Translations under genes and position numbers: made by a program
Shown: one piece after another, positions 1 through 64,000 of the stretch
How positions within the stretch are numbered: position 1 is the first letter of the stretch
How the letters are laid out: each line of letters begins with the position of its first letter
Notes under the pieces: model-generated
The model's input: only the letters and a program-made list of their open reading frames with translations
The model's database searches: none
What the model was told of the DNA's origin: nothing
Origin: Candidatus Eiseniibacteriota bacterium
Lineage (GTDB): Bacteria > Eisenbacteria > RBG-16-71-46 > JABDJR01
Length of the DNA stretch: 64,000 bases
Direction of reading: 5' to 3'
Assembly: GCA_963783375.1 (NCBI GenBank)
Contig: CAWANH010000029.1
Span: 1,376,001 to 1,440,000 of the forward strand

Positions 1-971
1 AGGTTGGGGGAGAGGCAGGCGCTCCGGCTCTCCCCCACCGGGGCCTCGTCCACGAGGAGCAGGGCGCCGGCGGGAGGCGGCGTCCCGCCCTCGATCACGA
101 TCCCGGCCAGAAACCGGTTCACGTGACCGCGGGAGTGGACCCGGGCCACGGTCTCCTGGCCGAGGTAACAGCCCTTGTCGTGGGAAACCATCCCGCCGCG
201 GCCCAGCTCCAGGATCAGGGTGCGCCCGTCCATGTCGACCCCGAAGGCCGGGCGCCCGCCTTCGATGCGGAGGATCTCCAGGGCCTCGGCCCCGACCTCG
301 ACGAGCCCATGTTCCCGACCCGCGGCGGTGAGCGCGTCGCGGACCGGCGCCAGGTCCGACCGGGAAACGAGGAGCCGCCCCCCCACGTCTCCGGTCCAGG
401 GGTCGGCCACGAACCGGACCGGACGGCTTCCCAGCCGGATCTCCCGGTGAAGGTAGGGATCGAGATCGACACGGTTCCCCGAGGCGGCCAGGAGAAGCGC
501 CGGGGTCTCGGGGCCGTGAAGCTCCAGCGCCGCCCATTCGCGGCTCAGGTCGGTGAAGCTTGCCCGCTCGCGAAACCGATGCTCCTCGAAGCGGGCCAGG
601 AGCCCGGCCAGGAGATCGGGCCGGGCGAGAAGAAGCATCGTTTCGCCGAGGTTCAAGAGATGGAGATCGGCGGAGATCCGTCCCTTGCGATCGAGGTAGG
701 CGGTGTAGGCCCCGCTCCCGGGTTCCATGGCCGCCACGTCCACGGGAAGCTGGGCCTGGAGAAAGCTCACGCGATCGGGTCCGGCGACCTCCGCCACCGC
801 CACCAGTTCGGTCCGGCCGAGCGCCACCCGGGCGCGCGCGGCCCGGGCCTCGGCGGCGGGATCGGAAGCGCGCGCGGGCGGAGAAGGCGCGGGGGGATCC
901 GGCGAACCGGCGGGCGTCGAGGGACGGGCGGGATCCGGGAAGACGGGAGAACCGGCGCGGTCCGGGGTCAC
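1..971 (-). CDS. ygfZ: YgfZ/GcvT-family folate-binding Fe-S maturation protein (partial, runs off the left edge)
   Basis: Not in the ORF track; translated by hand. GTG at 971 overlaps the iscA stop. The frame gives GPDRVSFLQAQLPVDV...YLDRKGR and the signature KGCYLGQETVARVHSRGHVNR (K codon at 176-174, in frame with 971). Confidence 0.85.
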   Translation of the reverse strand, partial: MTPDRAGSPVFPDPARPSTPAGSPDPPAPSPPARASDPAAEARAARARVALGRTELVAVAEVAGPDRVSFLQAQLPVDVAAMEPGSGAYTAYLDRKGRISADLHLLNLGETMLLLARPDLLAGLLARFEEHRFRERASFTDLSREWAALELHGPETPALLLAASGNRVDLDPYLHREIRLGSRPVRFVADPWTGDVGGRLLVSRSDLAPVRDALTAAGREHGLVEVGAEALEILRIEGGRPAFGVDMDGRTLILELGRGGMVSHDKGCYLGQETVARVHSRGHVNRFLAGIVIEGGTPPPAGALLLVDEAPVGESRSACLSPN

Positions 972-1312
972 ACCGAGAAGGACTCCCCGCAGCCGCAGGA
1001 ATTCTCGGCGTTGGGATTCGAGAAGACGAACCCCTTGCCGGAGAGCCCGCTCTGGTGATCCACGGTGATCCCCTTCAGGTAGAGGAGGCTCTTGGGATCG
1101 ATGAACACCCGGGTTCCGCCATCGAGGTCCATCACCGCGTCGCCGGGCTCCTGGAGGGTGAACTCCAGCTTGTAGGAGAGACCGGAGCACCCGCCGCCGG
1201 CCACCCCCAGGCGGAGGCCCACGCCCTCCCGCCGGTCCTCGGCCAGGAGCCGGGCCACTTCCCGGCGGGCGGAGTCGGTCAGATGGGCGATCGCGGTCTG
1301 GGTTTCAGCCAT
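968..1312 (-). CDS. iscA: HesB/IscA A-type Fe-S cluster carrier
   Basis: GGGCSGLSY and C-terminal NPNAENSCGCGESF motifs. Confidence 0.93.
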   Translation of the reverse strand: MAETQTAIAHLTDSARREVARLLAEDRREGVGLRLGVAGGGCSGLSYKLEFTLQEPGDAVMDLDGGTRVFIDPKSLLYLKGITVDHQSGLSGKGFVFSNPNAENSCGCGESFSV

Positions 1313-1474
1313 GTCGTAAGTGCTCCTCGGGTTGATCGGGTCGCCCCGGCGGAGGCCCGCCGGGAATCACGACAAAGATTATACACATTCCGGGCGAAGG
1401 CCGATCCATGCAGCCACAAGCCATTACCCCACAATTGATTGCGGCCTACGGGGTCTGGAGGAACGGGGCGAAGA

Positions 1475-1789
1475 TTATTTGTAGCGGTAGGTGATCCGGC
1501 CTCGGGTGAGATCGTACGGGGAGAGCTCGACCGTCACTTTGTCCCCATTCAGGATGCGGATGAAGTGTTTCCGCATCTTCCCGGAGATGTGGGCCAGGAT
1601 TTCGTGACCGTTCTCCATGCGGACCTTGAACCGGGCGTTGGGAAGGCTGTCCACCACGATCCCCTCGACCACCACCGCGTCCGGCTTTTGCGCCGGACCC
1701 GTGGGCGTGGCGGTCTGATCGGCCGTCTTCTTCTTCTTCCGGCTGAGCTGGCGCTTCTTCCCCCGGCTTATCCTTCGTTTCCTTGCGAT
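1475..1789 (-). CDS. infA: Translation initiation factor IF-1 with a Lys/Arg-rich N-terminal extension; probable ATC start
   Basis: Core [16 protein letters not shown]...[46 protein letters not shown] (1801-1794) lies 4 nt before an in-frame ATC at 1789; the start is uncertain. Confidence 0.9.
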
Positions 1790-2072
1790 GGCAACCTCCT
1801 TGGGGTGGGGAACCTCCGAGGCTCCCTCGACCCATTCATTCTTCCGCGGGGCTTCGACGAGCCGCGCGAACACGCAGTCGAGCAATAACCGATTCAGTGT
1901 AGCGCATCCGGGGAATTTGCGGCAGTGGCGCCGCCCCCGGCACTTGCGGCATAGTGGAGGCGGTGGCCCGAGCGGACCCGGGCCCCCTCCGAGGCCCCCT
2001 GCCTCCCCATGAGACGTCAAACTTACGGTTTTTCAAGTAGTTACATCCCATCGACTCCGGAGGAGTACCGCC

Positions 2073-3656
2073 ATGAACCTGCCCTCCTCAAGACTCCGGC
2101 GCACCGGATCCGTCCATGCCCTCCTGGCCGGGCTGGCCGCGGCCGCGCTCGCCGCCCTCACGGCCCCGGCCGGGGCCGCCGTGGTCCTGCCCACCGACTT
2201 CGCCGACCAGCTCGTCATATCCGGCCTCGACCAGCCCACGAGCTTCGTCTTTCTCCCCGACGGGCGGGTGGTGATCACCGAACAGAACACCGCCGACGTG
2301 GAACTCCTGGTGAACGGGAGCCTGGCCCCCTCCCCCATCCTCCACATCCCCGACGTCAACACCTCGGGCGGTGAGCGGGGGCTTCTGGGGGTCGCGATGG
2401 ATCCGGGATGGCCCGCCCGCCCTTACCTCTATTTCTACTTCGACCGCACGCCGGGGAACGTCAACTACGTGGCCCGCTGGACGGCGACCGGCGACCTGAG
2501 CGACGGCTCCAGCGCGAACCTGACCCTCGGCGATCGCTACGACATCCTCACCGACATTCCGGACAACGCATCGAATCACAACGGGGGGACGCTCCGCTTC
2601 GGGCCGGACGGATTCCTCTACGCGAGCGTGGGCGACGACGCCGACCAGTGCCAAGCCCAGGACCCGACCACGCTGCAGGGAGCGATCCTCCGGCTCGACG
2701 TGTCGGGCCTCCCCGCCGGCGCGGGCGGTCCGCCGGCCAAATTCGCCATCACCCCCGGGACCAACCCCTTCGCCGGGGGAAACGCCAACGCCGGCCTCAT
2801 CTATTGCTACGGTCTCAGAAATCCGTTCCGCTTTCACGTGGACCGCTGGCCGGGACGCATCTATATCGGCGACGTGGGGCTCAGCACCTACGAGGAGATG
2901 GACGAGGCCCGCCCCGGCGACAACCTCGGCTGGCCCTGGCGCGAGGGGCCGCTGGTGCGCGCGATATCCGCCTGCCCCGAGCCCGGCGGCTCCGGGACCC
3001 AGACGTTCACCGATCCCATCGCCTACTACCTCCGGAGCTCCGGTTCGTGGGCGGTCATCGGCGGCCCGATCTACCGGCCGGTCTCCGGAGGCGCCTACAC
3101 CTTCCCCACCCTCTACGACGGGGTCGTGTTCTACGCCGAGTACTACCACGGGTTCATTCGCGCGCTGAAGCGGGTGAACGGAACCTGGGGGCCGTTGGCC
3201 CCGGTCTCCGGCCAGCCCAACGCCACCGACTGGGCCACCGGAATCAACAACATCGGCGACTTCGGCCTGGGGCCGGACGGGGCGATCTACTACGCTCAGC
3301 AGTTCCCGGGATCGCTTCGGCGAATCGTCTACACCGGCACGGTGACCGGGGTCCCGGATCGGCCGACCGGGCCCACCCCGTCGATCCGCGTGGGACCGAA
3401 CCCGTTCTTCGCCGGAGGGGCGCCGGCCCGGGTGGAGTTCGCGGGGACGGGCGAGGGCGAGGTCCGGATCGGGGTATGGGACGTGACCGGGCGCCGGGTG
3501 AGGTCGCTGTACACCGGGGATCCGGGGGAAGCGGGGGGCGCGACGGCCTGGGACGGCCGCGACGACCGCGGGAGCGCGGTCCCGCCGGGGATCTACTACC
3601 TCCGCGTGGAGGGGCCGGGGGGGGCCGCCTCGACCCGGGTGGCGCTTCTGCCCTGA
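2073..3656 (+). CDS. Secreted PQQ-dependent glucose/sorbosone dehydrogenase-family beta-propeller with C-terminal FlgD-Ig-like domain
   Basis: Signal peptide; GERGLLG, HNGGTLRFGPDG and YGLRNPFRF motifs; C-terminal PNPF...WDGRD...GIYY. Confidence 0.85.
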   Translation: MNLPSSRLRRTGSVHALLAGLAAAALAALTAPAGAAVVLPTDFADQLVISGLDQPTSFVFLPDGRVVITEQNTADVELLVNGSLAPSPILHIPDVNTSGGERGLLGVAMDPGWPARPYLYFYFDRTPGNVNYVARWTATGDLSDGSSANLTLGDRYDILTDIPDNASNHNGGTLRFGPDGFLYASVGDDADQCQAQDPTTLQGAILRLDVSGLPAGAGGPPAKFAITPGTNPFAGGNANAGLIYCYGLRNPFRFHVDRWPGRIYIGDVGLSTYEEMDEARPGDNLGWPWREGPLVRAISACPEPGGSGTQTFTDPIAYYLRSSGSWAVIGGPIYRPVSGGAYTFPTLYDGVVFYAEYYHGFIRALKRVNGTWGPLAPVSGQPNATDWATGINNIGDFGLGPDGAIYYAQQFPGSLRRIVYTGTVTGVPDRPTGPTPSIRVGPNPFFAGGAPARVEFAGTGEGEVRIGVWDVTGRRVRSLYTGDPGEAGGATAWDGRDDRGSAVPPGIYYLRVEGPGGAASTRVALLP

Positions 3657-3806
3657 ACGGGGCAGGGCAGGCTCTCCCCGCCGGCGGACCCGGGAGGTCG
3701 CGGGGCTCCCGCGGCGGGGTGCGCGAGGCGGGGCGGCGATTGCGCGATACCGGGGGCGGGCCGATCCGGCGGCGGGAGGCGGGGTGCGCGAGGCGGGCCG
3801 ACGGGG

Positions 3807-3812
3807 TATAAT
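3807..3812 (+). promoter_or_regulatory. Probable sigma-70 -10 box upstream of the M3 peptidase
   Basis: Perfect TATAAT in a GC-rich intergenic region about 65 nt before the ATG; no clear -35. Confidence 0.4.
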
Positions 3813-3878
3813 ACCGCTCCCTCGTTCCGGCCTCATCAACCACCGGATCCGCTCAGGTATCCGCGTTCTGGAGCTAGC

Positions 3879-5939
<2,061 letters not shown>

Positions 5940-6135
5940 ATCAGGGAGGCTCCCCGGAGTGAGGCGGTTGGCAGGAACGGAAGCGCCCACGGCGGCGTCG
6001 AAGCGGATTCGGCGGCCCTCGGAGGCGCGATCGGGCCCATGAACACGGGGCGGGCGCCGGCAACGGCGTCCGCCCTTTCTCATTGGTCCGTGCTGCCCCG
6101 AATTCGTTCCGGCACGCCGCTCGAATCTCACTCGG

Positions 6136-6164
6136 TTGCAAATTCAGTAAATTGTGGTTAAATT
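6136..6164 (+). promoter_or_regulatory. Putative sigma-70 promoter for the 6309 gene
   Basis: TTGCAA-N17-TAAATT in an AT-rich patch; AAATTCAG repeated 20 nt apart. Confidence 0.4.
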
Positions 6165-6308
6165 CAGAGGTTCCCGCGTCCGGGCCCCCGGGAACGGCTT
6201 CGCACCGCCACTCAGGCCGCCATCGCCGGCCAGGGCCCCACCGGGAGCGCGCGGCTCTACGCACTCCGGGCCCGCGTTCCTCTCCATCATCCAACAGGGA
6301 GAAACCCA

Positions 6309-7034
6309 ATGCATCCCAACGGCTACGCAAGGCTATTCCGGGTTCCCACCCTCCGACGTCCGCTCCCCGTCCTCGTCGCGGCGCTCCTCCTGGGAGCGGC
6401 CCTGACACCGGAGGTCCCGACCGCCTCCGCCGGCACCATCGTCCTCCACAGCGGGAACGGTTCGGTCGGCGACATGGATTCGCAAATCACCTACCTGCAG
6501 GAACCCTCCCTCCCCTGCTGCAGCGAATTCCTCCCCTTCACCTCCGCCGACTTCCTCGCCGCCCAGACCGGACCGCCGGCGTACGTGCGAGGCCCGTACG
6601 CGGGGTGGATCACGGGTCTGGCCTGCGACCCGACCGCGCGGTGGATCGCCGAGGATACGAACAACGACACGCACACCACGCTCTACGCCTACCCCTTCGA
6701 CGTGGACACCTGCTGTGTCGCCGGCGCGAACCTCACGTTCTGCTGGGCGGTGGACGACTATCTGGGCGGCGCCTCGAACAACCCCGCCGGTGTGTACCTC
6801 AACGGGGACCCCCTGACCTCGATCTCCGGTGGGGGCATCGGCACGGAGTCGAGCGTCGGACCCGTGGACGTGACCTCGATGATCCAGTGCGGCCGGAACT
6901 GGCTGTACGTCTACGATCGCGACACCTCTTCGATCGTCAGCGGCGTCATGTTCAGCGCCACGCTGGACATCACCCCCTGCATCGTACCCACCCGGCCTAC
7001 GACCTGGTCCACGATCAAGACGATGTATCACTGA
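6309..7034 (+). CDS. Secreted Cys-containing hypothetical protein with C-terminal TWSTIKTMYH tail
   Basis: Signal peptide; beta-rich body; C-terminal PTRPTTWSTIKTMYH. Confidence 0.7.
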   Translation: MHPNGYARLFRVPTLRRPLPVLVAALLLGAALTPEVPTASAGTIVLHSGNGSVGDMDSQITYLQEPSLPCCSEFLPFTSADFLAAQTGPPAYVRGPYAGWITGLACDPTARWIAEDTNNDTHTTLYAYPFDVDTCCVAGANLTFCWAVDDYLGGASNNPAGVYLNGDPLTSISGGGIGTESSVGPVDVTSMIQCGRNWLYVYDRDTSSIVSGVMFSATLDITPCIVPTRPTTWSTIKTMYH

Positions 7035-7219
7035 GACCGGAGCCGCGGGTGCCCGGTCCCGGAGGCGAGCGCCATTCGGGTCCGGGCGTCCGCGGGGCCC
7101 GCGTGATTTCACCCGCATGAATCGCCGACGAGCCGGCGGCGGCCAACCTCGGGACGCCCTCGCGCCGAAGAGGGGGTTGCGCTCCCAAGATCCCGGGCCT
7201 TCTGCTAGTCTCCCGGCGC

Positions 7220-8572
7220 ATGAACGCCCCCGCATCCGTTCCCGCGGAGCGCCCCCACCACCTGCGCCGGGTCCTCGGAAGCGGAGACGCCGCGGCGCTG
7301 ATCGTGGGCGTGATGATCGGGTCCGGCATTTTCGCCACCCCGCCCCTGGTGGCCGGCCATCTCCCCTCCGCCGGAGCCATGCTGGCGATCTGGGCGTTGG
7401 GCGGGGTGCTCGCCCTCTGCGGCGCGCTCTGCTACGCCGAGCTATCGGGGATGTTCCCCGAGACCGGCGGGGCCTACGTCTTCCTCCGGGAGGGATACGG
7501 GCGGCTCCCGTCCTTCGTGTTCGGGTGGAGCGAGCTCCTGGTCACCTACCCCGCCTCGATCGCCGCGGTCTCGGTGGTCTTCATCGCCTACCTGTCCCGG
7601 CTCGTCCCCATCCCCGAACCCGCCCGGCCCGCCGCCGCCGCGGCTTTGTGCCTGGTCCTGGCCGGGCTCAACGTGCTGGGGGTGCGGCTGGGGGCGTGGT
7701 CGCTCCGGATCTTCACCGGATCCAAGGTGCTGGCCCTGGCCGCGATCGTCGGGTTCGCGTTCCTGGCCCGGCGGGGCTCGGCGGCGAACCTGGCCCCGCT
7801 CTGGGTCACGCCGGAAGGAGGCTGGTCGGCGGGCGCGGTGGCCCTCTCCCTGGTGGCGGTGATCTGGACCTACGAGGGCTGGGCCGACGGGCCGACCCTG
7901 GCCGGCGAGGTGCGGGACGAGAAGCGCGACGTGGCGCGCGCGCTCCTCTTCGGCACCCTGGGGGTGGCGGCCATCTATCTGCTGGTGAACCTGGCCTACG
8001 TCTTCGTGCTCGGGGTGGATGGGGTGAGCCGCTCGGATGCGGTGGCGGTGGACACCGCTCTCCGCGTGTTCGGCCCGGCCGGCGGGCTGTTCGTGACGTT
8101 GCTCGTCCTGGTCTCGACCCTGGGGAGCGTCCTGGCCATGATCATCGCCGCCTCCCGGGTGTTCTTCGCGGTGGGGCGCGACGGGCTCTTCTTCGAGCGG
8201 GTGGGCCGGGTGCATCCGCGCTTCAAGACCCCCGCCTACGCGCTGGCCGCGGTGGGGGGCGTGTCGGCGGCCTACACCCTGCTCGGCACCTTCGAGGAGA
8301 TCATCCGCTACTTCGTGTTCGTGGCGACGCTGTGGTTCGTCTTCATCATCGGCTCGGTCATCCTCCACCGGCTCCGCCGCCCGCATCACCCGAGGCCGTT
8401 TCGCGTCCCGCTCTATCCCCTTCCGCCGCTCGTGTACCTGGTGGTGGCGATCGGGTTGCTGGTCCAGCTCGCGCGCGAGGCGCCGCGGGACGCGGTGGTG
8501 GGGGTCGCGGTGCTCGCGGCGTCGGTGCCGGTCTATTTCCTGTGGGAGCGGAGCCGGAGCGCGCGGGGGTGA
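7220..8572 (+). CDS. APC-family amino acid permease
   Basis: IVGVMIGSGIF, YAEL...PETGGAYVFL and WTYEGW motifs; about 12 TM segments. Confidence 0.92.
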   Translation: MNAPASVPAERPHHLRRVLGSGDAAALIVGVMIGSGIFATPPLVAGHLPSAGAMLAIWALGGVLALCGALCYAELSGMFPETGGAYVFLREGYGRLPSFVFGWSELLVTYPASIAAVSVVFIAYLSRLVPIPEPARPAAAAALCLVLAGLNVLGVRLGAWSLRIFTGSKVLALAAIVGFAFLARRGSAANLAPLWVTPEGGWSAGAVALSLVAVIWTYEGWADGPTLAGEVRDEKRDVARALLFGTLGVAAIYLLVNLAYVFVLGVDGVSRSDAVAVDTALRVFGPAGGLFVTLLVLVSTLGSVLAMIIAASRVFFAVGRDGLFFERVGRVHPRFKTPAYALAAVGGVSAAYTLLGTFEEIIRYFVFVATLWFVFIIGSVILHRLRRPHHPRPFRVPLYPLPPLVYLVVAIGLLVQLAREAPRDAVVGVAVLAASVPVYFLWERSRSARG

Positions 8573-8739
8573 GTCCGTGGCGGGTGGTCTATCCACACCG
8601 GCCCGGGTACACTCTCCGGGCTCCGGGCCCCGTGGCCGGGGCATCGCCATTCCGTCGGCCGTGGCCGCGGCCCCGCCAACCGGGGCCCGATCGCCCGTCA
8701 GGCCGGCTCGCACGTTACCCATGAAGACGCAGGGAGTCC

Positions 8740-9615
8740 ATGGCCGCGAAAAAGAACGACAAGAAGCCGAAGCGGAAGAAGTTCATCAAGACGCTCAACG
8801 CCCGAAATGCGGACCGCCACATCCTCTACGAGGCGTCGGTGCAGTGTGTGGAGGCGGACCTCGACTTCTTCGAGCGCGTATTCAAGAAGAAGCGCAAGCG
8901 CCCCCTCCGCTTCATCCGTGAGGACTTCTGCGGCACCGGCGCATTGGCCTGCGAGTTCCTGCGCCGGCACCCGGACAACACCGCCATCGGAGTGGACCTG
9001 GACCAGCCGACCCTGGACTGGGGAATGCGCCATCACGTCTCCCGACTGGGTGACGCGGCCGGACGCCTGGCGTTGTTCAACGAGAACGTCCTCACCGTCA
9101 ACACCCCGCCGGTGGATCTGGTGGCCGCGCTCAACTTCTCCTACTCGGTGTTCAAGACCCGCGAGGAGCTTCGCGTCTACTTTTCCCGCGTGCGCGAGGG
9201 GCTGAACGAGGAAGGCATCTTCATCCTCGACGCGTTCGGCGGAACCGACGCCATGGACGAATTGGAGGAGGAGAGAAAGATCACCTCGGGCACCACGCCT
9301 GACGGCACGCCGCTCCCGCCGTTCGTCTACATCTGGGACCAGGCCAGCTTCAACGTGGTGAACCACCACATCCTCTGCCATATCCACTTCCGGTTCCCCG
9401 ACAAGAGCAAGATGAAGCGGGCCTTCACCTACGACTGGCGACTGTGGACCCTTCCCGAACTCCAGGAGATCATGTTGGAGGCGGGGTTCTCCCGGGCCGA
9501 CGTCTACCTGGAAGGCTGGGACGACGAAGAGGACGAAGCGGACGGAATCTTCCGCCGCCGCAAGCACTTCGAGAACATGGCGGGTTGGGTCGGCTACGTG
9601 GTGGGAAGCGTCTGA
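8740..9615 (+). CDS. Class I SAM-dependent methyltransferase
   Basis: EDFCGTG motif I and GVDLD motif II. Confidence 0.8.
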   Translation: MAAKKNDKKPKRKKFIKTLNARNADRHILYEASVQCVEADLDFFERVFKKKRKRPLRFIREDFCGTGALACEFLRRHPDNTAIGVDLDQPTLDWGMRHHVSRLGDAAGRLALFNENVLTVNTPPVDLVAALNFSYSVFKTREELRVYFSRVREGLNEEGIFILDAFGGTDAMDELEEERKITSGTTPDGTPLPPFVYIWDQASFNVVNHHILCHIHFRFPDKSKMKRAFTYDWRLWTLPELQEIMLEAGFSRADVYLEGWDDEEDEADGIFRRRKHFENMAGWVGYVVGSV

Positions 9616-10604
9616 TCGAAGGCGGGCCGCGTGCCGCCGCCCCGGGAAGCCCTGACCGGCGCGCCGTGACGCGCCGCCGCTCCGGGAACCCTCCGACCGG
9701 ACCACGCCGCCAGGCCCCACACGCCGCGCCGTCCGCCGGGCGAGATGGACAGGGTCGCCCGGTTTCCGGGAAATGCGCCGGTCGAGACGGCGGACCCCCC
9801 GACGCCGGGGACGGGGCCGCCAGTGCCCGGCCACCCCCACCGCGGCTGGAACCAAGCGAAGCTCTTGGGGTCACATAAGTTAAGGTTCCATCTCCCCCTC
9901 CCCGGACGCGGCCGCGACACCGTCGAGGGGGGGCCCCGGACCGGCACGCTTTCCTTCCCTGGATTTGGGAGAAGCGGATGACGTGCCCCCCCCTGAAACG
10001 GCAAAACTCCATTATTTGTAAACGTCTAATCACCGAAGTGCGGTCGAATCCTGACCCTTATAGTGGCATTCAGAGCTTGTGCCAGGGATCGGAACACGCG
10101 AGGTCGGCGTGGCCCCGCTACGCCCTCCGCCGGTCGATCGGGTACCCCTGACGGTCGGCTCAAGAGCCGACGGTCCTCCCGGACCGTTCTCGGGGTCGCC
10201 CACCCGGCCGCCGAGGAGACCGTCAATGCCCCAGAACGAGCACAAATCGATCGCGGCGCCGGAGCGGAGGGTTCCGGCCGGGAACGATGAGGGCGCCCCC
10301 CGAAACCGGGCGCGCATCACCCCGCCGGCCGTGACCTCCGGAGCCGAGACGGCGCTCCCCCGCTCTCACCGAATCCCGGCAATGCGGCTCGTCGGCCGAA
10401 CCAGGCGCCGGCCGCGTGGCGCGATCATCCCCGGGATCGCGAGAGTGCCCGAATTGGAGCGGTTTTGAAGGACGGACCTCACACCCGGGTCAAGGGGCCG
10501 ACCGCGGTGAGAGGCCGGCGGATACTGGACGTGTTGAGCGGAGATCTGCTTCCCCGGGATCGGTTGACCGGGGGGGCGGGCCGAATGAGAAAGCGGGGTG
10601 ACCC

Positions 10605-12821
10605 ATGATGGAGATCGTCATCTTCGGACGCGGCGGACAGGGGGGGGTGACCCTGGCCAAGCTGATCGCCACCTCCTACTTCCTCCAGGGGAAGTTCGCC
10701 CAGGCCTTCGGGGTGTACGCGGCAGAACGCTCGGGAGCGCCCCTGAACGCGTTCGTTCGGGTGGACGACGAGGAGATCACCAACCGGAACCAGATCTACC
10801 GACCCGATCACGTGATCGTGCTCGACCGGAGCTTGATCGGGGAAAGGATCGTGACCGGGCTCAAGCCCGGCGGGTGGATTCTCCTCAACAGCACCGAGTC
10901 GCCGGCCGCGTTCGCCGATCGGTTCCCCGGTTTTCACATCGCCACCGTGGACGCCACCGGCATTGCGGTCGAGAACCGGCTCGGCACCCGCGCCACGCCC
11001 ATCGTGAACACCACGCTGCTCGGAGCGGTGGCTCGCATGTTCGGGGTCTCCATGGAATCGGCCCGGGCCGCGATCGAGAACCTGGGCTTCGGCGGGGCCA
11101 ACCTCACCGCCGCCCAGTCCGCCTTCGACCGGGTGGCCACCGGCGGCCGACCCGATGCCGCGCCGGCCAAGGCGCCGGCCGCGACGAAGGCCGCCCGCGC
11201 CACCAGCATCCTGGACCCCGCGGTGGGGGCGCCCCCCGCGGTCAAGACCGGCTCCTGGGCCACCCAGCGTCCGCGGCGCCGGGAGTGGACCCCGCCCTGC
11301 AACGACGGGTGCCTGGCCGGAAACGACATCCGTGGCTTCGTGGCCGCGGTCGGGGACGAGGACTACGACCGGGCCCTGGCCGTGCTCCACGAGGTCTCCC
11401 CCTTCCCCGGGGTGTGCGGGCGGGTTTGCCCGGCCCCCTGCATGGAGGCCTGTCATCGCCACGATCTCGACGAGTCGGTGAACATCCGCGAGCTGGAGCG
11501 GTTCGTGGGGGACCATGGAAAATCGACGGTGGTCCGGGAGCCCGAGCGCCTGGAGTCGGTGGCGGTGGTGGGCTCGGGACCGGGCGGCCTGACCGCGGCC
11601 TATACCCTGGGACGCCTCGGCTACCGGGTCACGGTGTACGAGGCCCTGGCCGACCTCGGCGGGGTGATGCGAACCGGCATCCCCGCCTACCGGCTCCCTC
11701 CGGAGATCCTGGATCGCGAGATCGACTTCATCCTCGAGCACGGGGTCAAGACGCGCACGAACCAGCACGTGGACCGGAACCGGCTCCTGGAGCTCACCTA
11801 CGAGCATGACGCGGTGTTCGTGGCCACCGGCCTCCAGGAATCCCGCGCGTTGAACCTGGGGGTCGAGGACCCCGACCGGATCATGCAGGGGATCACCTTC
11901 CTGGACGAGGCGCGACTGGGAAAGGTCCGGATGGACGGCGACATCGTGGTGGTGTTCGGCGGCGGAAACACCGCCATGGACGCCGCCCGCACCGCCCTCC
12001 GGTTGGGTGCGCGGCAGGTTCGGATCCTCTACCGGAGGACCCGGGCGGAGATGCCGGCCATCGCGGAGGAGATCGACGAGGCCCTCGAGGAGGGAATCGA
12101 TCTCCAGGAGCTCACCGCTCCGATCCGGATGAAGAAGACCCACGAGGGTCTCTCGGTGACCTGCCAGCGCATGGTGCTGGGGGAGCCCGACGAGAGCGGC
12201 CGTCGCCGTCCGGTTCCCGCCACCGGCCCGGGCTCGGAGTTCAACGTGGACTGCACCCGGGCGATCCTGGCCCTCGGCCAGAGCGGCGATCTCACGATCT
12301 TCCCCGAGGGCTCGGAGATCAAGAAGGAGAAGGTGCTCCTGGGCTTGGTCGGGGCGCCGGTCTTCGCCGGCGGCGACCTCTCCACCAACGAGGGGACGGT
12401 GGCCGCGGCCATCGCCAGCGGACGGACGGCCGCCTTCCACATCCACCGGACCCTGAGCGGGGAGGACCTCTTCCCCGCGGCGGATCGCGAGGTGATCCCC
12501 GCCGATGAGATGCGGTTCAACCGCTTCGAGCGGGCCCCGCGCCGGCAGGTGACCACCGTCCCGGTGGCGGAACGGCTCCAGCAGGGGTTCATCGAGGTGC
12601 GCCGCGGATTCGGCGACTCCACCGCCGAGGCCCTGGCCGAGGCCGGCCGCTGCCTGAGCTGCGGATCCTGCAACGAGTGCGACGTCTGCCGCGAGTATTG
12701 TCCCGAGGGGGTGCTGGTGCGGGAGAAGGATTTCTACGCCTTCGACTACGACTACTGCAAGGGATGCGGGCTCTGCGCCTACGAATGTCCCCGCGGCGTG
12801 GTCTACATGGAGCAGATGTAG
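10605..12821 (+). CDS. Fusion of 2-oxoacid:acceptor oxidoreductase gamma subunit, GltD/NfnB-like FAD/NAD(P)H oxidoreductase and 2x[4Fe-4S] delta-like domain
   Basis: N-terminal GRGGQGGVT/AERSGAP; central GVCGRVCPAPCMEAC, GSGPGG and GGGNTAMD; C-terminal CxxCxxCxxxCP and CKGCGLCAYECP. Confidence 0.88.
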   Translation: MMEIVIFGRGGQGGVTLAKLIATSYFLQGKFAQAFGVYAAERSGAPLNAFVRVDDEEITNRNQIYRPDHVIVLDRSLIGERIVTGLKPGGWILLNSTESPAAFADRFPGFHIATVDATGIAVENRLGTRATPIVNTTLLGAVARMFGVSMESARAAIENLGFGGANLTAAQSAFDRVATGGRPDAAPAKAPAATKAARATSILDPAVGAPPAVKTGSWATQRPRRREWTPPCNDGCLAGNDIRGFVAAVGDEDYDRALAVLHEVSPFPGVCGRVCPAPCMEACHRHDLDESVNIRELERFVGDHGKSTVVREPERLESVAVVGSGPGGLTAAYTLGRLGYRVTVYEALADLGGVMRTGIPAYRLPPEILDREIDFILEHGVKTRTNQHVDRNRLLELTYEHDAVFVATGLQESRALNLGVEDPDRIMQGITFLDEARLGKVRMDGDIVVVFGGGNTAMDAARTALRLGARQVRILYRRTRAEMPAIAEEIDEALEEGIDLQELTAPIRMKKTHEGLSVTCQRMVLGEPDESGRRRPVPATGPGSEFNVDCTRAILALGQSGDLTIFPEGSEIKKEKVLLGLVGAPVFAGGDLSTNEGTVAAAIASGRTAAFHIHRTLSGEDLFPAADREVIPADEMRFNRFERAPRRQVTTVPVAERLQQGFIEVRRGFGDSTAEALAEAGRCLSCGSCNECDVCREYCPEGVLVREKDFYAFDYDYCKGCGLCAYECPRGVVYMEQM

Positions 12822-12870
12822 CCGGGCCGTTCATGGCGCCCATGAATTGTCCGGACCAAGGGAGGTCGGC

Positions 12871-14046
12871 ATGACGAAGAAACTGTCCACCGGGAACCAC
12901 GTGGCGGGCACGGTCCTGGCCATGGCCGGCGAGGCCAATCGAAACGCCCGGGGGTGCGCGGCGGGGGCCTACCCCATCACCCCCCAGACCGAGGTGGTGG
13001 AGGTCCTCAGGGCGTTCAAATTCACCAAGGGGGCCGTGGTCCCGGTGGAGTCCGAGCACAGCGCCATGGGGGTGTGCATCGGGGCCTCGGTGGCCGGAGC
13101 GCGAAGCTTCACCGCCAGCTCCTCGAACGGGCTCGCCTACATGAACGAAAACGTGTTCAACGCGGGCTATTACCGCCTGCCCATCGTGCTGATCGCGGTG
13201 AACCGGACCATGGGCCCGCCCTGGAACATCTGGGCCGACCAGGGGGACAGCCTGGCCCTTCGGGACGTCGCCATGCTCCAGTTCTACTGCGAGGGACACC
13301 AGGACGTGGCCGACACCGTACTCCTGGCCTTCCGGGTGGCCGAGGATCCGCGGGTGCTCCTGCCGGCCATCGTGGCCTACGACGGCTTCATCATCTCCCA
13401 TACCGCGGCGCCGGTGGACGTCCCGTCCCAGGAGGACGTGGACCGCTACCTTCCCGAGCTGGACCTCCCCCACCGGTTGAGCCACGCCCATCCCGCCACC
13501 ATCGGCGGGCTCGCCTGGCCGGACCAGACCCTGGGTCACCGCCACGAACTCCAGGCGGCCATGGAGCGGGTCCCCGAGGTTCTGGAGGAGGCGCGCCAGG
13601 AGTTCAAGAAGGTGTTCGGCCGCCTTCCCGACGCGGCGGTCGAGCGGTTCCACACCGAGGACGCGGAGACGGTGCTGGTGGCCAGCAACACCATCGCCTC
13701 CACGGTGCGGAACGTGGTCACGGCCCGGCGGGCCAAGGGCGAGAAGATCGGCATGTTGAAGATCAAGCTCTTCCGGCCCTTCCCCCGGCAGGAGGTCGCC
13801 TGGTCGCTTCGGAACGCCCGGAAGGTGGCGGTTCTGGATCGGGACCACTCCCCCGGATCGGGGGGGATTTTCTGGCAGGAAACCGCGACCAGTTTGCGGG
13901 CGCGGGGAGAAAACCTCATCCTCCAGAATTACCTGGTGGGGCTGGGGGGCGGCGACGTCACCGCCCCCATGATCGAGGACATCATGCAGGACCTGGCCCG
14001 CCGCGACACTGAGAGCGAGCCGATCTGGAAGGGGGTGGCGGTATGA
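12871..14046 (+). CDS. porA: Pyruvate/2-oxoacid:ferredoxin oxidoreductase alpha subunit
   Basis: YPITPQT, ESEHSAM, TASSSNGL and FRPFP motifs; SD GGAGG before ATG 12871. Confidence 0.88.
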   Translation: MTKKLSTGNHVAGTVLAMAGEANRNARGCAAGAYPITPQTEVVEVLRAFKFTKGAVVPVESEHSAMGVCIGASVAGARSFTASSSNGLAYMNENVFNAGYYRLPIVLIAVNRTMGPPWNIWADQGDSLALRDVAMLQFYCEGHQDVADTVLLAFRVAEDPRVLLPAIVAYDGFIISHTAAPVDVPSQEDVDRYLPELDLPHRLSHAHPATIGGLAWPDQTLGHRHELQAAMERVPEVLEEARQEFKKVFGRLPDAAVERFHTEDAETVLVASNTIASTVRNVVTARRAKGEKIGMLKIKLFRPFPRQEVAWSLRNARKVAVLDRDHSPGSGGIFWQETATSLRARGENLILQNYLVGLGGGDVTAPMIEDIMQDLARRDTESEPIWKGVAV

Positions 14047-14948
14047 AGACCACCGAACGCGAGTCGGCGGTCGACTTCGACGCCATGAAGGAGTTGATGC
14101 TCCGGCCCGGAAACACCAACTGCGCGGGCTGCGGGATGTCGGTCTCCCACCAGTGGCTTCAGAAGGCCATGGGGGACACCCCGATCACCCTGGCCATTCC
14201 CGCCTGCTGCGGGATCGTGACCGCGGGGGCCTTTCCCACCTCGGCCTACGGGGTGCCGGTGGTGGCCACCACCTTCGGTTCCGCGGCGTCGGTGGCCACG
14301 GGGATCCGGCAGGTCCAGCTCATGAACGGGGACGAAGGGGAGACGATCTGCTGGGCGGGAGACGGCGGCACCTACGACATCGGCATGGCCACCATCTCGG
14401 CGGCGGCGGAGCGGAACGAGGACCTGATCTATATCTGCTACGACAACGAGATCTACGGGAATACCGGCGGCCAGCGCTCGAGCGCCACTCCCGAGGGGGC
14501 GGTGACCAGCACCACTCCCTACGGAAAGGTCGAGGCCAAGAAGGACATCATGGCGATCCTGGCCGCCCACCGCATCCCCTACGCGGCCACTCTCTCCCTG
14601 GCCCACAGGGAGGACTTCCTGCGGAAGCTCAAAATGGCCAAGGAGATCCGCGGCTTCCGCTTCTTCCTCATCCACTCCCCCTGCCCCACCGGCTGGAAGT
14701 CCGAGCCGGCGATGAGCGTGGAGCTGGTGCGGCTGGCGGTGGCCAGCGGCCTCTTCCCGCTCTACGAGATCTTCGACGGACGCCGCTACCGGATCAACGC
14801 CCAGCCCGACGGCACGCCCCTGGAGGAGTACTTCAACCTCCAGGGCCGGTTCAAGAAGGGCACGGTGGACCTGGAGCGGGTGCGGACGGCCGTCCACCGG
14901 AACTGGGACACGCTCTCGCGGATGGAGGCGGCGTTTCCGGTGGAGTAG
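14043..14948 (+). CDS. porB: Pyruvate/2-oxoacid:ferredoxin oxidoreductase beta subunit (TPP-binding)
   Basis: CAGCG, GDGGTYDIG, DNEIYGNTGGQ and SPCPTGW motifs. Confidence 0.9.
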   Translation: MKTTERESAVDFDAMKELMLRPGNTNCAGCGMSVSHQWLQKAMGDTPITLAIPACCGIVTAGAFPTSAYGVPVVATTFGSAASVATGIRQVQLMNGDEGETICWAGDGGTYDIGMATISAAAERNEDLIYICYDNEIYGNTGGQRSSATPEGAVTSTTPYGKVEAKKDIMAILAAHRIPYAATLSLAHREDFLRKLKMAKEIRGFRFFLIHSPCPTGWKSEPAMSVELVRLAVASGLFPLYEIFDGRRYRINAQPDGTPLEEYFNLQGRFKKGTVDLERVRTAVHRNWDTLSRMEAAFPVE

Positions 14949-15128
14949 ACGCTCCCGCGGATCCTATAGCTCCGGCACCGGCAGGGGTGCTGCCCCCGCC
15001 GGGGTCGGAAAGCTTCATTGTGAGCGGTCGAGTAATCTGACATAATTGGTCTGTTCTTTTCCTTCCTCTAGGTCAGACGCTGCCCGGGCCGGGTACCTCT
15101 CCGCCGGCCTGTGAATCCGGAGGACCCC

Positions 15129-18100
15129 ATGCGCTTCGCCCCCCCCCGCCCCGCAAGGCTGCTCTTCACCCTCCTCATGGCCGGCGCCCTGCTGGGATGG
15201 TCCCAGGCCCGTGCCCAGGAAGAAGGGAAGGCCGACCAGCCGCCCCTCAGCGTGGCGACGCCGGGCACGGTCGCCGAAGCGACTCCGATCACCGCCGAGG
15301 CCTCGGCGGTGGTGAACTTCGGCGAGCTGGCCAGGCAGGCGGCCCGGAGCCCGGCCCAGAACCGGCCGGTCCGCACCTGGATGCCGCGGGAATTCGAGGC
15401 GCCCCCCGAGCCCTACTTTCCTCCCGCCCCGGAGAGCCGGCTCCTCTCCATGCCGGGGATTCCCCTGGCCCCGTCCCCGCTTCCCACCACCAGCTTCAAA
15501 GGCCTGGACGACGTCCCCATGGCCGACTCGAGCTACATCGTGATCCCTCCCGACGTCGGCGGCGCGGTGGGGCCGGACCGGGTCATGTGCGGCTTCAACA
15601 ACAACTACCGGATCTTCAACAAGTCGACGGGGGCGATCGTCAGCACGCTGGGAACGGCGACTTTCTGGGCCGCGGTGGTGGCGCCCTCCGAGCGGCTGTC
15701 CCTCACCGACCCGCGCACCATCTACGACCCCTACAACGACCGATGGATCGCGGTGATGCAGACGGTGACATCCGGCGCCGGGAAGATCCTGGTCGGGGTG
15801 TCCCAGACCAGCGATCCCGCCGGCTCCTGGTACCTCTACTCGTTCAATAGCGGGGCCACCATCGATTTCCCGAACCTCGGGTTCAACAAGAACTGGATCT
15901 CGGTGGCGATCAACCGCTACAGCTTCATCGGCACGTTCCAGCGGGGCATCAATCTCGTCGTGGACTATCCCTCCGCCCGCGCCGGCACCGGTTCGGGGAC
16001 CCTGGTCACGATGAGCGCGAACTCGCACTTCTGCAGCGGGCCCTGCGCCACCTATTCGGCGACGGAGGAGACGCTGTACGTGGTGACCCACCTGAGCAGC
16101 TCTGGCGCGACCTACGAGCTGGACACGATCACCGGCACCCCGGGTTCACCGACTTACACCAACGGGGGCTCCCACACCCGCACCGGCGGAGGCTGGGCCC
16201 AGGCGAGCGGAAACGCGCTTCCCCAGTCGGCCCCCAACTCCGGCTCCAGCGCCTGCGGCTCCACCCCCTGCCGGATCGAGGCCCAGGACGCCTACATCCG
16301 CGCCTGCCCCACCTACCGGGACGGTTCCATCTACTACGCCCAGACCGTGGGTCTCCCCTCCTCGGGCTACACGCACACCGCCGCCCAGTGGACGAAGATC
16401 GCCGCTCCGAGCGGCGCCTACGTGGACGGCGGACGGGTCGAGGACCCCACCGCCAACGCCACCAACGGCGGAAAGTGGTACTCCCATACCCAGATCGCGG
16501 TGAACGCCACCGGCAGCTTCATGCTGGCCTACACCCAGTTCTCCTCGACCCAGCACCCCTCGGCGGGTTACTCCATGCACGTGGCCGGCGACGCGGCGGG
16601 AACTCTCCGTGATCCCCAGGTCTACCACGCGGGCGAGGACTACTATCACAAGACCTTTTCCACCGCCAACGGCCGGAACCGCTGGGGAGACTTCAGCACC
16701 GCGCAGGTCGATCCGTCCGACGATCTGACCCTGTGGGCGCTTCAGGAGTACGGCGGGACGCGCCCCGGCACCGACGACGGCAACACCGGCGCGAACTCCA
16801 GCCGGTGGAGCAGCTGGTGGGCGGGGGTGGGCACGTCCTTCACCATCACCGCCTCGGCGGGGGCGGGCGGCTCCATCAGCCCGAACGGGGCGGTGACCGT
16901 CGCCGACGGGGCGGATCAGGCGTTCACGATCACCCCCGACACCTGCTACACCGTGCTGGACGTGCTGGTGGACGGGGGCTCGGTCGGGCCGGTCACCGAT
17001 TACACCTTCCCCGCCGTGAGCGCCGAGCCACACCATCAGCGCGTCGTTCGCGCCGACAAGCTATGCCATCGTGGCCTCCGCCGGCCCCGGGGGCTCCATC
17101 AGCCCCGTCGACACCGTCGCCGTGGCCTGCGGCGCCGACCAGGCCTTCACCATCACTCCCGACACCTGCTACGCCGTGCTGGACGTGCTGGTGGACGGGG
17201 TGTCGGTGGGTCCGACGACGAGCTACACCTTCACCGCGGTGGATACGAGCCACACCATCAGCGCGTCGTTCGCGCCGACAAGCTATGCCATCGTGGCCTC
17301 CGCCGGCCCCGGGGGCTCCATCAGCCCCGTCGACACCGTCGCCGTGGCCTGCGGCGCCGACCAGGCCTTCACCATCACTCCCGACACCTGCTACGCCGTG
17401 CTGGACGTGCTGGTGGACGGGGTGTCGGTGGGTCCGACGACGAGCTACACCTTCACCGCGGTGGATACGAGCCACACCATCAGCGCGTCGTTCGCGCCGA
17501 CAAGCTATGCCATCGTGGCCTCCGCCGGCCCCGGGGGCTCCATCAGCCCCGTCGACACCGTGGCCGTGGCCTGCGGCGCCGACCAGGCCTTCACCATCAC
17601 TCCCGACACCTGCTACGCCGTGCTGGACGTGCTGGTGGACGGGGTGTCGGTGGGTCCGACGACGAGCTACACCTTCACCGCGGTGGATACGAGCCACACC
17701 ATCAGCGCGTCGTTCGCGCCGACAAGCTATGCCATCGTGGCCTCCGCCGGCCCCGGGGGCTCCATCAGCCCCGTCGACACCGTCGCCGTGGCCTGCGGCG
17801 CCGACCAGGCGTTCACCATCACCCCCGATCCGGGCTTCGGGGTTCTCGACGTGGCGGTGGACGGCGGCTCCGTCGGCGCGGACACGACCTACACCTTCGC
17901 CGACGTCACCGCCGACCACACCATCGACGCCGCCTTCGCCGACGTCGAGTGTCCGTCGGTGACCGTCCTCGCCCCGAACGGCGGGGAGATCCTGGTGACC
18001 GGAACCAACGCCGGCTTGAGCTGGAACGCGAGCGACAACATGGGGGTCACCTGCGTGGACGTGTTGCTCTCGCGGACCGGGGCCGCGGGGAGCTACGAGA

Positions 18101-18555
18101 CCCTGGCCAGCTGCGTCCCGGACAGCGGCAGCTATACGTGGGCGGTCACCGGTCCGGCCACCACGGACGCGGTGCTCAGGGTCGCGGCCCACGATGCGGC
18201 CGGAAACCAGTGCGAGGACGTCAGCGACACCACCTTCACGATCGAGGACGCCACCGGGGTGCCCGGAGAGCTTCCGGTCACCGCGCTGGCGCTGGAGGCG
18301 GTGGATCCCAACCCCACCCACGGCCAGGCGCGGATCCGGTTCAGCGTGCCGGTCGAGGCGCACGTTCGGGTACGGGTGTTCGATACCCTGGGTCGCACGG
18401 TGGCCACCCTCACCGATCGCGCGTACCCGCCGGGCCGCTACGAGGTGGCCTGGAACGGCGAGGGGGACGCGGGCCGGCCGGCATCCGGGATCTACTTCGT
18501 CCACCTCGAAACGCCGGGGGCAAAGCTGGTGCGGCGGGTGACCTTGATCCGGTAA
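15129..18555 (+). CDS. Large secreted protein with five divergent InlB-B-repeat-like domains and a C-terminal FlgD-Ig domain; one +1 frameshift near 17025
   Basis: Signal peptide; PPDVGGAVGP and RWGDFS motifs. The first frame is sensible up to YTFPAVSA and the next frame continues SHTISASF to the PNP...WNG...SGIYF C-terminus. Confidence 0.75.
17025..17820 (+). repeat. Tandem 222-bp (74-aa) intragenic repeat, 3 near-identical full copies plus a partial fourth
   Basis: GAGCCACACCATCAGC recurs at 17025, 17247, 17469 and 17691. Confidence 0.95.
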
Positions 18556-18639
18556 CCGCGGTCGCGGAATCTGCCGGGGCCCGGGCGTCGGGAATGGGGA
18601 GCTGCTTCCCGCCCGGCCCGCGTGGCGGCCGCCGAGCCG

Positions 18640-20163
18640 TCACCCCGGCGGGGATTTCGGAGCAAACCCGGCGGGAACGAGCAACCCCTCGGCCAGTCCC
18701 TGGCGGACGAAGTCCAGCGCCGCCTCGCGATCCCCCCCGGCGCCGGAAGCGGGATCGGCGCGGTGGCGCTCGAGGGCCTCGGCCACCGATCCGGCCCCGC
18801 CCAGAAGCTCGAGGAGGCGCAGGGTGGCGGGATTGAGCTCCCCCTCCACCCCGATCGCCCCGGGGGCGAAGCGGACGGTGAGGGCGGGGTCCACCGCCCC
18901 GGGCGCGGAACGGACCTCCACGAAGCGGGCCCCCGGCGACGGCCGGACCGCCGCTCGCAGAAGCGCCCCGGAATCGGCGGTGGCCAGGTCCAGGGATGCA
19001 AAGAGCACTTCGATCGCCGCCGGTCCGATCCCGGCCAGCGTGCGAACCGGAAGCTGAATACCGAACCGGCCCCCCGGATTTCCGTCCCGGCCGGCACGGA
19101 GGAGCGCCAGGGCCTGGTGGAACTCGGTGATGCCCCAGAGATCTATGTGCTCGCGGTAGCGACGCGCGGATTCGGCGTAGGCGGCGCCCAGGGTCGGGTC
19201 CTCGAGGGCCGCATACCCCAGGGCGATCGCGTCCGGGGAGGGCGCGCGCGTGGTCAAGAGCGCCAGGTCCAGGGGAGCCCCGTCCAGCCAGCCTCGGACC
19301 CGGTCGTGGATCTGCTCGTCGGGTCCCACCGCCGCGTCGAAGCGGACCGCGGCCCATCCCCCGGGGGCCAGGGCCTCGGAGAGGACGGACACCAGCCGCC
19401 CCACGATCGCGTCCCCCCGGGGACCTCCGTGGACGTAGGTCACCGCCTCCTGGCTCTCGGGCTGGATGACGAAGGGGGGCTGGGCGATCACCACGTCGAA
19501 GCGCCGTCCCCGCACCGGCTCCAGGAGGTCCCCGGTGTCGAACTCGGCCGGCAACCGGTTGAGCGCGGCGTTGACCCGGCCCATGGCCGTGGCCCGCGGG
19601 TTCAGGTCCGTGCCCATCGCGTCCGCCCCCCGGCGGGCGGCGAAGAGGGCCAGCGCTCCCGCCCCGCACCCCAGGTCCAGGAACCGCCCCTCAATTCGCT
19701 CGGGGAGGAGGCGGGCCAGGGCCATCGTCGCCGGGCCGGCGCCCATGACCGCGTCCCGGCCGGCGGCCGGGTCGTCGCTGAACACCCACACGTCCCCGAA
19801 CGGGAGGAGTCGGAAGCGCGCGCGAAGAGCATCGCCCTCCGCGACCAGGACCCCGGCGTCGAGGAGGGCGGACACCGTCTCCGGGCCCAGCGCATCGTGA
19901 ACCGAGGCGGCCGGAGGCATCCCGTCGTAGACGAAGAGAAGCGCGAGGCGGGCGGCGGGCGTCCCGTTTCGCTCCAGGGCGCGGTGAACCAGGGGGAGCC
20001 GGAGCCGGTCGACGAGATTGGGGGCCACCCGCTCCCCCTCCCCCAGGATGTGGTCGTCGTAGCCGGCGGTGCGCAGGGCATCCCCGAAGGCGGCCAGCGC
20101 CTCCGGCGCGAGCCCGGTCAGGCACGAGATGGGGGCGGGCCCCCGTCGTTCTTCCATGAGCAT
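18640..20163 (-). CDS. HemK/MTS-like class I methyltransferase with C-terminal winged-helix-like domain
   Basis: LDLGCGAG, TDLNPRA and FDVVIAQPPF (NPPF-like); start uncertain (20163 or 20157). Confidence 0.8.
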   Translation of the reverse strand: MLMEERRGPAPISCLTGLAPEALAAFGDALRTAGYDDHILGEGERVAPNLVDRLRLPLVHRALERNGTPAARLALLFVYDGMPPAASVHDALGPETVSALLDAGVLVAEGDALRARFRLLPFGDVWVFSDDPAAGRDAVMGAGPATMALARLLPERIEGRFLDLGCGAGALALFAARRGADAMGTDLNPRATAMGRVNAALNRLPAEFDTGDLLEPVRGRRFDVVIAQPPFVIQPESQEAVTYVHGGPRGDAIVGRLVSVLSEALAPGGWAAVRFDAAVGPDEQIHDRVRGWLDGAPLDLALLTTRAPSPDAIALGYAALEDPTLGAAYAESARRYREHIDLWGITEFHQALALLRAGRDGNPGGRFGIQLPVRTLAGIGPAAIEVLFASLDLATADSGALLRAAVRPSPGARFVEVRSAPGAVDPALTVRFAPGAIGVEGELNPATLRLLELLGGAGSVAEALERHRADPASGAGGDREAALDFVRQGLAEGLLVPAGFAPKSPPG

Positions 20164-20221
20164 GGTTCCTTGGGTTTCGCGGGCATCCGGAACGGGCCGG
20201 GAGCCGGCCGCTCCTTGCCGC

Positions 20222-21559
20222 CTAGCTCGGGGGTTCCGTTTCGGCAACCAGGGCCCGGTATCGGGGATGATCATGGAGCAACACGAGGTCCGGGTCGTTC
20301 CGCATCCACTCCCGCCAGAGTTCCCCGTGAGCCACCGTCTTGGTCAGGCAATCGAGCGCCTTGTCGAACAGCCCCTGAAGCGTGTAGACGCAGGCCACGT
20401 TGTAGAGAACCTGAGGCTCATCGGGATCGATGGCCAGCGCGCGGTCGGCCCATTCCAGGGCCAGGTCCCGACGCTCCCCGATCTGGCAATAGGCGATGGC
20501 GCTGAAGTACAGGGCGCGGGTGTCCCCGGGATTCACTTCCAGGTGCTTCTGGGCCAGATCCACCGCCGACCGGTAGGCCGCGTCGGACTCCGCCTTCAGA
20601 CCCAGGCCCCGAAGTGCGCTCCCCAGGAGAGTCGGCGCCTGGTAGTCCTCGGGCCGGGCCTCGCTGGCCCGCCGAAACCAGTACACCGCCCGATCCGTCC
20701 TTCCCTGTGCGTAGTACCCCCGGGCGAAGAAGTAGTAGGCCTCGAACAGCGAAGGGTTCAACCGGATGGCGGCCCGGAACTCCAGCTCGGCGGCCGCGTG
20801 ATCGCGCCGGAGCGAGATCGCCACCCCCCGGGCCACGTGGGCTTCGGCCAGCTCCGCGTCGAGCTCCACCGCCTTCCGGCTGGCCCGGTCGGCCTCGGCT
20901 ATCACCTCTTCGCTGGAAGCCCAGAACATGCACAGATAGGAGCAGCAATCGGCCAACCCGGCGTAGGCCCCCGCATACCCGGGATCGATCTCGATCGCCC
21001 GCTCGAACTCCGCCCGGGCGACCTCGATGCTCTTCCGCCGGAACTGCCGGAAGTGCTGGCGTCCGCGCAGATAGTAATCGTAGGCATCGACCTTGGTGGT
21101 GGGGACCTTGCGGATCGCCCGCTTCTCCTCGTCGCTGATCATGACGCTGAGCGTGCGGGAGATGGTCTCGGCGATCTCCTTCTGGATCGAGAACACGTCC
21201 TTGATCTCGCGATCGAAGCGTTCCGCCCAGAGGGTGAGACCGGTCCGGGTCTCCACCAGCTCCACGGACAGCCGCAGGTGGTTCTTGGCCCGGCGGAGGC
21301 TTCCGTCCAGGACGGAGGCCACATTCAACCTGCGGCCGATCTCGACCGCGGGAACGGAGCGGTCCTTGAACGGTCGAACCGCGGAGGAGGAGGCCACCGA
21401 GAACCCGCTGATCCGCGACAACTCGATGATGATGTCCTCGGTCACACCGTCCCGGAAGTACTCGTCCTTCTTCGACCCGCTCAGATCATTGAAATACAGA
21501 ATCGCCAGCGATTTCCCGGGCCTCGCCGGCCCGGGTTCCGCCGACCAGGGCGTCTCCAT
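20222..21559 (-). CDS. TolB-N-like plus TPR-repeat protein
   Basis: SLAILYFNDLS...YFRDGVTEDII...LDGSLRR followed by multiple TPRs; SD GGAGAGG before ATG 21559. Confidence 0.8.
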   Translation of the reverse strand: METPWSAEPGPARPGKSLAILYFNDLSGSKKDEYFRDGVTEDIIIELSRISGFSVASSSAVRPFKDRSVPAVEIGRRLNVASVLDGSLRRAKNHLRLSVELVETRTGLTLWAERFDREIKDVFSIQKEIAETISRTLSVMISDEEKRAIRKVPTTKVDAYDYYLRGRQHFRQFRRKSIEVARAEFERAIEIDPGYAGAYAGLADCCSYLCMFWASSEEVIAEADRASRKAVELDAELAEAHVARGVAISLRRDHAAAELEFRAAIRLNPSLFEAYYFFARGYYAQGRTDRAVYWFRRASEARPEDYQAPTLLGSALRGLGLKAESDAAYRSAVDLAQKHLEVNPGDTRALYFSAIAYCQIGERRDLALEWADRALAIDPDEPQVLYNVACVYTLQGLFDKALDCLTKTVAHGELWREWMRNDPDLVLLHDHPRYRALVAETEPPS

Positions 21560-21744
21560 CGCTCCTCTCCTTGCCCCCCGATCCGCCGCCACCGGCGTCC
21601 GGGGAGATCGCGGACCGAACGGGATGCGTCGGCCGGAGCCTCCGGGGGTCGGATACCGGTTCGATCTTAGCACCCGGCCCCGGCCCGCGCCTCCGGGCCG
21701 GCCCGTCACCGCGCTCCTCCGAGCGGCGGGCCCGGCAGACGGAG

Positions 21745-22638
21745 TCATCCCCCGGCCGTGCCGGCCGACCGCCCCACGGCGGCCTCTGCCGGCTCCTGCC
21801 GCTCCCCCCCTTCCCCGGCGTCCACGTTCTTCATGCGCACGGAGAGCGACACCACCGCCACGGTCACTCCGAACAGGCACACGATGGTGGCCCCCATCGG
21901 CCAGTCCCGGGTATAGGACAGCACCGAGCCGAGGATCGAGACCACGAAGGCGATTCCCCAGGCCCAGAAGAGCCGCGACCTGCCGTGCCGGCCCAGGAGC
22001 GTCGCGACCACCAGGGGAACGATCAGGTACGAGAACACGGCCAGGACTCCGGACACCTTCACCGCGCTGGTCACCGCCAGCCCGAAGGCGACGTAGAACA
22101 GGAAGTCCCACTTCTTGACCGACAACCCCCGGCGCCGTGCCTCCTTCGGATCCTCGGAACACAGGGCCAGCTTCCACCGGCTGAAGTACAGGAAGGCCCC
22201 GACGACGGCGTACAGGGCGGCCGTGATCACGATGTCTTTCCAGGCCACCCACCCCAGCGCCTCCCCGCTCAGCGATCCCTGCACGTGCTCCGCCCCGTGG
22301 GGGGCGTTGGAGAGCAGGATCAACGTGGCGGCGGTGGCCAGGGCGAATGAGATCCCGATGAACGCCTCCTGCAGCACGGAGTGGTTCCGGTCCCACAGGA
22401 AGCTGAACAGGGCCGCCCCCAGGATGGTGAACCCGAAGGACCAGAGGTACATGCTTGGGTCGTGCGGCTCCGCTCCGAGGAGAAACGCGACGCTCGCCCC
22501 CAGGGCCGCGATCTGGGCCAGGGCCAGGTCGACGAAGATGACCCCCCGGGCCAGCACGTGCCGGCCCAGGGTGGGAAGCATCAAGGCGAGAAGCAGGCAT
22601 GCCAGGAGCGGCATGGCCATCACGGCGATGAATTCCAT
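21745..22638 (-). CDS. Zn/Mn ABC transporter permease (ZnuB-like)
   Basis: HVLARGVIFVDLALAQIAALG and GVLAVFSYLIVP; multi-TM. Confidence 0.88.
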   Translation of the reverse strand: MEFIAVMAMPLLACLLLALMLPTLGRHVLARGVIFVDLALAQIAALGASVAFLLGAEPHDPSMYLWSFGFTILGAALFSFLWDRNHSVLQEAFIGISFALATAATLILLSNAPHGAEHVQGSLSGEALGWVAWKDIVITAALYAVVGAFLYFSRWKLALCSEDPKEARRRGLSVKKWDFLFYVAFGLAVTSAVKVSGVLAVFSYLIVPLVVATLLGRHGRSRLFWAWGIAFVVSILGSVLSYTRDWPMGATIVCLFGVTVAVVSLSVRMKNVDAGEGGERQEPAEAAVGRSAGTAGG

Positions 22639-22648
22639 GGGTCTTACC

Positions 22649-23566
22649 TCACTCGCCCGACAGGGCCTTGGCGATCGACGACACCAGGACGTCGAACTTG
22701 GAGAACACGTCGTCGGTTCCGGGCAGACCGCCGACCTCGGTGGCGATCTCCACCGCGACGCCGTCCGCCCGCTTGGCCAGCTCCTTGCTGACGTCGGCCT
22801 TGTAGTAGGACTGGTAGAGAACGAGCTTCACCCCGGCCTGCTCCATGGCGTCGGCCAGCTCGGCGATGTGGCGGGGGGAAGGGGGGATTCCCGGCTTCCC
22901 CTCCACGGTTCCGAAGAGCTTCAGCCCGAACCGGTCGGCGAAGTAGACGAAGTTCTTGTGGTAGGTCACGACGGATGTCCCCTTGTAGGGGGCGAGCTCC
23001 GCCTCCCACCGCACCAGGGACGAGTCGATCCGGGCGTCGAACGTCTTGGCGTTGGCGCTGTAGTCGGCCGCGTTGGCGGGATCGAGCTGGGAGAAGACCC
23101 GGGCCAGGTGGTCCGCCACCACCTTCAGGTTCTCCGGATCGCAGTAGTAATGCGGGTTTCCGAGGGGGTGGATGTCGCCCTCCGCCCGGCTCACCGTGCC
23201 CGTCGGCTTCTCCAGAACCTTGACGCCGTCGGAGGCGTCCACGAAACCGGGCTGGCCGGGCTGGATCTTCGGGTTCCGGCTTCCCGGCAGGACCAGGGGC
23301 AACCAGCCGTCGTCCAGCTCCAGGCCGACCGACACGAACACGTCGGCGTGCTGGATCGCCTTCATGAGGCTCGGCTTGGCGGGAACGTAGTGCGGGTCTT
23401 CATACCCCTTGCACAGGGACTTGGCGTCGACGTGGTTCCCGCCCACGAACCGGGCCACCGAGGCCAGGTCGCTGAGCGACGTGGCGACCTTGAGCTTGGC
23501 GAAGGCGGGGGTGGCCAGGGTCAGAGCCAGGGCCGTGAAGGCCAGGTACCGAAAAAGTGCTTTCAT
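22649..23566 (-). CDS. Zn/Mn ABC substrate-binding protein (ZnuA/TroA-like)
   Basis: Signal peptide; DPHY, DIHPLGNPHY, TYH and KPGIPPSPRH. Confidence 0.9.
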   Translation of the reverse strand: MKALFRYLAFTALALTLATPAFAKLKVATSLSDLASVARFVGGNHVDAKSLCKGYEDPHYVPAKPSLMKAIQHADVFVSVGLELDDGWLPLVLPGSRNPKIQPGQPGFVDASDGVKVLEKPTGTVSRAEGDIHPLGNPHYYCDPENLKVVADHLARVFSQLDPANAADYSANAKTFDARIDSSLVRWEAELAPYKGTSVVTYHKNFVYFADRFGLKLFGTVEGKPGIPPSPRHIAELADAMEQAGVKLVLYQSYYKADVSKELAKRADGVAVEIATEVGGLPGTDDVFSKFDVLVSSIAKALSGE

Positions 23567-23629
23567 GGAGTCCTCCTGAACTTGCGGGTCGAATCCGTGG
23601 TTGTCTCCCGTCCGTCGTTCATCCCCGCC

Positions 23630-24718
23630 TCAATACGCATGGGCGGGGTGGTAGCCGATGGTGTAGCTCATCTGCACCATCAACCGCTGGTCGTGGGGCT
23701 TGTACCCCCCGCCGTCGGCCTGGGCGTAGCTGTACTCGAGCCGAACGTAGGAGAACTCCGAAGGCGTCCAGGCCACGTTGGCCGACGCCCGGCTGATCTT
23801 GCCGGCGACCGGGTCCCCGGCGTCGTCCACCAGCACGTCGAAGAAGCTGTCCTTCGCCTGCTCGACCCGGATCCCGGTCCACCAGACCTGGGCCCACCGG
23901 TACTGGAAGGACGCATAGCCGCCGTGCTGTTCCCGGTGGTACTTGCCCGCGACGTAGGTCCCTTTCTCGAGGTACTCGGCCTGGGCGATCCAGCCCCTCC
24001 GGTTGGAGTTCCGAAGCGGAACGTTGCGGAAGGTGAGATCCGCCCCGTAGGCGGCGTGAGGATGACCGTCCTCGCCCTGCCCCCTCAGGAGCGAGGCCCC
24101 CACTTCCATCGTGGTCTCGTCGCTGACGTCGAACACGTTCTTAAGACGGCCCAGGTACGGAACGTTCCCGTGGGCGCTGGATCCGAGGTCGAGAGGGTTC
24201 TCGTCGTCAAGGGGCCCGGCCTGGAAGGCGCCGGCGATCACCTCCGAGTACCACGGGAGCGGGGTGAGCCAGGACGCTTCCACCCCGGCGTCCTTGAAGC
24301 CCTCCTCCCCGATGGTGTTGGCCATGATGACCGGGGCCTGGACGAAGGGAAACGCGTGGGTATGGAGCTGGCCGTGCTTCCCGAACGCGGCGCGGATCTT
24401 CCCCAGCTTGAGCTGGATGCCGGGGATGCTGGAGGTCCGGGCCCAGACCTCCTCCGGGGTCACCTCGTCGGGCCCGAACACCAGGTTGGCCTCGAGCAGC
24501 CAATAGGGGTCCACCACCGAGATGACGGACATCTCGGACTCCTGAAACCGGGGCCCGTAGGGCTCGTCGATGTTGGGGGCGAACTGGTCGAGAAACAGCG
24601 CATTGAACCCGATCGACGGGTTGGCGAGATTGGAATAGATCGAACGCGTCTGGGCGTGACCCGACGATGGAACGCCGGCCAGGGCCAGACAAAGACAGAG
24701 AAGCACGCATCGTCTCAT
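23630..24718 (-). CDS. Putative outer-membrane beta-barrel for metal uptake
   Basis: Signal peptide; FGKHGQLHTHAFPF; alternating beta-strands; C-terminal IGYHPAHAY; first gene of the metal ABC operon. Confidence 0.7.
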   Translation of the reverse strand: MRRCVLLCLCLALAGVPSSGHAQTRSIYSNLANPSIGFNALFLDQFAPNIDEPYGPRFQESEMSVISVVDPYWLLEANLVFGPDEVTPEEVWARTSSIPGIQLKLGKIRAAFGKHGQLHTHAFPFVQAPVIMANTIGEEGFKDAGVEASWLTPLPWYSEVIAGAFQAGPLDDENPLDLGSSAHGNVPYLGRLKNVFDVSDETTMEVGASLLRGQGEDGHPHAAYGADLTFRNVPLRNSNRRGWIAQAEYLEKGTYVAGKYHREQHGGYASFQYRWAQVWWTGIRVEQAKDSFFDVLVDDAGDPVAGKISRASANVAWTPSEFSYVRLEYSYAQADGGGYKPHDQRLMVQMSYTIGYHPAHAY

Positions 24719-24884
24719 GCGGACTTGACCTCCTGATTCGGATCGAATGATGGACGGAGAAAGACCGCCCGGGCGACGAAGTCCGGGTGCTTTCCCTACA
24801 CGGGTCCCACGCCGGTGGAGAACGGCCGCAGCACAGGTATCCCCATGGCGGGGCGGCCGGAGCGAGCGTGGGAGCGGTTCGGGA

Positions 24885-25217
24885 TCAGGCGGTGGGAGGA
24901 GCGCGGAGACGGATGTTGACGAGATGGGGGGCGGGAGCCAAGGGCTCGTCGACCCGGGGGAGTTCGCCGGGAGCCTCGGGAAGGCCCTGGACGACGGGGG
25001 CCGCGGTCTGGGGAACCGAATCCGTCCGGCCCGCCACCACCCGGCAGATCGCGCAGTTGGGATGCGATCCCGCCGTTTCGTGGTGATGGATACCGGTGGC
25101 CTCGACCCCCGAGGCGAAGACCATGGCGAAGAGGAAGGCCAGGGTGACGCCGAAACGCGCCACCCCCGCTCCGCGCCGCGCCGGACGCGCGTCTTCTGAG
25201 GGCCTGCCGAAGAACAT
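24885..25217 (-). CDS. DUF2946/CutF-like leader protein (signal peptide, His cluster, CxxC, C-terminal RAPP)
   Basis: 110 aa from ATG 25217: hydrophobic signal, HHHETAGSHPNCAIC, Pro-rich linker, LRAPPTA*; directly upstream of the barrel gene. Confidence 0.7.
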   Translation of the reverse strand: MFFGRPSEDARPARRGAGVARFGVTLAFLFAMVFASGVEATGIHHHETAGSHPNCAICRVVAGRTDSVPQTAAPVVQGLPEAPGELPRVDEPLAPAPHLVNIRLRAPPTA

Positions 25218-25353
25218 GGCGTTCAGCTTAGACCGTTGACCGAAGACGACCAAGGGGAAAATCGCCCCCCGGAACCCGGCTTGCCGCGGACCCCGCCACC
25301 AGCTACGCTCTCGAATACCCCCGTGTTCGCCCCGCCGGGCGAGGGAGGCTCTC

Positions 25354-25812
25354 ATGGACGTTGAATTCAAGACCATCGTCGCCCCAACCGACTTCTCCCC
25401 CTTCTCCGAGGAAGCGCTCCAGTATGCGCGTTCCCTGGCCGGGAAGTTCAACGCGGTGATCCACCTGGTTCACGCCCTGGAGCGCCCCCAGGACGTTCCC
25501 TGGTGGGTGGCCGAGCGGGAGTACTCCGTCAGCCAGGCCAACGTCGCCGAGCGGGCCAAGGAGCGCCTGACCGAGATCATGGGCCGGCTTCTCCCCGGCG
25601 TCACCGTGGAGCCCCACGTCCGGGTGGGCTCCCCCTCCGAGGAGATCGTGAAGACGGCCCACGACAGCCATGCCGACCTCATCGTGATCGCCACCCACGG
25701 CCGGGGCGGGCTCTCCCGGGTTCTCTTCGGAAGCGTGACCGAGCGGGTGGTTCGTCACGCTCCGTGCCCCGTGCTCACCGTCCGGCCGGAGAAATCCAAA
25801 GTGCAGCAATGA
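25354..25812 (+). CDS. Universal stress protein (UspA family)
   Basis: IVAPTDFS and DLIVIATHGRGG...GSVTERVVRHAPCPVLTV. Confidence 0.93.
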   Translation: MDVEFKTIVAPTDFSPFSEEALQYARSLAGKFNAVIHLVHALERPQDVPWWVAEREYSVSQANVAERAKERLTEIMGRLLPGVTVEPHVRVGSPSEEIVKTAHDSHADLIVIATHGRGGLSRVLFGSVTERVVRHAPCPVLTVRPEKSKVQQ

Positions 25813-25840
25813 CCTCCGCCCAGCTGGAAAGGAACCGCAC

Positions 25841-26647
25841 ATGCATCCCGTGAAATCCGCCGGACTCGCCCTCCTCGGGGCGGCGCTCCTCCTCGCCCCG
25901 TCCCCGGCCCGGGCCGGAAAGGACCCCAAGGCGGTGGAGCTGGCCGAGGCGAGCATGAAGGCCATGGGCGGCCGGGAGAACTTCGACGCCGCCCGGATGC
26001 TCACCTTCCGCTTCACCGTGGTCCGCGAGGGGAAGACCCTGGTGGACCGCCTGCACCGTTGGGATCGCTGGACCGGCCGCTATCGCCTCGACACCGTGAC
26101 CAGGGAGGGCGATCCCCTCCAGGTGCTCATGAACGTCAACGACAAGAAGGGCCGGGTGTGGATCGCGGGGAACGAGGTCGCCGGCGACGAGGCCGCGTCC
26201 TACGTCGATCACGCCTACGCCCAGTACATCAACGACATGTACTGGCTGCTCATGCCCTGGAAATGGCTGGACGACGGGGTGAACCTCTCCTACGACGGCG
26301 CCGCGGTCCGCGACAGCACGACCTACGACGTGGTGGGCCTCACCTTCGGAAGCGGGGTGGGACTCACCTCCAACGATCACTACTGGGCGTTCGTCAATCC
26401 CCGGACCCATCTCATGGAACGCTGGGAGTTCATCCTCCAGAAGGAGGACGGGAGCCCCGGGGACGGCCCGCCGTCGGTCTTCGCCTGGAGGGACTGGAAG
26501 AACGTGGGCGCGGGCATCACCCTGGCCACCCGGAAAGTCCAGCTCGAGACCGGCGACAAGCCGGCGACCTCGATCGTCTTCCCCCAGGTCGCCTTCTCCC
26601 GCACGGTGGACGAGGCGGCGTTCGAGGCACCCCCCGTGGCTCGCTGA
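25841..26647 (+). CDS. Exported hypothetical protein (LolA-like fold possible)
   Basis: Signal peptide; KAMGG and YINDMYWLLMPWKWLDDGV. Confidence 0.65.
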   Translation: MHPVKSAGLALLGAALLLAPSPARAGKDPKAVELAEASMKAMGGRENFDAARMLTFRFTVVREGKTLVDRLHRWDRWTGRYRLDTVTREGDPLQVLMNVNDKKGRVWIAGNEVAGDEAASYVDHAYAQYINDMYWLLMPWKWLDDGVNLSYDGAAVRDSTTYDVVGLTFGSGVGLTSNDHYWAFVNPRTHLMERWEFILQKEDGSPGDGPPSVFAWRDWKNVGAGITLATRKVQLETGDKPATSIVFPQVAFSRTVDEAAFEAPPVAR

Positions 26648-26731
26648 GAGAGGCCCCGGAAAAGGCGATGCGGAAGCCCGCAATTCCCGGCGCGCCGGTT
26701 CGCGACCGCCGGAGCCGGACCCCCGTTTGCG

Positions 26732-26760
26732 TTGACCCCCGAAATGAATTGAATTAGATT
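26732..26760 (+). promoter_or_regulatory. Sigma-70-type promoter of the HlyD/M50 operon
   Basis: TTGACC-N17-TAGATT in an AT-rich island about 80 nt before ATG 26839. Confidence 0.6.
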
Positions 26761-26838
26761 CTACCCTTGCTCGCAGGCGGGAAACCTCCTCCCGCCCGGC
26801 CGTCGGCCCCTGGGAACCGCACCGCGGAGGCACCGCTC

Positions 26839-27687
26839 ATGACGCGACCCCGGCCCCGAGACCTCCTCGATCGGATCTCCCGCCTCCTCACGATCGTCGG
26901 GGCGGCGCTCCCGGGCGGAGTCCTGCTGATCGGCCTCTTCCCCACCGCCACCATCGCCCAGGGTCCGGAACCCCCTCCCGAGCACCACGCGCTCCTGGAT
27001 ACGGGCCACGTTCCGGAGACCTACGCGGGGATCCTTCTTCCCGGGCGGACCGCGCTCATGAAATCCAAGCACAGCGACCAGGTGATCGAGGTCACCGCCC
27101 GGGTGGGAGCCGCGGTGAAGAAGGACCAGCTTCTTCTTCGCCTCACCGACCGGGAGGAGTCGGTGGCCAGGGACCGGGCCGAGGCGCTTCTCACCAAGGC
27201 CAAGGCGGACTACGGACGGGTGAAGAAGCTCCACCAAGAGGGCGGAACCAGCGACGACGGCCTGGAAACCGCCGAGACCAACCTCCGGCTCGCCCAGGCG
27301 GATTTCGATCTGGCGGCGATCCGCCTCGCCGACCGGTCGATCCGCTCCCCGTTCGACGGCATCCTGGCCGAGCGCTACGTCGATCCCGGGACCTCGGTGG
27401 AGGAAGGGGATCCGCTCCTTCGCGTGTCCTCGGTGAGCCCGCTCCGGATGGAGGCGATCCTTCCCGAGTCGGCGCTCCCCGGCCTCTCCGGTCCCACCGA
27501 GGTGGAGATCACCCCGAGCTACCCGGACACCGTGATCCGGGTCTCGGTGACGCTCGGCTCCATCGTGGTGGACCCGGCCAGCGGGACCTTCCCCCTCCAG
27601 GTCGAGGTGGACAACGCCCGCCGGCTCCTGGTACCGGGGGTGAGCTGCAAGGTCGTGATCCCCGCCCGCTCCGGCGCCTCCCCGTGA
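26839..27687 (+). CDS. HlyD/RND-type periplasmic adaptor (membrane fusion protein)
   Basis: N-terminal TM; VGAAVKKDQLLLRL; coiled coil; IRSPFDG...GTSVEEGDPL; VDPASGTF; SD GGAGG. Confidence 0.85.
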   Translation: MTRPRPRDLLDRISRLLTIVGAALPGGVLLIGLFPTATIAQGPEPPPEHHALLDTGHVPETYAGILLPGRTALMKSKHSDQVIEVTARVGAAVKKDQLLLRLTDREESVARDRAEALLTKAKADYGRVKKLHQEGGTSDDGLETAETNLRLAQADFDLAAIRLADRSIRSPFDGILAERYVDPGTSVEEGDPLLRVSSVSPLRMEAILPESALPGLSGPTEVEITPSYPDTVIRVSVTLGSIVVDPASGTFPLQVEVDNARRLLVPGVSCKVVIPARSGASP

Positions 27688-29744
27688 ACCCCGGCCGCAC
27701 GTACAAGCTCCGCGACGATCTGGTCATCCGCCGGCGGGTCTTCTCCGGCGACGTGAAGTACGTGGTCAAGGACCCCCTCCGCCTCGACTACTACACCGTG
27801 GACGAGCTGAGCTACACCCTCCTCTCCCTCTGCGACGGGAAGCGGGGTCTGGCCGAGCTCAGCGCGGCGGCGGACCGGTTCTTTCCGGGGATGGGGCTGA
27901 ACGCCCTGACCCTGCTCAACTTCTACGAGACCTACCGGTCCTTCCACTTCTTCGAGGACGCCTGGGAGCGGAACGTGCTCCTGATCGAACGCCGCCGGAC
28001 CAACCGGGCCAAGACCCTGAAGCGCGCCTTCGCCAACCCCCTGGAGATCCACCTCCCGGCCTGGAACCCCGACCGGTTCTTCGGAAGGATCGTGAAGCCC
28101 CTCCGAGCGCTCTTCACCGTGAGGGCCCTCCTGGTCTACGCGGCGGTGTTCCTGGGGGCGCTCTGGATCATGCTCACCAACGCCGACCGCTTCGCCCTGG
28201 GCTTCGGGGAGCTCTGGGTCATCCAGGGAAAGGCGTTTCTGGGCATCGTCACTCTGTGGTGCATCCTCCTCTTCACCGTGGTGCTCCACGAGATGGGCCA
28301 CGGCCTGACCTGCAAGCACTTCGGGGGCGGCGTGTTCAAGATCGGGTTCCTGTTCCTCTACTTCAACCCCTGCATGTATTGCGACGTGACCGAAAGCTAT
28401 TTCTTCGAGAACAGGAACCACAAGCACGCGGTGACCCTGGCCGGCGGGATCGTGGATCTCATGACCGCCTCCATCGCCACCTTCATCTGGTACCTCACCC
28501 CCTCCGACCTCTTCGTGAACCAGGTGGCGCACCGGGTGGCGCTGTTCAACGGGGTTACCGGGATCCTGGTCAACTACAACCCGCTCATGAAATACGACGG
28601 GTACTTCCTGGTGGCCGACCAGCTCGGGATCCCCAACCTCCGCGGCGAGTCCTTCCGGTTCCTGGGGATACGCATGCGTCGTCTCTTCGGCCTCCCCCAC
28701 GAGGACGAGCTGGTGACCCCGCGGGAGCGGCGCATCTTCTGGATCTTCGGGATCGCCGCCGTGCTCTACAGCGCCTTCGTGCTCTGGTTCGTGGTGCACA
28801 TGGTGGGGGGGTTCCTGATCGCGCACCTCCGGGCCGCGGGCTACCTCATCACCGCGGCCCTGGTGCTCCTCATGACCCAGCGATACATCCGGGGACTGGG
28901 AGGCTTCATGCGCTTCTTCGCCGCCGACAAGGCCGGACACTTCCGCCGCTGGCGACTGCCCTACGGAGCGGGGGCGGCGGTGCTCCTGGCGTTCCTCTTC
29001 CTGGTCCCCCTCCCCCGTCACGTGCGGGGCGGGTTCACCTTCCGCCCCGGAACCGAGATGGTGCTCCGGGCCCGGGAAGCGGGGGTGGTGGCGCGGGTCG
29101 ACGCCGGCGAGGGGGAGACGGTGGCCGCGGGGGCGGCGCCGGTGATCGTCCGCTCCGAGGCGGTCACGCTCCGGGCCGGGCGCGCCCGCGCCGCCCTGGC
29201 CGAGGCCTCGGTGGGACGCACCGCGGCCCAGGCCGCCCACGATCCCGCCGAAGCGGCCATCCGCGAAGCGGACGCGGCGTCCGGACGCTTCCTCGCCGAC
29301 CAGATGGCCCGCCGGGAGGACCGGCTGAGCCCCACCGCTCCCTTCGCGGGGATGGTCCTCACCCCACGCCTCGACGAGAGGGTCGGTTTGGCGGTGGCGC
29401 CGGGCGACACCCTGTGCGTGCTCGGGAACCTGGGTACCCTTCGGGCCGCGGTCCTGGTGGACGAGCAGGACCTGGGGATCCTCGATGCCGGCGCCCCGGT
29501 GGAGCTTCGCGCCGAAGCCGATCCCGGCCGTCTCCTTCGGGGACGGGTGGAGGGGATCGCTCCCGAACCCTCGGGAGGCGCGGTGCGGCGGCTCTACAAG
29601 GTCACGGTGGAGGTCGAGAACCCGGACGGCCGCCTCCGCCCCGGCATGACCGGGACCGCGCGGTTCGGCGCGGGGAAGGCCACCCCCTTCCGCCACCTCA
29701 CCGGGGAGATGACCCGGCTCATCCGCATCCAGTTCTGGATCTGA
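27684..29744 (+). CDS. PqqD/RRE-like domain plus M50 site-2 zinc metalloprotease plus HlyD adaptor fusion (YydH-like)
   Basis: N-terminal YVVKDP..YY....LLSLCDGKR..EL; HEMGH (about 28287) and NYNPLMKYDGY; C-terminal APFAG and LRPGMTG. GTG start overlaps the upstream stop. Confidence 0.85.
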   Translation: MNPGRTYKLRDDLVIRRRVFSGDVKYVVKDPLRLDYYTVDELSYTLLSLCDGKRGLAELSAAADRFFPGMGLNALTLLNFYETYRSFHFFEDAWERNVLLIERRRTNRAKTLKRAFANPLEIHLPAWNPDRFFGRIVKPLRALFTVRALLVYAAVFLGALWIMLTNADRFALGFGELWVIQGKAFLGIVTLWCILLFTVVLHEMGHGLTCKHFGGGVFKIGFLFLYFNPCMYCDVTESYFFENRNHKHAVTLAGGIVDLMTASIATFIWYLTPSDLFVNQVAHRVALFNGVTGILVNYNPLMKYDGYFLVADQLGIPNLRGESFRFLGIRMRRLFGLPHEDELVTPRERRIFWIFGIAAVLYSAFVLWFVVHMVGGFLIAHLRAAGYLITAALVLLMTQRYIRGLGGFMRFFAADKAGHFRRWRLPYGAGAAVLLAFLFLVPLPRHVRGGFTFRPGTEMVLRAREAGVVARVDAGEGETVAAGAAPVIVRSEAVTLRAGRARAALAEASVGRTAAQAAHDPAEAAIREADAASGRFLADQMARREDRLSPTAPFAGMVLTPRLDERVGLAVAPGDTLCVLGNLGTLRAAVLVDEQDLGILDAGAPVELRAEADPGRLLRGRVEGIAPEPSGGAVRRLYKVTVEVENPDGRLRPGMTGTARFGAGKATPFRHLTGEMTRLIRIQFWI

Positions 29745-29790
29745 GTCCCCGGCCGCGGGGCCGGGTGGAGTGGACGATCGAGGGGAAACC

Positions 29791-31962
29791 ATGAACGTGG
29801 ACGAAACCGGGGCGACGAAGGCGGCCCGCGACCGCGAGCTGGAAGCGCTCTATGCCCAGCTCACCACCAGCGCGGCCCGTCTCATGGTGGTGCACGAAGC
29901 CGGGAACATCCTGAGCTCCACCCACGATGCCGAGGAGGTGGCCCGGGGGCTCCTGGACGTGATCGCCGAGGCGGCCTTCGCGGGGATCGGCTGCGTGGCG
30001 TCGATGGAGCGGGACGAGCTGAAGATCCTGGCCGCCCGCGGCCTCGAGGATCACGAGGTGGACGAGCTCTCCGCCGACCCCAACGAGGCCGCGATCTGGT
30101 TCGCGGTGGCCGACGGCGAGGGGCTCCGGCGGGCCGCCGATCTCGCCGCCGAGCTGGGTCTCGGAGGAGAGGCGGACGCGGGGGACGGCGCCGCCCCGAA
30201 AGACCGCGCCGCCCCGGAAGACGGTGCCGACGGGGAGGCGGACGCGGACACCGAGGCCTCGGAGGACGATGCGGACGACTGGGGGGATGACGGGACGACG
30301 GAGGTTACGGAAGACGGCGGCGACGCCGAGACGGGGGATGACGGCGCGGACGGCGACGCCTTGGAGGAAACCGCGGACGGCGGGGAAGACGACGACGCGG
30401 AGGCCCCCTCATCCGCCCCCCACTTCGACATCTACCTCCCCCTCCGGGTCGAGGATCGGAACCTGGGGGTGCTGGCCCTGGGGGCGCGGGTGGACCATGC
30501 CGCCTTCGGCGGCGACGACGAGGCCCTGGCCCGCTCGCTCTCCTCCCACCTGGCCCTGGCCCTGAACCACGCCTACCTCTTCGCCGAGCGCACCCGGCGG
30601 ATCGAGCAGTTGAACGCGCTCCTCAGGATCAGCCGGGAGCTCACCAGCACCCTGGACCTGGAGCGCGTGCTCTCGACGATTTCCCAGATGGTGGGCATGG
30701 TGGTCCCGAACCGTCGGACGGTGGTGGCGCTGGTCCCCGGAGGCAAGGTCGCCCTCCGCGGCAGCTCCGACCCGGACTTCAAGGTCAAGGAGGCCGGCCG
30801 GGATCCGTTCCTCCCCGTGCTCCGCTGGGTCCAGGGTTCGCGGCAAAGCCTCAACACCTGCCGCCAGCTCCTGGAAGACGACCCGGAAGCCGCGGGGCGG
30901 GACGTGCTGCTCCCGTGGCTCTCCGGCGCGGACGGCCCGCGCGGGCTCGCCGTCCTGCCGCTGGAAGACGACCAGGGCCCCCTGGGGCTTCTGGCCATGG
31001 AGACCGACGAGGACCGCCCGCCCCTGGATGACGACGACGAGGAGCTGGTGACCATCCTGGCCAACCAGACCACGGTGGCCATCCGAAACGCCGAGCTATA
31101 CCAGCAGGTCCCGATGATCGGCGTCCTGGAGCCGATGCTGGCCAAGGCGCGGCAGGTCAGCCGGGGGAACCACCGGAAGCTGGTGACCCGGGCCGCCGTC
31201 GCGGCGGTGCTTCTGGGGATCGGCTTCCTGGTGCCGCTTCCGAGCTGGGTGGCCGGCGACGCCGTGGTGCGCCCGGCCCGCCCGGTGGCGCTCCGGGCGG
31301 GGACCGAGGGCACGGTGGACGAGGTGCTGGTGCACGAGGGGGAGACGGTGCCGGCGGGAATGGTGGTGGCCCGGCTCCGCCGGGACGACCTGGAGGTCCG
31401 GCTCGCCGATACCCGGGCCGGCATCCGCCGGGCTGCGGCCGAAGGAGCGAGGGCCCGCGCCGAGGGGGATTTCGCCACCTACCGGGCCCGCCAGGCCGCC
31501 CTGACCGAGCTCCAGGCCACCGAGAGCTTCCTCACCGGACAGCTCGCGGCCACCGATCTCACCGCGACGGCGGCGGGGGTGATCCTCACCCCGGACGTGG
31601 AGCGCCTGCGGGGCATCCACCTGGAGCGCGGCGAGACCTTTCTCGACATGGCCGATCTCTCCACCATGGACGTGGAGGTCGGGGTTCCGGAGCAGGATCT
31701 CGGCTGGGTGGAGCCCGGGCGCGCCGCCCGGCTCAAGGTCCACGCCTTCCCCGGACGCACCTTCCGGGGAACGGTGGTCCGGATCGCCCCCAAGGCCGGT
31801 CCGGGAGGCGAGTTCCGGGTCACGGTCCGGGTCCCCAACCCGGAGGGGGCGCTTCGGCCGGGGATGACCGGACGCGCCCACCTGGCCGCGCCCGCGGAGC
31901 CGGTTCTCCGGAAGTGGCTCCGCCCCCTGGCCCGGCGGCTCCGGCTCAAGTTCTGGGTCTGA
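29791..31962 (+). CDS. Tandem-GAF domain plus HlyD adaptor fusion with Asp/Glu-rich insert
   Basis: Two GAF-like segments (LPLRVEDRNLGVLAL; LTSTLDLERVL...LANQTTVAIRNAELY), one TM, VLVHEGETV lipoyl hybrid and LRPGMTG. Confidence 0.82.
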   Translation: MNVDETGATKAARDRELEALYAQLTTSAARLMVVHEAGNILSSTHDAEEVARGLLDVIAEAAFAGIGCVASMERDELKILAARGLEDHEVDELSADPNEAAIWFAVADGEGLRRAADLAAELGLGGEADAGDGAAPKDRAAPEDGADGEADADTEASEDDADDWGDDGTTEVTEDGGDAETGDDGADGDALEETADGGEDDDAEAPSSAPHFDIYLPLRVEDRNLGVLALGARVDHAAFGGDDEALARSLSSHLALALNHAYLFAERTRRIEQLNALLRISRELTSTLDLERVLSTISQMVGMVVPNRRTVVALVPGGKVALRGSSDPDFKVKEAGRDPFLPVLRWVQGSRQSLNTCRQLLEDDPEAAGRDVLLPWLSGADGPRGLAVLPLEDDQGPLGLLAMETDEDRPPLDDDDEELVTILANQTTVAIRNAELYQQVPMIGVLEPMLAKARQVSRGNHRKLVTRAAVAAVLLGIGFLVPLPSWVAGDAVVRPARPVALRAGTEGTVDEVLVHEGETVPAGMVVARLRRDDLEVRLADTRAGIRRAAAEGARARAEGDFATYRARQAALTELQATESFLTGQLAATDLTATAAGVILTPDVERLRGIHLERGETFLDMADLSTMDVEVGVPEQDLGWVEPGRAARLKVHAFPGRTFRGTVVRIAPKAGPGGEFRVTVRVPNPEGALRPGMTGRAHLAAPAEPVLRKWLRPLARRLRLKFWV

Positions 31963-32080
31963 GATCGCCGGTTCCGAGGCGCCGCGACGGATCGCAGGGG
32001 GAGGACGACCCGGGATCGCGCTGACAACCGAGCTGGCGGTCAGATGCCCACCGCAGCAGTGGGGTCATGAATAACCCGGG

Positions 32081-33242
32081 CTAGTGTCATGCGTCGGAAG
32101 TACGTTTACAGAATCTAGCAATTGAGGCAAGGATCTCATCTGCAGATTTTGTCCACACGAGGGGCTTGGGGCTCTGGTTGGTAACCTCGATGTAGAGCTT
32201 GATAGCCTGATTGAGCCGTTTGACGCTCCGATGAGTGGCTCGACGTAGCGCCTTGTCGGTCAGTGCGGCAAACCACCGCTCGACGAGGTTCATCCAGGAG
32301 GAGTAGGTCGGCGTGAAGTGGAGGTGGAAGCGCGGGTTTCGAACGAGCCACCGCTTCACCGCGGGCACCTTGTGGGTCTGGTAGTTGTCGAGGATGAGGT
32401 GAACGTCGAGGTCATCGGGGACCTCGGCGTCGATCGTTTTCAGGAAGCCGAGAAACTCTTTCGCTCGATGGTGTTTGTGAAGACTTCCAATGACTCGCCC
32501 GGACTTCACGTCCAGCGCAGCGAACAGGGTCGTGGTGCCGTGGCGAACGTAGTCGTGCGTGTGCCGTTCGCACTGCCCTGGTCGTAACGGCAGGAGAGGC
32601 TGTGTGCGGTCGAGAGCTTGGATCTGGGACTTCTCGTCCACGCACAGCACGAGCGCCCGCTCCGGTGGATCCATGTACAGCCCCACGACATCGCGTACCT
32701 TGTCGATGAACAGGGGATCATTGGAAAGCTTGAAGGTATCGGCCCGGTGAGGCTGGAGCGCAAAGGTGTGCCAGATGCGTCGCACGGTGGTGGCGCTCAT
32801 TCCCGAGACCTCCGCCATGGAGCGGGTACTCCAGTGGGTGGCTCCCCTGGGTGTCGAGTCGAGGGTTTTTGCGATGACGCGTTCAACCTCTGCATCGGAG
32901 ACCTTGCGAGGAGCTCCGGGGCGAGGCTCATCGGTGAGCCCGTCGAGTCGGCGCTCAAGAAAGTTCGAGCGCCACTTGCCGACCGTGACCCGGGTGATGT
33001 GAAGGTGCTCGGCCACCGCGGAATTGGTCCACCCCTCGTCCGCGAGAAGCACGATGCGGGCACGGGTGGCAAGTCCTTGCGCCGTCTTGGGGCGGCGTGC
33101 CCAACCCTGGAGTACCTGACGTTCTTCGGTAGAAAGCCTGAGCGACTCGAGCGTGCGTCCACGTGACATGGCAACCCTCCTTTTGGAGGAGCATGCCGCA
33201 TGGGACTCCGGATGTATAGTTATTTCTGGCGCAAGACACTAG
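32081..33242 (-). mobile_element. IS630-family insertion sequence
   Basis: Imperfect ~30-bp terminal inverted repeats: CTAGTGTCATGCGTCGGAAGTACGTTTACA versus reverse complement of the right end CTAGTGTCTTGCGCCAGAAATAACTATACA. CTAG at both ends; lower GC than the host. Confidence 0.9.
32087..33169 (-). CDS. IS630-family DDE transposase
   Basis: HTH (GLTDEPRPGAP), CVDEKSQIQAL, HDYVRHGT, ILDNYQTHK and TPTYSSWMNLVERWF. Confidence 0.95.
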   Translation of the reverse strand: MSRGRTLESLRLSTEERQVLQGWARRPKTAQGLATRARIVLLADEGWTNSAVAEHLHITRVTVGKWRSNFLERRLDGLTDEPRPGAPRKVSDAEVERVIAKTLDSTPRGATHWSTRSMAEVSGMSATTVRRIWHTFALQPHRADTFKLSNDPLFIDKVRDVVGLYMDPPERALVLCVDEKSQIQALDRTQPLLPLRPGQCERHTHDYVRHGTTTLFAALDVKSGRVIGSLHKHHRAKEFLGFLKTIDAEVPDDLDVHLILDNYQTHKVPAVKRWLVRNPRFHLHFTPTYSSWMNLVERWFAALTDKALRRATHRSVKRLNQAIKLYIEVTNQSPKPLVWTKSADEILASIARFCKRTSDA

Positions 33243-34789
33243 GAGCCCGTCCGAGTAACGATCAAGAGCGGGCTCCCTCTGGTCATGCGCCGCACGGGAT
33301 TTGTTAGCACCCGGGTGTTTTCGGGTTCGCCCGTTGATCGGGCCGCCTTGGATCGCGAGGGGAGCCGCCCCTCGGAGGCGGTTCCGCCCCCTTTTAGGCC
33401 GATCCGACCGCCTTGGCCCACTTCAGGAGGTTGTGGGCCGTGCAGATCAGGTCCCACTCCCCCCGAACCTTCGCGAAGCCCCGCAGCAGGAACTGGCGGA
33501 ACCCCCGGGCTTGCTTCATCTGTCCGAACACCGGCTCCACCGTTTGTTTCCTCAACCGGTACCGGCTCCGGTGTCCCCCCTTGCGTAGCCGCGTCCGCAT
33601 CGCCGCGGTCCGGGGCCCCGGGTTCTTCTCCTTCCCGTCGGTCGGCGACGCGCTCCCGTGCTTCTGTCGTCCCGTCGCCACGTACCCCCGGATGTGCCGC
33701 CGATCCAGTTCCTTCAGGTTCTCCTCCGAGCAGTACCCCGCGTCCGCCGACACCTCCTGCGCCTGCCGACCCGTATTCTCCTCGACTTGCGTCACCAGCG
33801 GAACCAGCTCGCCGGCATCCGACGCCGACTGCGTCACCCCCCGCGCCACGATCACCTGGCTCCCCGCATCCACCGCCGCCTGCGCGTTGTACCCCTGGAT
33901 GAACCCGTCCTTCGTCTTCAGGATCCGGCTCTCCGGATCCGTGAAGTTCCGCTGCGCCCGCGCCGGAGGTTCCCCCTTCGGCGTCTTCTGAGGGCGTCCC
34001 CGGCCCCGCTTCTCCGGCTTCTCGGCCGCCTCCACCCCCGCCTGCTCCCGCGCCTCCGCCTCCAACGCCGCCTTCGCCTCCCGGATCTTCGCCAGCCGCT
34101 TCTGCTTGTTGGCGACCCACTCCGGCAGCTCGTCACCCCGCCGGTCCGGCCCGTACTCCTCATCCTCCTCCGCGTCCACCCGCCCCGCCTCCTTCAGCCA
34201 CCGCTCGATCTCCCCCCGCAGCCGCCCCTCCTCCCCCTTCATCCGACCGTAGCTCATCGCCTTGTGCTTCGACGCGTTCGCCTTCACCTTCGTCCCGTCC
34301 AGCGACACGTGCCCCAGCTGCACCAACCCCGCTTCCCGGCACAACCGCAACACCTGCACGAACAGACCTCCCAGCCCCTCCAAATGCCGCTTCCGGAAGT
34401 CGCTGATCGTCCGAAAGTCCGGCTTCTGCAGCGCCGTCACCGCCATGAAGTCCACCCGCTCCTCGCACGCCCGCGCCAACCGCCGCGAGGAGTACACCCC
34501 CTGGCAGTACCCGTACAGCAGCAGCGCCGTCATCATCACCGGGTGGTACGGCGGATACCCCCGCGCCTCGGTGTACTCCTCCAGGATCGCGGACAGATCC
34601 AGGGTCTCCCGGACCGTATCCCGCACCAGATGCGCCAGATGGCCCGGCGGCACCAGTTCATGAACCGAGGGAGGCAGCAACCACACTTGATCGACGTCCC
34701 AGGGACGGAAGGTCTTGCTCATGACCTCCAAAAACCACACCCCCACCGCCCTGTCTAGATCAAATCCGGGGGATTACTCGGACGGGCTC
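33243..34789 (-). mobile_element. IS1182-family insertion sequence
   Basis: Perfect 16-bp TIRs GAGCCCGTCCGAGTAA (33243-33258 and 34774-34789) flanked by CTAG direct repeats (33239-33242 and 34790-34793). Confidence 0.92.
33394..34722 (-). CDS. IS1182-family transposase
   Basis: GYPPYHP, PDFRTISDFR, LDGTKVKANAS, NFTDPESR, ADAGY and RKQTVEPVFG; SD GGAGG before ATG 34722. Confidence 0.95.
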   Translation of the reverse strand: MSKTFRPWDVDQVWLLPPSVHELVPPGHLAHLVRDTVRETLDLSAILEEYTEARGYPPYHPVMMTALLLYGYCQGVYSSRRLARACEERVDFMAVTALQKPDFRTISDFRKRHLEGLGGLFVQVLRLCREAGLVQLGHVSLDGTKVKANASKHKAMSYGRMKGEEGRLRGEIERWLKEAGRVDAEEDEEYGPDRRGDELPEWVANKQKRLAKIREAKAALEAEAREQAGVEAAEKPEKRGRGRPQKTPKGEPPARAQRNFTDPESRILKTKDGFIQGYNAQAAVDAGSQVIVARGVTQSASDAGELVPLVTQVEENTGRQAQEVSADAGYCSEENLKELDRRHIRGYVATGRQKHGSASPTDGKEKNPGPRTAAMRTRLRKGGHRSRYRLRKQTVEPVFGQMKQARGFRQFLLRGFAKVRGEWDLICTAHNLLKWAKAVGSA

Positions 34790-35149
34790 CTAGGAGGCTC
34801 CCAGTTCCTGGAGCCGCCGGCGGGCCGAGGCCTCGTCCGGGCGCTGATTCAGAATCGCCTCGACGTTCACCACCTGGAGAACGGCGCAGACCCGCTGGGA
34901 ACAGCCGTAGATGGCCAGCCCTCCCTTCTCCTGCTGCACCCGGGTCAGGAGGCGGATCAGGATCCCCACCCCCGCGCTGCTCAGAAACTCCACCTTGGAC
35001 ATGTCCAGGAGCATGGAGGTGGCCTTCTCCCCCAGCCTCTCCGAGATGAAATCCCAGAACTGGGTCGCCCCCAGGGCGTCGAGCCGGCCCACGGGGTGAC
35101 AGTGAAGAACGGTGCTCAGATCCTTGTCCGTCTCGCACGTGATGCGCAT
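34790..35149 (-). CDS. STAS-domain protein (anti-sigma-factor antagonist-like)
   Basis: GRLDA...LLDMSKVEFLSSAGVGIL; its TAG stop is part of the IS target CTAG. Confidence 0.85.
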   Translation of the reverse strand: MRITCETDKDLSTVLHCHPVGRLDALGATQFWDFISERLGEKATSMLLDMSKVEFLSSAGVGILIRLLTRVQQEKGGLAIYGCSQRVCAVLQVVNVEAILNQRPDEASARRRLQELGAS

Positions 35150-35226
35150 GATTCCCCCTGTTGATCGTTTACCCGACCGATGCAGAAGCCCCGAGCCGAA
35201 GCGCCATCGGGAGCTTCCTCAGATTC

Positions 35227-35240
35227 TGTGGAAATCCACA
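35227..35240. promoter_or_regulatory. Candidate enhancer (UAS) for the sigma-54 activator
   Basis: Palindrome TGTGGA-AA-TCCACA centred about 110 bp upstream of the predicted sigma-54 TSS. Confidence 0.45.
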
Positions 35241-35316
35241 ACGGAGAGTCTTCCGGGATTTCCCCGCCGCTTCGCTAATCGTTTGTACCCAAGGTAGTAA
35301 TAAGATCATCCCAGAG

Positions 35317-35333
35317 TTGGAACGGACCGTGCA
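35317..35333 (+). promoter_or_regulatory. Sigma-54 (-24/-12) promoter of the repeat-peptide gene
   Basis: TTGGAACGGACCGTGCA has GG and GC separated by exactly 10 nt and resembles TGGCACG-N4-TTGCA; a GAFTGA activator is encoded next door. Confidence 0.7.
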
Positions 35334-35426
35334 AAGGTGAGGGGCCATGACGGGGCCCGGTGCGGAGCGAACCTTCTCCGGCCGGAGACGGAGGCGCAAA
35401 GACCACAATCCGAGGAGGTTCTTATC

Positions 35427-36047
35427 ATGGCTACCCGCTCGTTCAAGCGACCGCAGGCCCGACCGACCACCGCCACCACCGTGAAGATAGATGTCGCCGG
35501 CGACTTCATCGACGACATTAGCGGGTTGGCGCCCGCGGAGATCGCCAAGCTGAGTCCGAAGCAGATCGTGGCGCTCGCTCCGAAGCAGATCGCCGCCCTC
35601 GCCCCCAAGCAGGTGATGGCGCTCGCTCCGAAGCAGATCGCCGCCCTGGCGCCCAAGCAGGTGGTGGCGCTGGCCCCCAAGCAGATCGTGGCCCTGGCCC
35701 CGAAGCAGATCGCCGCCCTCGCCCCCAAGCAGGTGATGGCGCTGGCCCCGAAGCAGATCGTGGCCCTGGCTCCGAAGCAGATCGCCGCCCTCGCCCCCAA
35801 GCAGGTGCTGGCGCTGGCCCCGAAGCAGATCGTGGCCCTGGCTCCGAAGCAGATCGCCGCCCTCGCCCCCAAGCAGGTGCTGGCGCTGGCCCCGAAGCAG
35901 ATCGTGGCCATGGCCCCGAAGCAGATCGCCGCCCTGGCTCCGAAGCAGATCGCCGCCCTCGCCCCCAAGCAGGTGATGGCGCTCGCTCCGAAGCAGATCG
36001 CGGCCCTGGCGCCCAAGCAGATCGCCGCCCTCGCCCCGGTCGGCTAG
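35427..36047 (+). CDS. 206-aa protein: 33-aa leader plus 21 tandem octapeptides LAPKQ(I/V)(A/V/M/L)A plus LAPVG; candidate secreted precursor
   Basis: SD GAGGAGGT at 35412-35419, ATG 35427, synonymous codon variation between repeats, own terminator. Confidence 0.85.
   Translation: MATRSFKRPQARPTTATTVKIDVAGDFIDDISGLAPAEIAKLSPKQIVALAPKQIAALAPKQVMALAPKQIAALAPKQVVALAPKQIVALAPKQIAALAPKQVMALAPKQIVALAPKQIAALAPKQVLALAPKQIVALAPKQIAALAPKQVLALAPKQIVAMAPKQIAALAPKQIAALAPKQVMALAPKQIAALAPKQIAALAPVG
35526..36029 (+). repeat. 21 x 24-bp coding tandem repeat
   Basis: CC(G/C)AAGCAG(ATC/GTG) recurs every 24 nt. Confidence 0.97.
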
Positions 36048-36063
36048 AGCGCCCAAAGCCCAC

Positions 36064-36104
36064 GAAAGAGAGGGACCCCCTTCGGGAGGTCCCTCTCTTC
36101 GTTT
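36064..36104. terminator. Intrinsic terminator, probably bidirectional, between the convergent peptide and activator genes
   Basis: Stem GAGAGGGACC...GGTCCCTCTC with a central cTTCGg loop, flanked by A-rich and T-rich stretches. Confidence 0.8.
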
Positions 36105-36118
36105 CGGGTTCATCCGTC

Positions 36119-37447
36119 TCAGTTCCATCGACCCCGTTCGAATGCTTCGGCCAGCCGGAGGAGATCCTCCTGGTAGGCTTGGGGCATCTTGGCGAACGCT
36201 TTCCGGAGAGCCAGGAACCGCTGGCCGGGGGTGCGGCCGCCCCCTCGCATGGCCCCGGTCGCCGCGGCCAGAAAACGCTCCAGCTTGGCCCGCACCCGAG
36301 GCTCCAACGCCCGCTCCCCCGCGACCTTCACCGCGGCGGCCTCCACGTTCCAGCGTTCCTGGGCCAGGGTACGGAACCCCTCCCCCTGGAAGTAATAGGT
36401 GAGCCCGCTCCGGGAGCAGACCGGGATCTGGCGCGGATCGTTCACCTCGCGCTGGCGGATCGTCAGCATGCGCTCGGCGAGGGCGATGTTGAAGTGGTAG
36501 CGGCGGAGCTGGGCCAGAACCCACCCCCCCACCTCGGCCGCCGGGGCCTCGGGGTCGCCGGCGGGGCTCTCCGGAGTCGGAGCGCCCGATCCGAGCATGG
36601 GTTCGGCGAGACGGTGCCGGGAGAAAACCGCCACCACGTGGCGATCCCGGATCTCCTCGCCCCCCCGGGCCTCGATGAGGAGCGCGCTCACGATGTTCTG
36701 AAGCTCCCGGACGTTGCCGGGAAAGGAATAGACCATGAGCCGCCGGAGCGCGTCGGCACGGACGACGGGCCGGGGACGTTTCCACTCCTGGGCGTGGCGA
36801 TCGAGGAAGTGGTCGATCAGGGGCGGAATGTCCTCGCGGTGCTCCCGAAGCGGGGGCAGGCGGATCGGAAAGACGTTCAGACGGTAGTAGAGGTCTTCGC
36901 GGAAGCGGCTCTGGCGCACTTCGCCCCGGAGGTCCCGGTTGGTGGCGGCCACCACCCGCGCTCCACTCCGGCGGGTTCCCTCGCCGCCCACCGGGGTGAA
37001 GGTGCCTTCCTGGAGGACGCGGAGCAGCTTCACCTGGGCGGAGAGCGTCATCTCGGCGATCTCGTCCAGGAACACCGTCCCTTCGCGGGCGCGCTCGAAG
37101 ACCCCGGCGTGGGCGCGGGAGGCGCCGGTGAAGGCGCCCGGCACGTGGCCGAAGAGTTCGCTCTCCAGGAGGGTCTCGGGGATGGCCCCGCAGTTCACCG
37201 CCTCGAACGGCGCGCGCCCGTCGCTTCCGTGCTCGTGGATGAGCCGGGCCACCAGTTCCTTGCCGGTTCCCGACTCCCCCTCGAGGAGGACCGGGGCCCG
37301 GGTCGTGGACACGCTCTCCAGATCGTCCAGCACGGCCATCATGGCCGCGCTCCGGCCCACGATGCGAACCCCTTTTCCCTTCCCGGCCCTTCGCCCGCCG
37401 CTCATCGGGTCCGCATCGGCGTGTTCGTATCCTCCCTCGGTGTGCAT
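36119..37447 (-). CDS. Sigma-54-dependent enhancer-binding protein lacking an N-terminal sensor domain
   Basis: GESGTGKE (Walker A), ESELFGH..GAFTGA, FLDEI, FREDLYYRLNV and PGNVREL. The AAA+ domain starts about 30 aa from the N-terminus (alternative start 37405). Confidence 0.93.
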   Translation of the reverse strand: MHTEGGYEHADADPMSGGRRAGKGKGVRIVGRSAAMMAVLDDLESVSTTRAPVLLEGESGTGKELVARLIHEHGSDGRAPFEAVNCGAIPETLLESELFGHVPGAFTGASRAHAGVFERAREGTVFLDEIAEMTLSAQVKLLRVLQEGTFTPVGGEGTRRSGARVVAATNRDLRGEVRQSRFREDLYYRLNVFPIRLPPLREHREDIPPLIDHFLDRHAQEWKRPRPVVRADALRRLMVYSFPGNVRELQNIVSALLIEARGGEEIRDRHVVAVFSRHRLAEPMLGSGAPTPESPAGDPEAPAAEVGGWVLAQLRRYHFNIALAERMLTIRQREVNDPRQIPVCSRSGLTYYFQGEGFRTLAQERWNVEAAAVKVAGERALEPRVRAKLERFLAAATGAMRGGGRTPGQRFLALRKAFAKMPQAYQEDLLRLAEAFERGRWN

Positions 37448-37474
37448 AGTCGCACTGTAGCACCACTGGAATGA

Positions 37475-37496
37475 GATTTGAATTACCTTTCAAATC
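37475..37496. promoter_or_regulatory. Palindromic operator-like site in the divergent activator/SDR intergenic region
   Basis: GATTTGAA-N6-TTCAAATC perfect 8-bp inverted repeat, AT-rich. Confidence 0.5.
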
Positions 37497-37688
37497 ACCC
37501 CGACGGACCTGCCCAACCGGAGGGCGCAACGAAGCATCCCCCCCGCCGCTCTCGACTTACCCCGTAACCTCAGCCAGAATATGGGCCGCGGCGGCGGGGG
37601 GAAACGGGCTCCGCCGGCGGACCGGACGCGGTGCGGATCCCAGGACGGACCGGGGGTCGAACCCCGGCAATCAAAATGGAGGGGTGCG

Positions 37689-38717
37689 GTGCGGAAACCA
37701 GTGGTTCTCATCACCGGGGCGAACGGAGAGGTCGGGCACGGGCTCATCCAGGAGCTGGCCCACGACGGCCACGAGGACATCCTGGCCATGGACCTGGACC
37801 CGGTGGAGGAGTCGCTGGCCGGACTCTGCCGGGCCACCTTCGTGGGGAACATCCTCGACCGTCACCTGATGGAACGCATCGTGAGCGAGTACGAGGTGCG
37901 GGAGATCTACCATCTCGCCGCCCTCCTCTCCACCCGCGCGGAGTACACCCCCGAGACCGCCCACCAGGTGAACGTGGAGGGGACGATGGGGCTCCTCCAG
38001 CTCGCCATGGAGCAGTCGAGCTGGCGCGGCGAACCGGTGAAGTTCCTCTACCCCAGCTCCATCGCGGTCTACGGCCTCCCCGATCTCGCCACCAAGGAAC
38101 GGGCGGGGAAGGTCAAGGAATACGAGTGGACCAACCCCACCACCATGTACGGCTGCAACAAGCTCTACACCGAGAACCTGGGCCGCTACTTCGCCCAGCA
38201 CTACCGGCAGCTCGCGGCGGAGCTGGACAGCCGCCGGGTGGACTTCCGCTGCCTCCGGTATCCGGGGATCATCAGCGCGGTCACCATGCCCACCGGGGGC
38301 ACCAGCGACTTCGCCCCGGAGATGATCCACGCCGGGGCCAAGGGCGAGCCCTACGCCTGCTTCGTGCGCGAGGATTCCATCATCCCCTTCATGGCCATGC
38401 CGGACGCGATCAAGGCCATCCTGAGGCTGGCCGGGGCGGAGGTGGGACACCTGAAGCGCCGGATCTACAACGTCACCAGCTTCAGCCTGGCCGCCGGGGA
38501 GATCCGGGACCGGGTGGTGAAGGCCTTCCCCTCCGCCGACATCACCTTCGAACCGGATCTCAAGCGCCAGGCCATCGTGGACACCTGGCCCCTGGACGTG
38601 GACGACGGCCCCGCCCGCCGGGAGTGGGGCTGGCAGCCGGAGTACGACGCCGACCGCGCCTTCGACGAGTACCTGGTGCCGGAGATCCGGAAGCAGTATC
38701 ACGCGGCGAAGGGCTGA
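37689..38717 (+). CDS. NAD-dependent epimerase/dehydratase SDR (L-threonine 3-dehydrogenase-like)
   Basis: ITGANGEVG, YHLAALLS, PSSIAVYG, YGCNK and GGTSDF; GTG start. Confidence 0.85.
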   Translation: MRKPVVLITGANGEVGHGLIQELAHDGHEDILAMDLDPVEESLAGLCRATFVGNILDRHLMERIVSEYEVREIYHLAALLSTRAEYTPETAHQVNVEGTMGLLQLAMEQSSWRGEPVKFLYPSSIAVYGLPDLATKERAGKVKEYEWTNPTTMYGCNKLYTENLGRYFAQHYRQLAAELDSRRVDFRCLRYPGIISAVTMPTGGTSDFAPEMIHAGAKGEPYACFVREDSIIPFMAMPDAIKAILRLAGAEVGHLKRRIYNVTSFSLAAGEIRDRVVKAFPSADITFEPDLKRQAIVDTWPLDVDDGPARREWGWQPEYDADRAFDEYLVPEIRKQYHAAKG

Positions 38718-38918
38718 GAGCCGGAGTCCGGACCGAGAACCGGATTCCCGACCCGAACGGTTGGGTTTTTCGTAATCCACCGGTTTTTCCGTATTCCAGG
38801 TAAGAAATTCCGCCGGTGGCCGGTCTCCTTTGGCGGATGCGCCGATTCTCGGTTAGATTGGTCATATACTGGGTGTAGCCTCCGCACCCTTCTCCCGAGC
38901 CTACGAGGAGACCCGGCC

Positions 38919-41900
38919 GTGACCAGAAAGTCCTTGCCCCTGCTCGTCCTGCCTGCCTGTTTGGCCCTCTGGTCGGCCCGGACCTTCGCCGCGCCCCCAC
39001 GCCTCCCCCCGGTCAAGGATCTCTCGACCACCGTGGCATCGCCGCCCGCCGTCCGACTGCCCGCGGGGGTGTTCTCCACCGCGGCGGTGGAGACGACCTG
39101 GTTCGGCGGCACGGTCTGGGACGCCGATTCCTCGCGCTGGGAGGCGATTCCCGGGGGAACCTGGACGTTCGACAGCGGGGTGGGTTCGAGTTACGAGCAC
39201 CCTGCCGGCTCCTGCAAGGACCCTTCGCTCCACAGTCGCATGGAGGGGTGGACGAGCGAGGACTGGAGCATCGGGGGGCCTGAAGCCCGCTTCCGTCGGC
39301 TCACCGTTGCGGACTTCGCACCCGGTATTGCCTGCGTCGGCTCGGACGCCGGTTTGGGGGGTAACGCCTCCGCCTGGGCCGGGCTCCTCCAGCCCGAGGC
39401 CGGCTCCCTCTGCTGGGTCTCCGGCCAGGGATACGGCAATTACTGGTACGTGTGCTTCGAGAAGACGTTCACCACCGATGGGAGCGGCAATGTCGCTCTG
39501 GTCTACGACTACACCAACGATACCGAACCCAACTACGACTTCAGCCGGGTCCTGGTCGATACCACGGGGGCCGGGTCGGCTCCCGATGTAGAACTCACGA
39601 CCTATACGGGGGCGGTGTCCGCGACCCACGACTCCCTGACGTTGGTCCCGGGGGCGACGCTTCCGGGTGGCCTGGGGCTCTATACCGTCAAGTTCTGCGC
39701 GACTTCCGACGGCGCCTATTCGGACGAGGACGGGTACACTCCTACGACCTGCGGCGCCTTCGCGGTGGACAACATCGCGGTCACCGGCGGCGGCGTCTCG
39801 GACGTCTCCGATTTCGAGACCGGGGACGACGGCTGGGTGGAAGTCCATCCCTGCCGGGGGCGTGGTGATTTCGCGGACATCCGGGACCTGTCCGACCTGC
39901 CGGTCATCCCGGGGTCGACCGGGTCCTGCGACCTCAGCGACTCGGTCCTGGTCTTCTTCGACCCCGCCACGGGGAGGCACCCCCTCATGCAGGACAACGT
40001 GGCGATCTCCCCCTGGATCGACCTCGCGGCGGCCGGTGTGGCCGGACAGGCCGGAAAGGTGGTCCAGACCGACTTCTACGCCGACCTTCCCCTGCAGGAC
40101 TACGTCTTCGTCGAGGTTCTGGTGCAGTGGTACCCCGACACCTGCGGCGTCACCGGCCTTCCGGAAGTCAGCCCGTTCGTCTCCGCCGGATCGGTGTACT
40201 ACTTCGGGAACACGCCCCGCTGCAGTGGACCGGGAGCCGGGCCCTTCCGGCTGGATTTCGCGCCGTTCGTCAACCCGCAGGCCATCCGGATGCGGATCGC
40301 GCTGGGAGTCTGGGAGTCCTCCTGCAACTTCATCGAATGCCGCTCCGGGGGGAACGCATCCCCCTGGTTCGACAACGTGCGGGTGGGGGTGTACGCGCCC
40401 CCGCCCGACATCCAGGACCTGATCGACGCCGCCGCTCCCGGGGACACCCTCCGGGTGCCGGCCTGGACCTACACCGGGCCGCGGAACCGCGACCTGGATT
40501 TCCGCGGCAAGAACCTGGTGCTCTTGGGCGCGGGCAAAGACGGCACGATCATCGACTGCGAGGGGCTGGGCCGGGGATTTCTGTTCCAGACCGGCGAGGA
40601 CTCCACCGCGGTTGTCCAGGGGTTCACGATCCGGAACGCCTGGGCCGGCCTGGATTCGACGGGAGCGGAGCGGAACGGGGGGGGCGCCGGGCTGTCCGGG
40701 GCATCTCCGACCTTCCGGGATTGCACGTTCGAGTCCTGCAACGCCTTCAACGGGGGCGGTATCTACGCAACGGGGGGCTCTTCCCTCAGGCTGGAATCCT
40801 GCCGTTTCGACACCCAGACCGCTTCCGAGAGAGGCGGAGGACTCTATCTCTCCGGCGCCGCCGCAACGCTACAGGAATGCTCCTTCGATTCCTGTCACGC
40901 GCAGGAAGGGGGAGGGCTCTACGGCGATATCGGTTCCTCGATCGACCTGAAGGAGTGCACCTTCAGCTCCAACACCGCCGTGCAAGATGGCGGCGGGCTC
41001 ACCGCCGGCGGCGATACGCTCCATGTCGGTGGTTGCCTGTTCCTGAACAACGTATCCGACCACGGAAGCGGTGGGGGCGGGTTTCTCTACTGCCCTTCAA
41101 CCGTCGACAGCTGCACCTTCTCGGGGAATGCGGGTATCGCTCTCTATTCCGGGTACTCCTACCAGTTGTGGAGCCCCCAGCCCGGATCCTCAATCCGGCT
41201 TCAAGGCCTTGCAGGCTCCTCGACGCTGTCCGGGGCGTACTATCCGATCGAGATAACCAGATGTGATTTCCAGGATAACTCGGGAAGCGCCGTAGCCGGG
41301 GGTGGAATCTCCATCGAGGGGTGCACCTTCGTGGGAAACACCGGTACGAACGGGGGAGCCGTAAACGCGAACTTCGTCTCGGTGATCGGATGCCTCTTCA
41401 CCGACAACACGGCCGAGAACCGGGGGGGAGCCCTCTTCGGTTTCGTGGTCGATTACGAGGACTGCACGATTAGCGGCAATCAGGCCGGTGAAGGGGGGGG
41501 GCTGTTCATCGGGAACGGGCTCGTCTCCTGGAGTCATGTGAGCGGGTGCGGCATCACCGGAAACCGGGCGACCCGGGGCGGCGGTGCGGCCTTCTGGCCG
41601 GGGGACGATCTCGTCCTATTCGATCACTGCACGATAGCCGGCAACTCCGCCCATCTGGGCGGCGGCATCTTCGTCAACGAGGCCGCGCAGCCTACGATTC
41701 AGCACTCCATCCTGGCGGTCAATTGCGCCGACAGCCTTGGACCCACGCTCTTCACAGAATCCGAGATATCCTCGGCTGACTTTGTCTGCTCCGCGGTGGA
41801 TTCCGCAGGCATCGCGGGCTCGGGCGCGGTCACCTACACCGGCCCCCAGGTGTTCACCAACCCCGTCTTCTGCGGTCCCGTGTCCTGTGAGAGCGCCCCC

Positions 41901-42302
41901 ACCACCGACGGCGATTACCGCCTCGCCGCCAACTCGCCGTGCCTGCCGGGGGCCAGCCCCTGTGACTCCCTGATCGGGGCGCTCGGCGAGGGCTGCGCCA
42001 TCGTCGGCGTGCCCGGCGGGAAACCACCGGTCGTCACCCGGCCGCTCCTGGCGGCGTTCCCCAATCCTTTCACGGGGTCGCTCCGGATCCAGTACGCGGT
42101 GCCGGGGATGGCGCCGCCGCGCCTCAGCATCTACACCATCGCGGGACGGCTGGTGCGGGAGCTTCGACCGGCGGCGACGTCAGGGATCGTCACCTGGGAC
42201 GGTCGTGATGCAGACGGCGCGGAACTCCCCGCGGGGGTCTACTTCGTGAAGATGGCGGGGCCGGCTGGCGGCAGCGTCCAGCGGGTGGTGCTCCTGCGAT
42301 AA
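38919..42302 (+). CDS. Large secreted protein with right-handed beta-helix repeats and C-terminal FlgD-Ig domain
   Basis: Signal peptide; IQDLIDAA..GD..YTG..NR.LDF.GK; repeated CxFxxN.A..GGG; C-terminal PNPF...WDGRD...GVYF. Confidence 0.8.
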   Translation: MTRKSLPLLVLPACLALWSARTFAAPPRLPPVKDLSTTVASPPAVRLPAGVFSTAAVETTWFGGTVWDADSSRWEAIPGGTWTFDSGVGSSYEHPAGSCKDPSLHSRMEGWTSEDWSIGGPEARFRRLTVADFAPGIACVGSDAGLGGNASAWAGLLQPEAGSLCWVSGQGYGNYWYVCFEKTFTTDGSGNVALVYDYTNDTEPNYDFSRVLVDTTGAGSAPDVELTTYTGAVSATHDSLTLVPGATLPGGLGLYTVKFCATSDGAYSDEDGYTPTTCGAFAVDNIAVTGGGVSDVSDFETGDDGWVEVHPCRGRGDFADIRDLSDLPVIPGSTGSCDLSDSVLVFFDPATGRHPLMQDNVAISPWIDLAAAGVAGQAGKVVQTDFYADLPLQDYVFVEVLVQWYPDTCGVTGLPEVSPFVSAGSVYYFGNTPRCSGPGAGPFRLDFAPFVNPQAIRMRIALGVWESSCNFIECRSGGNASPWFDNVRVGVYAPPPDIQDLIDAAAPGDTLRVPAWTYTGPRNRDLDFRGKNLVLLGAGKDGTIIDCEGLGRGFLFQTGEDSTAVVQGFTIRNAWAGLDSTGAERNGGGAGLSGASPTFRDCTFESCNAFNGGGIYATGGSSLRLESCRFDTQTASERGGGLYLSGAAATLQECSFDSCHAQEGGGLYGDIGSSIDLKECTFSSNTAVQDGGGLTAGGDTLHVGGCLFLNNVSDHGSGGGGFLYCPSTVDSCTFSGNAGIALYSGYSYQLWSPQPGSSIRLQGLAGSSTLSGAYYPIEITRCDFQDNSGSAVAGGGISIEGCTFVGNTGTNGGAVNANFVSVIGCLFTDNTAENRGGALFGFVVDYEDCTISGNQAGEGGGLFIGNGLVSWSHVSGCGITGNRATRGGGAAFWPGDDLVLFDHCTIAGNSAHLGGGIFVNEAAQPTIQHSILAVNCADSLGPTLFTESEISSADFVCSAVDSAGIAGSGAVTYTGPQVFTNPVFCGPVSCESAPTTDGDYRLAANSPCLPGASPCDSLIGALGEGCAIVGVPGGKPPVVTRPLLAAFPNPFTGSLRIQYAVPGMAPPRLSIYTIAGRLVRELRPAATSGIVTWDGRDADGAELPAGVYFVKMAGPAGGSVQRVVLLR

Positions 42303-42447
42303 GGTCGTACAAGCCCACAGCTTGTATGTTTTTCCCCGGGTATCTCGATGTAGGATAATAACTTAAGTCCTGGCAAGCAATTGCCGGTCAACCTGGTCGA
42401 TGGTTCCCGCGCGCCTGACCTCGGAGACCACGCCCCCCCGCCAGGGT

Positions 42448-43404
42448 TCACTCGGTTTCCCCGGGTACACCCGGCTCCGCCCCCGGCTTCGCCGCCTCCC
42501 CCAGCCAATCCCGGGGGGTCAGGAACTCCTCCAGGAGCCGGGCCTCGGGCGAGCCCGGCTCGGGCTCCCAGTCGTAGCGCCAGCGCACCACCGGGGGCAT
42601 CGAGGACAGCACCGACTCGATCCGCCGACCCGACTGGAGCCCGTAGCGGGTGCCGCGGTCGTAGAGCAGGTTGAACTCCACGTAGCGGCCGCGGCGCATG
42701 AGCTGGAAGTCGCGCTCGCGCTCGCCGTAATCCATGCCCTTCCGCCGGGTCAGGATCGGGAGGTATCCGGGGAGGAACGCGTCGCCGACGCTGCGCAGGA
42801 ACTCGAAGGTGCGCTCGAACCCCCACGTGTCGAGATCGTCGAAGAAGAGCCCCCCCACGCCGCGCGCCTCCTCGCGATGGGGGAGGAAGAAGTACCGGTC
42901 GCACTCGGCCTTGAACCGGGGGTACACCTCGGCCCCGAAGGGCTCGCAGGCGGCCAGCGCGTTCCGGTGCCAGTGCACCGCGTCCTCGACGAAGCCGTAG
43001 CAGGGGGTGAGGTCGAAGCCCCCCCCGAACCACCACACGGGCTCCCGGCGCGCCATCTCGGCCACGAAGCAGCGCAGGTTCATGTGGGTGATGGGGGCGT
43101 AGGGATTTCTCGGATGGATGATCATCGAGAGCGAGACGGCCTGGAAGCCCCGCCCGGCCAGCTCGGGCCGGCGGGCGGTGGCCGCCTCGGGGAGCGCGTC
43201 GCCGACCGAGTGGGAGAAGTTGACCGCCGCCTTCTCGATCGCCCCCCCTTCGCTCAGGACCCGGGGACGGGCCAAGCCGCCGCCTGGATCCTCGTAGCGG
43301 TCCTCCCGGAAGCGTCCCCCGCCGTCCGCCCGCTCCAGCGCTCCGCAGATCGCGTCCTGGAGGGCGAGCAGGTAGTGGCGAACCCGTTCGGCGGGAGCGC
43401 TCAT
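42448..43404 (-). CDS. hemF: Oxygen-dependent coproporphyrinogen III oxidase
   Basis: [34 protein letters not shown] and [16 protein letters not shown]. Confidence 0.95.
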
Positions 43405-43528
43405 CGTCCCCCCCGCCTCGCCAACCGGCAATCGGACGCGTGCCGGCCCGCCTGTCGCGGATGCGACACGCCATGGTTCGCGTCCCTCGGGGCGGGCGCG
43501 CGACACTCCACCCTGATCCCGGACGCGT

Positions 43529-44464
43529 TCATCCTCCGCCCCACGTTTCCTGCTCGAGGGCGACCGCCGCGGGCTCACCGCCGGTGACCCCGGCCAGGAT
43601 GCGATGAACGGCGCGGACGCCGTCGGTAAGCGCCCCCGGTCCCGGCTGGAGGATGGCCGAGGCATCGATCTCGTACACCCGCCCCTCCTTCATGAAGGGG
43701 GCTTCGGGCCAGCCGGCGCGCTTCTCCAGATAATCGCGACGGAACTTCCGCCCGCACCAGGAGGCCATGTACACGTCGGGGTTTCGGCGCAGCACGAACT
43801 CGGGACCGTCCAGGGTCCGGTCCCGGGCCAGCCGGGCGTCCTTGAACTCGGGGAAGATGTCCACCCCGCCGGCGATCTCCACCAGCTCCATGACCCATCG
43901 GATCCCGGAGATGAGCGGGTCGTGCCATTCCTCGAAGTAGACCCGCGGGTGCCAGGGGAACCGTTCCGCCGCCGCGGCGATGGCCGCAAGCTCTTCGCGG
44001 AGGGTCTCGGCGAGGGCCGCCCCGCGCTCGGGCGCACCGATCAAGGCGCCCAGGTTCCGGATCATGCCGAGGATCTCGGCCACCGAGCGCTGGTTGAAGC
44101 AGTGGACCTCGAGGCCGTGCCGGATCAGCTCGGCGCAGATGTCGGCCTGGAGATCGGAGAACCCCAGCACCAGGTCCGGCCGGAGGTCCAGGATCTTCCC
44201 GGTCTCGGCCTTCAAGAACTGGGAAACCACCGGCTTCTCGCGCTTGGCCCGCGGCGGACGCACCGTGAAGGCCGAGATGCCGACGATCCGGTCCTCCGCC
44301 CCCAGCCGGTAGAGGACCTCGGTGGTTTCCTCGGTGAGGCAGACGATCCGGCTCGGCTCGTGGCTCCGGCGCCAGTCGCTCGAGGCTCCGCCGCCCGCGT
44401 CCCCCCCCGGACCGCCGCCGGCCGCAACTTTCGGGCCGCCGCTTCTGGATGAATCGGATTTCAC
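43529..44464 (-). CDS. Cobalamin/Fe-siderophore-binding protein family (BtuF-like), no clear signal peptide
   Basis: [31 protein letters not shown] and ILQPGP; start uncertain. Confidence 0.8.
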
Positions 44465-44616
44465 TTTGCTATCGTGCTCCCCGGCTATTGCGTTCCCGCC
44501 GGCGGGAACCCGCCGTGCCCGGCGCGGGCGGGAAGGAAAGGGGCGGCGACGACCGCCCGGCGAAGCAGGCATCCTTTTCGGATGTCTCTATCCACAAGGG
44601 TACGAAGATCACATCC

Positions 44617-46638
44617 ATGCGTCGAGTCCCTCTCGCCGTCGCCGGCCTGGTCCTGACCCTGGCCGCCCTCTGGGGCGCGGCCGGACGGGCGCCCCTCGCC
44701 CTCTCCCCCCTGGTGTGGTTCGCCGCCCTCTGGCTCCCCGGGGCCCCCTTCGCCCTCACCGGACGCGGCCCCGCCCGCTTCGACTCCCTCTGGCTCCCCC
44801 TCGCCCTCGGCCCGGTGGTGTTCGGAGCCGGGGTGTGCGCGGGACGCTTCGCCGGGCTTCCCCTCCCGGCGGCCGCCTTCCTCACCGTGGCCGCGAGCTA
44901 CCTCGCGTGGCTCGCCGTGCTCGTGAGCCCGCGGAGCGAAGCCCCCGCCGCACCGGGATCCCCCGCCCCGGGAGGCCCATGGCTGGGGCCGCTCCTGGCC
45001 GGGGCGGCGATCTTCACCCTGGGGATCCTCCCACCGCTCCTCCACCCCCCGCTTCGGGTGCGGGACGACGCGCTCCTCCACCTTCCCATCATCCAGCGCA
45101 TCCTCGCCGGATCGTTTCCCCCGGAGAACCCGTTTCTGGCCGGAACGCCCCTCCCCTACTTCTGGTTCTACCACGCGGTGATGGCCGGGGTGGACCGTCT
45201 CTCCGGGATCCCGCTCCCCTTGAGCCTCACCCTTCTCAACGTCCAGGCGCTCGCGGTGCTGCTCCTGGCCCTGGACCGGCTGGCGCGCCGCCTCGGGCTC
45301 GGGCCCACCGCCCGCGCCGCCACCCTCCTCCTCTTCGGCCTGGGGCTCTCCCCCTGGGGATGGGGCCGGCTCCTGGTGATCCGCGCCACCCACCCCGAAC
45401 TCAACTGGGCGCTGGTGAAGACCTACGGCATCGCCGGGCTCCTCCCGCTCCTGAACCGGATCGATCCCCGGCTGGCGGGATCCCTCACCAAGATCGCGGT
45501 CTCCAACGCCTTCCCCATGAGCCTGGCCCTCTTCGCCCTGGCCGCCACCCCGCCGGCCCGGACCGGCTCCCCGGTCTGGATCCGCCGGGGGATCCTCGTC
45601 GCCGGCTGCGCCCTCTTCCACCTGGTGACCGGGTTCCTCCTCATCGCGGGGCTGGGGCTGGCATGGCTGGTCTCCCGCCTTGCGCCGGACGACGAGTCCG
45701 GCCCCTCGGCCCGCTTCGCCGCGCTCCTCGCCCTGGCCGCGGCCCTGATCGTCACCGTGCCCTACGCGATCGAGGTGATCGGGGCCCGCACCGGGGAGAG
45801 CGCCACCACCCTGGTCTACCAGCCCGACCGGGCCCTGAAACTCCACCTGGCCCTCATCGGAATCTGGCTCCTGGCCCTTCCCGCGCTCGTGACGTGGGCA
45901 CGCCGGGGCCTCGGACGGGCCTGGCTGGCGGTCGGGGCCCCCGCCCTGGTCCTCCCCTTCGCCGTCCACCTGATCGACGGTAACGAGTACAAGTCGATCT
46001 TCCTCCTGCTGGTCCTCCTCGCCCCCGCGGCGGGAGAGGGGCTTCGCCGGATCACCGGAGGCCGTCGGTGGGTCATGGGGCTGGTCGTGGCGGCGTTCGT
46101 CCCCACCGCCTGGCTCGCCGCCCAGGGGTACGTGTCCGATACCCCGCCGGGGGTTCTCTCTCCCGCGGAACGGGGGCGGCTCGAGGCCGCGGCGGCCGCT
46201 CTCCCTTCCGACGCGGTGCTCTGGCGGATCGATCCCGGCCGGGACTATTCCGCCTTCACCTTTCCCCTGGGCCACCCCATGTTCGTGAGCGACCCCTACG
46301 CGCTCCGGATCCTGGGGGTCTGGAACAGCGAGGAGGCGCGCTGGCGCCGGGGGGACCTGAAGGCCGCCGAGGAGGGAAAGCTCCCGGAGGCCCTGGCCGC
46401 GGCCCGGGACCGGCTGGACGGGCGCCCGCTGGCCGTCCTGGTGAGCGACGACGACGCCCGCCGCTACCCCTGGCTCCCGGCCGGGGTCCGGCGACTGGGG
46501 CTCCGCGAGGCGGCCCGGGCCCCCGGTCTCACCCTCTTCGTCCCCCCCGCGCGGGGCCGGGGGCGGGGCCTGCCCGGCTCCCCCGGCCGGACCGGCGCCG
46601 GATCGGGAGATCCTCCGGGAAGCGCGCCAAATCGCTAA
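44617..46638 (+). CDS. Polytopic membrane protein, possibly a GT-C-fold glycosyltransferase
   Basis: Many TMs; DDALLH...PPENPFLAG.PLPYFWFYH loop. Confidence 0.6.
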   Translation: MRRVPLAVAGLVLTLAALWGAAGRAPLALSPLVWFAALWLPGAPFALTGRGPARFDSLWLPLALGPVVFGAGVCAGRFAGLPLPAAAFLTVAASYLAWLAVLVSPRSEAPAAPGSPAPGGPWLGPLLAGAAIFTLGILPPLLHPPLRVRDDALLHLPIIQRILAGSFPPENPFLAGTPLPYFWFYHAVMAGVDRLSGIPLPLSLTLLNVQALAVLLLALDRLARRLGLGPTARAATLLLFGLGLSPWGWGRLLVIRATHPELNWALVKTYGIAGLLPLLNRIDPRLAGSLTKIAVSNAFPMSLALFALAATPPARTGSPVWIRRGILVAGCALFHLVTGFLLIAGLGLAWLVSRLAPDDESGPSARFAALLALAAALIVTVPYAIEVIGARTGESATTLVYQPDRALKLHLALIGIWLLALPALVTWARRGLGRAWLAVGAPALVLPFAVHLIDGNEYKSIFLLLVLLAPAAGEGLRRITGGRRWVMGLVVAAFVPTAWLAAQGYVSDTPPGVLSPAERGRLEAAAAALPSDAVLWRIDPGRDYSAFTFPLGHPMFVSDPYALRILGVWNSEEARWRRGDLKAAEEGKLPEALAAARDRLDGRPLAVLVSDDDARRYPWLPAGVRRLGLREAARAPGLTLFVPPARGRGRGLPGSPGRTGAGSGDPPGSAPNR

Positions 46639-46751
46639 ATAATTGAAACACAAAACCTTACACGGACTTTTTCGAGCTTCTTGCAATCCGACCGTCGATC
46701 CCCTATACAATCCACCCCTGCCTTTGGGTCGTGCACCGTGGAGAGCCTGTC

Positions 46752-49439
46752 ATGCCGAAGCGCCTTGTCATCGTGGAGTCCCCGGCCAAAGCCCGCACCA
46801 TATCGCGGTACCTGGGGAAGGACTTCATCGTCGATTCCAGCATCGGCCACATCCGGGACCTCCCGGGCAACGCGGCGCAGATCCCCGCCGGCCTCAAGAA
46901 GGAGCCCTGGGCCCGGCTCGGGGTCAACGTGGAGAACGACTTCGAGCCCCTCTACGTGGTCCCCTCCGAGAAGAAGAAGAAGGTGAGCGAGCTCAAGGCC
47001 GCGCTCAAGGGCGCCGACGAGCTGCTCCTGGCCACCGACGAGGACCGCGAGGGGGAGGCGATTTCCTGGCACCTGGTGGAGCTCTTGAAGCCCAAGGTGC
47101 CCTACCGGCGGCTCGTCTTCCACGAGATCACCCGCGAGGCCATCCAGGGCGCCCTCGACCACACCCGCCCCATCGACCAGCGGCTGGTCTCGGCCCAGGA
47201 AACCCGGCGAATCCTGGACCGGCTCTTCGGCTACGAGGTCTCGCCGCTCTTGTGGAAGAAGATCGGGCCGAGGCTCTCGGCCGGCCGGGTCCAGAGCGTG
47301 GCCATCCGGATGATCGTGATCCGGGAGCGCGCGCGGATGCGGTTCCGGGAGAGCGTGTACTGGGATCTCGATGGGACCTTCCGCACTGCCGCAGGGAAGG
47401 ATTTCGGGGCGCGCCTGGTGTCCCTGGGCGGGAGCCGGGTGGCCACCGGGAAGGACTTCGACCCGGAAACCGGCCGGCTGGCCAACGCCGACGCGGTCCT
47501 GGTGGACGAGGCGCGGGCCCGCAGCCTGGCGAAATCGCTCACCGAGGCCTCGTGGCGGGTTACCGAGACCGAGACCAAGGGATTCGTGCAGACCCCCCCC
47601 GCCCCCTTCACCACCAGCACCCTCCAGCAGGAGGGGGCGCGGAAGCTCCGCTACTCGGCCCGTCGCACCATGCAGGTGGCCCAGCGCCTCTACGAGAACG
47701 GCTACATCACCTACATGCGGACCGACTCCACCACCCTTTCGGAGCAGGCCATCGGCGCGGCCCGCCGGGCGGTCACCGCGCTCTACGACGAGAGCTACCT
47801 GTCCAAGTCCCCCCGCCAATTCAAGACCAAGGTCAAGAATGCCCAGGAGGCCCACGAGGCCATCCGCCCGGCCGGCGACCAGTTCCGGACCCCCGTCTCG
47901 ATCAAGGGGGAGCTCACCGCCGAGGAGTTCAAGCTCTACGAGCTCATCTGGATGCGCACCCTGGCCGGCCAGATGGCCGAGGCCCGGGGGCGGCGGATGA
48001 CCGTGCGCCTGGCCGCCGACGACGCGGTGTTCCAGGCCTCGGGGAAGGTCATCGACTTTCCCGGGTTCCTCCGGGTCTACGTCGAGGGCTCGGACGATCC
48101 CCAGGCGGACCTGGCCGAGCAGGAGTCGATCCTCCCCGACATGAAGGAAGGGGATCCCCTGACCTGTCGCGGGCTCGAACCGAAGGAGCACCGGACCCAG
48201 CCTCCGGCCCGCTTCACCGAGGCTTCGCTGGTGAAGGAGCTGGAGGCCAACGGGATCGGACGCCCCAGCACCTACGCCAGCATCATCGACACCATCCAGC
48301 GCCGCGAGTACACCTTCAAGAAGGGCTCGGCCCTGGTCCCCACCTGGCTCGCCTTCGCGGTGGTGAACCTCCTGGAGAACCACTTCCCCGAGCTGGTGGA
48401 CGCGGGGTTCACCGCGCGGATGGAGGACGACCTCGACGCCATCTCCCGGGGGGAGGCGGAGTCGCTCCCCTACCTGAAGAATTTTTATTTCGGAAACGGC
48501 CAAAAGGGATTGAAGCCCCAGCTCGAGCTGAAGGTGGAGAAGATCGACCCGCGCACGATCTGCACCATCGTCCTGGGGAAGGACGAGGAGGGCCGCGAGG
48601 TGGCGGTCCGGGTCGGCCGCTACGGCCCGTTCCTCCAGCGGGACGAGGACACCTCGCCGATCCCGGACGGGACGCCTCCGGACGAGCTGACCCTGGAGCG
48701 GGCGAAGGAGTTGCTCGCCACCGCCCAGCAGGGACCGCGGGTTCTGGGAAGCGATCCCGAGACCGGGGCCGAGGTCACGGTGCGGGACGGGCGCTTCGGG
48801 CCCTACGTCCAGCTTGGCGAGGCCGAGGGGAAGAAAAAGCCCAAGACCCAGTCCCTCCTCAAGACCATGACCACGGAATCGGTGGATCTGGCGACCGCGC
48901 TCAATCTCCTGAGCCTCCCCCGGGTAGTGGGGCAGGACGAGAACGGCGAGGACGTGATGGTGGCCTACGGTCGGTTCGGACCGTATCTGAAGCGGGGGAA
49001 GGACACCCGGAGCCTGGAACGGGAAGAGCAGGTCTTCACCGTGACCCTTGAGGAGGCGCTCCACATCCTGGCCCAGCCCAAGAAGGGCCGGAGGCGGGGA
49101 TCGGAACCGCTCAAGGTGCTGGGGGCCGCGCCCGACCTGGACGGGGCGGAGGTGAAGCTCATGGAGGGCCGGTTCGGGCCCTACGTCACCGACGGCGCCA
49201 CCAATGCCTCGATCCCGAGGGGAACCGACCCGGAGAGCGTGAACCTGGAACAGGCGGTCCACCTGATCCAGGAACGGAGGGCCCGCGGGCCGGCCCGGAA
49301 GAAGACGACGCGAAAGAAGACGGGGGGCACGGGCAAGACCGGCGGCCGGAAGAAGACCGCGGCCAAGAAAACCTCGCGGAAGAAGACGGCTCGCAAGAAG
49401 AGCGCGACCAAGAAAGCGAGCAAGAAGGCTTCGAAATGA
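46752..49439 (+). CDS. topA: Type IA DNA topoisomerase I with Topo_C repeats and Lys-rich tail
   Basis: LVIVESPAKA, ATDEDREGE, SAGRVQS, GYITYMRTDS and repeated GRFGPY. Confidence 0.97.
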   Translation: MPKRLVIVESPAKARTISRYLGKDFIVDSSIGHIRDLPGNAAQIPAGLKKEPWARLGVNVENDFEPLYVVPSEKKKKVSELKAALKGADELLLATDEDREGEAISWHLVELLKPKVPYRRLVFHEITREAIQGALDHTRPIDQRLVSAQETRRILDRLFGYEVSPLLWKKIGPRLSAGRVQSVAIRMIVIRERARMRFRESVYWDLDGTFRTAAGKDFGARLVSLGGSRVATGKDFDPETGRLANADAVLVDEARARSLAKSLTEASWRVTETETKGFVQTPPAPFTTSTLQQEGARKLRYSARRTMQVAQRLYENGYITYMRTDSTTLSEQAIGAARRAVTALYDESYLSKSPRQFKTKVKNAQEAHEAIRPAGDQFRTPVSIKGELTAEEFKLYELIWMRTLAGQMAEARGRRMTVRLAADDAVFQASGKVIDFPGFLRVYVEGSDDPQADLAEQESILPDMKEGDPLTCRGLEPKEHRTQPPARFTEASLVKELEANGIGRPSTYASIIDTIQRREYTFKKGSALVPTWLAFAVVNLLENHFPELVDAGFTARMEDDLDAISRGEAESLPYLKNFYFGNGQKGLKPQLELKVEKIDPRTICTIVLGKDEEGREVAVRVGRYGPFLQRDEDTSPIPDGTPPDELTLERAKELLATAQQGPRVLGSDPETGAEVTVRDGRFGPYVQLGEAEGKKKPKTQSLLKTMTTESVDLATALNLLSLPRVVGQDENGEDVMVAYGRFGPYLKRGKDTRSLEREEQVFTVTLEEALHILAQPKKGRRRGSEPLKVLGAAPDLDGAEVKLMEGRFGPYVTDGATNASIPRGTDPESVNLEQAVHLIQERRARGPARKKTTRKKTGGTGKTGGRKKTAAKKTSRKKTARKKSATKKASKKASK

Positions 49440-50242
49440 CGAACCGGCCGGCGCGGCCGGGACCGGTCCTTCGACCGGCGGGCGGTCCCTGGCCGGCTAT
49501 CCTCCTCCTTCTCCTCCCGGCCTTCCTGGCCTCCGGCCTCGCCTGCGCCACCGCCCCCAAACCGGTCACCGCCTACGTCGCCGCGTCCCTGGTGGACGTG
49601 ATGGAGCGGGCGGCGCGGGAGTACGCCAAGACGGGAGGGGGGCCGGTGGACGTCCGCCCGGGCGGCTCCGGCGCCCTGGCCGTGCAGATAGAAAACGGCG
49701 CCCCCGCGGACCTCTACGCATCCGCCGATCCCCGCTGGATGGACGAGCTGGAGGAGAAGGGCCTGATCGGGAAGGGAACCGCCCGGACCCTGGCCTGGAA
49801 TTCCCTGGTCCTGGTGGTGCCCAAGGACTCCCGGGTGATGGACAGGGGGTTCTCGACGGTGACCGATTTCCGGAAGATCGCCATCGGCGACCCCGCATCC
49901 GTCCCCGCGGGACGCTACGCCGAGCAGGCCCTCAAGAATCTCTACCTGTGGAAGGACGCCCAGGACCGCCTGGTCGAGACCCCCGACGTCCGCGCCGCCC
50001 TGGCCCTGGTGGAGCGCGGCGAGGTGGACGCGGGGATCGTCTACGGGACCGACGCCCTGTTGAGCGAGAAGATCCGGATCCTGGCCCGGCTCGGCGCGGA
50101 CACCCACGATCCGATCGTGTACATGGCCGCGGTGCTGAAGGATTCCCGGCATTCGTCGGAGGCGACGGACTTCCTGGATTTTCTGACCGGCCCGAAGGGA
50201 AAAGAGATCTTCACCGGGTACGGGTTCCAGGGGGGCGAGTGA
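49436..50242 (+). CDS. modA: Molybdate ABC substrate-binding protein
   Basis: AASL, GSGALAVQIENGAPADLYASA, VPAGRYA and GIVYGTDA. Confidence 0.92.
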   Translation: MTNRPARPGPVLRPAGGPWPAILLLLLPAFLASGLACATAPKPVTAYVAASLVDVMERAAREYAKTGGGPVDVRPGGSGALAVQIENGAPADLYASADPRWMDELEEKGLIGKGTARTLAWNSLVLVVPKDSRVMDRGFSTVTDFRKIAIGDPASVPAGRYAEQALKNLYLWKDAQDRLVETPDVRAALALVERGEVDAGIVYGTDALLSEKIRILARLGADTHDPIVYMAAVLKDSRHSSEATDFLDFLTGPKGKEIFTGYGFQGGE

Positions 50243-50284
50243 TCCCCGCCGGCCGGTCCCGGCGCGGAACCGAGCGATCGTGAC

Positions 50285-50969
50285 GTGATCCTCACCCCCG
50301 CCGAATGGTCGGCGCTTCGCATGTCGCTGCTCGTGGCCGGGGCGTCCCTGGTGGTGGCGCTCCCCGCGGGGGTGGCCCTGGGCTGGATCTTCGCCCGGCG
50401 CCGGTTCTTCGGCAAAGCCGTGCTCGAGGCGGTGGTCTTCCTCCCCCTGGTGCTTCCGCCGGTGGTGACCGGGTACCTGTTGTTGATGGTCTTCGGCCGG
50501 AACGGCTGGGTGGGACGGCTGCTCTGGGACGTTCTCGGTCTCCAGGTGGTGTTCACCTGGGTGGGGATGGCCCTGGCCGCGGCGGTGGTGGGGCTCCCGC
50601 TCCTGGTTCGCGCGGTCCGCCTCACCTTCGAGGGGGTGGATCCCGGGCTGGAGTCCGCCGCCCGTACCCTGGGGGCGGGACCCTGGCGGACCTTCTGGCG
50701 GGTGACGTTGCCGCTGGCGCGGCCGGGGATCGTGGCCGGAGGGCCTCCTGGCTTTCGCCCGCGGGCTGGGCGAGTTCGGGGCCACGGTCATGGTGGCGCC
50801 CAACGTGGCCGGCACCCGGACCCTGGCCCTGGAGATCTATCGCCAGGCCGCGATCCCCGGGGGGGAGGCCGCGGTCGGCCGGCTGGCGCTCATCTCCATC
50901 GCCCTCTCACTGGCCGCGCTCCTCGGGACCGAGTGGTTCGGCCGGCGCGGGCGGAGGCGTGAGCGATGA
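50285..50969 (+). CDS. modB: Molybdate ABC permease with an apparent +1 frameshift near 50742
   Basis: LPLVLPPVVTG and ESAARTLGA. The conserved LLAFARGLGEFGATVMVA continues one base out of frame after GGAGGGC; stop at 50967-50969. Confidence 0.85.
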
Positions 50970-50971
50970 TC

Positions 50972-51212
50972 CGGGCGGCGCGCACCCCCATGATCCTTGA
51001 CCTGGGTGGGTCCTCCACCGCCGATCGTTCCGAAAGGCGGGCGCGATGAGGCGGGCGGCGCGCACCCCCATGATCCTGGGTCCGGGCAGGTCCTCGACCG
51101 CCGAACGCTCCGAAAGGCGGGCGCGGTGAGGCGGGCGGCGCGCACCCCCATGATCCTTGGTCCTGGGCGGGTCCTCGACCGCCGAACGCTCCGAAAGGCG
51201 GGCGCGGTGATC
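50972..51212 (+). repeat. Three tandem ~80-bp repeats between modB and modC
   Basis: CGGGCGGCGCGCACCCCCATGATCC starts at 50972, 51052 and 51132; each unit ends CCGAAAGGCGGGCGCG(A/G)TGA. Confidence 0.92.
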
Positions 51213-52262
51213 CGCATCGATCTGGATCTACGTCGCGGATCCTTCCCGGTGACGATGGCCTTCGAGTCCGGGGCCCGGGTGAGCGGGCTGTTCGGCCCCT
51301 CGGGGAGCGGCAAGACCACCGTGCTCATGGCCCTGGCCGGGCTCCTGACCCCGCTCCGCGGCCACGTCGAGATCGGCGGGACCGTCCTCTTCGATTCGGC
51401 CCGGAACGTGAACCTGCCTCCGGAGAAACGCCGGGTGGGGATGGTCTTCCAGGAGGGCCGGCTCTTCCCCCACATGAGCGTGCGCGAGAACCTCGAGTTC
51501 GCCCGCCCCCTTCGCACCGTGACCGGGCCGGGGTTCGACGAGGTGGTGCACCTGTTCGATCTCGAGCCGCTCCTCCCGCGCGCGGTGGACGCGATCTCGG
51601 GAGGGCAGGCCCGGCTGGTGGCGGTGGCCCGGGCGCTCCTGGTGAAACCCCGGCTCTTGCTCCTGGACGAGCCCATGACCGGCCTCGACCCCGATCTCCG
51701 CCGCCGGGTGCTGGCGTATCTCCTGCGGCTCCGCGAGACCATGGACGTCCGGGTGCTCCTGGTGAGCCATGTCTTCTCGGATTTTCTGGCCCTGGTCGAG
51801 GAAATGGCCCTGGTGAGGGGCGGGGCCCTGGCCGCGTTCGGCCCGCCGGAAGAGCTCATGGGGTCGGCCCTGGACGGGGCCGAGGCCGGATCGGTGGAGA
51901 CCACCCTCTCGGGAAAGGTCGTCGAGACGGTGGAGGGGCGGGCGGTGGTCGCGTGCGGGGGGGCGCGGCTGGAGCTGTCGTTGCCTTCGGCGCGCGTGGG
52001 GTCCGAGGCCTACGTGACCGTGGGCGCCGAGGACGTGCTGGTCGCGGTGGGCGGCGCCCCGGTCACCAGCGCCCGGAACGCGATCCCCGGCCGGGTGCTC
52101 GAGCTTCGACCGGCGGGGGCCAATGTCCTGGTGGCGGTGAACGCGGGCCCGGTGATCTGGGCCGAGATCACCCGGCGCTCGATCGAGGACCTGGGGATTG
52201 CTACGGGGCGCGAGGTGCATCTGTTGGTCAAGTCGAGCGCGCTTCGGGGGGTGGTGATCTGA
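51207..52262 (+). CDS. modC: Molybdate ABC ATPase (alternative in-frame GTG at 51126)
   Basis: GPSGSGKT, VFQEGRLFPHMSV, ISGGQ, LLLLDEP and TOBE TSARN. Confidence 0.92.
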   Translation: MIRIDLDLRRGSFPVTMAFESGARVSGLFGPSGSGKTTVLMALAGLLTPLRGHVEIGGTVLFDSARNVNLPPEKRRVGMVFQEGRLFPHMSVRENLEFARPLRTVTGPGFDEVVHLFDLEPLLPRAVDAISGGQARLVAVARALLVKPRLLLLDEPMTGLDPDLRRRVLAYLLRLRETMDVRVLLVSHVFSDFLALVEEMALVRGGALAAFGPPEELMGSALDGAEAGSVETTLSGKVVETVEGRAVVACGGARLELSLPSARVGSEAYVTVGAEDVLVAVGGAPVTSARNAIPGRVLELRPAGANVLVAVNAGPVIWAEITRRSIEDLGIATGREVHLLVKSSALRGVVI

Positions 52263-52450
52263 GGAGCGCCCGGGAGCGCGTCTCACCCAGCTCATGCAGG
52301 ACGCCGCAATGACATCGCGCGTTTGCATTGCATGAGTTCGGCTGGGTTGGGAAGACGCCGTGGTGCCGGACCGCGCCCATCGCCACTCGGGCTCATCCGG
52401 AGTTCAGGAGCGCCCGGGAGCGCGTCTCACCCAGCTCATGCAGGACGCCG
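52262..52450. repeat. Perfect 45-bp direct repeat (52262-52306 and 52406-52450)
   Basis: AGGAGCGCCCGGGAGCGCGTCTCACCCAGCTCATGCAGGACGCCG occurs twice; the second copy is within the 3' end of the HNH gene. Confidence 0.9.
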
Positions 52451-54081
52451 TGGCACCCGGAGCAGAGGGTTACGAGATTCTCCGCCCGGTTCGAGCCGCC
52501 CGCGGCCCGCGGGCGCACGTGGTGCACCTCCAGAAAGCGGCTCCGTCCGCAGCCGGGCATTCGGCAGCGATGGGCGTCCCGGACCAGAACCTCCCGCCGC
52601 ACCTTGGGGGGAATCGCGGCACGGTTCTTCTCCCCCGGTTGCCGGATTCGGGCATCGCAGAGGACGGCTTCCAGCTGGTGACGGCTCACCGCCCGCTCGC
52701 CGCGGCCGGTACCAACGAACCCGCGGCCGCAGTCCTCGCACCGGCGGACGAAGACCTGGTAGGGCGGGTGGGCCGGCGCCGTCTGCCGGGCTATCCCGGA
52801 CCCTTCCGCTTTCCCCGGGTATCTACTTGTGGCGCTTGTGATTGACTGAGGTTCAACCGGAGCCGCCGGCTGGGAACCACCGGCCGTTCCTGGCAACTGG
52901 GAATCACCGGCCGGGCCGGCTGGGTGGGAATCGCCGGCCGGGCCGGCTGGGTGGGAATCGCCGGCCATTGCGACCGAGTGGGAACCACGGGCCGGGGCGG
53001 GCGGTTGGGAACCACCGGCCCTCCCGGCCCGCGGTGCGCTTTCAATCCCCCGCCGCTCACTCAGGAGCGCCTCGAGCGCGGCGAGGAGGATCTCGTTCCG
53101 GCTGCCCTTCTCGCCGGTCTTCCTGAGGGCTTCGATCAGGGCCTCGTAGCGGGCGTACTCCAGGGGGCTCAACCGATAGCCCAGGTCCACCGGGACCTCC
53201 ACGGCGGGAAAATCCACATCGGCGTCGTCCACGGGGAAAGTCTCCAGGGCTTGGGTATGCGCCGCGAGGGTTCCCGCCGGGTGGGCCTCCGTGGCCGGGG
53301 AGTCGGTTTCCGAGACCGGATCGCCAGGGATCGCCACCGGCGCACCGTTAGACCGCACGTCGCTTGACGCCAGGGCATCCACCCGCACGCCATTCGACCG
53401 CACGTCGCTTGACGCCAGGGCATCCACCCGGACGCCATTCGACCGCACGTCGCTTGACGCCAGGGCATCCACCCGCACGCCATTCGACCGCACGTCGCTT
53501 GACGCCAGGGCATCCACCCGGACGCCGTTCGACCGCACGTCGCTTGATGCCAGGGCATCCACCCGCACGCCGTTTGAGGGTACGCCGCTCGACCTGGCGC
53601 CGTTCGACCGCACGCCATCCGCCCCCTGAACCAACGCGAGCCCGCCCTGGGCCGGATTCCGCCGGCGGGCGGCCCGGGCCCGCGACCGGGTGGCGCGGAT
53701 CTTCCGCTCCAGGGCGCGCCGACTCGAACCCCTGGCCTCCCGGAGCCAGGCCGCCTCGGTCTCGGGGGTGGCCACCCGGGCCACTTCGCGGGCCGTGGTC
53801 CAGGGGACGTCCCCCGACGCGACCGACTTCCTCAACCCCGGGAGGTGCTCCAGCGCCTCGGCAAGCTTCAGGAACTGGGCGGTCTTCCCGGATGAAAATC
53901 CCAACCGCTCCCCGGCGTACTGATGGACGGACGAGTATCCGAGTTCCCGGTAGAGCTTCCGGCGGACCATCTCTCCGAACCATAGGACGGAGCGCTCTTC
54001 GGCGGCCCGGTACTCCTGCAACGCGCCGCGGAGATGCGCATCCACCTCTTCTGCTGAGAGACCGGGGCGATATTCGGCCAT
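52393..54081 (-). CDS. HNH endonuclease, DUF222-like architecture, with low-complexity internal repeats
   Basis: C-terminal RDAHRCRMPGC...EVHHV...GGSNRAENLVTLCSGCH; N-terminal LYRELGYSSV; SD GGAGG before ATG 54081. Confidence 0.85.
   Translation of the reverse strand: MAEYRPGLSAEEVDAHLRGALQEYRAAEERSVLWFGEMVRRKLYRELGYSSVHQYAGERLGFSSGKTAQFLKLAEALEHLPGLRKSVASGDVPWTTAREVARVATPETEAAWLREARGSSRRALERKIRATRSRARAARRRNPAQGGLALVQGADGVRSNGARSSGVPSNGVRVDALASSDVRSNGVRVDALASSDVRSNGVRVDALASSDVRSNGVRVDALASSDVRSNGVRVDALASSDVRSNGAPVAIPGDPVSETDSPATEAHPAGTLAAHTQALETFPVDDADVDFPAVEVPVDLGYRLSPLEYARYEALIEALRKTGEKGSRNEILLAALEALLSERRGIESAPRAGRAGGSQPPAPARGSHSVAMAGDSHPAGPAGDSHPAGPAGDSQLPGTAGGSQPAAPVEPQSITSATSRYPGKAEGSGIARQTAPAHPPYQVFVRRCEDCGRGFVGTGRGERAVSRHQLEAVLCDARIRQPGEKNRAAIPPKVRREVLVRDAHRCRMPGCGRSRFLEVHHVRPRAAGGSNRAENLVTLCSGCHGVLHELGETRSRALLNSG
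53351..53575. repeat. 5 x 45-bp coding tandem repeat (SNGVRVDALASSDVR)
   Basis: GACCGCACGTCGCTTGA at 53351, 53396, 53441, 53486 and 53531. Confidence 0.95.
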
Positions 54082-54361
54082 GGGAACCTCCAGGAGCTTG
54101 TTTCTACGATTGCTATTCATTTGACTAGTATCGCGTGTGCGAGCACGAGGGTCAACTCTTTATTCTAGATTCGCTCATGAAATCGAAGCACTTGGCCGGC
54201 CCTGACCGCCGCGCCCATCACGAACCCCTTATTGCGAACATTGCTTCCCCGGGGAAGCACGGCCGGCGCGGCCGAGGGGACGGTGCCCCTTCGGATGAGG
54301 CGCGCCTCTGGAGGCGCGATGGGAGCGAAGCGGGACCCGTCGCGCCGAGAGAGCGAGCGCG

Positions 54362-54519
54362 GGAACGTCCAAGCGAACGTTCCGAGCGAGCACGGCGTGC
54401 CGAGCCGATGGGGCCCGGCCCGGACCGCCGCGTCGGAGGAGCGCGTGAAGGAACGTCCGGCGAACGTTCCGAGCGAGCGCGGCGTGCCGAGCCGATGGGA
54501 CCCGGCCCGGACCGCCGCG
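54362..54519. repeat. Two ~70-bp intergenic direct repeats (period ~88)
   Basis: GCGAACGTTCCGAGCGAGC(A/G)CGGCGTGCCGAGCCGATGGG(G/A)CCCGGCCCGGACCGCCGCG occurs twice. Confidence 0.8.
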
Positions 54520-54719
54520 CCAGAGTTCAGGGCCCGGGGCCCGGTCCGGTGGGCCGCGCCGGAGCCCAGCGCCCCTCCTGCGCATCCCTTGCCCGTGCGC
54601 TACAATCTCCCCTCGGAACGTGGAATCGCTCTCGGCCCGGGTGTTCCGTCCGCCGCCGCCACGAGTACCGCCGGTGCGGCGACAGATCATCCGGATCAGG
54701 CCCCAAAGGAGAACCGCCC

Positions 54720-54932
54720 GTGCCCATCAACAAGGAGTTGCTCGACATCCTGGTCTGCCCCGTATCCCACGCGCCCCTGGTCGTGGACGGCGAGACCCTG
54801 GTCTCGACCGACAAGGAGACCCGCCGCCGCTACAAGATCGATGACGGGATCCCCAACATGCTGATCGAGGAGTCCGAGGAACTGGACGAGGCGACCTGGT
54901 CCGCGATCATGAAGCAGCACGGGAAGGCATGA
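54720..54932 (+). CDS. Trm112-family protein
   Basis: LLDILVCPVS...YKIDDGIPNML; SD AAAGGAG before GTG 54720. Confidence 0.85.
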   Translation: MPINKELLDILVCPVSHAPLVVDGETLVSTDKETRRRYKIDDGIPNMLIEESEELDEATWSAIMKQHGKA

Positions 54933-55044
54933 TCCGCGGCCGCTCCCCCGCGAGGCCGCAGGTGGGGCCCGGCGTTACACCGCCCGTCCGCCGCCGCTCC
55001 CCCGCGGGGAGGCCGGCGGAGCCTCGCGCCCCTTTCCCCCGGCC

Positions 55045-56178
55045 ATGATCCGCGACGGGGCCCGCCACTTCCTGGACTTCGACGGCGAGACCTACCTGAA
55101 CTGCGCCAACCAGGGGCCGTTGCCTCGGGTGACGATCGCCGAGATCGAGGCGGCGATACCGGTCAAGGCGTACCCGAACCGCGTCGACGACGACATCTAC
55201 TTCCGGATCCCCAACCGCGTCCGCGCCGCCGTCGCTCCCCTGATCGGAGTCCGCCCCGAGGAGATCACCATCGGCACCGGGTCGTCCCACGGGATGAACG
55301 TGGCCGCCCTGGGGTTCCCCTGGCGCGAGGGCGACGAGGTGGTGATCGGATCCAACGAGTTCCCGAGCAACATCTACGTCTGGGCCAACGCGGCCCGCCG
55401 GGCCGGCGCGAAGCCGGTCTTCGTGGACTCCCCCACCCGCACGCTGCCCACGGCAAGGCTCATGGAAGCCATCACCGCCCGCACCCGCGCCGTGGTGGTG
55501 AGCCTGGTGGACTTCGGGAGCGGCGAGGTCCAGGACCTGGACCGCCTGGGGGCGGCCTGCGCCGAAGGCGGGATCTTCCTGGCCGTGGACGCCACCCAGG
55601 CCTGCGGGGTGGTGCCCCTCGATGCCCCCGCCCAGCACGTGAACCTCCTCACCGCGGCCGGCTACAAGTGGATGCTCGGCCCCTACGGGTGCGGGTTCGC
55701 CTGGCTGGATCCGGGGTGGTGGGACCGCATCGCCCCGACCTACGTCACCTGGACCGCGGCCGAGGGCGCGGAGAACTTCAACACCCTCCCCCGCGCGGAC
55801 TGGCAATGGGTGGGGACCGCCCGCCGCTACGATGCCCCCGAGGCGGCGTCGTTCCTGAACCTCTCGGGGTTGGCCCGGAGCGCGGAGTGGATCGGGGAGA
55901 TCGGCCTCGGCGCGATTCACGCGCACGTCACCGGACTGCTGGCGCACCTCGAACGGGATCTGCCGGCGCCGTTTCGCCGCCGGGCCACGCCGTCGGTGGT
56001 GGCCGGGCCGATCCTGGCCATCGAGGCCGACGATCCCGCCCCGGTTCACGCCGCGTATCAGCGCCTCCGCGATGCCCGGATCCGGGTGAGCCTTCGCGAG
56101 GACGCCATCCGGGTCTCGCCCCACGTCTATAACACCGAAGCGGACGTCGAGAGGCTATTGGCGCTTCTGGCCGGGTAG
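55045..56178 (+). CDS. Class V PLP-dependent aminotransferase (cysteine desulfurase/C-S lyase-like)
   Basis: YLNCANQGP, EFPSN, VDATQ, YKWMLGPYG and IRVSPHVYN. Confidence 0.88.
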   Translation: MIRDGARHFLDFDGETYLNCANQGPLPRVTIAEIEAAIPVKAYPNRVDDDIYFRIPNRVRAAVAPLIGVRPEEITIGTGSSHGMNVAALGFPWREGDEVVIGSNEFPSNIYVWANAARRAGAKPVFVDSPTRTLPTARLMEAITARTRAVVVSLVDFGSGEVQDLDRLGAACAEGGIFLAVDATQACGVVPLDAPAQHVNLLTAAGYKWMLGPYGCGFAWLDPGWWDRIAPTYVTWTAAEGAENFNTLPRADWQWVGTARRYDAPEAASFLNLSGLARSAEWIGEIGLGAIHAHVTGLLAHLERDLPAPFRRRATPSVVAGPILAIEADDPAPVHAAYQRLRDARIRVSLREDAIRVSPHVYNTEADVERLLALLAG

Positions 56179-56224
56179 GGAGCCTCGAGACCGCGAATAC
56201 CGAACCTAGGAGGCCCGCACCGCC

Positions 56225-56863
56225 ATGCCGGATTCCGCCGCCGCCGATCGACGCGAGCAACTCTTCCGCCGCGGACTGCGCCTTGAATATTTCAGCGTCG
56301 CCTGGGATCTGATCGAGGGCGGCGTGGCCTTGGCCGCGGGCATCGTCTCCGGAAGCACCGCACTCATCGCGTTCGGCGCGGACAGCGCGATCGAGGTGAT
56401 CTCGGCCCTCGCCCTGGTCCGGCGATTCCGCGAAGCGGGCCCCGAGGCCACCGAGGAAGAGCACGACGCGGCCGAACGCCGGGCGCTGGGTATCGTGGGG
56501 GTGACGTTCTTCCTGCTCGCGGCCTACGTCGCCTTCGAGAGCGTTCGCGGGCTCGTCCATCACGAGGCCCCGGAGCGCTCCCCGGTGGGGCTGGCGCTGG
56601 CGCTGGTCTCGCTCGTGGTCATGCCGCTGCTGGCCCGCGCCAAGCAGACCACCGGACGGGCGCTGAGGAGCAAGGCGCTCCAGGCCGACGGCGCCGAGAC
56701 CTGGGTCTGCGCGTATCTCTCGCTGGCCCTGGTCCTGGGAACCGGGCTCCACATGCTGTTCGGCTGGTGGTGGGCCGACGACGCGGCGGCGCTGGCCATG
56801 CTACCGGTGTTGCTATGGCAGGGATGGGAGACGCTGGAGGAGGCGCGGGAGGGGGAGGATTGA
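56225..56863 (+). CDS. CDF-family cation transporter (TM domain only)
   Basis: SGSTALIAFGADSAIE, SKALQAD and WWWAD. Confidence 0.82.
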   Translation: MPDSAAADRREQLFRRGLRLEYFSVAWDLIEGGVALAAGIVSGSTALIAFGADSAIEVISALALVRRFREAGPEATEEEHDAAERRALGIVGVTFFLLAAYVAFESVRGLVHHEAPERSPVGLALALVSLVVMPLLARAKQTTGRALRSKALQADGAETWVCAYLSLALVLGTGLHMLFGWWWADDAAALAMLPVLLWQGWETLEEAREGED

Positions 56864-56965
56864 CCGGGGCGGGTGTCGAGGGCGACCGAGCTGAGGTGCA
56901 CCGCCGGCTGGGGCTCGAAGCTGTGCTATAGTACCGGAGAACCCCCGGGCTTTGGGGAGAAACCC

Positions 56966-58438
56966 GTGAGCCGCCTCCATCTCGTCCTGGCCGCCGTTCT
57001 CCTAGGCATCGCCGTTTCCGCGTCCAGCCCACCGTCCACCTCCGCCTGCACCTGCCGCCCGACGGATCTCCTGAGCGCGCTCCTGGACTCCGACGTCATC
57101 TTCAGCGGCACCGCGGTCTGGTCGGCCGACCCCCGCGCGGGAGAGTCGACCATCAGCAGCGCGGATCCGATCCACTACCACTTCGCGGTGGACCGGGTCT
57201 ACAAGGGCGAAGCTGCGGATAGCCTCCTCGTGATCTCGGCCCGCTTCGGCGCGTCCTGCGGCTACTCGTTCAAGCCCGGCAAGCGCTACCTGGTGTATGC
57301 GTGGGCACACAACGACACCCTTACCACCGGCCTTTGCACCCGGAACGCGCCCCTCGAGCGGGCCGGGGAGGATCTCGCGTTCCTGGAGACCGTCCCCAAC
57401 GGCACCGCGGCGGAGGTGGACGCGGCCCTCACCGCCTCGGCCCGGGACAGTCTGGACGATCCCCGCCCCGAAGTCCGGAGCCGCGCCTTGAGCGTCTACG
57501 CGGCAACCGCGGACCCGGCGGCGGTCCGCCACGCGCTGCTCAAAGCGCTCCAAGACCCCGCGATCCGGGTCCGCGCGACGGCGCTCAATAGCTGGCAACT
57601 CCGGATCGGCCGCGACAACGCGCCCCTGGCCCCCGTCCTGCCCCTCCTCCAGGACCCCGAGCCCTACCTCCGCCAGCTAGCCGTCGGAGCGCTGGCCGGC
57701 GCCCGGCAGAATGCCGACTCCGCGGCGGCCGCGCTGATCCCGCTGACCCGCGACCCCGACCTCGAGGTGCGGCGGGCGGTGGCCAACACCTTGAAGAACC
57801 TGGACGACGCCGCGCCCGCCGCCCGGGAACTGCTGCTCGAGATGTGGCGGACCGATCCCTCGAGCCGGGTCCGGGTGGCGGCGCTTTGCGGCCTACCCGT
57901 GGAACGGCCGCCCTCGGAGGAAACCGTGGCGCGGTTGCAGGCGGCGGCACGGGACACGTCTCCCGAGGTGCGCGCCGCCGCCACCGTGATGCTGGGGTAT
58001 TCCAGCCTCGCCGAGGACCCCTGGTCCGCGGTGCTCCGGGTCGGCCTCCTCGCCGATCCCGACCCGCGGGTGCGCAATTCGGCGGGGACCTCCGTTCGCG
58101 CCCGGGGAACCGACGTCTGGCGCCGCGTCCCGCCCGGGGCCATCCTGCCGGTGCTCGCCGAGGCGGCAAAGGACACCGCGTACGGCGTGTACAGCAGCGC
58201 CCTCGCCGTTCTGGGCATGACCGGACGGCGGGAGGCGGCGCCGATCCTGGTGAGCGCCCTCGACGATCCCCGGGACGCGGTGCGGAACCTGGCGCTCTAC
58301 GCCCTCGGCGACCTGGGACCCGCCGCAGTCACCGCGGTTCCCCGCCTCCGGCAGCTCGAGGCACAGTCCTACGGGCGCACCAAGGCACTGGTGGGCAACA
58401 CCCTGCGGAGGATCGAGGCCTCGGGCGGCGGGCGGTAG
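56966..58438 (+). CDS. Exported protein with TIMP/NTR-like N-terminal domain plus HEAT repeats
   Basis: Signal peptide then CTCRP; SCGYSF.PG.RYLVYA; TGLCTRN; repeated L.DP...VR..A. Confidence 0.72.
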   Translation: MSRLHLVLAAVLLGIAVSASSPPSTSACTCRPTDLLSALLDSDVIFSGTAVWSADPRAGESTISSADPIHYHFAVDRVYKGEAADSLLVISARFGASCGYSFKPGKRYLVYAWAHNDTLTTGLCTRNAPLERAGEDLAFLETVPNGTAAEVDAALTASARDSLDDPRPEVRSRALSVYAATADPAAVRHALLKALQDPAIRVRATALNSWQLRIGRDNAPLAPVLPLLQDPEPYLRQLAVGALAGARQNADSAAAALIPLTRDPDLEVRRAVANTLKNLDDAAPAARELLLEMWRTDPSSRVRVAALCGLPVERPPSEETVARLQAAARDTSPEVRAAATVMLGYSSLAEDPWSAVLRVGLLADPDPRVRNSAGTSVRARGTDVWRRVPPGAILPVLAEAAKDTAYGVYSSALAVLGMTGRREAAPILVSALDDPRDAVRNLALYALGDLGPAAVTAVPRLRQLEAQSYGRTKALVGNTLRRIEASGGGR

Positions 58439-58543
58439 ACTCCCGGGTCACGCGGCAAGCCCGAGAGGCCCGGCGTGGAGCCCCGGCCCACCCCCGTGCT
58501 ACCCTCCGCCCGCAATCAACCGACCCATAGGAGCACCCCGCCC

Positions 58544-59311
58544 ATGCGCATCACCACCTGGAACGTGAACTCGGTCCGGGCGCGGCTCGACCGGGTGATC
58601 GCCTGGCTCGAAGCCAACCGGCCCGACCTCCTCTGCATGCAGGAGATCAAGACCCTCGAGGAGACCTTTCCCCGCGAGGCGTTCGAAGCCATCGGCTACC
58701 GGCTGGCCATCCACGGACAGAAGACCTACAACGGGGTGGCGTTCGCCTCGCGCACCGAGCCGGCGGAGATCACCCGCGGCATGCCCGGCGACCCCGAGGA
58801 CGCCGAGGCCCGGATCATCGCCGCCACCGTGGACGGGGTGCGGGTGGTGAACGTCTACGTCGTCAACGGGAAGGCGGTCGGCGACCCCAAGTACGACCAC
58901 AAGCTCGGCTGGCTGGACCGCTTCCGGGACTACCTTCGGACCGAGCTGGAACGGCGCCCCGCGCTCCTCGTCTGCGGCGACTTCAACATCGCCCCCGAGG
59001 ACCGGGACGTCCACGACCCGGACCTCTGGCGCGGCAAGGTGCTTTTCAGCGATCCGGAGAAGGAAAAGTTCCGCGCGCTCCTGGATCTCGGGCTCGCCGA
59101 CGCTCTCCGCCTGCACAATTCCGACGACGGTGTTTATACTTGGTGGGACTATCGCATGGGGGGCTTCCGCCGGAACCTCGGGGTGCGGTTGGATCACTTC
59201 CTGGCCAGCGACGCCGCCGCGGCGCGCATCCGGGAGGTGACCGTCGACCGCGAGGAACGAGGCGGCGAGAAACCCTCCGACCATGCCCCGGTCACCGCGA
59301 TCCTCGACTGA
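58544..59311 (+). CDS. xth: Exodeoxyribonuclease III
   Basis: TWNVNSVR, QEIK, YNGVA, GDFNIAP, YTWWDYR and SDHAPV. Confidence 0.95.
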   Translation: MRITTWNVNSVRARLDRVIAWLEANRPDLLCMQEIKTLEETFPREAFEAIGYRLAIHGQKTYNGVAFASRTEPAEITRGMPGDPEDAEARIIAATVDGVRVVNVYVVNGKAVGDPKYDHKLGWLDRFRDYLRTELERRPALLVCGDFNIAPEDRDVHDPDLWRGKVLFSDPEKEKFRALLDLGLADALRLHNSDDGVYTWWDYRMGGFRRNLGVRLDHFLASDAAAARIREVTVDREERGGEKPSDHAPVTAILD

Positions 59312-59352
59312 CCGGAGCGGGTGGTCCCGAACCGGGAAACGTGACGCTGCTC

Positions 59353-60312
59353 ATGATCGAACATCCCGAATCCGAAGAACCCGTCGCCCCGACGGTGGAC
59401 GAGCCGGCCCTTCGCCGGGTCCATTACAACGCCGTCATCCTCGGGGAGCGGATGCTTCACGGCGCGGTGATGGTGATCCGGGTCAAGCCCGACGGCCCCC
59501 TCCCTCCGGCGCTCCCCGGACAGTGGATGGAGCTGGGCCTGGGGATCTGGGAACCGGTCATGCCGGGGGCCGAGGCCGGGAGCGCCCGGCGCTCCGCTTC
59601 GGACTCGGTGGTGCGGCGCGCCTACTCCATCAGCTCCCCGATCCTCACCCCCGATCACTCGAAATTGATCGACCCCGGGGACGAGGAAGCCTTCGAGTTC
59701 TTCCTGAGCCTGGTGTTCCCTCCCGCCCAGCGCGCGGCCCGGGTGCCGAACCTGACCGGCCGGCTCTTCTGCCTCCAGGAGGGGGACCGGCTCTTCATGT
59801 CTTCCCAACCGATGGGAAGCTACACCCTGGACGGGTTGACGCCGGGACAGGACGTTCTCTTCCTGGCCACCGGAACCGGTGAGGCCCCTCACAACCGGAT
59901 GATCTGGGAACTCCTGCGTAGCGGACACCCGGGGCGGATCGCCTCCGTGGTCTCGGTTCGCCACTGGGACGATCTCGCCTACAACGAGGTCCACCGCCGG
60001 CTGACCGTGATGTACCCCCACTATCGCTACGCCGCCTTCGCCACCCGGGAGCCGGAGAGCCGGGGACGGCATCTCCAGGATCTGCTCCTCGACGGCACCC
60101 TGGAGCGGATGGCCGGATTCCCCATCGATCCGGAGAGCACGCAGATCTTCCTGTGCGGAAACCCCGCGATGATCGGGCCGCCGAGGCTCCTGAGCGGGAA
60201 GCGTTCCTACCCGGACACCACCGGGATGGTGGAGCTTCTGGAGCGGGAGTACGGGATGACCGCCGATCTCCGAGGGGCCCCGGCCAACCTCCACTTCGAG
60301 CGGTACTGGTAG
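59353..60312 (+). CDS. fpr: Ferredoxin/flavodoxin-NADP+ reductase
   Basis: RRAYSISS, LATGTGEAP, FLCGNPAM and C-terminal ERYW. Confidence 0.85.
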   Translation: MIEHPESEEPVAPTVDEPALRRVHYNAVILGERMLHGAVMVIRVKPDGPLPPALPGQWMELGLGIWEPVMPGAEAGSARRSASDSVVRRAYSISSPILTPDHSKLIDPGDEEAFEFFLSLVFPPAQRAARVPNLTGRLFCLQEGDRLFMSSQPMGSYTLDGLTPGQDVLFLATGTGEAPHNRMIWELLRSGHPGRIASVVSVRHWDDLAYNEVHRRLTVMYPHYRYAAFATREPESRGRHLQDLLLDGTLERMAGFPIDPESTQIFLCGNPAMIGPPRLLSGKRSYPDTTGMVELLEREYGMTADLRGAPANLHFERYW

Positions 60313-60313
60313 C

Positions 60314-61396
60314 TCAGCCCACCTCGAGCATCCGGTCGAGCGCGATCCGCGCCCGCACCCGGATCTCCTCCGGCACCTCGATCACGTACTGCTCCCGCCG
60401 GAGCGATTCCAGGGTGTCCTCGAGGGTGATCTCGTTCATGTGGGGGCAGCGCACGCTGCAGAGGCGGATCATCTCGCGCTGGGGATTCTTGGCCGCGATG
60501 TTGTCCCCCATGCTGCACTCGGTGAGGAGCAGGTAACGCCCGCTCTGCATGTTCTCCACGTAGCGGATCATGGCGGTGGTGCTGCCGGAGAAATCCGAGG
60601 CCGCCACCACCGCCGGGCTGCATTCGGGATGGGCCAGGACCACCGCGTCGGGGAACTGCTTGCGGACGTTCTCGATGTCCTCGACGGTGAACTTGTCGTG
60701 GACCTCGCAGCGGCCGCCCCAGCCGATGATGGCGTTCTGGAGCCTGGCCGCGTCGGCGGCGCCGTCTCCGGACCCGCCGTTTCCGTCCGGGCCCGGGACG
60801 ATGAACTCCATCCCGGTCTCCCGGGCCACGTTCCCCCCCAGGTACTCGTCGGGTAGGAAGATGATCCGGTCGTGCCCTTTCGCCTTCAGCTTCCGCACCA
60901 TGTCCTCGGCATTCCCCGAGGTGACGCAGTAGTCCGACTCGGCCTTCACGTCCGCGTAGGTGTTGACGTAGGTCACCACCGGCACCCCGGGGTAGCGTGC
61001 CTTGAGCCGCCGGACGTCCCCGGCGGTGATGCTGGCGGCCAGGGAGCACCCCCCCTTGGCGCTGGGGAGGAGCACCTTCCGTCCCGGGTTCAGGATCTTG
61101 GCCGTCTCGGCCATGAAGCGCACGCCGCAAAAGATCACGATATCCGCCGCGGCCTCGGCGGCCACCCGGCTCAGGTAGAGGGAGTCCCCGGTGTAGTCGG
61201 GCACGGAGTGGTAGAGCACGGGCTCCATGTAGTTGTGCCCGAGGATGATCGCGTTCTTCTCGCGCTTGAGGCGGTTCACCTCGACGGCGAGCTCGGCCTT
61301 GGCCTGGAGCTCGAAGTCCGGGACGACATCGGCCAGCCGCTCGCGGAGGCGATCCAGCATGGAGGGAACGGTGTCGGGATAGATGATGGTGCTCAT
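60314..61396 (-). CDS. nadA: Quinolinate synthase
   Basis: GHNY, GDSL, FCGVRFMAETAKILNP, CSLA, HPEC and CPHM. Confidence 0.95.
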   Translation of the reverse strand: MSTIIYPDTVPSMLDRLRERLADVVPDFELQAKAELAVEVNRLKREKNAIILGHNYMEPVLYHSVPDYTGDSLYLSRVAAEAAADIVIFCGVRFMAETAKILNPGRKVLLPSAKGGCSLAASITAGDVRRLKARYPGVPVVTYVNTYADVKAESDYCVTSGNAEDMVRKLKAKGHDRIIFLPDEYLGGNVARETGMEFIVPGPDGNGGSGDGAADAARLQNAIIGWGGRCEVHDKFTVEDIENVRKQFPDAVVLAHPECSPAVVAASDFSGSTTAMIRYVENMQSGRYLLLTECSMGDNIAAKNPQREMIRLCSVRCPHMNEITLEDTLESLRREQYVIEVPEEIRVRARIALDRMLEVG

Positions 61397-61454
61397 GGCC
61401 GATCCATTCTACTCTCCGCCCTCACGGTGAGCCAGGGTCCAGTTCGCGTCCGGA

Positions 61455-61901
61455 TCAGGCCGCCGGCTCCCGATCCGCCGCCGGGGCGCCGGACCGCCCC
61501 CGCCGGAAGAGCCCGACGCGATTGAGAAGCCGGTCCAGGGAGAAGAGCCCGCCCCCGTGGGCCATGAAGAAGAGCGCGATGACCGCATAGGTGAGCGCCA
61601 GCTCCTTTCTTCCCCACGGATCGCCGCCGTGAACCACCAGCGCCGCTCCCAGCATGGTTCCGAAGATGAAGAGCGCGGCCACCCGGGTGGCGAGGCCCAG
61701 GGCGAGAAGTATCCCGCCCAGGAACTCCGAGAGCAGGGCGATCGTCCCCATGACGAGCGGGGCGGGGAACTTCTGGAGGGAGTCCCCGGCCAGGAACGTT
61801 TCGTGGTTCACGAGCTTGCGGATGCCGTGGGCGAAGACGAAGTTGAGGCCGATCCAGACCCGGAGGGCGAAGATCCCGAACTCGGTGATTCTCGACTGCA
61901 T
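61455..61901 (-). CDS. DoxX-family membrane protein
   Basis: HGIRKL, EFLGGILLALGL.TR and GGGLFSLD; SD AAGGAG before ATG 61901. Confidence 0.88.
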   Translation of the reverse strand: MQSRITEFGIFALRVWIGLNFVFAHGIRKLVNHETFLAGDSLQKFPAPLVMGTIALLSEFLGGILLALGLATRVAALFIFGTMLGAALVVHGGDPWGRKELALTYAVIALFFMAHGGGLFSLDRLLNRVGLFRRGRSGAPAADREPAA

Positions 61902-62247
61902 GCACGCTCCTTGTGGATTCGGGAAAGGCGACGACGCGCCGGGGACGGGTGCGGTGTCGGTGCTACCCCGGCGAACCGCCGGTATTCCTCGAATCAGATA
62001 GGATAACTCATCGGTACGACTTGCCCGGATTCGAGCATGCGCCATGGATCGCCGCGACCCCGCACCCCCCCTTCCGAGGAAGATCCCCTTGTACCGTCAA
62101 CTTCTTGGCGCGCTTCTCCTTGTCGGCTTGGCGGGCCTCGCCGCCCCCATCGAACTCGCCGTCTCCGCCGCCCGATTTGCCCCCCCGGCGCCGAACGCGT
62201 AAGCTCCGCCTTCGAGACGCGGGAAGGGGATCCGAGGGAGGAACGGC

Positions 62248-62466
62248 ATGAGCGATGATCTGGTGATGGTGAGGCGGTTCGACAACGAGGTGGAGGCGGA
62301 GATCGCGCGCGGCGAGCTCGAGGCCTCGGGAATTCCCGCCGTGGTCCTGAAGGACGATGCCGGAGGGATGTACCCCTTCCTTCAGGGAGCGAGCGGGGTC
62401 CGGCTCATGGTCGCACCGGACGACGCCGAGCGGGCCGCGGACATCCTGGAGTTGGGCTCGGACTGA
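62248..62466 (+). CDS. DUF2007-family small protein
   Basis: EAEIARGELEASGIPAVV...VRLMV...AERA; SD GAGGGAGG. Confidence 0.8.
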   Translation: MSDDLVMVRRFDNEVEAEIARGELEASGIPAVVLKDDAGGMYPFLQGASGVRLMVAPDDAERAADILELGSD

Positions 62467-62520
62467 CCGGGCGGCGATGATCGCCCACCGAGGCCACGAC
62501 TTGCGCGCACCCGACTCCCC

Positions 62521-63852
62521 ATGACCCGAACCCTTCCGGACGGTCCCGCCCCCGGCGGCCGCGCCGCCGAAGTCTTGATCGCCTTCGCGCTTCTCTCGCT
62601 GGGAGGGGCGTTCGCCTGGGCGGTCGCGGCGCCGTCGCTCCTCCACGGTTCCTTCTACCTCCCTCACGTCTTGGCGTTGACCCACGCCATGACCCTGGGT
62701 TGGGTGACCTCGGCGGCCATCGGCGTCTTCCTCCGCCTCTCCCCCCCCATCCTCGGAACCCGGCCCAAGGGGCCTCGGGAAAGCGCGGTTCTCTTCGTCC
62801 TCTGGTTCCTGGGCGCGACGGGAACCGCCTTCCACATGGGCGAGGGGGACTGGTTCGGAGTGTGGACGGGGGGAGCGCTGTTGACCGCCGCGGTGGTCCT
62901 CTTCGCGGCGCTCCATCACGACGTCTTTCGCCGGGCGTTCCGCGGAGACTGGATGGCCGCCTATGCCGCGGGCGCCATGGTGAACCTGCTCCTGGCCGCG
63001 GCGGCGGGCACCGCCCTCGGCTGGGCGCGCGGCCTCGGGTGGTTTCCCCCGACGCCATGGGCCGGGGTGGGGGCTCACTTTCTCCTGGCCGAGGCCGGGT
63101 GGGTCACGGTGCTGATCCTGGGGTTCGGGCGCAAGCTCCTCCCCACCCTGGCTCCGGCGAGGGAACGGGACCGGTGGGAGTCCCCGCTCCGCTTCGGGAC
63201 GCTCATGATCGGAACCTGGGGCTCGGCGGCGTGCGTGCTGCTCGCGCCCCGCTGGCTTCCGATCCCCGCGCTCGTCCTGGCCGGCTCGATCTTCCTCCAC
63301 CTTGCGCGCCCCCTGGCCAAGTGGCTGGGCGGGCGGGTGCGGGACCGGGCGAGTTCCTGGGGGACGGCGGCCCTGGCCTGCCTCGCGCTGGCCACGCTTC
63401 TGGGGCTTGCCCTCGCCCTCGGACTCTTCCCGGCCACCGCCCGTCCCCGGGCGCTCTTCGCCTACGGATTCCTGGCCCTGATCGGGTGGAACACGCTGGC
63501 CATCGCATCGTTCGCGCTCAAGCTCTTTCCGATGTGGGTGTGGCAGGTACGGTTCCAGAAGGACCTGGGGAAACGACCGGTCCCGGCCATGATGGACCTC
63601 TACAGCCACCGGCTCCAGCACGCCACCGGGGCCGCGCTCTTCGCCGGCTCGCTCGCCGGAGCCGCGGGGCTGTTGCTGGGCGTCGCGCCGCTCACCGACT
63701 GGGGGGTGCGCCTGGCCGCCGCCGGCGTGCTCTGCTTCCTGGTCAACTTCGCCCTGATCCTTCGCTGGCGGATCCCGTCGGTGGCCTACCGCCCCGACGA
63801 GGAGGACCGGCGGAAGTTCGAGGAGACGTGGGGGGGACACGCGGCGGATTGA
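62521..63852 (+). CDS. Polytopic membrane protein (12 TM, heme-copper oxidase/NnrS-associated type)
   Basis: LTHAMTLGW, HFLLAEAGW and KLFPMWVW. Confidence 0.6.
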   Translation: MTRTLPDGPAPGGRAAEVLIAFALLSLGGAFAWAVAAPSLLHGSFYLPHVLALTHAMTLGWVTSAAIGVFLRLSPPILGTRPKGPRESAVLFVLWFLGATGTAFHMGEGDWFGVWTGGALLTAAVVLFAALHHDVFRRAFRGDWMAAYAAGAMVNLLLAAAAGTALGWARGLGWFPPTPWAGVGAHFLLAEAGWVTVLILGFGRKLLPTLAPARERDRWESPLRFGTLMIGTWGSAACVLLAPRWLPIPALVLAGSIFLHLARPLAKWLGGRVRDRASSWGTAALACLALATLLGLALALGLFPATARPRALFAYGFLALIGWNTLAIASFALKLFPMWVWQVRFQKDLGKRPVPAMMDLYSHRLQHATGAALFAGSLAGAAGLLLGVAPLTDWGVRLAAAGVLCFLVNFALILRWRIPSVAYRPDEEDRRKFEETWGGHAAD

Positions 63853-63936
63853 CGCGGCCTCCGCGCCCGGGAACGCGATGGCATCCCCGGGGTTCCGCGT
63901 TCCCCCGGTGAGCCCCGCGCCACCGGCCCGGCCCGG

Positions 63937-64000
63937 CTACGACGCGGCGTGGGCGGCGGGCATGACGTAGAGCGCGATGGCCATGAAGTGGCAGACGCTT
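63937..64000 (-). CDS. C-terminal fragment of a hemolysin III/PAQR-family membrane protein
   Basis: Hand translation SVCHFMAIALYVMPAAHAAS* resembles the HlyIII C-terminal motif. Confidence 0.55.
   Translation of the reverse strand, partial: SVCHFMAIALYVMPAAHAAS

What the first reader, a model, noticed from the sequence alone, without database searches (positions are those of the whole stretch)
26732..37447. Candidate undescribed system: sigma-54-driven octapeptide-repeat precursor with an RRE-M50 protease/triple-HlyD export apparatus
Seen: three consecutive HlyD-type adaptor genes (plain; PqqD/RRE-like plus M50; GAF-GAF), then a STAS gene, a leader+21x8-aa repeat gene with its own -24/-12 promoter, SD and terminator, and a sigma-54 activator. 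Removing the two IS elements puts the STAS stop about 120 bp from the last adaptor gene, so the locus was once compact. Established: PqqD-like RREs bind RiPP leader peptides, and the M50 protease YydH processes the B. subtilis epipeptide. Inference: a leader-guided processing/secretion system in which an intramembrane protease-adaptor fusion replaces the usual C39-ABC transporter. The product could be many short octapeptides or one repetitive surface or filament protein. No ABC ATPase, TolC or classical RiPP modifying enzyme lies in this locus.
Basis: partly seen in the sequence, partly recalled or inferred. Interest (0 to 1): 0.92.

Follow-up and report, generated by a model that had tools for sequence, protein, structure and literature searches.

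The report
Pump-less exporter with octapeptide-repeat cargo
A membrane protease with a predicted leader-binding domain and three secretion adaptors, but no pump, sits beside a small repeat-protein gene that is its likely cargo; the same pairing, with varied cargo, recurs in many bacteria and points to a likely export route that has not been tested.

Summary
The three adaptor genes, STAS, the 33-residue leader plus 21 eight-residue repeats, the sigma-54 site and the activator are all present. A same-genus genome shows the IS-free state, with the STAS stop 118 bp from the last adaptor.

The middle gene is an RRE–site-2-protease–MFP fusion (predicted fold matches lasso-peptide RREs and SpoIVFB/RseP) with an intact metal site. 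Small leader-bearing ORFs lie beside 110 of 171 homologous loci. 120 of 169 basic ones have a sigma-54 site, against 9 of 667 control genes. Other loci carry large proteins with LExRIAP/LEPR leaders.

It is not wholly undescribed. Kamneva et al. 2015 described the ABC-less M50/HlyD/GAF triad (with a second SecA, no RRE, no cargo). Daptides use an RRE–site-2 protease. The repeat scores as Pfam PF20080. This scan found the module before in at least 21 other genomes; I found no paper linking it to cargo.

Best reading (0.5): leader-guided cleavage and export through a TolC encoded elsewhere; here the cargo is more likely one cationic helical rod than octapeptides. Binding, cleavage, export and the energy source are untested.

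The parts
26669..26682 (.). Perfect palindrome TGCGGA-AG-CCCGCA upstream of the adaptor operon; candidate regulator site (inferred)
   Evidence: pattern defined after the fact; 3 copies in the genome, 1.7 expected
26732..26760 (+). sigma-70-like promoter (TTGACC ... TAGATT) for the adaptor operon
   Evidence: consensus match only
26839..27687 (+). Adaptor A: membrane fusion protein with an N-terminal hydrophobic (signal-like) segment
27684..29744 (+). Protein B: RRE (res ~5-92), site-2/M50 intramembrane metalloprotease (H202-E203-x-x-H206, N297-x-N299-P300...D305), about 6 hydrophobic segments, MacA-like adaptor (res ~430-677)
29791..31962 (+). Protein C: two GAF domains, one predicted TM segment (res ~469-487), adaptor domain
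32081..33242 (-). IS630-type element inserted at CTAG (not part of the system); an identical copy lies on contig C13
33239..34793 (-). Second IS (DUF772/DDE_Tnp_1 transposase, 20-nt perfect inverted repeats) inserted at the same CTAG; the STAS stop codon is kept
34790..35149 (-). STAS-domain protein (anti-sigma-antagonist type)
   Evidence: kept in G007, G110, L082
35227..35240 (.). Perfect palindrome TGTGGA-AA-TCCACA, 90 bp upstream of the -24/-12 site; candidate activator-binding site (inferred)
35317..35333 (+). sigma-54 (-24/-12) promoter-like site
35427..36047 (+). Likely cargo: 206 aa, basic leader with F-K-R-P motif, 21 x 8-aa repeats (L-A-P-K-Q-I/V-x-A), net charge +21, no signal-like hydrophobic segment; Pfam PF20080
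36057..36104 (.). Hairpin between the convergent repeat and activator genes; likely bidirectional terminator
36119..37447 (-). sigma-54 activator: AAA+ domain with GAFTGA, no receiver or sensor domain, conserved unusual C-terminal region

Best explanation
This locus encodes an RRE-protease-adaptor fusion, two more adaptors and a sigma-54-type small gene, and it likely works as a leader-guided export machine without an ABC pump whose likely cargo is the 206-residue repeat protein. Inferred steps: (1) the activator fires the -24/-12 promoter, possibly tuned by the STAS protein and the GAF domains; (2) the cargo has no Sec signal, so it is made in the cytoplasm; (3) the RRE of protein B binds its N-terminal leader; (4) the M50 site cuts off the leader, probably after a proline; (5) the cargo passes through the membrane part of B (with C's anchor) into a mixed A/B/C adaptor sleeve docked on one of the genome's TolC-family channels. 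In this clade the product is more likely a single cationic rod of short stacked helices than free octapeptides (about 60:40). Shown: anatomy, intact catalytic residues, conserved gene pairing, promoter enrichment. Predicted: the folds. Untested: binding, cleavage, export, the TolC partner and the energy source.
For: Residues 5-92 of the B model match the lasso RREs 6jx3_B (Z 9.8, rmsd 2.7, 84 aligned) and 5v1u_A (Z 9.6); residues 130-374 match SpoIVFB 8vjl_A (Z 10.3) and RseP 7w6z_A (Z 10.4, res 182-315); the C-terminal part matches MacA (Z 17). H202, E203, H206 and D305 are invariant in 15, 27 and 53 aligned homologues. B scores 173 bits on the daptide leader-peptidase model NF041824. PF20080 occurs in 4 of 201 phylum genomes, exactly the 4 that hold a close B (4 of 206 at E<=1e-110). 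G007, G110 and L082 keep A, B, C, STAS, repeat and activator together, G110 in a different order. Small basic, LExRIAP or repeat ORFs lie beside 110 of 171 non-redundant B loci (74 of 101 with >=1.5 kb flanks); sigma-54 sites precede 120 of 169 basic ORFs versus 9 of 667 control genes and 1.4% of shuffles. Large proteins (831-1574 aa) with basic LE(E/D)RIAP leaders flank B in 6 loci, and a LEPR-leader ORF followed by cadherin/VCBS genes sits with TolC in L080, so the family handles what look like extracellular proteins. Leader types follow B clades on the tree. The genome has 7 TolC-family genes and an rpoN. For a rod: period 8 is kept in 4 of 4 complete homologues at 52-62% B identity, with more polar first units; the model has pLDDT 79-89 over residues 31-130, with one 5-residue helix per unit.
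Against: No energiser: no ABC ATPase in the locus and no secondary SecA in the genome, and a +21 cargo would move outward against the membrane potential (established bioenergetics; inference). No TolC is linked; the nearest is 164 kb away. B is below the NF041824 cut-off (173 vs 300), and the window's leader lacks the ELExMEAP/LExRIAP motif; only M, F6, R8 and P9 are invariant in 4 homologues. 27 of 101 well-flanked loci gave no small cargo with my filter, and some planctomycete loci show none at all. The loci are the best 80 hits of two capped scans, dominated by Acidobacteriota, so they are not independent. The repeat model is weak (mean pLDDT 66.6, five models 36-67, residues 164-206 under 50, 4 sequences), and its best PDB match is only mesothelin (E 3e-4, TM 0.42). 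A sister clade also keeps its 7-residue period at 59-66% B identity, so period conservation is not peculiar to a folded rod.
Confidence: 0.5

Rival explanations
1. Same machine, but the protease works along the chain and releases many octapeptides ending in proline (six distinct sequences here), which act as signals or antimicrobials: a multi-core RiPP-like precursor without modifying enzymes.
For: Every unit ends in L/M-A-P, and the daptide leader ends at P(-1). In other clades the repeat unit copies the leader's last motif (ExRKAP in L203/L217, DRANP in L164, ELEEKEAP in L189), and most Acidobacteriota cargo are 20-40 aa with a K-P-L junction and a short variable tail. In one clade the unit changes completely at 79-84% B identity.
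Against: In this clade the period and the hydrophobic pattern are held while surface residues vary, and the first units are graded, as in a capped solenoid. There are no spacers and no modifying enzymes. Processive cutting of a soluble chain by a site-2 protease is not something I know of (recalled).
Confidence: 0.2
2. Regulated proteolysis rather than export: B binds and destroys the small protein at the inner membrane, and this feeds a sigma-54/partner-switching circuit; the adaptors couple it to envelope state.
For: bEBP in 78 and STAS in 44 of 171 loci (cluster-based counts that miss some). In several loci a HATPase_c kinase, an FHA-GAF-SpoIIE phosphatase, an anti-sigma-type kinase and a second predicted RRE-zincin protein sit alongside. 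No energiser is present.
Against: Three full adaptor domains are kept throughout. TolC and large adhesin-like proteins with the family's leaders flank B in other phyla. A degradation signal would not need 21 ordered repeats.
Confidence: 0.15
3. The repeat protein is co-regulated but is not a substrate (for example a cytoplasmic polycation, or an ordinary ALTTAQ-family protein sent out by a classical type I system); the triad moves something else.
For: It scores as PF20080. The 3 proteobacterial ALTTAQ proteins I examined are 1032-2913 aa and lie beside a classical ABC/HlyD/TolC set (1 of 3) or glycosyltransferases, not beside this triad. The genome has other ABC ATPases.
Against: The window's repeat is short, Pro/Lys-rich and Thr/Ser-poor (T+S 0.04 versus 0.21-0.26), has a leader those three proteins lack, and occupies the position that unrelated leader-bearing ORFs hold in other clades. 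It co-occurs 4 of 4 with the close B.
Confidence: 0.15

Closest known systems
T1SS-related module of Kamneva, Poudel and Ward 2015 (PMC4452313; parts 1-5 of 7 read, i.e. the main text and supplement legends; supplement files not opened)
   Same: Peptidase_M50-HlyD, HlyD/biotin-lipoyl and GAF-HlyD genes together; no ABC transporter; TolC only sometimes adjacent; the M50 protein proposed as the inner-membrane pore; function unknown.
   Different: That module is defined by a secondary SecA_DEAD protein, which this genome lacks. In the text read there is no RRE, no substrate, no leader and no sigma-54/STAS regulation. Planctomycete and plasmid homologues fall far from the window's clade.
Daptide leader peptidase MpaP (RRE fused to an intramembrane site-2 protease; NCBIfam NF041824; bioRxiv 10.1101/2023.03.08.531785, passages read)
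   Same: RRE + site-2 protease fusion, 173 bits over residues 83-409; short precursor ORFs nearby; the daptide leader motif ELExMEAP resembles the LExRIAP leaders beside many B homologues.
   Different: B carries a C-terminal adaptor domain and works with two more adaptors; it is below the family cut-off; there are no MpaBCDM enzymes or ABC transporter; the window's cargo has no ELExMEAP and no C-terminal Thr.
Classical type I secretion and C39-peptidase ABC (PCAT) bacteriocin exporters (established knowledge, recalled)
   Same: Membrane fusion proteins and presumably a TolC channel; in PCATs a leader is bound and cut by the inner-membrane component.
   Different: No ABC domain or C39 domain; three different adaptors, two of them fused to cytoplasmic/membrane domains; the protease is an intramembrane zinc enzyme; no double-glycine leader.
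Pfam PF20080 ALTTAQ repeat proteins
   Same: 8-residue period with L at 1 and Q-I/V at 5-6; score above the cut-off; nearest Atlas clusters are ALTTAQ (0.86, lead only).
   Different: Short, cationic and Pro-capped rather than giant, acidic/neutral and Thr-rich; it has a leader; its neighbours differ. Homology versus convergence is not resolved; the L082 homologue does not hit PF20080.
YydH/LiaK epipeptide maturation metalloprotease (NF058609)
   Same: M50-type HExxH protease linked to a ribosomal peptide; 43 bits.
   Different: Far below the cut-off (225); no radical-SAM epimerase or ABC exporter here.

Membership tests
Kamneva 2015 T1SS-related module | Peptidase_M50 protein with HlyD domain and TM helices | tested here: met
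Kamneva 2015 T1SS-related module | Separate HlyD/biotin-lipoyl protein and GAF-HlyD protein | tested here: met
Kamneva 2015 T1SS-related module | No ABC transporter in the locus | tested here: met
Kamneva 2015 T1SS-related module | Secondary SecA_DEAD protein | tested here: not met
   One full SecA plus a 99.9% identical contig-end fragment in a 97%-complete genome
Daptide pathway | RRE fused to a site-2 protease | tested here: met
   (predicted fold)
Daptide pathway | NF041824 at or above its cut-off | tested here: not met
   173.5 versus 300 bits
Daptide pathway | Precursor with ELExMEAP leader and C-terminal Thr; MpaB/C/D/M enzymes | tested here: not met
   The repeat ends in V-G and has no such motif; no enzymes in the locus
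Classical T1SS / PCAT | ABC transporter (with C39 domain in PCAT) in the operon | tested here: not met
Classical T1SS / PCAT | TolC partner | tested here: inconclusive
   7 OEP genes elsewhere, none linked
Classical T1SS / PCAT | One-step export of the substrate | not testable with these tools
   needs an experiment
M50 / site-2 protease | HExxH plus a downstream NPDG-like Asp ligand in a membrane fold | tested here: met
   invariant columns; fold; the Pfam score itself is below cut-off (14.9 vs 27.2)
RRE (PqqD-like) | Three strands followed by three helices, matching solved RREs | tested here: met
RRE (PqqD-like) | Binds the cognate leader peptide | not testable with these tools
   needs a binding assay
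PF20080 ALTTAQ repeat | Score above the gathering cut-off | tested here: met
   98.1 vs 26.4; G007 118.7, G110 35.8, L082 no hit
PF20080 ALTTAQ repeat | Common ancestry with the giant Thr-rich members | tested here: inconclusive
   composition, size and neighbours differ from the 3 examined; low complexity prevents a phylogeny
sigma-54 bEBP-promoter pair | AAA+ activator with GAFTGA, GG-N10-GC site, rpoN in the genome | tested here: met
sigma-54 bEBP-promoter pair | This activator drives this promoter | not testable with these tools
   inferred from linkage and the conserved upstream palindrome

The most novel reading that the evidence does not exclude
A distinct, widespread secretion system: an RRE reads an N-terminal leader, and an intramembrane protease doubling as the inner-membrane channel cuts it and feeds the cargo into a three-adaptor/TolC conduit with no ATPase. 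Cargo ranges from ~20-residue basic peptides through repeat rods like this one to giant LExRIAP/LEPRxLL surface proteins, which would supply the missing export route for the LEPRxLL giants.
Probability: 0.35. Interest if true: 0.93.

Novelty: new variant of a known kind. Interest (0 to 1): 0.7.

Why it matters
The ABC-less M50/HlyD/GAF module has had no substrate since it was noted in 2015. The pairing found here gives it small, defined candidate substrates, a candidate reader domain and a candidate cut, which makes its function testable in a heterologous host. If it exports, it is a trans-envelope route built on a protease rather than a pump. It could also explain how giant LEPRxLL-type proteins leave the cell; a 2026 preprint (10.64898/2026.03.19.712371, passages read) says its two LEPRxLL giants lack known transport signals. 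This clade adds a sensor-less activator and a cargo predicted to fold as a short helical rod, unlike the fast-changing repeats seen in Acidobacteriota.

Tried and rejected
Complex prediction of B (1-345) with the repeat's first 60 residues gave no answer (score 0.10, mark 0.32); it is not used as evidence either way. No RNA holder was listed for 34800-37450. The protein search with the repeat found nothing among 8000 candidates (low complexity, lengths 113-361 only). The sigma-70 scan of 31900-37700 found 0 promoters. The wide structural search of the repeat model never ran, so only Foldseek was used for it. The careful tree did not finish; the quick IQ-TREE result was used, after dropping 40 K-rich rows and 26 cargo-less metagenome rows and merging identical sequences. 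The palindrome is not general: within 2 mismatches in 12 of 19 own-phylum/L082 cargo promoters (shuffles 21%) but only 18 of 149 others (shuffles 9.5%), and it was not found upstream of adaptor A in the 4 relatives checked. No second F-K-R-P or LExRIAP precursor among 7524 SD-ATG ORFs of 18-300 aa in this genome. Rejected: that the IS elements break or belong to the system; that the repeat is a chance ORF; that typical ALTTAQ giants use this triad (0 of 3 examined); that a second SecA powers it here. Literature searches without a paper on the cargo link: ALTTAQ (0 papers); RiPP recognition element + M50 + HlyD (0); LEPR-XLL/LEELEERIAP terms (4 listed, 1 read in passages); M50 + membrane fusion protein + PqqD + secretion (1, unrelated by its listing); HlyD/M50/GAF/TolC/peptidase (1, unrelated by its listing); peptide zinc metalloprotease/K16922/YydH terms (107 papers, 20 listed, none containing those three terms); SecA_DEAD terms (3 listed). 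Subscription journals and bioRxiv supplements were not searchable; the daptide supplement may list HlyD-fused RRE-peptidases.
Full report
Observation. All elements are at the stated places. Adaptor A (26839-27687), B (27684-29744) and C (29791-31962) form one overlapping or closely spaced run. Two IS elements follow at a CTAG target. Then come STAS (minus strand), the repeat gene (plus strand) and a convergent sigma-54 activator. The repeat protein is 33 residues of leader plus 21 units, with every Pro-to-Pro gap exactly 8. Same-genus genome G020 carries the empty site: C stop, 118 bp, a single CTAG, STAS stop. So the locus was compact and the insertions break no gene.

Protein B. The AlphaFold model (53 sequences, mean pLDDT 84.6) starts with three strands and three helices. 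These match solved lasso-peptide RREs at Z 9.6-9.8 over 82-84 residues; the membrane part matches SpoIVFB and RseP at Z 10.3-10.4, and the C-terminal part MacA at Z 17. These Z values are modest for single domains in a 686-residue model, but each covers most of its domain and agrees with sequence: PqqD hits 23 of 53 homologues and Peptidase_M50 51 of 53 at E<=0.05. The metal ligands are invariant in all three alignments. The best named model is the daptide leader peptidase, below its cut-off. Hydropathy puts the RRE and both GAF domains before the membrane anchors and the adaptor domains after them, so recognition would be cytoplasmic and the adaptors periplasmic (inference).

Close relatives. 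In the phylum, 37 of 201 genomes have a B hit better than 1e-40 (counted). Four have a close one, and exactly those four have PF20080. G007, G110 and metagenome locus L082 keep all six genes, G110 in another order. Their repeat proteins are 202-252 aa, with M-x4-F-x-R-P at the start and period 8. Their activators lack a receiver domain and share a conserved C-terminal region. These B proteins form a five-row clade with 100% support (quick method, rows dropped as told under Tried and rejected).

The wider family. B has 666 relatives at E<=1e-40 among 8000 candidates. Titled loci include Acidobacteriota, Gemmatimonadota, Planctomycetota, Bdellovibrionota, Ca. Eisenbacteria and others. I called genes in 183 loci (171 non-redundant) and looked within 2.5 kb for SD-preceded ORFs of 18-260 aa that are Lys-rich, carry LExR..P, or are periodic. 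The filter was set after seeing the first examples, and three false rows were removed by hand. 110 of 171 loci had such an ORF, as did 74 of 101 with at least 1.5 kb on both sides. Of the 27 without, 5 have large proteins with a basic LE(E/D)RIAP leader, 1 a LEPR-leader ORF, and at least 4 a small ORF the filter missed (L111, L182, L189, L212); several planctomycete loci show nothing. The promoter test is independent of the filter: sigma-54 sites lie 40-130 bp upstream of 120 of 169 basic or other ORFs, 2 of 16 LExRIAP ORFs, 9 of 667 control genes and 1.4% of shuffles. Cargo types run from 20-40 aa basic peptides, through leaders plus 5-14 aa repeats, to proteins over 1400 aa. TolC is adjacent in some proteobacterial loci but was not seen in the Acidobacteriota or own-phylum loci. 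The sample is the best 80 hits of each of two capped scans and is dominated by kin, so these counts describe the family; they are not a test across independent lineages.

Mechanism. The parts fit leader-guided processing and export: a cargo without a Sec signal, a leader reader fused to a protease fused to an adaptor, two further adaptors, and seven TolC-family genes elsewhere in the genome. The open problem is energy: there is no ABC ATPase in the locus, no second SecA in the genome, and the cargo is +21. For the product, the model gives one short helix per unit with good confidence over residues 31-130 and a disordered leader; its best solved match is mesothelin, weakly. Conserved period and graded first units favour a folded rod. 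Proline-ended units and the leader-like repeats of other clades favour multiple peptides. I put these at about 60:40 within the export reading. A palindrome 90 bp upstream of the -24/-12 site has a twin before the adaptor operon (2 of 3 genome copies, 1.7 expected), which hints at joint control; the pattern was chosen after the fact.

What is known. Kamneva, Poudel and Ward 2015 (parts 1-5 of 7 read) described the M50-HlyD, HlyD and GAF-HlyD trio without an ABC transporter, tied it to a secondary SecA_DEAD protein, and proposed the M50 protein as the pore; they name no RRE or substrate. The daptide preprint (passages) describes RRE-site-2-protease fusions as leader peptidases with an ELExMEAP leader ending at P(-1). 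My eight literature searches found no paper joining the two or naming cargo for the trio. This scan's own notes list 21 earlier findings of the same kind in at least 21 other genomes; the ones listed were mostly Acidobacteriota or Gemmatimonadota, and none resembled B by sequence. I had reached the cargo association before that look-up; it gave me the 2015 paper.

Verdict. Real, conserved and functionally unexplained. It is a SecA-less, sigma-54-wired variant of a module noted in 2015, with a candidate cargo that makes it testable. It works like a PCAT or daptide leader-peptidase exporter but is a member of neither. Interest 0.7.

Noticed in passing
L044:2621-3229: The G110 repeat has Cys at position 5 in 8 of 21 units, mostly alternate ones; these would line up along a solenoid and could form disulfides or bind metal.
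   Followed up: no
L203:13838-14953, L217:13112-14248, L164:13658-14632, L189:5946-6989: A second, adaptor-less protein family beside loci whose cargo repeats an ExRKAP/ELEEKEAP-type motif; L203's copy has a weak zincin hit. L189 also has a MATCAP-family carboxypeptidase. Possibly the enzymes that cut multi-core precursors.
   Followed up: partly
L167, L168, L191, L192, L197, L199: Large proteins (831-1574 aa) starting with a Lys-rich stretch then LE(E/D)RIAP beside B, mostly in Bdellovibrionota; they bridge the Lys-rich and LExRIAP leader types.
   Followed up: partly
L056 and L062: Genomes G019 and G094 carry both the three-adaptor type with basic leaders and a stand-alone RRE-M50-HlyD with LExRIAP peptides; in L056 the two are adjacent.
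   Followed up: partly
L081:9690-10010, L194:1033-1362: A DUF3467 gene directly beside B or its adaptors in two distant phyla.
   Followed up: no
window 21745-24718: Zinc-uptake set (ABC-3 permease, ZnuA, porin-like) just upstream, without an ATPase gene between them; a similar set with an ATPase-like gene flanks the G007 locus. It may be plain synteny.
   Followed up: no
window 50972-51210 and 52393-54081: Three copies of an 80-bp unit in a non-coding stretch, and an HNH-domain ORF with 15-aa and 9-aa tandem repeats.
   Followed up: no
window 16917-17828: Four 222-bp (74-aa) repeats at 96% identity in a protein with Big_7 and FlgD-Ig domains; the true start probably lies upstream of my call at 17071.
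   Followed up: no
G000:C28:1212402: Third copy of the palindrome, between an RND operon and a two-gene unit; no link to this system seen.
   Followed up: partly

Follow-up and report, generated by a model that had tools for sequence, protein, structure and literature searches.

The question raised by this locus is what might be processed, and possibly exported, by a protein that combines a leader-binding fold, an intramembrane protease and a secretion adaptor in a single chain. The window (the whole 64,000-nucleotide stretch of DNA that was analysed) encodes this fusion together with the following genes and elements.

26839..27687, forward: stand-alone periplasmic adaptor (MFP), 282 aa from ATG (Pfam HlyD_D23/HlyD_3; TIGR01730 above cut-off)
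27217..27252, forward: RLS (RxxxLxxxxxxS) TolC-docking motif at the hairpin tip of this adaptor, residues 127-138
27684..29744, forward: RRE - M50 site-2 protease - MFP fusion, 686 aa, about seven predicted membrane helices
27696..27959, forward: RRE/PqqD-like domain of the fusion, residues 5-92 (AlphaFold model, structure search, profiles)
28287..28301, forward: HEMGH zinc-binding motif, residues 202-206 (translation, homologue alignment)
28572..28601, forward: N-x-N-P-x4-D-G motif with the third zinc ligand, residues 297-306 (translation, homologue alignment)
29010..29690, forward: periplasmic adaptor domain of the fusion, residues ~443-669, without RLS motif
29791..31962, forward: GAF-GAF - single membrane helix - MFP protein, 723 aa from ATG, without hairpin-tip RLS motif
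32081..33242, reverse: insertion sequence with DDE_3 transposase and CTAG at both ends, outside the system
33243..34789, reverse: second insertion sequence with DUF772 + DDE_Tnp_1 transposase and terminal inverted repeats, outside the system
34790..35149, reverse: STAS protein (anti-sigma-antagonist-like), 119 aa, divergent from the repeat gene (Pfam)
35317..35333, forward: sigma-54 -24/-12 promoter box, GG-N10-GC, 11 of 13 consensus positions
35427..36047, forward: repeat protein and candidate substrate, 206 aa (Pfam ALTTAQ_rpt)
36062..36104, no strand: terminator-like hairpin between the convergent repeat and activator genes (a reading of the sequence, unfolded)
36119..37447, reverse: sigma-54 enhancer-binding activator, 442 aa, with GAFTGA loop

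The answer that we consider somewhat probable is that the repeat protein encoded at 35427 is cleaved under guidance of its leader and then exported by a pump-less, type-I-like inner-membrane machine with the fusion as its core.

The frame of the fusion is uninterrupted over 686 codons, with a GC3 of 0.93, and the gene is covered by contigs from four sequencing runs, of which X1 may represent the sample of origin. An earlier note, made from the letters alone, had described an N-terminal PqqD/RRE pattern, intact protease motifs and a C-terminal membrane-fusion domain. The three N-terminal strands (LVIRRR, YVVKD and YYTV) with their helix motif, HEMGH at residues 202-206 and N297-x-x-P300-x4-D305-G306 were all found in the translation. 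The AlphaFold model, computed from a 74-row alignment (pLDDT 83), presents strands at residues 14-20, 23-30 and 35-40 followed by three helices (41-86), a PqqD-like arrangement. In structural searches, residues 5-92 matched lasso-peptide RREs (6jx3_B, Z 9.4, rmsd 2.7, 84 of 85 aligned; 5v1u_A, TbiB1, Z 9.0), the protease region matched the site-2 proteases RseP (7w6z_A, Z 10.1, rmsd 3.3, 133 aligned) and SpoIVFB (8vjl_A, Z 9.9), and residues 433-669 matched the MacA/MexA adaptors (4dk1_A, Z 15.4, rmsd 3.8, 230 aligned). Since unrelated folds at ranks 18-50 of the same search reached Z 8.5-9.5, which the RRE and protease scores barely exceed, independent checks are important.

A profile built from 46 N-terminal segments returned TbiB1 as its top PDB match (E 0.0018), and Pfam PqqD matched 34 of the 46 segments at E<=0.1 (best 1.5e-10), the match to the segment of the window fusion itself being weak (E 0.046). 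Pfam M50 matched the fusion at E 0.0027, under the cut-off, and a Foldseek search with the full-length chain had adaptor domains only among the matches listed. Residues H202, E203, H206, P300, D305 and G306 are invariant in the alignment of 74 homologues. All 202 homologues from the fetched loci retain HExxH and 200 of them have the downstream P..DG motif, the latter being partly preselected as one of the homologue search patterns. Structure search, N-terminal profile and PqqD comparison hence bear out the three-domain architecture of the earlier note, and the active site is conserved. Topology prediction yields about seven helices, with loops on the RRE side richer in Lys/Arg, which by the positive-inside rule would place the RRE in the cytoplasm and the adaptor arm on the outer side. 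On these predicted folds, the gene encodes a genuine three-part membrane protein, with a leader-binding fold, a zinc-protease fold and a secretion-adaptor arm.

The RRE-protease-adaptor fusion is not unique to this locus, and its family is common, with relatives present in 38 of 206 genomes of its own phylum and in 95 of 401 sampled Pseudomonadota genomes. Close homologues are named 'putative peptide zinc metalloprotease protein' at JGI. Close orthologues (E<1e-199) are restricted to 4 of the 206 phylum genomes. The four complete close loci (the window, L001, L002 and L100) form one clade in a quick tree (SH-aLRT 100), and all of them contain the genes for the adaptor, the fusion, the GAF-adaptor, the STAS protein, the sigma-54 activator and the repeat protein. 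Across 81 well-flanked loci, the adaptor gene and the GAF protein gene were each found in 73. The GAF-adaptor gene has a possible alternative GTG start at 29770. The insertion sequence at 32081..33242, which we take to be IS630-like, has an identical copy on contig C13, and that at 33243..34789, presumably IS1182-like, abuts the STAS stop codon. The two elements were unbridged in contigs of the four runs covering the fusion gene, and the gene order without them is known from L001 and L100. A shared-word search found part of the 64-kb stretch in sixteen studies; it listed no RNA data set with the operon, an outcome that is uninformative about expression.

The regulatory genes of the cassette suggest a different role for the protease, in which regulated intramembrane proteolysis would cut a membrane-anchored signalling partner and the repeat protein would be the output of the circuit, not its substrate. 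The most plausible target would be the GAF-GAF-helix-adaptor protein, whose freed GAF domains would control the sensor-less activator or the STAS switch. Hydropathy indicates that this protein is single-pass with its N-terminus inside, a layout typical of RseP substrates, and the nearest solved folds of the protease are the regulatory proteases RseP and SpoIVFB. The activator lacks an N-terminal sensor domain (its C-terminal ~140 aa have no Pfam match), and STAS proteins, SpoIIE-type phosphatases and sigma-54 activators are repeatedly found near fusion relatives; used as a query, the window STAS was detected in only 8 of 182 loci, and clustering places STAS genes in 35 of 81. However, the ligands of RREs are leader peptides, and the sole studied RRE-site-2-protease fusion that was found is a leader peptidase. 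Furthermore, the proteobacterial fusion occurs with SecA and mostly without an activator (1 of 20 loci) or STAS (0 of 20), and the RLS motif of the partner adaptor suggests an outer-membrane conduit. Intramembrane signalling is therefore regarded as unlikely.

The arrangement of the adaptors bears on export of the repeat protein. The stand-alone adaptor gene presents a Shine-Dalgarno sequence before its ATG, its stop codon overlaps the start of the fusion gene (GTGA), and its product has a hydrophobic, signal-like N-terminus according to hydropathy. The RLS motif, as defined for TolC docking (PMC3391258), occurs on the fused adaptor arm in 15 of 177 relatives and is absent from the window fusion. 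Given that the motif lies on the separate upstream adaptor and that the fusion is one of three adaptor genes, the proposal in the earlier note of a periplasmic channel in one chain is overstated. The window locus contains no TolC gene; seven OEP genes are located elsewhere in the same genome. With the TolC proteins of this genome as queries, no OEP gene was identified near the fusion in 164 loci, three matches having been rejected because they covered the adaptor part only. A Bdellovibrionota OEP query detected an OEP gene beside the fusion in 4 of 182 loci, all four from Bdellovibrionota.

The lack of a TolC gene and of an ATPase at the locus, together with the missing RLS motif on both the fused and the GAF-adaptor arms, would also fit processing without outer-membrane export, whereby the leader is removed, the product stays periplasmic or membrane-held and the adaptor arms merely hold the complex together. 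Such a role is nonetheless quite unlikely, as 105 of 147 relatives retain the RLS motif on their stand-alone adaptor and OEP genes do adjoin the fusion in the aforementioned relatives.

Several lines of evidence (synteny, co-occurrence and the sigma-54 box) sustain the protein encoded at 35427 as the candidate substrate, as first suggested in the earlier note. It comprises a basic, unstructured leader of ~33 residues followed by 21 eight-residue repeats and a partial one, and a single-sequence prediction folds the repeats into an alpha-solenoid (pLDDT ~90). The box at 35317..35333 lies 93 bases 5' of the ATG, with a score reached by 6 of 2000 shuffles, and such a box is located 71-93 bases upstream of the repeat gene in all four close loci. 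ALTTAQ repeats were detected in 4 of the 206 phylum genomes, exactly those with a close fusion orthologue, a co-occurrence drawn from just four genomes, which are related to one another; two further members of the same genus, with genomes 93% and 98% complete, have neither. A homologue search with the repeat protein returned no match at E<=0.001, its relatives having been obtained through synteny and the Pfam repeat model, and the protein was not found in the protein Atlas. Foldseek matches of the repeat model to mesothelin-like solenoids (best E 5.5e-4, TM-score 0.32-0.41) were too weak to assign a function.

In the wider branch, small Lys-rich ORFs lie between the protease and activator genes in 40 of 43 loci with these genes less than 3 kb apart. 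A sigma-54 box matching at least 10 of 13 positions precedes 60 of 86 such ORFs versus 19 of 437 ordinary genes, counts drawn mostly from related Acidobacteriota and including a few ORFs with one common box. The neighbours of some relatives carry LE-x-R/K-x-AP motifs, which resemble ELExMEAP, the recognition motif of daptides. The window repeat protein has no LE-x-R-x-x-P motif such as is seen in other branches, and its recognition site is therefore a guess from four sequences, the leaders of which share only M1, F6, R8 and P9; the four proteins also have in common an eight-residue proline period. The repeat alone is not a mark of substrates, because 12 of 30 Pseudomonadota genomes with ALTTAQ repeats have no protease match (E<=1e-15); the protease is present in 18 of these 30 versus 77 of 371 without repeats, a difference confounded by kinship.

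That the cargo is a different protein, for instance a large surface protein whose gene lies elsewhere, as in the SecA-linked and Bdellovibrionota branches, with the repeat gene merely co-regulated, is very improbable: giant proteins with LE-x-R-I-[AL]-[PL] N-termini do adjoin homologues at L008, L012, L220, L227 and L230, and partner genes can be elsewhere in the genome (Kamneva et al., PMC4452313, in the part available), but no giant-protein gene is adjacent in the four complete close loci, where the repeat gene is adjacent in 4 of 4 and tracks the orthologue across 206 genomes.

Under the preferred reading, export of the repeat protein, the energy source is not encoded in the gene set, which counts against it. 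No SecA gene was found beside the fusion in 182 loci, the identical query being positive in 11 of 20 proteobacterial loci. The genome of the window (97% complete) has the canonical SecA and no second one, and 5 of 5 genomes of relatives likewise have a single SecA. An apparent second SecA on contig C21 was dismissed as an identical copy of the first 62 residues of the canonical gene. The window cassette has no ABC transporter, and across 80 loci the only ABC-transporter cluster seen repeatedly beside the cassette is the flanking phosphate (pst) operon of Acidobacteriota. The window copy is hence a SecA-less variant of the M50/HlyD module. Furthermore, the predicted solenoid fold of the repeats would be difficult to export without power.

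In the proposed mechanism, the activator would turn on the repeat gene via its sigma-54 promoter, and we infer that the RRE, on the cytoplasmic side, recognises the conserved basic N-terminus of the repeat protein, that the zinc site, close to the cytoplasmic face of the membrane, removes this leader, and that the product is then exported. It would enter a mixed assembly of the fused arm, the GAF-adaptor arm and the stand-alone adaptor, the last of which would dock a TolC-family channel encoded elsewhere. The GAF domains and the STAS protein may gate or tune processing or export, and the candidates for the driving force are release coupled to cleavage, which has been proposed for EpeP, and extracellular folding. 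A broader and rather doubtful extension would see here an ATPase-free secretion system for double-membrane cells, in which a site-2 protease that reads leaders takes the place of the ABC transporter in a three-adaptor conduit with only the stand-alone adaptor docking TolC; sigma-54-induced, fast-changing repeat precursors would be cut, possibly repeat by repeat, into secreted strain-specific signal peptides feeding back via GAF, STAS and activator.

As a test case the locus is small and compact: its candidate substrate is a single short protein whose gene has a sigma-54 promoter to itself, the catalytic residues of the protease are defined, and the three adaptors are predicted to divide the work between them. 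Should export be demonstrated, it would provide a mechanism of protein secretion without ABC pump or SecA motor, and a function for a large group of tiny genes, Lys-rich or tandem-repeat, that annotation often overlooks. Although the family is common, the literature found for it is a 2015 computational description which, in its available text, presents neither substrate nor RRE. The searched literature contains no biochemical study of the fusion, in agreement with the earlier note, and no experimental test of the proposed export route. The RRE-protease-adaptor fusion is not described in the available parts of PMC8277102, PMC8939145 and 10.64898/2026.03.19.712371, the last of which has no mention of M50 there.

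In comparison with known systems, as far as the available portions of these sources extend, the fusion is less novel than the earlier note implied. Kamneva, Poudel and Ward (2015; PMC4452313) described in silico a module of M50/HlyD, HlyD and GAF/HlyD proteins with a secondary SecA_DEAD, proposing the M50 protein as a membrane pore; section 17 names no substrate and the main text does not mention PqqD. The window locus has the three matching adaptor-bearing proteins and likewise no ABC transporter, and fusion homologues adjoin SecA-like genes in 11 of 20 fetched proteobacterial loci. It differs in lacking a secondary SecA in locus and genome, and in adding genes for a STAS protein, a sigma-54 activator and a repeat protein, the last with a sigma-54 box.

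RRE-site-2-protease fusions are also known from daptides, where the leader peptidase MpaP/DapP carries an RRE at the N-terminus of an intramembrane site-2 protease (Ren et al., 10.1101/2023.03.08.531785, available part). Its family, NF041824, is the best NCBIfam match of the window fusion (E 7e-51, residues 83-409; 173 versus a cut-off of 300 bits), and LE-x-x-x-AP-like motifs occur beside some relatives. In contrast to the daptide system as described there, the window fusion has an extra C-terminal adaptor domain, the cassette lacks aminotransferase, dehydrogenase and methyltransferase (modifying) genes as well as ABC transporters, and the 35427 protein has neither ELExMEAP nor a C-terminal Thr.

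EpeP, an M50 intramembrane protease, is considered both to cut its peptide and to export it (PMC10885120, available part). The window fusion matches EpeP/YydH (NF058609) weakly (E 4e-11; score 43 versus a cut-off of 225), EpeP comes from a single-membrane organism, and the window cassette has no radical-SAM epimerase. To our knowledge, EpeP has no adaptor arm. With respect to type I secretion by a peptidase-containing ABC transporter (HlyB/HlyD/TolC), the window system has no ABC transporter, a zinc site-2 protease in place of a C39 peptidase and three different adaptors. The likeness that serves as the working analogy is leader-coupled cleavage with passage through adaptor and TolC, and the stand-alone adaptor of the window bears the RLS motif.

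The frame at 27684-29744 (+ strand) encodes 686 residues with strong codon bias, and its AlphaFold model (pLDDT 83, pTM 0.58; alignment of 74 homologues) shows three strands with three helices, about seven membrane helices packed in a bundle, and an adaptor made up of hairpin, lipoyl and barrel parts. In a wide structural search, residues 5-92 resembled lasso-peptide RREs (6jx3_B, Z 9.4; 5v1u_A, Z 9.0) and the middle part RseP (Z 10.1) and SpoIVFB (Z 9.9), with both sets of scores exceeding those of unrelated rows only slightly, while residues 433-669 matched MacA/MexA (Z 15.4). Sequence profiles, independent of the structure search, agree with the RRE assignment: TbiB1 was the best PDB match of the family's N-terminal profile (E 0.0018), and PqqD was found in 34 of 46 N-terminal segments. 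These matches bear out the make-up proposed in the earlier note (RRE-like domain, site-2 protease and adaptor). The catalytic motifs it had described are likewise conserved among homologues, with HExxH kept in 202/202 and P..DG in 200/202, a count that is partly preselected. Loop charges are compatible with a topology that would place the RRE inside and the adaptor outside.

The fusion is a real, conserved and uncharacterised protein. It matched 684 proteins out of 7995 scored candidates, many named 'putative peptide zinc metalloprotease protein', and a pattern search of GTDB genomes returned at least 593 relatives among the 598 matches listed. The closest named relative among the matches listed derives from a Candidatus Eiseniibacteriota genome (61% identity). 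The RRE-protease part was matched in 38/206 genomes of this phylum and in 95/401 sampled Pseudomonadota. The genes discussed here are arranged as follows:

18640-20274 (-): HemK-like methyltransferase of 544 aa, its C-terminal part resembling a winged helix by eye
(+): stand-alone adaptor
27684-29744 (+): fusion
(+): GAF-GAF-adaptor, with a highly acidic low-complexity stretch in the first GAF region (about 30130-30410) whose length varies among relatives
32081-34789: two insertion sequences in tandem, at a CTAG coinciding with the stop codon of STAS, which they leave intact; another contig (C13) carries an identical copy of the first
(-): STAS
gene 35427 (+): repeat gene
(-): sigma-54 activator, without sensor domain (the relative at locus L004 has an N-terminal GAF); its C-terminal ~140 residues (36119-36547) match no Pfam family, yet are conserved in 14/182 loci

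The methyltransferase has no relative among 80 related loci and therefore probably has no tie to the cassette. All six cassette genes occur together in the window and in loci L001, L002 and L100, which form one clade in a quick tree; L001 and L100 present the uninterrupted order, and in a fifth genome the six genes are split over two contigs. Among 81 well-flanked loci, the GAF protein is present in 73, the adaptor in 73 and a sigma-54 activator in 61.

The product of gene 35427, the candidate substrate, begins with ~33 basic unstructured residues and continues with 21 repeats of eight residues plus a partial one (Pfam ALTTAQ_rpt), a family with no match among the papers listed in the literature searched (mostly outside subscription journals). 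These repeats occur in 4/206 phylum genomes, the same four that have a close fusion orthologue. Common to all four proteins in the alignment are M1, F6, R8, P9 and the period of the prolines, while the repeats themselves diverge (25-58% identity). A sigma-54 box lies 71-93 bases upstream of each of the four genes, scoring 11, 10, 10 and 11 of 13 (reached by 6, 83, 41 and 3 of 2000 shuffles); the remaining five cassette genes score 6-8.

We lean towards a mechanism, each functional step of which we infer, in which the activator would switch on gene 35427, the RRE would bind the leader of the repeat protein, the zinc site of the fusion would cut it, and the product would exit through a mixed conduit of the three adaptors and a TolC encoded elsewhere. 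Three other readings are unlikely: signalling within the membrane, in which the GAF-adaptor would be the substrate of the protease; somewhat less probable, processing with no export across the outer membrane; and, least probable, a different substrate whose gene lies elsewhere.

Neither an ABC transporter nor a TolC gene is present in the window's cassette, and seven genes for TolC-family channels lie elsewhere in the genome. The TolC-docking motif of adaptors, RLS (PMC3391258, as far as the portion consulted describes it), was found near the hairpin tip in 105/147 stand-alone adaptors, 15/177 fusions and 0/123 GAF-adaptors. Outer-membrane contact is therefore likely, as judged from sequence, to be made by the separate adaptor rather than by the fusion, which speaks against the 'periplasmic channel in one chain' envisaged previously.

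In the wider branch, the position of the repeat gene is occupied by very small Lys-rich ORFs or by repeat proteins of short period. Such ORFs are present in 40/43 loci whose protease and activator genes lie no more than 3 kb apart, and a sigma-54 box precedes 60/86 of them (in loci related to one another, a few ORFs sharing a box) versus 19/437 ordinary genes. In other branches, small or giant neighbour proteins carry LE-x-R/K-x-AP motifs resembling the daptide motif ELExMEAP. The window's repeat protein lacks this motif, and its recognition site is therefore one that we infer.

Relatives' loci presented further associations. At L004 (6111-8989), a precursor with repeated, daptide-like ELEEKEAP motifs is encoded next to a peptidase of the MATCAP family and to another M50-like protein of shorter length. 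In the Bdellovibrionota loci L008 (2182-9843), L010, L043 and L044, the fusion is paired with TolC-family channel genes and an 800-1600-aa protein, which in L008 has an N-terminal LEERIAP motif. L096 (5939-10541) and L098 (1250-5753) have another type of RRE-M50-adaptor gene, after which come two conserved genes, one with a ~370-aa product lacking a Pfam match; a 63-aa Gly/Ser/Lys-rich ORF with LEQRIAP precedes the RRE-M50-adaptor gene of L098. A ~150-aa protein is found repeatedly among the Lys-rich mini-genes between protease and activator in L014, L018, L020, L048 and L055; by eye it resembles a methyltransferase with a SET domain, a hint that the peptides may be methylated on lysine.

No experimental study of the fusion was found in the literature searched (mostly outside subscription journals). 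A precedent for joint cleavage and export is EpeP, to which both are attributed in the portion consulted of a review (PMC10885120). The fusion shares an RRE and a protease with daptide MpaP (10.1101/2023.03.08.531785, in the part consulted), but does not qualify as a member of that group. A related system is the module of Kamneva et al. 2015 (PMC4452313), for which M50/HlyD, HlyD and GAF/HlyD genes plus a secondary SecA were described and secretion was proposed; the sections consulted name neither an RRE nor a substrate. Its three-gene feature is present at the window locus, but its SecA is absent. No SecA-like gene was detected in 182 loci (almost all non-proteobacterial); the same query was positive in 11 of 20 proteobacterial loci, taken from the better-scoring matches among 95 genomes. 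Only one SecA is encoded in the window's genome, and likewise in each of five relatives; the end of contig C21 in the window's genome (1-186) identically duplicates the first 62 codons of secA, probably an assembly overlap. The window locus represents a variant, lacking SecA and linked to sigma-54, of a module known in silico.
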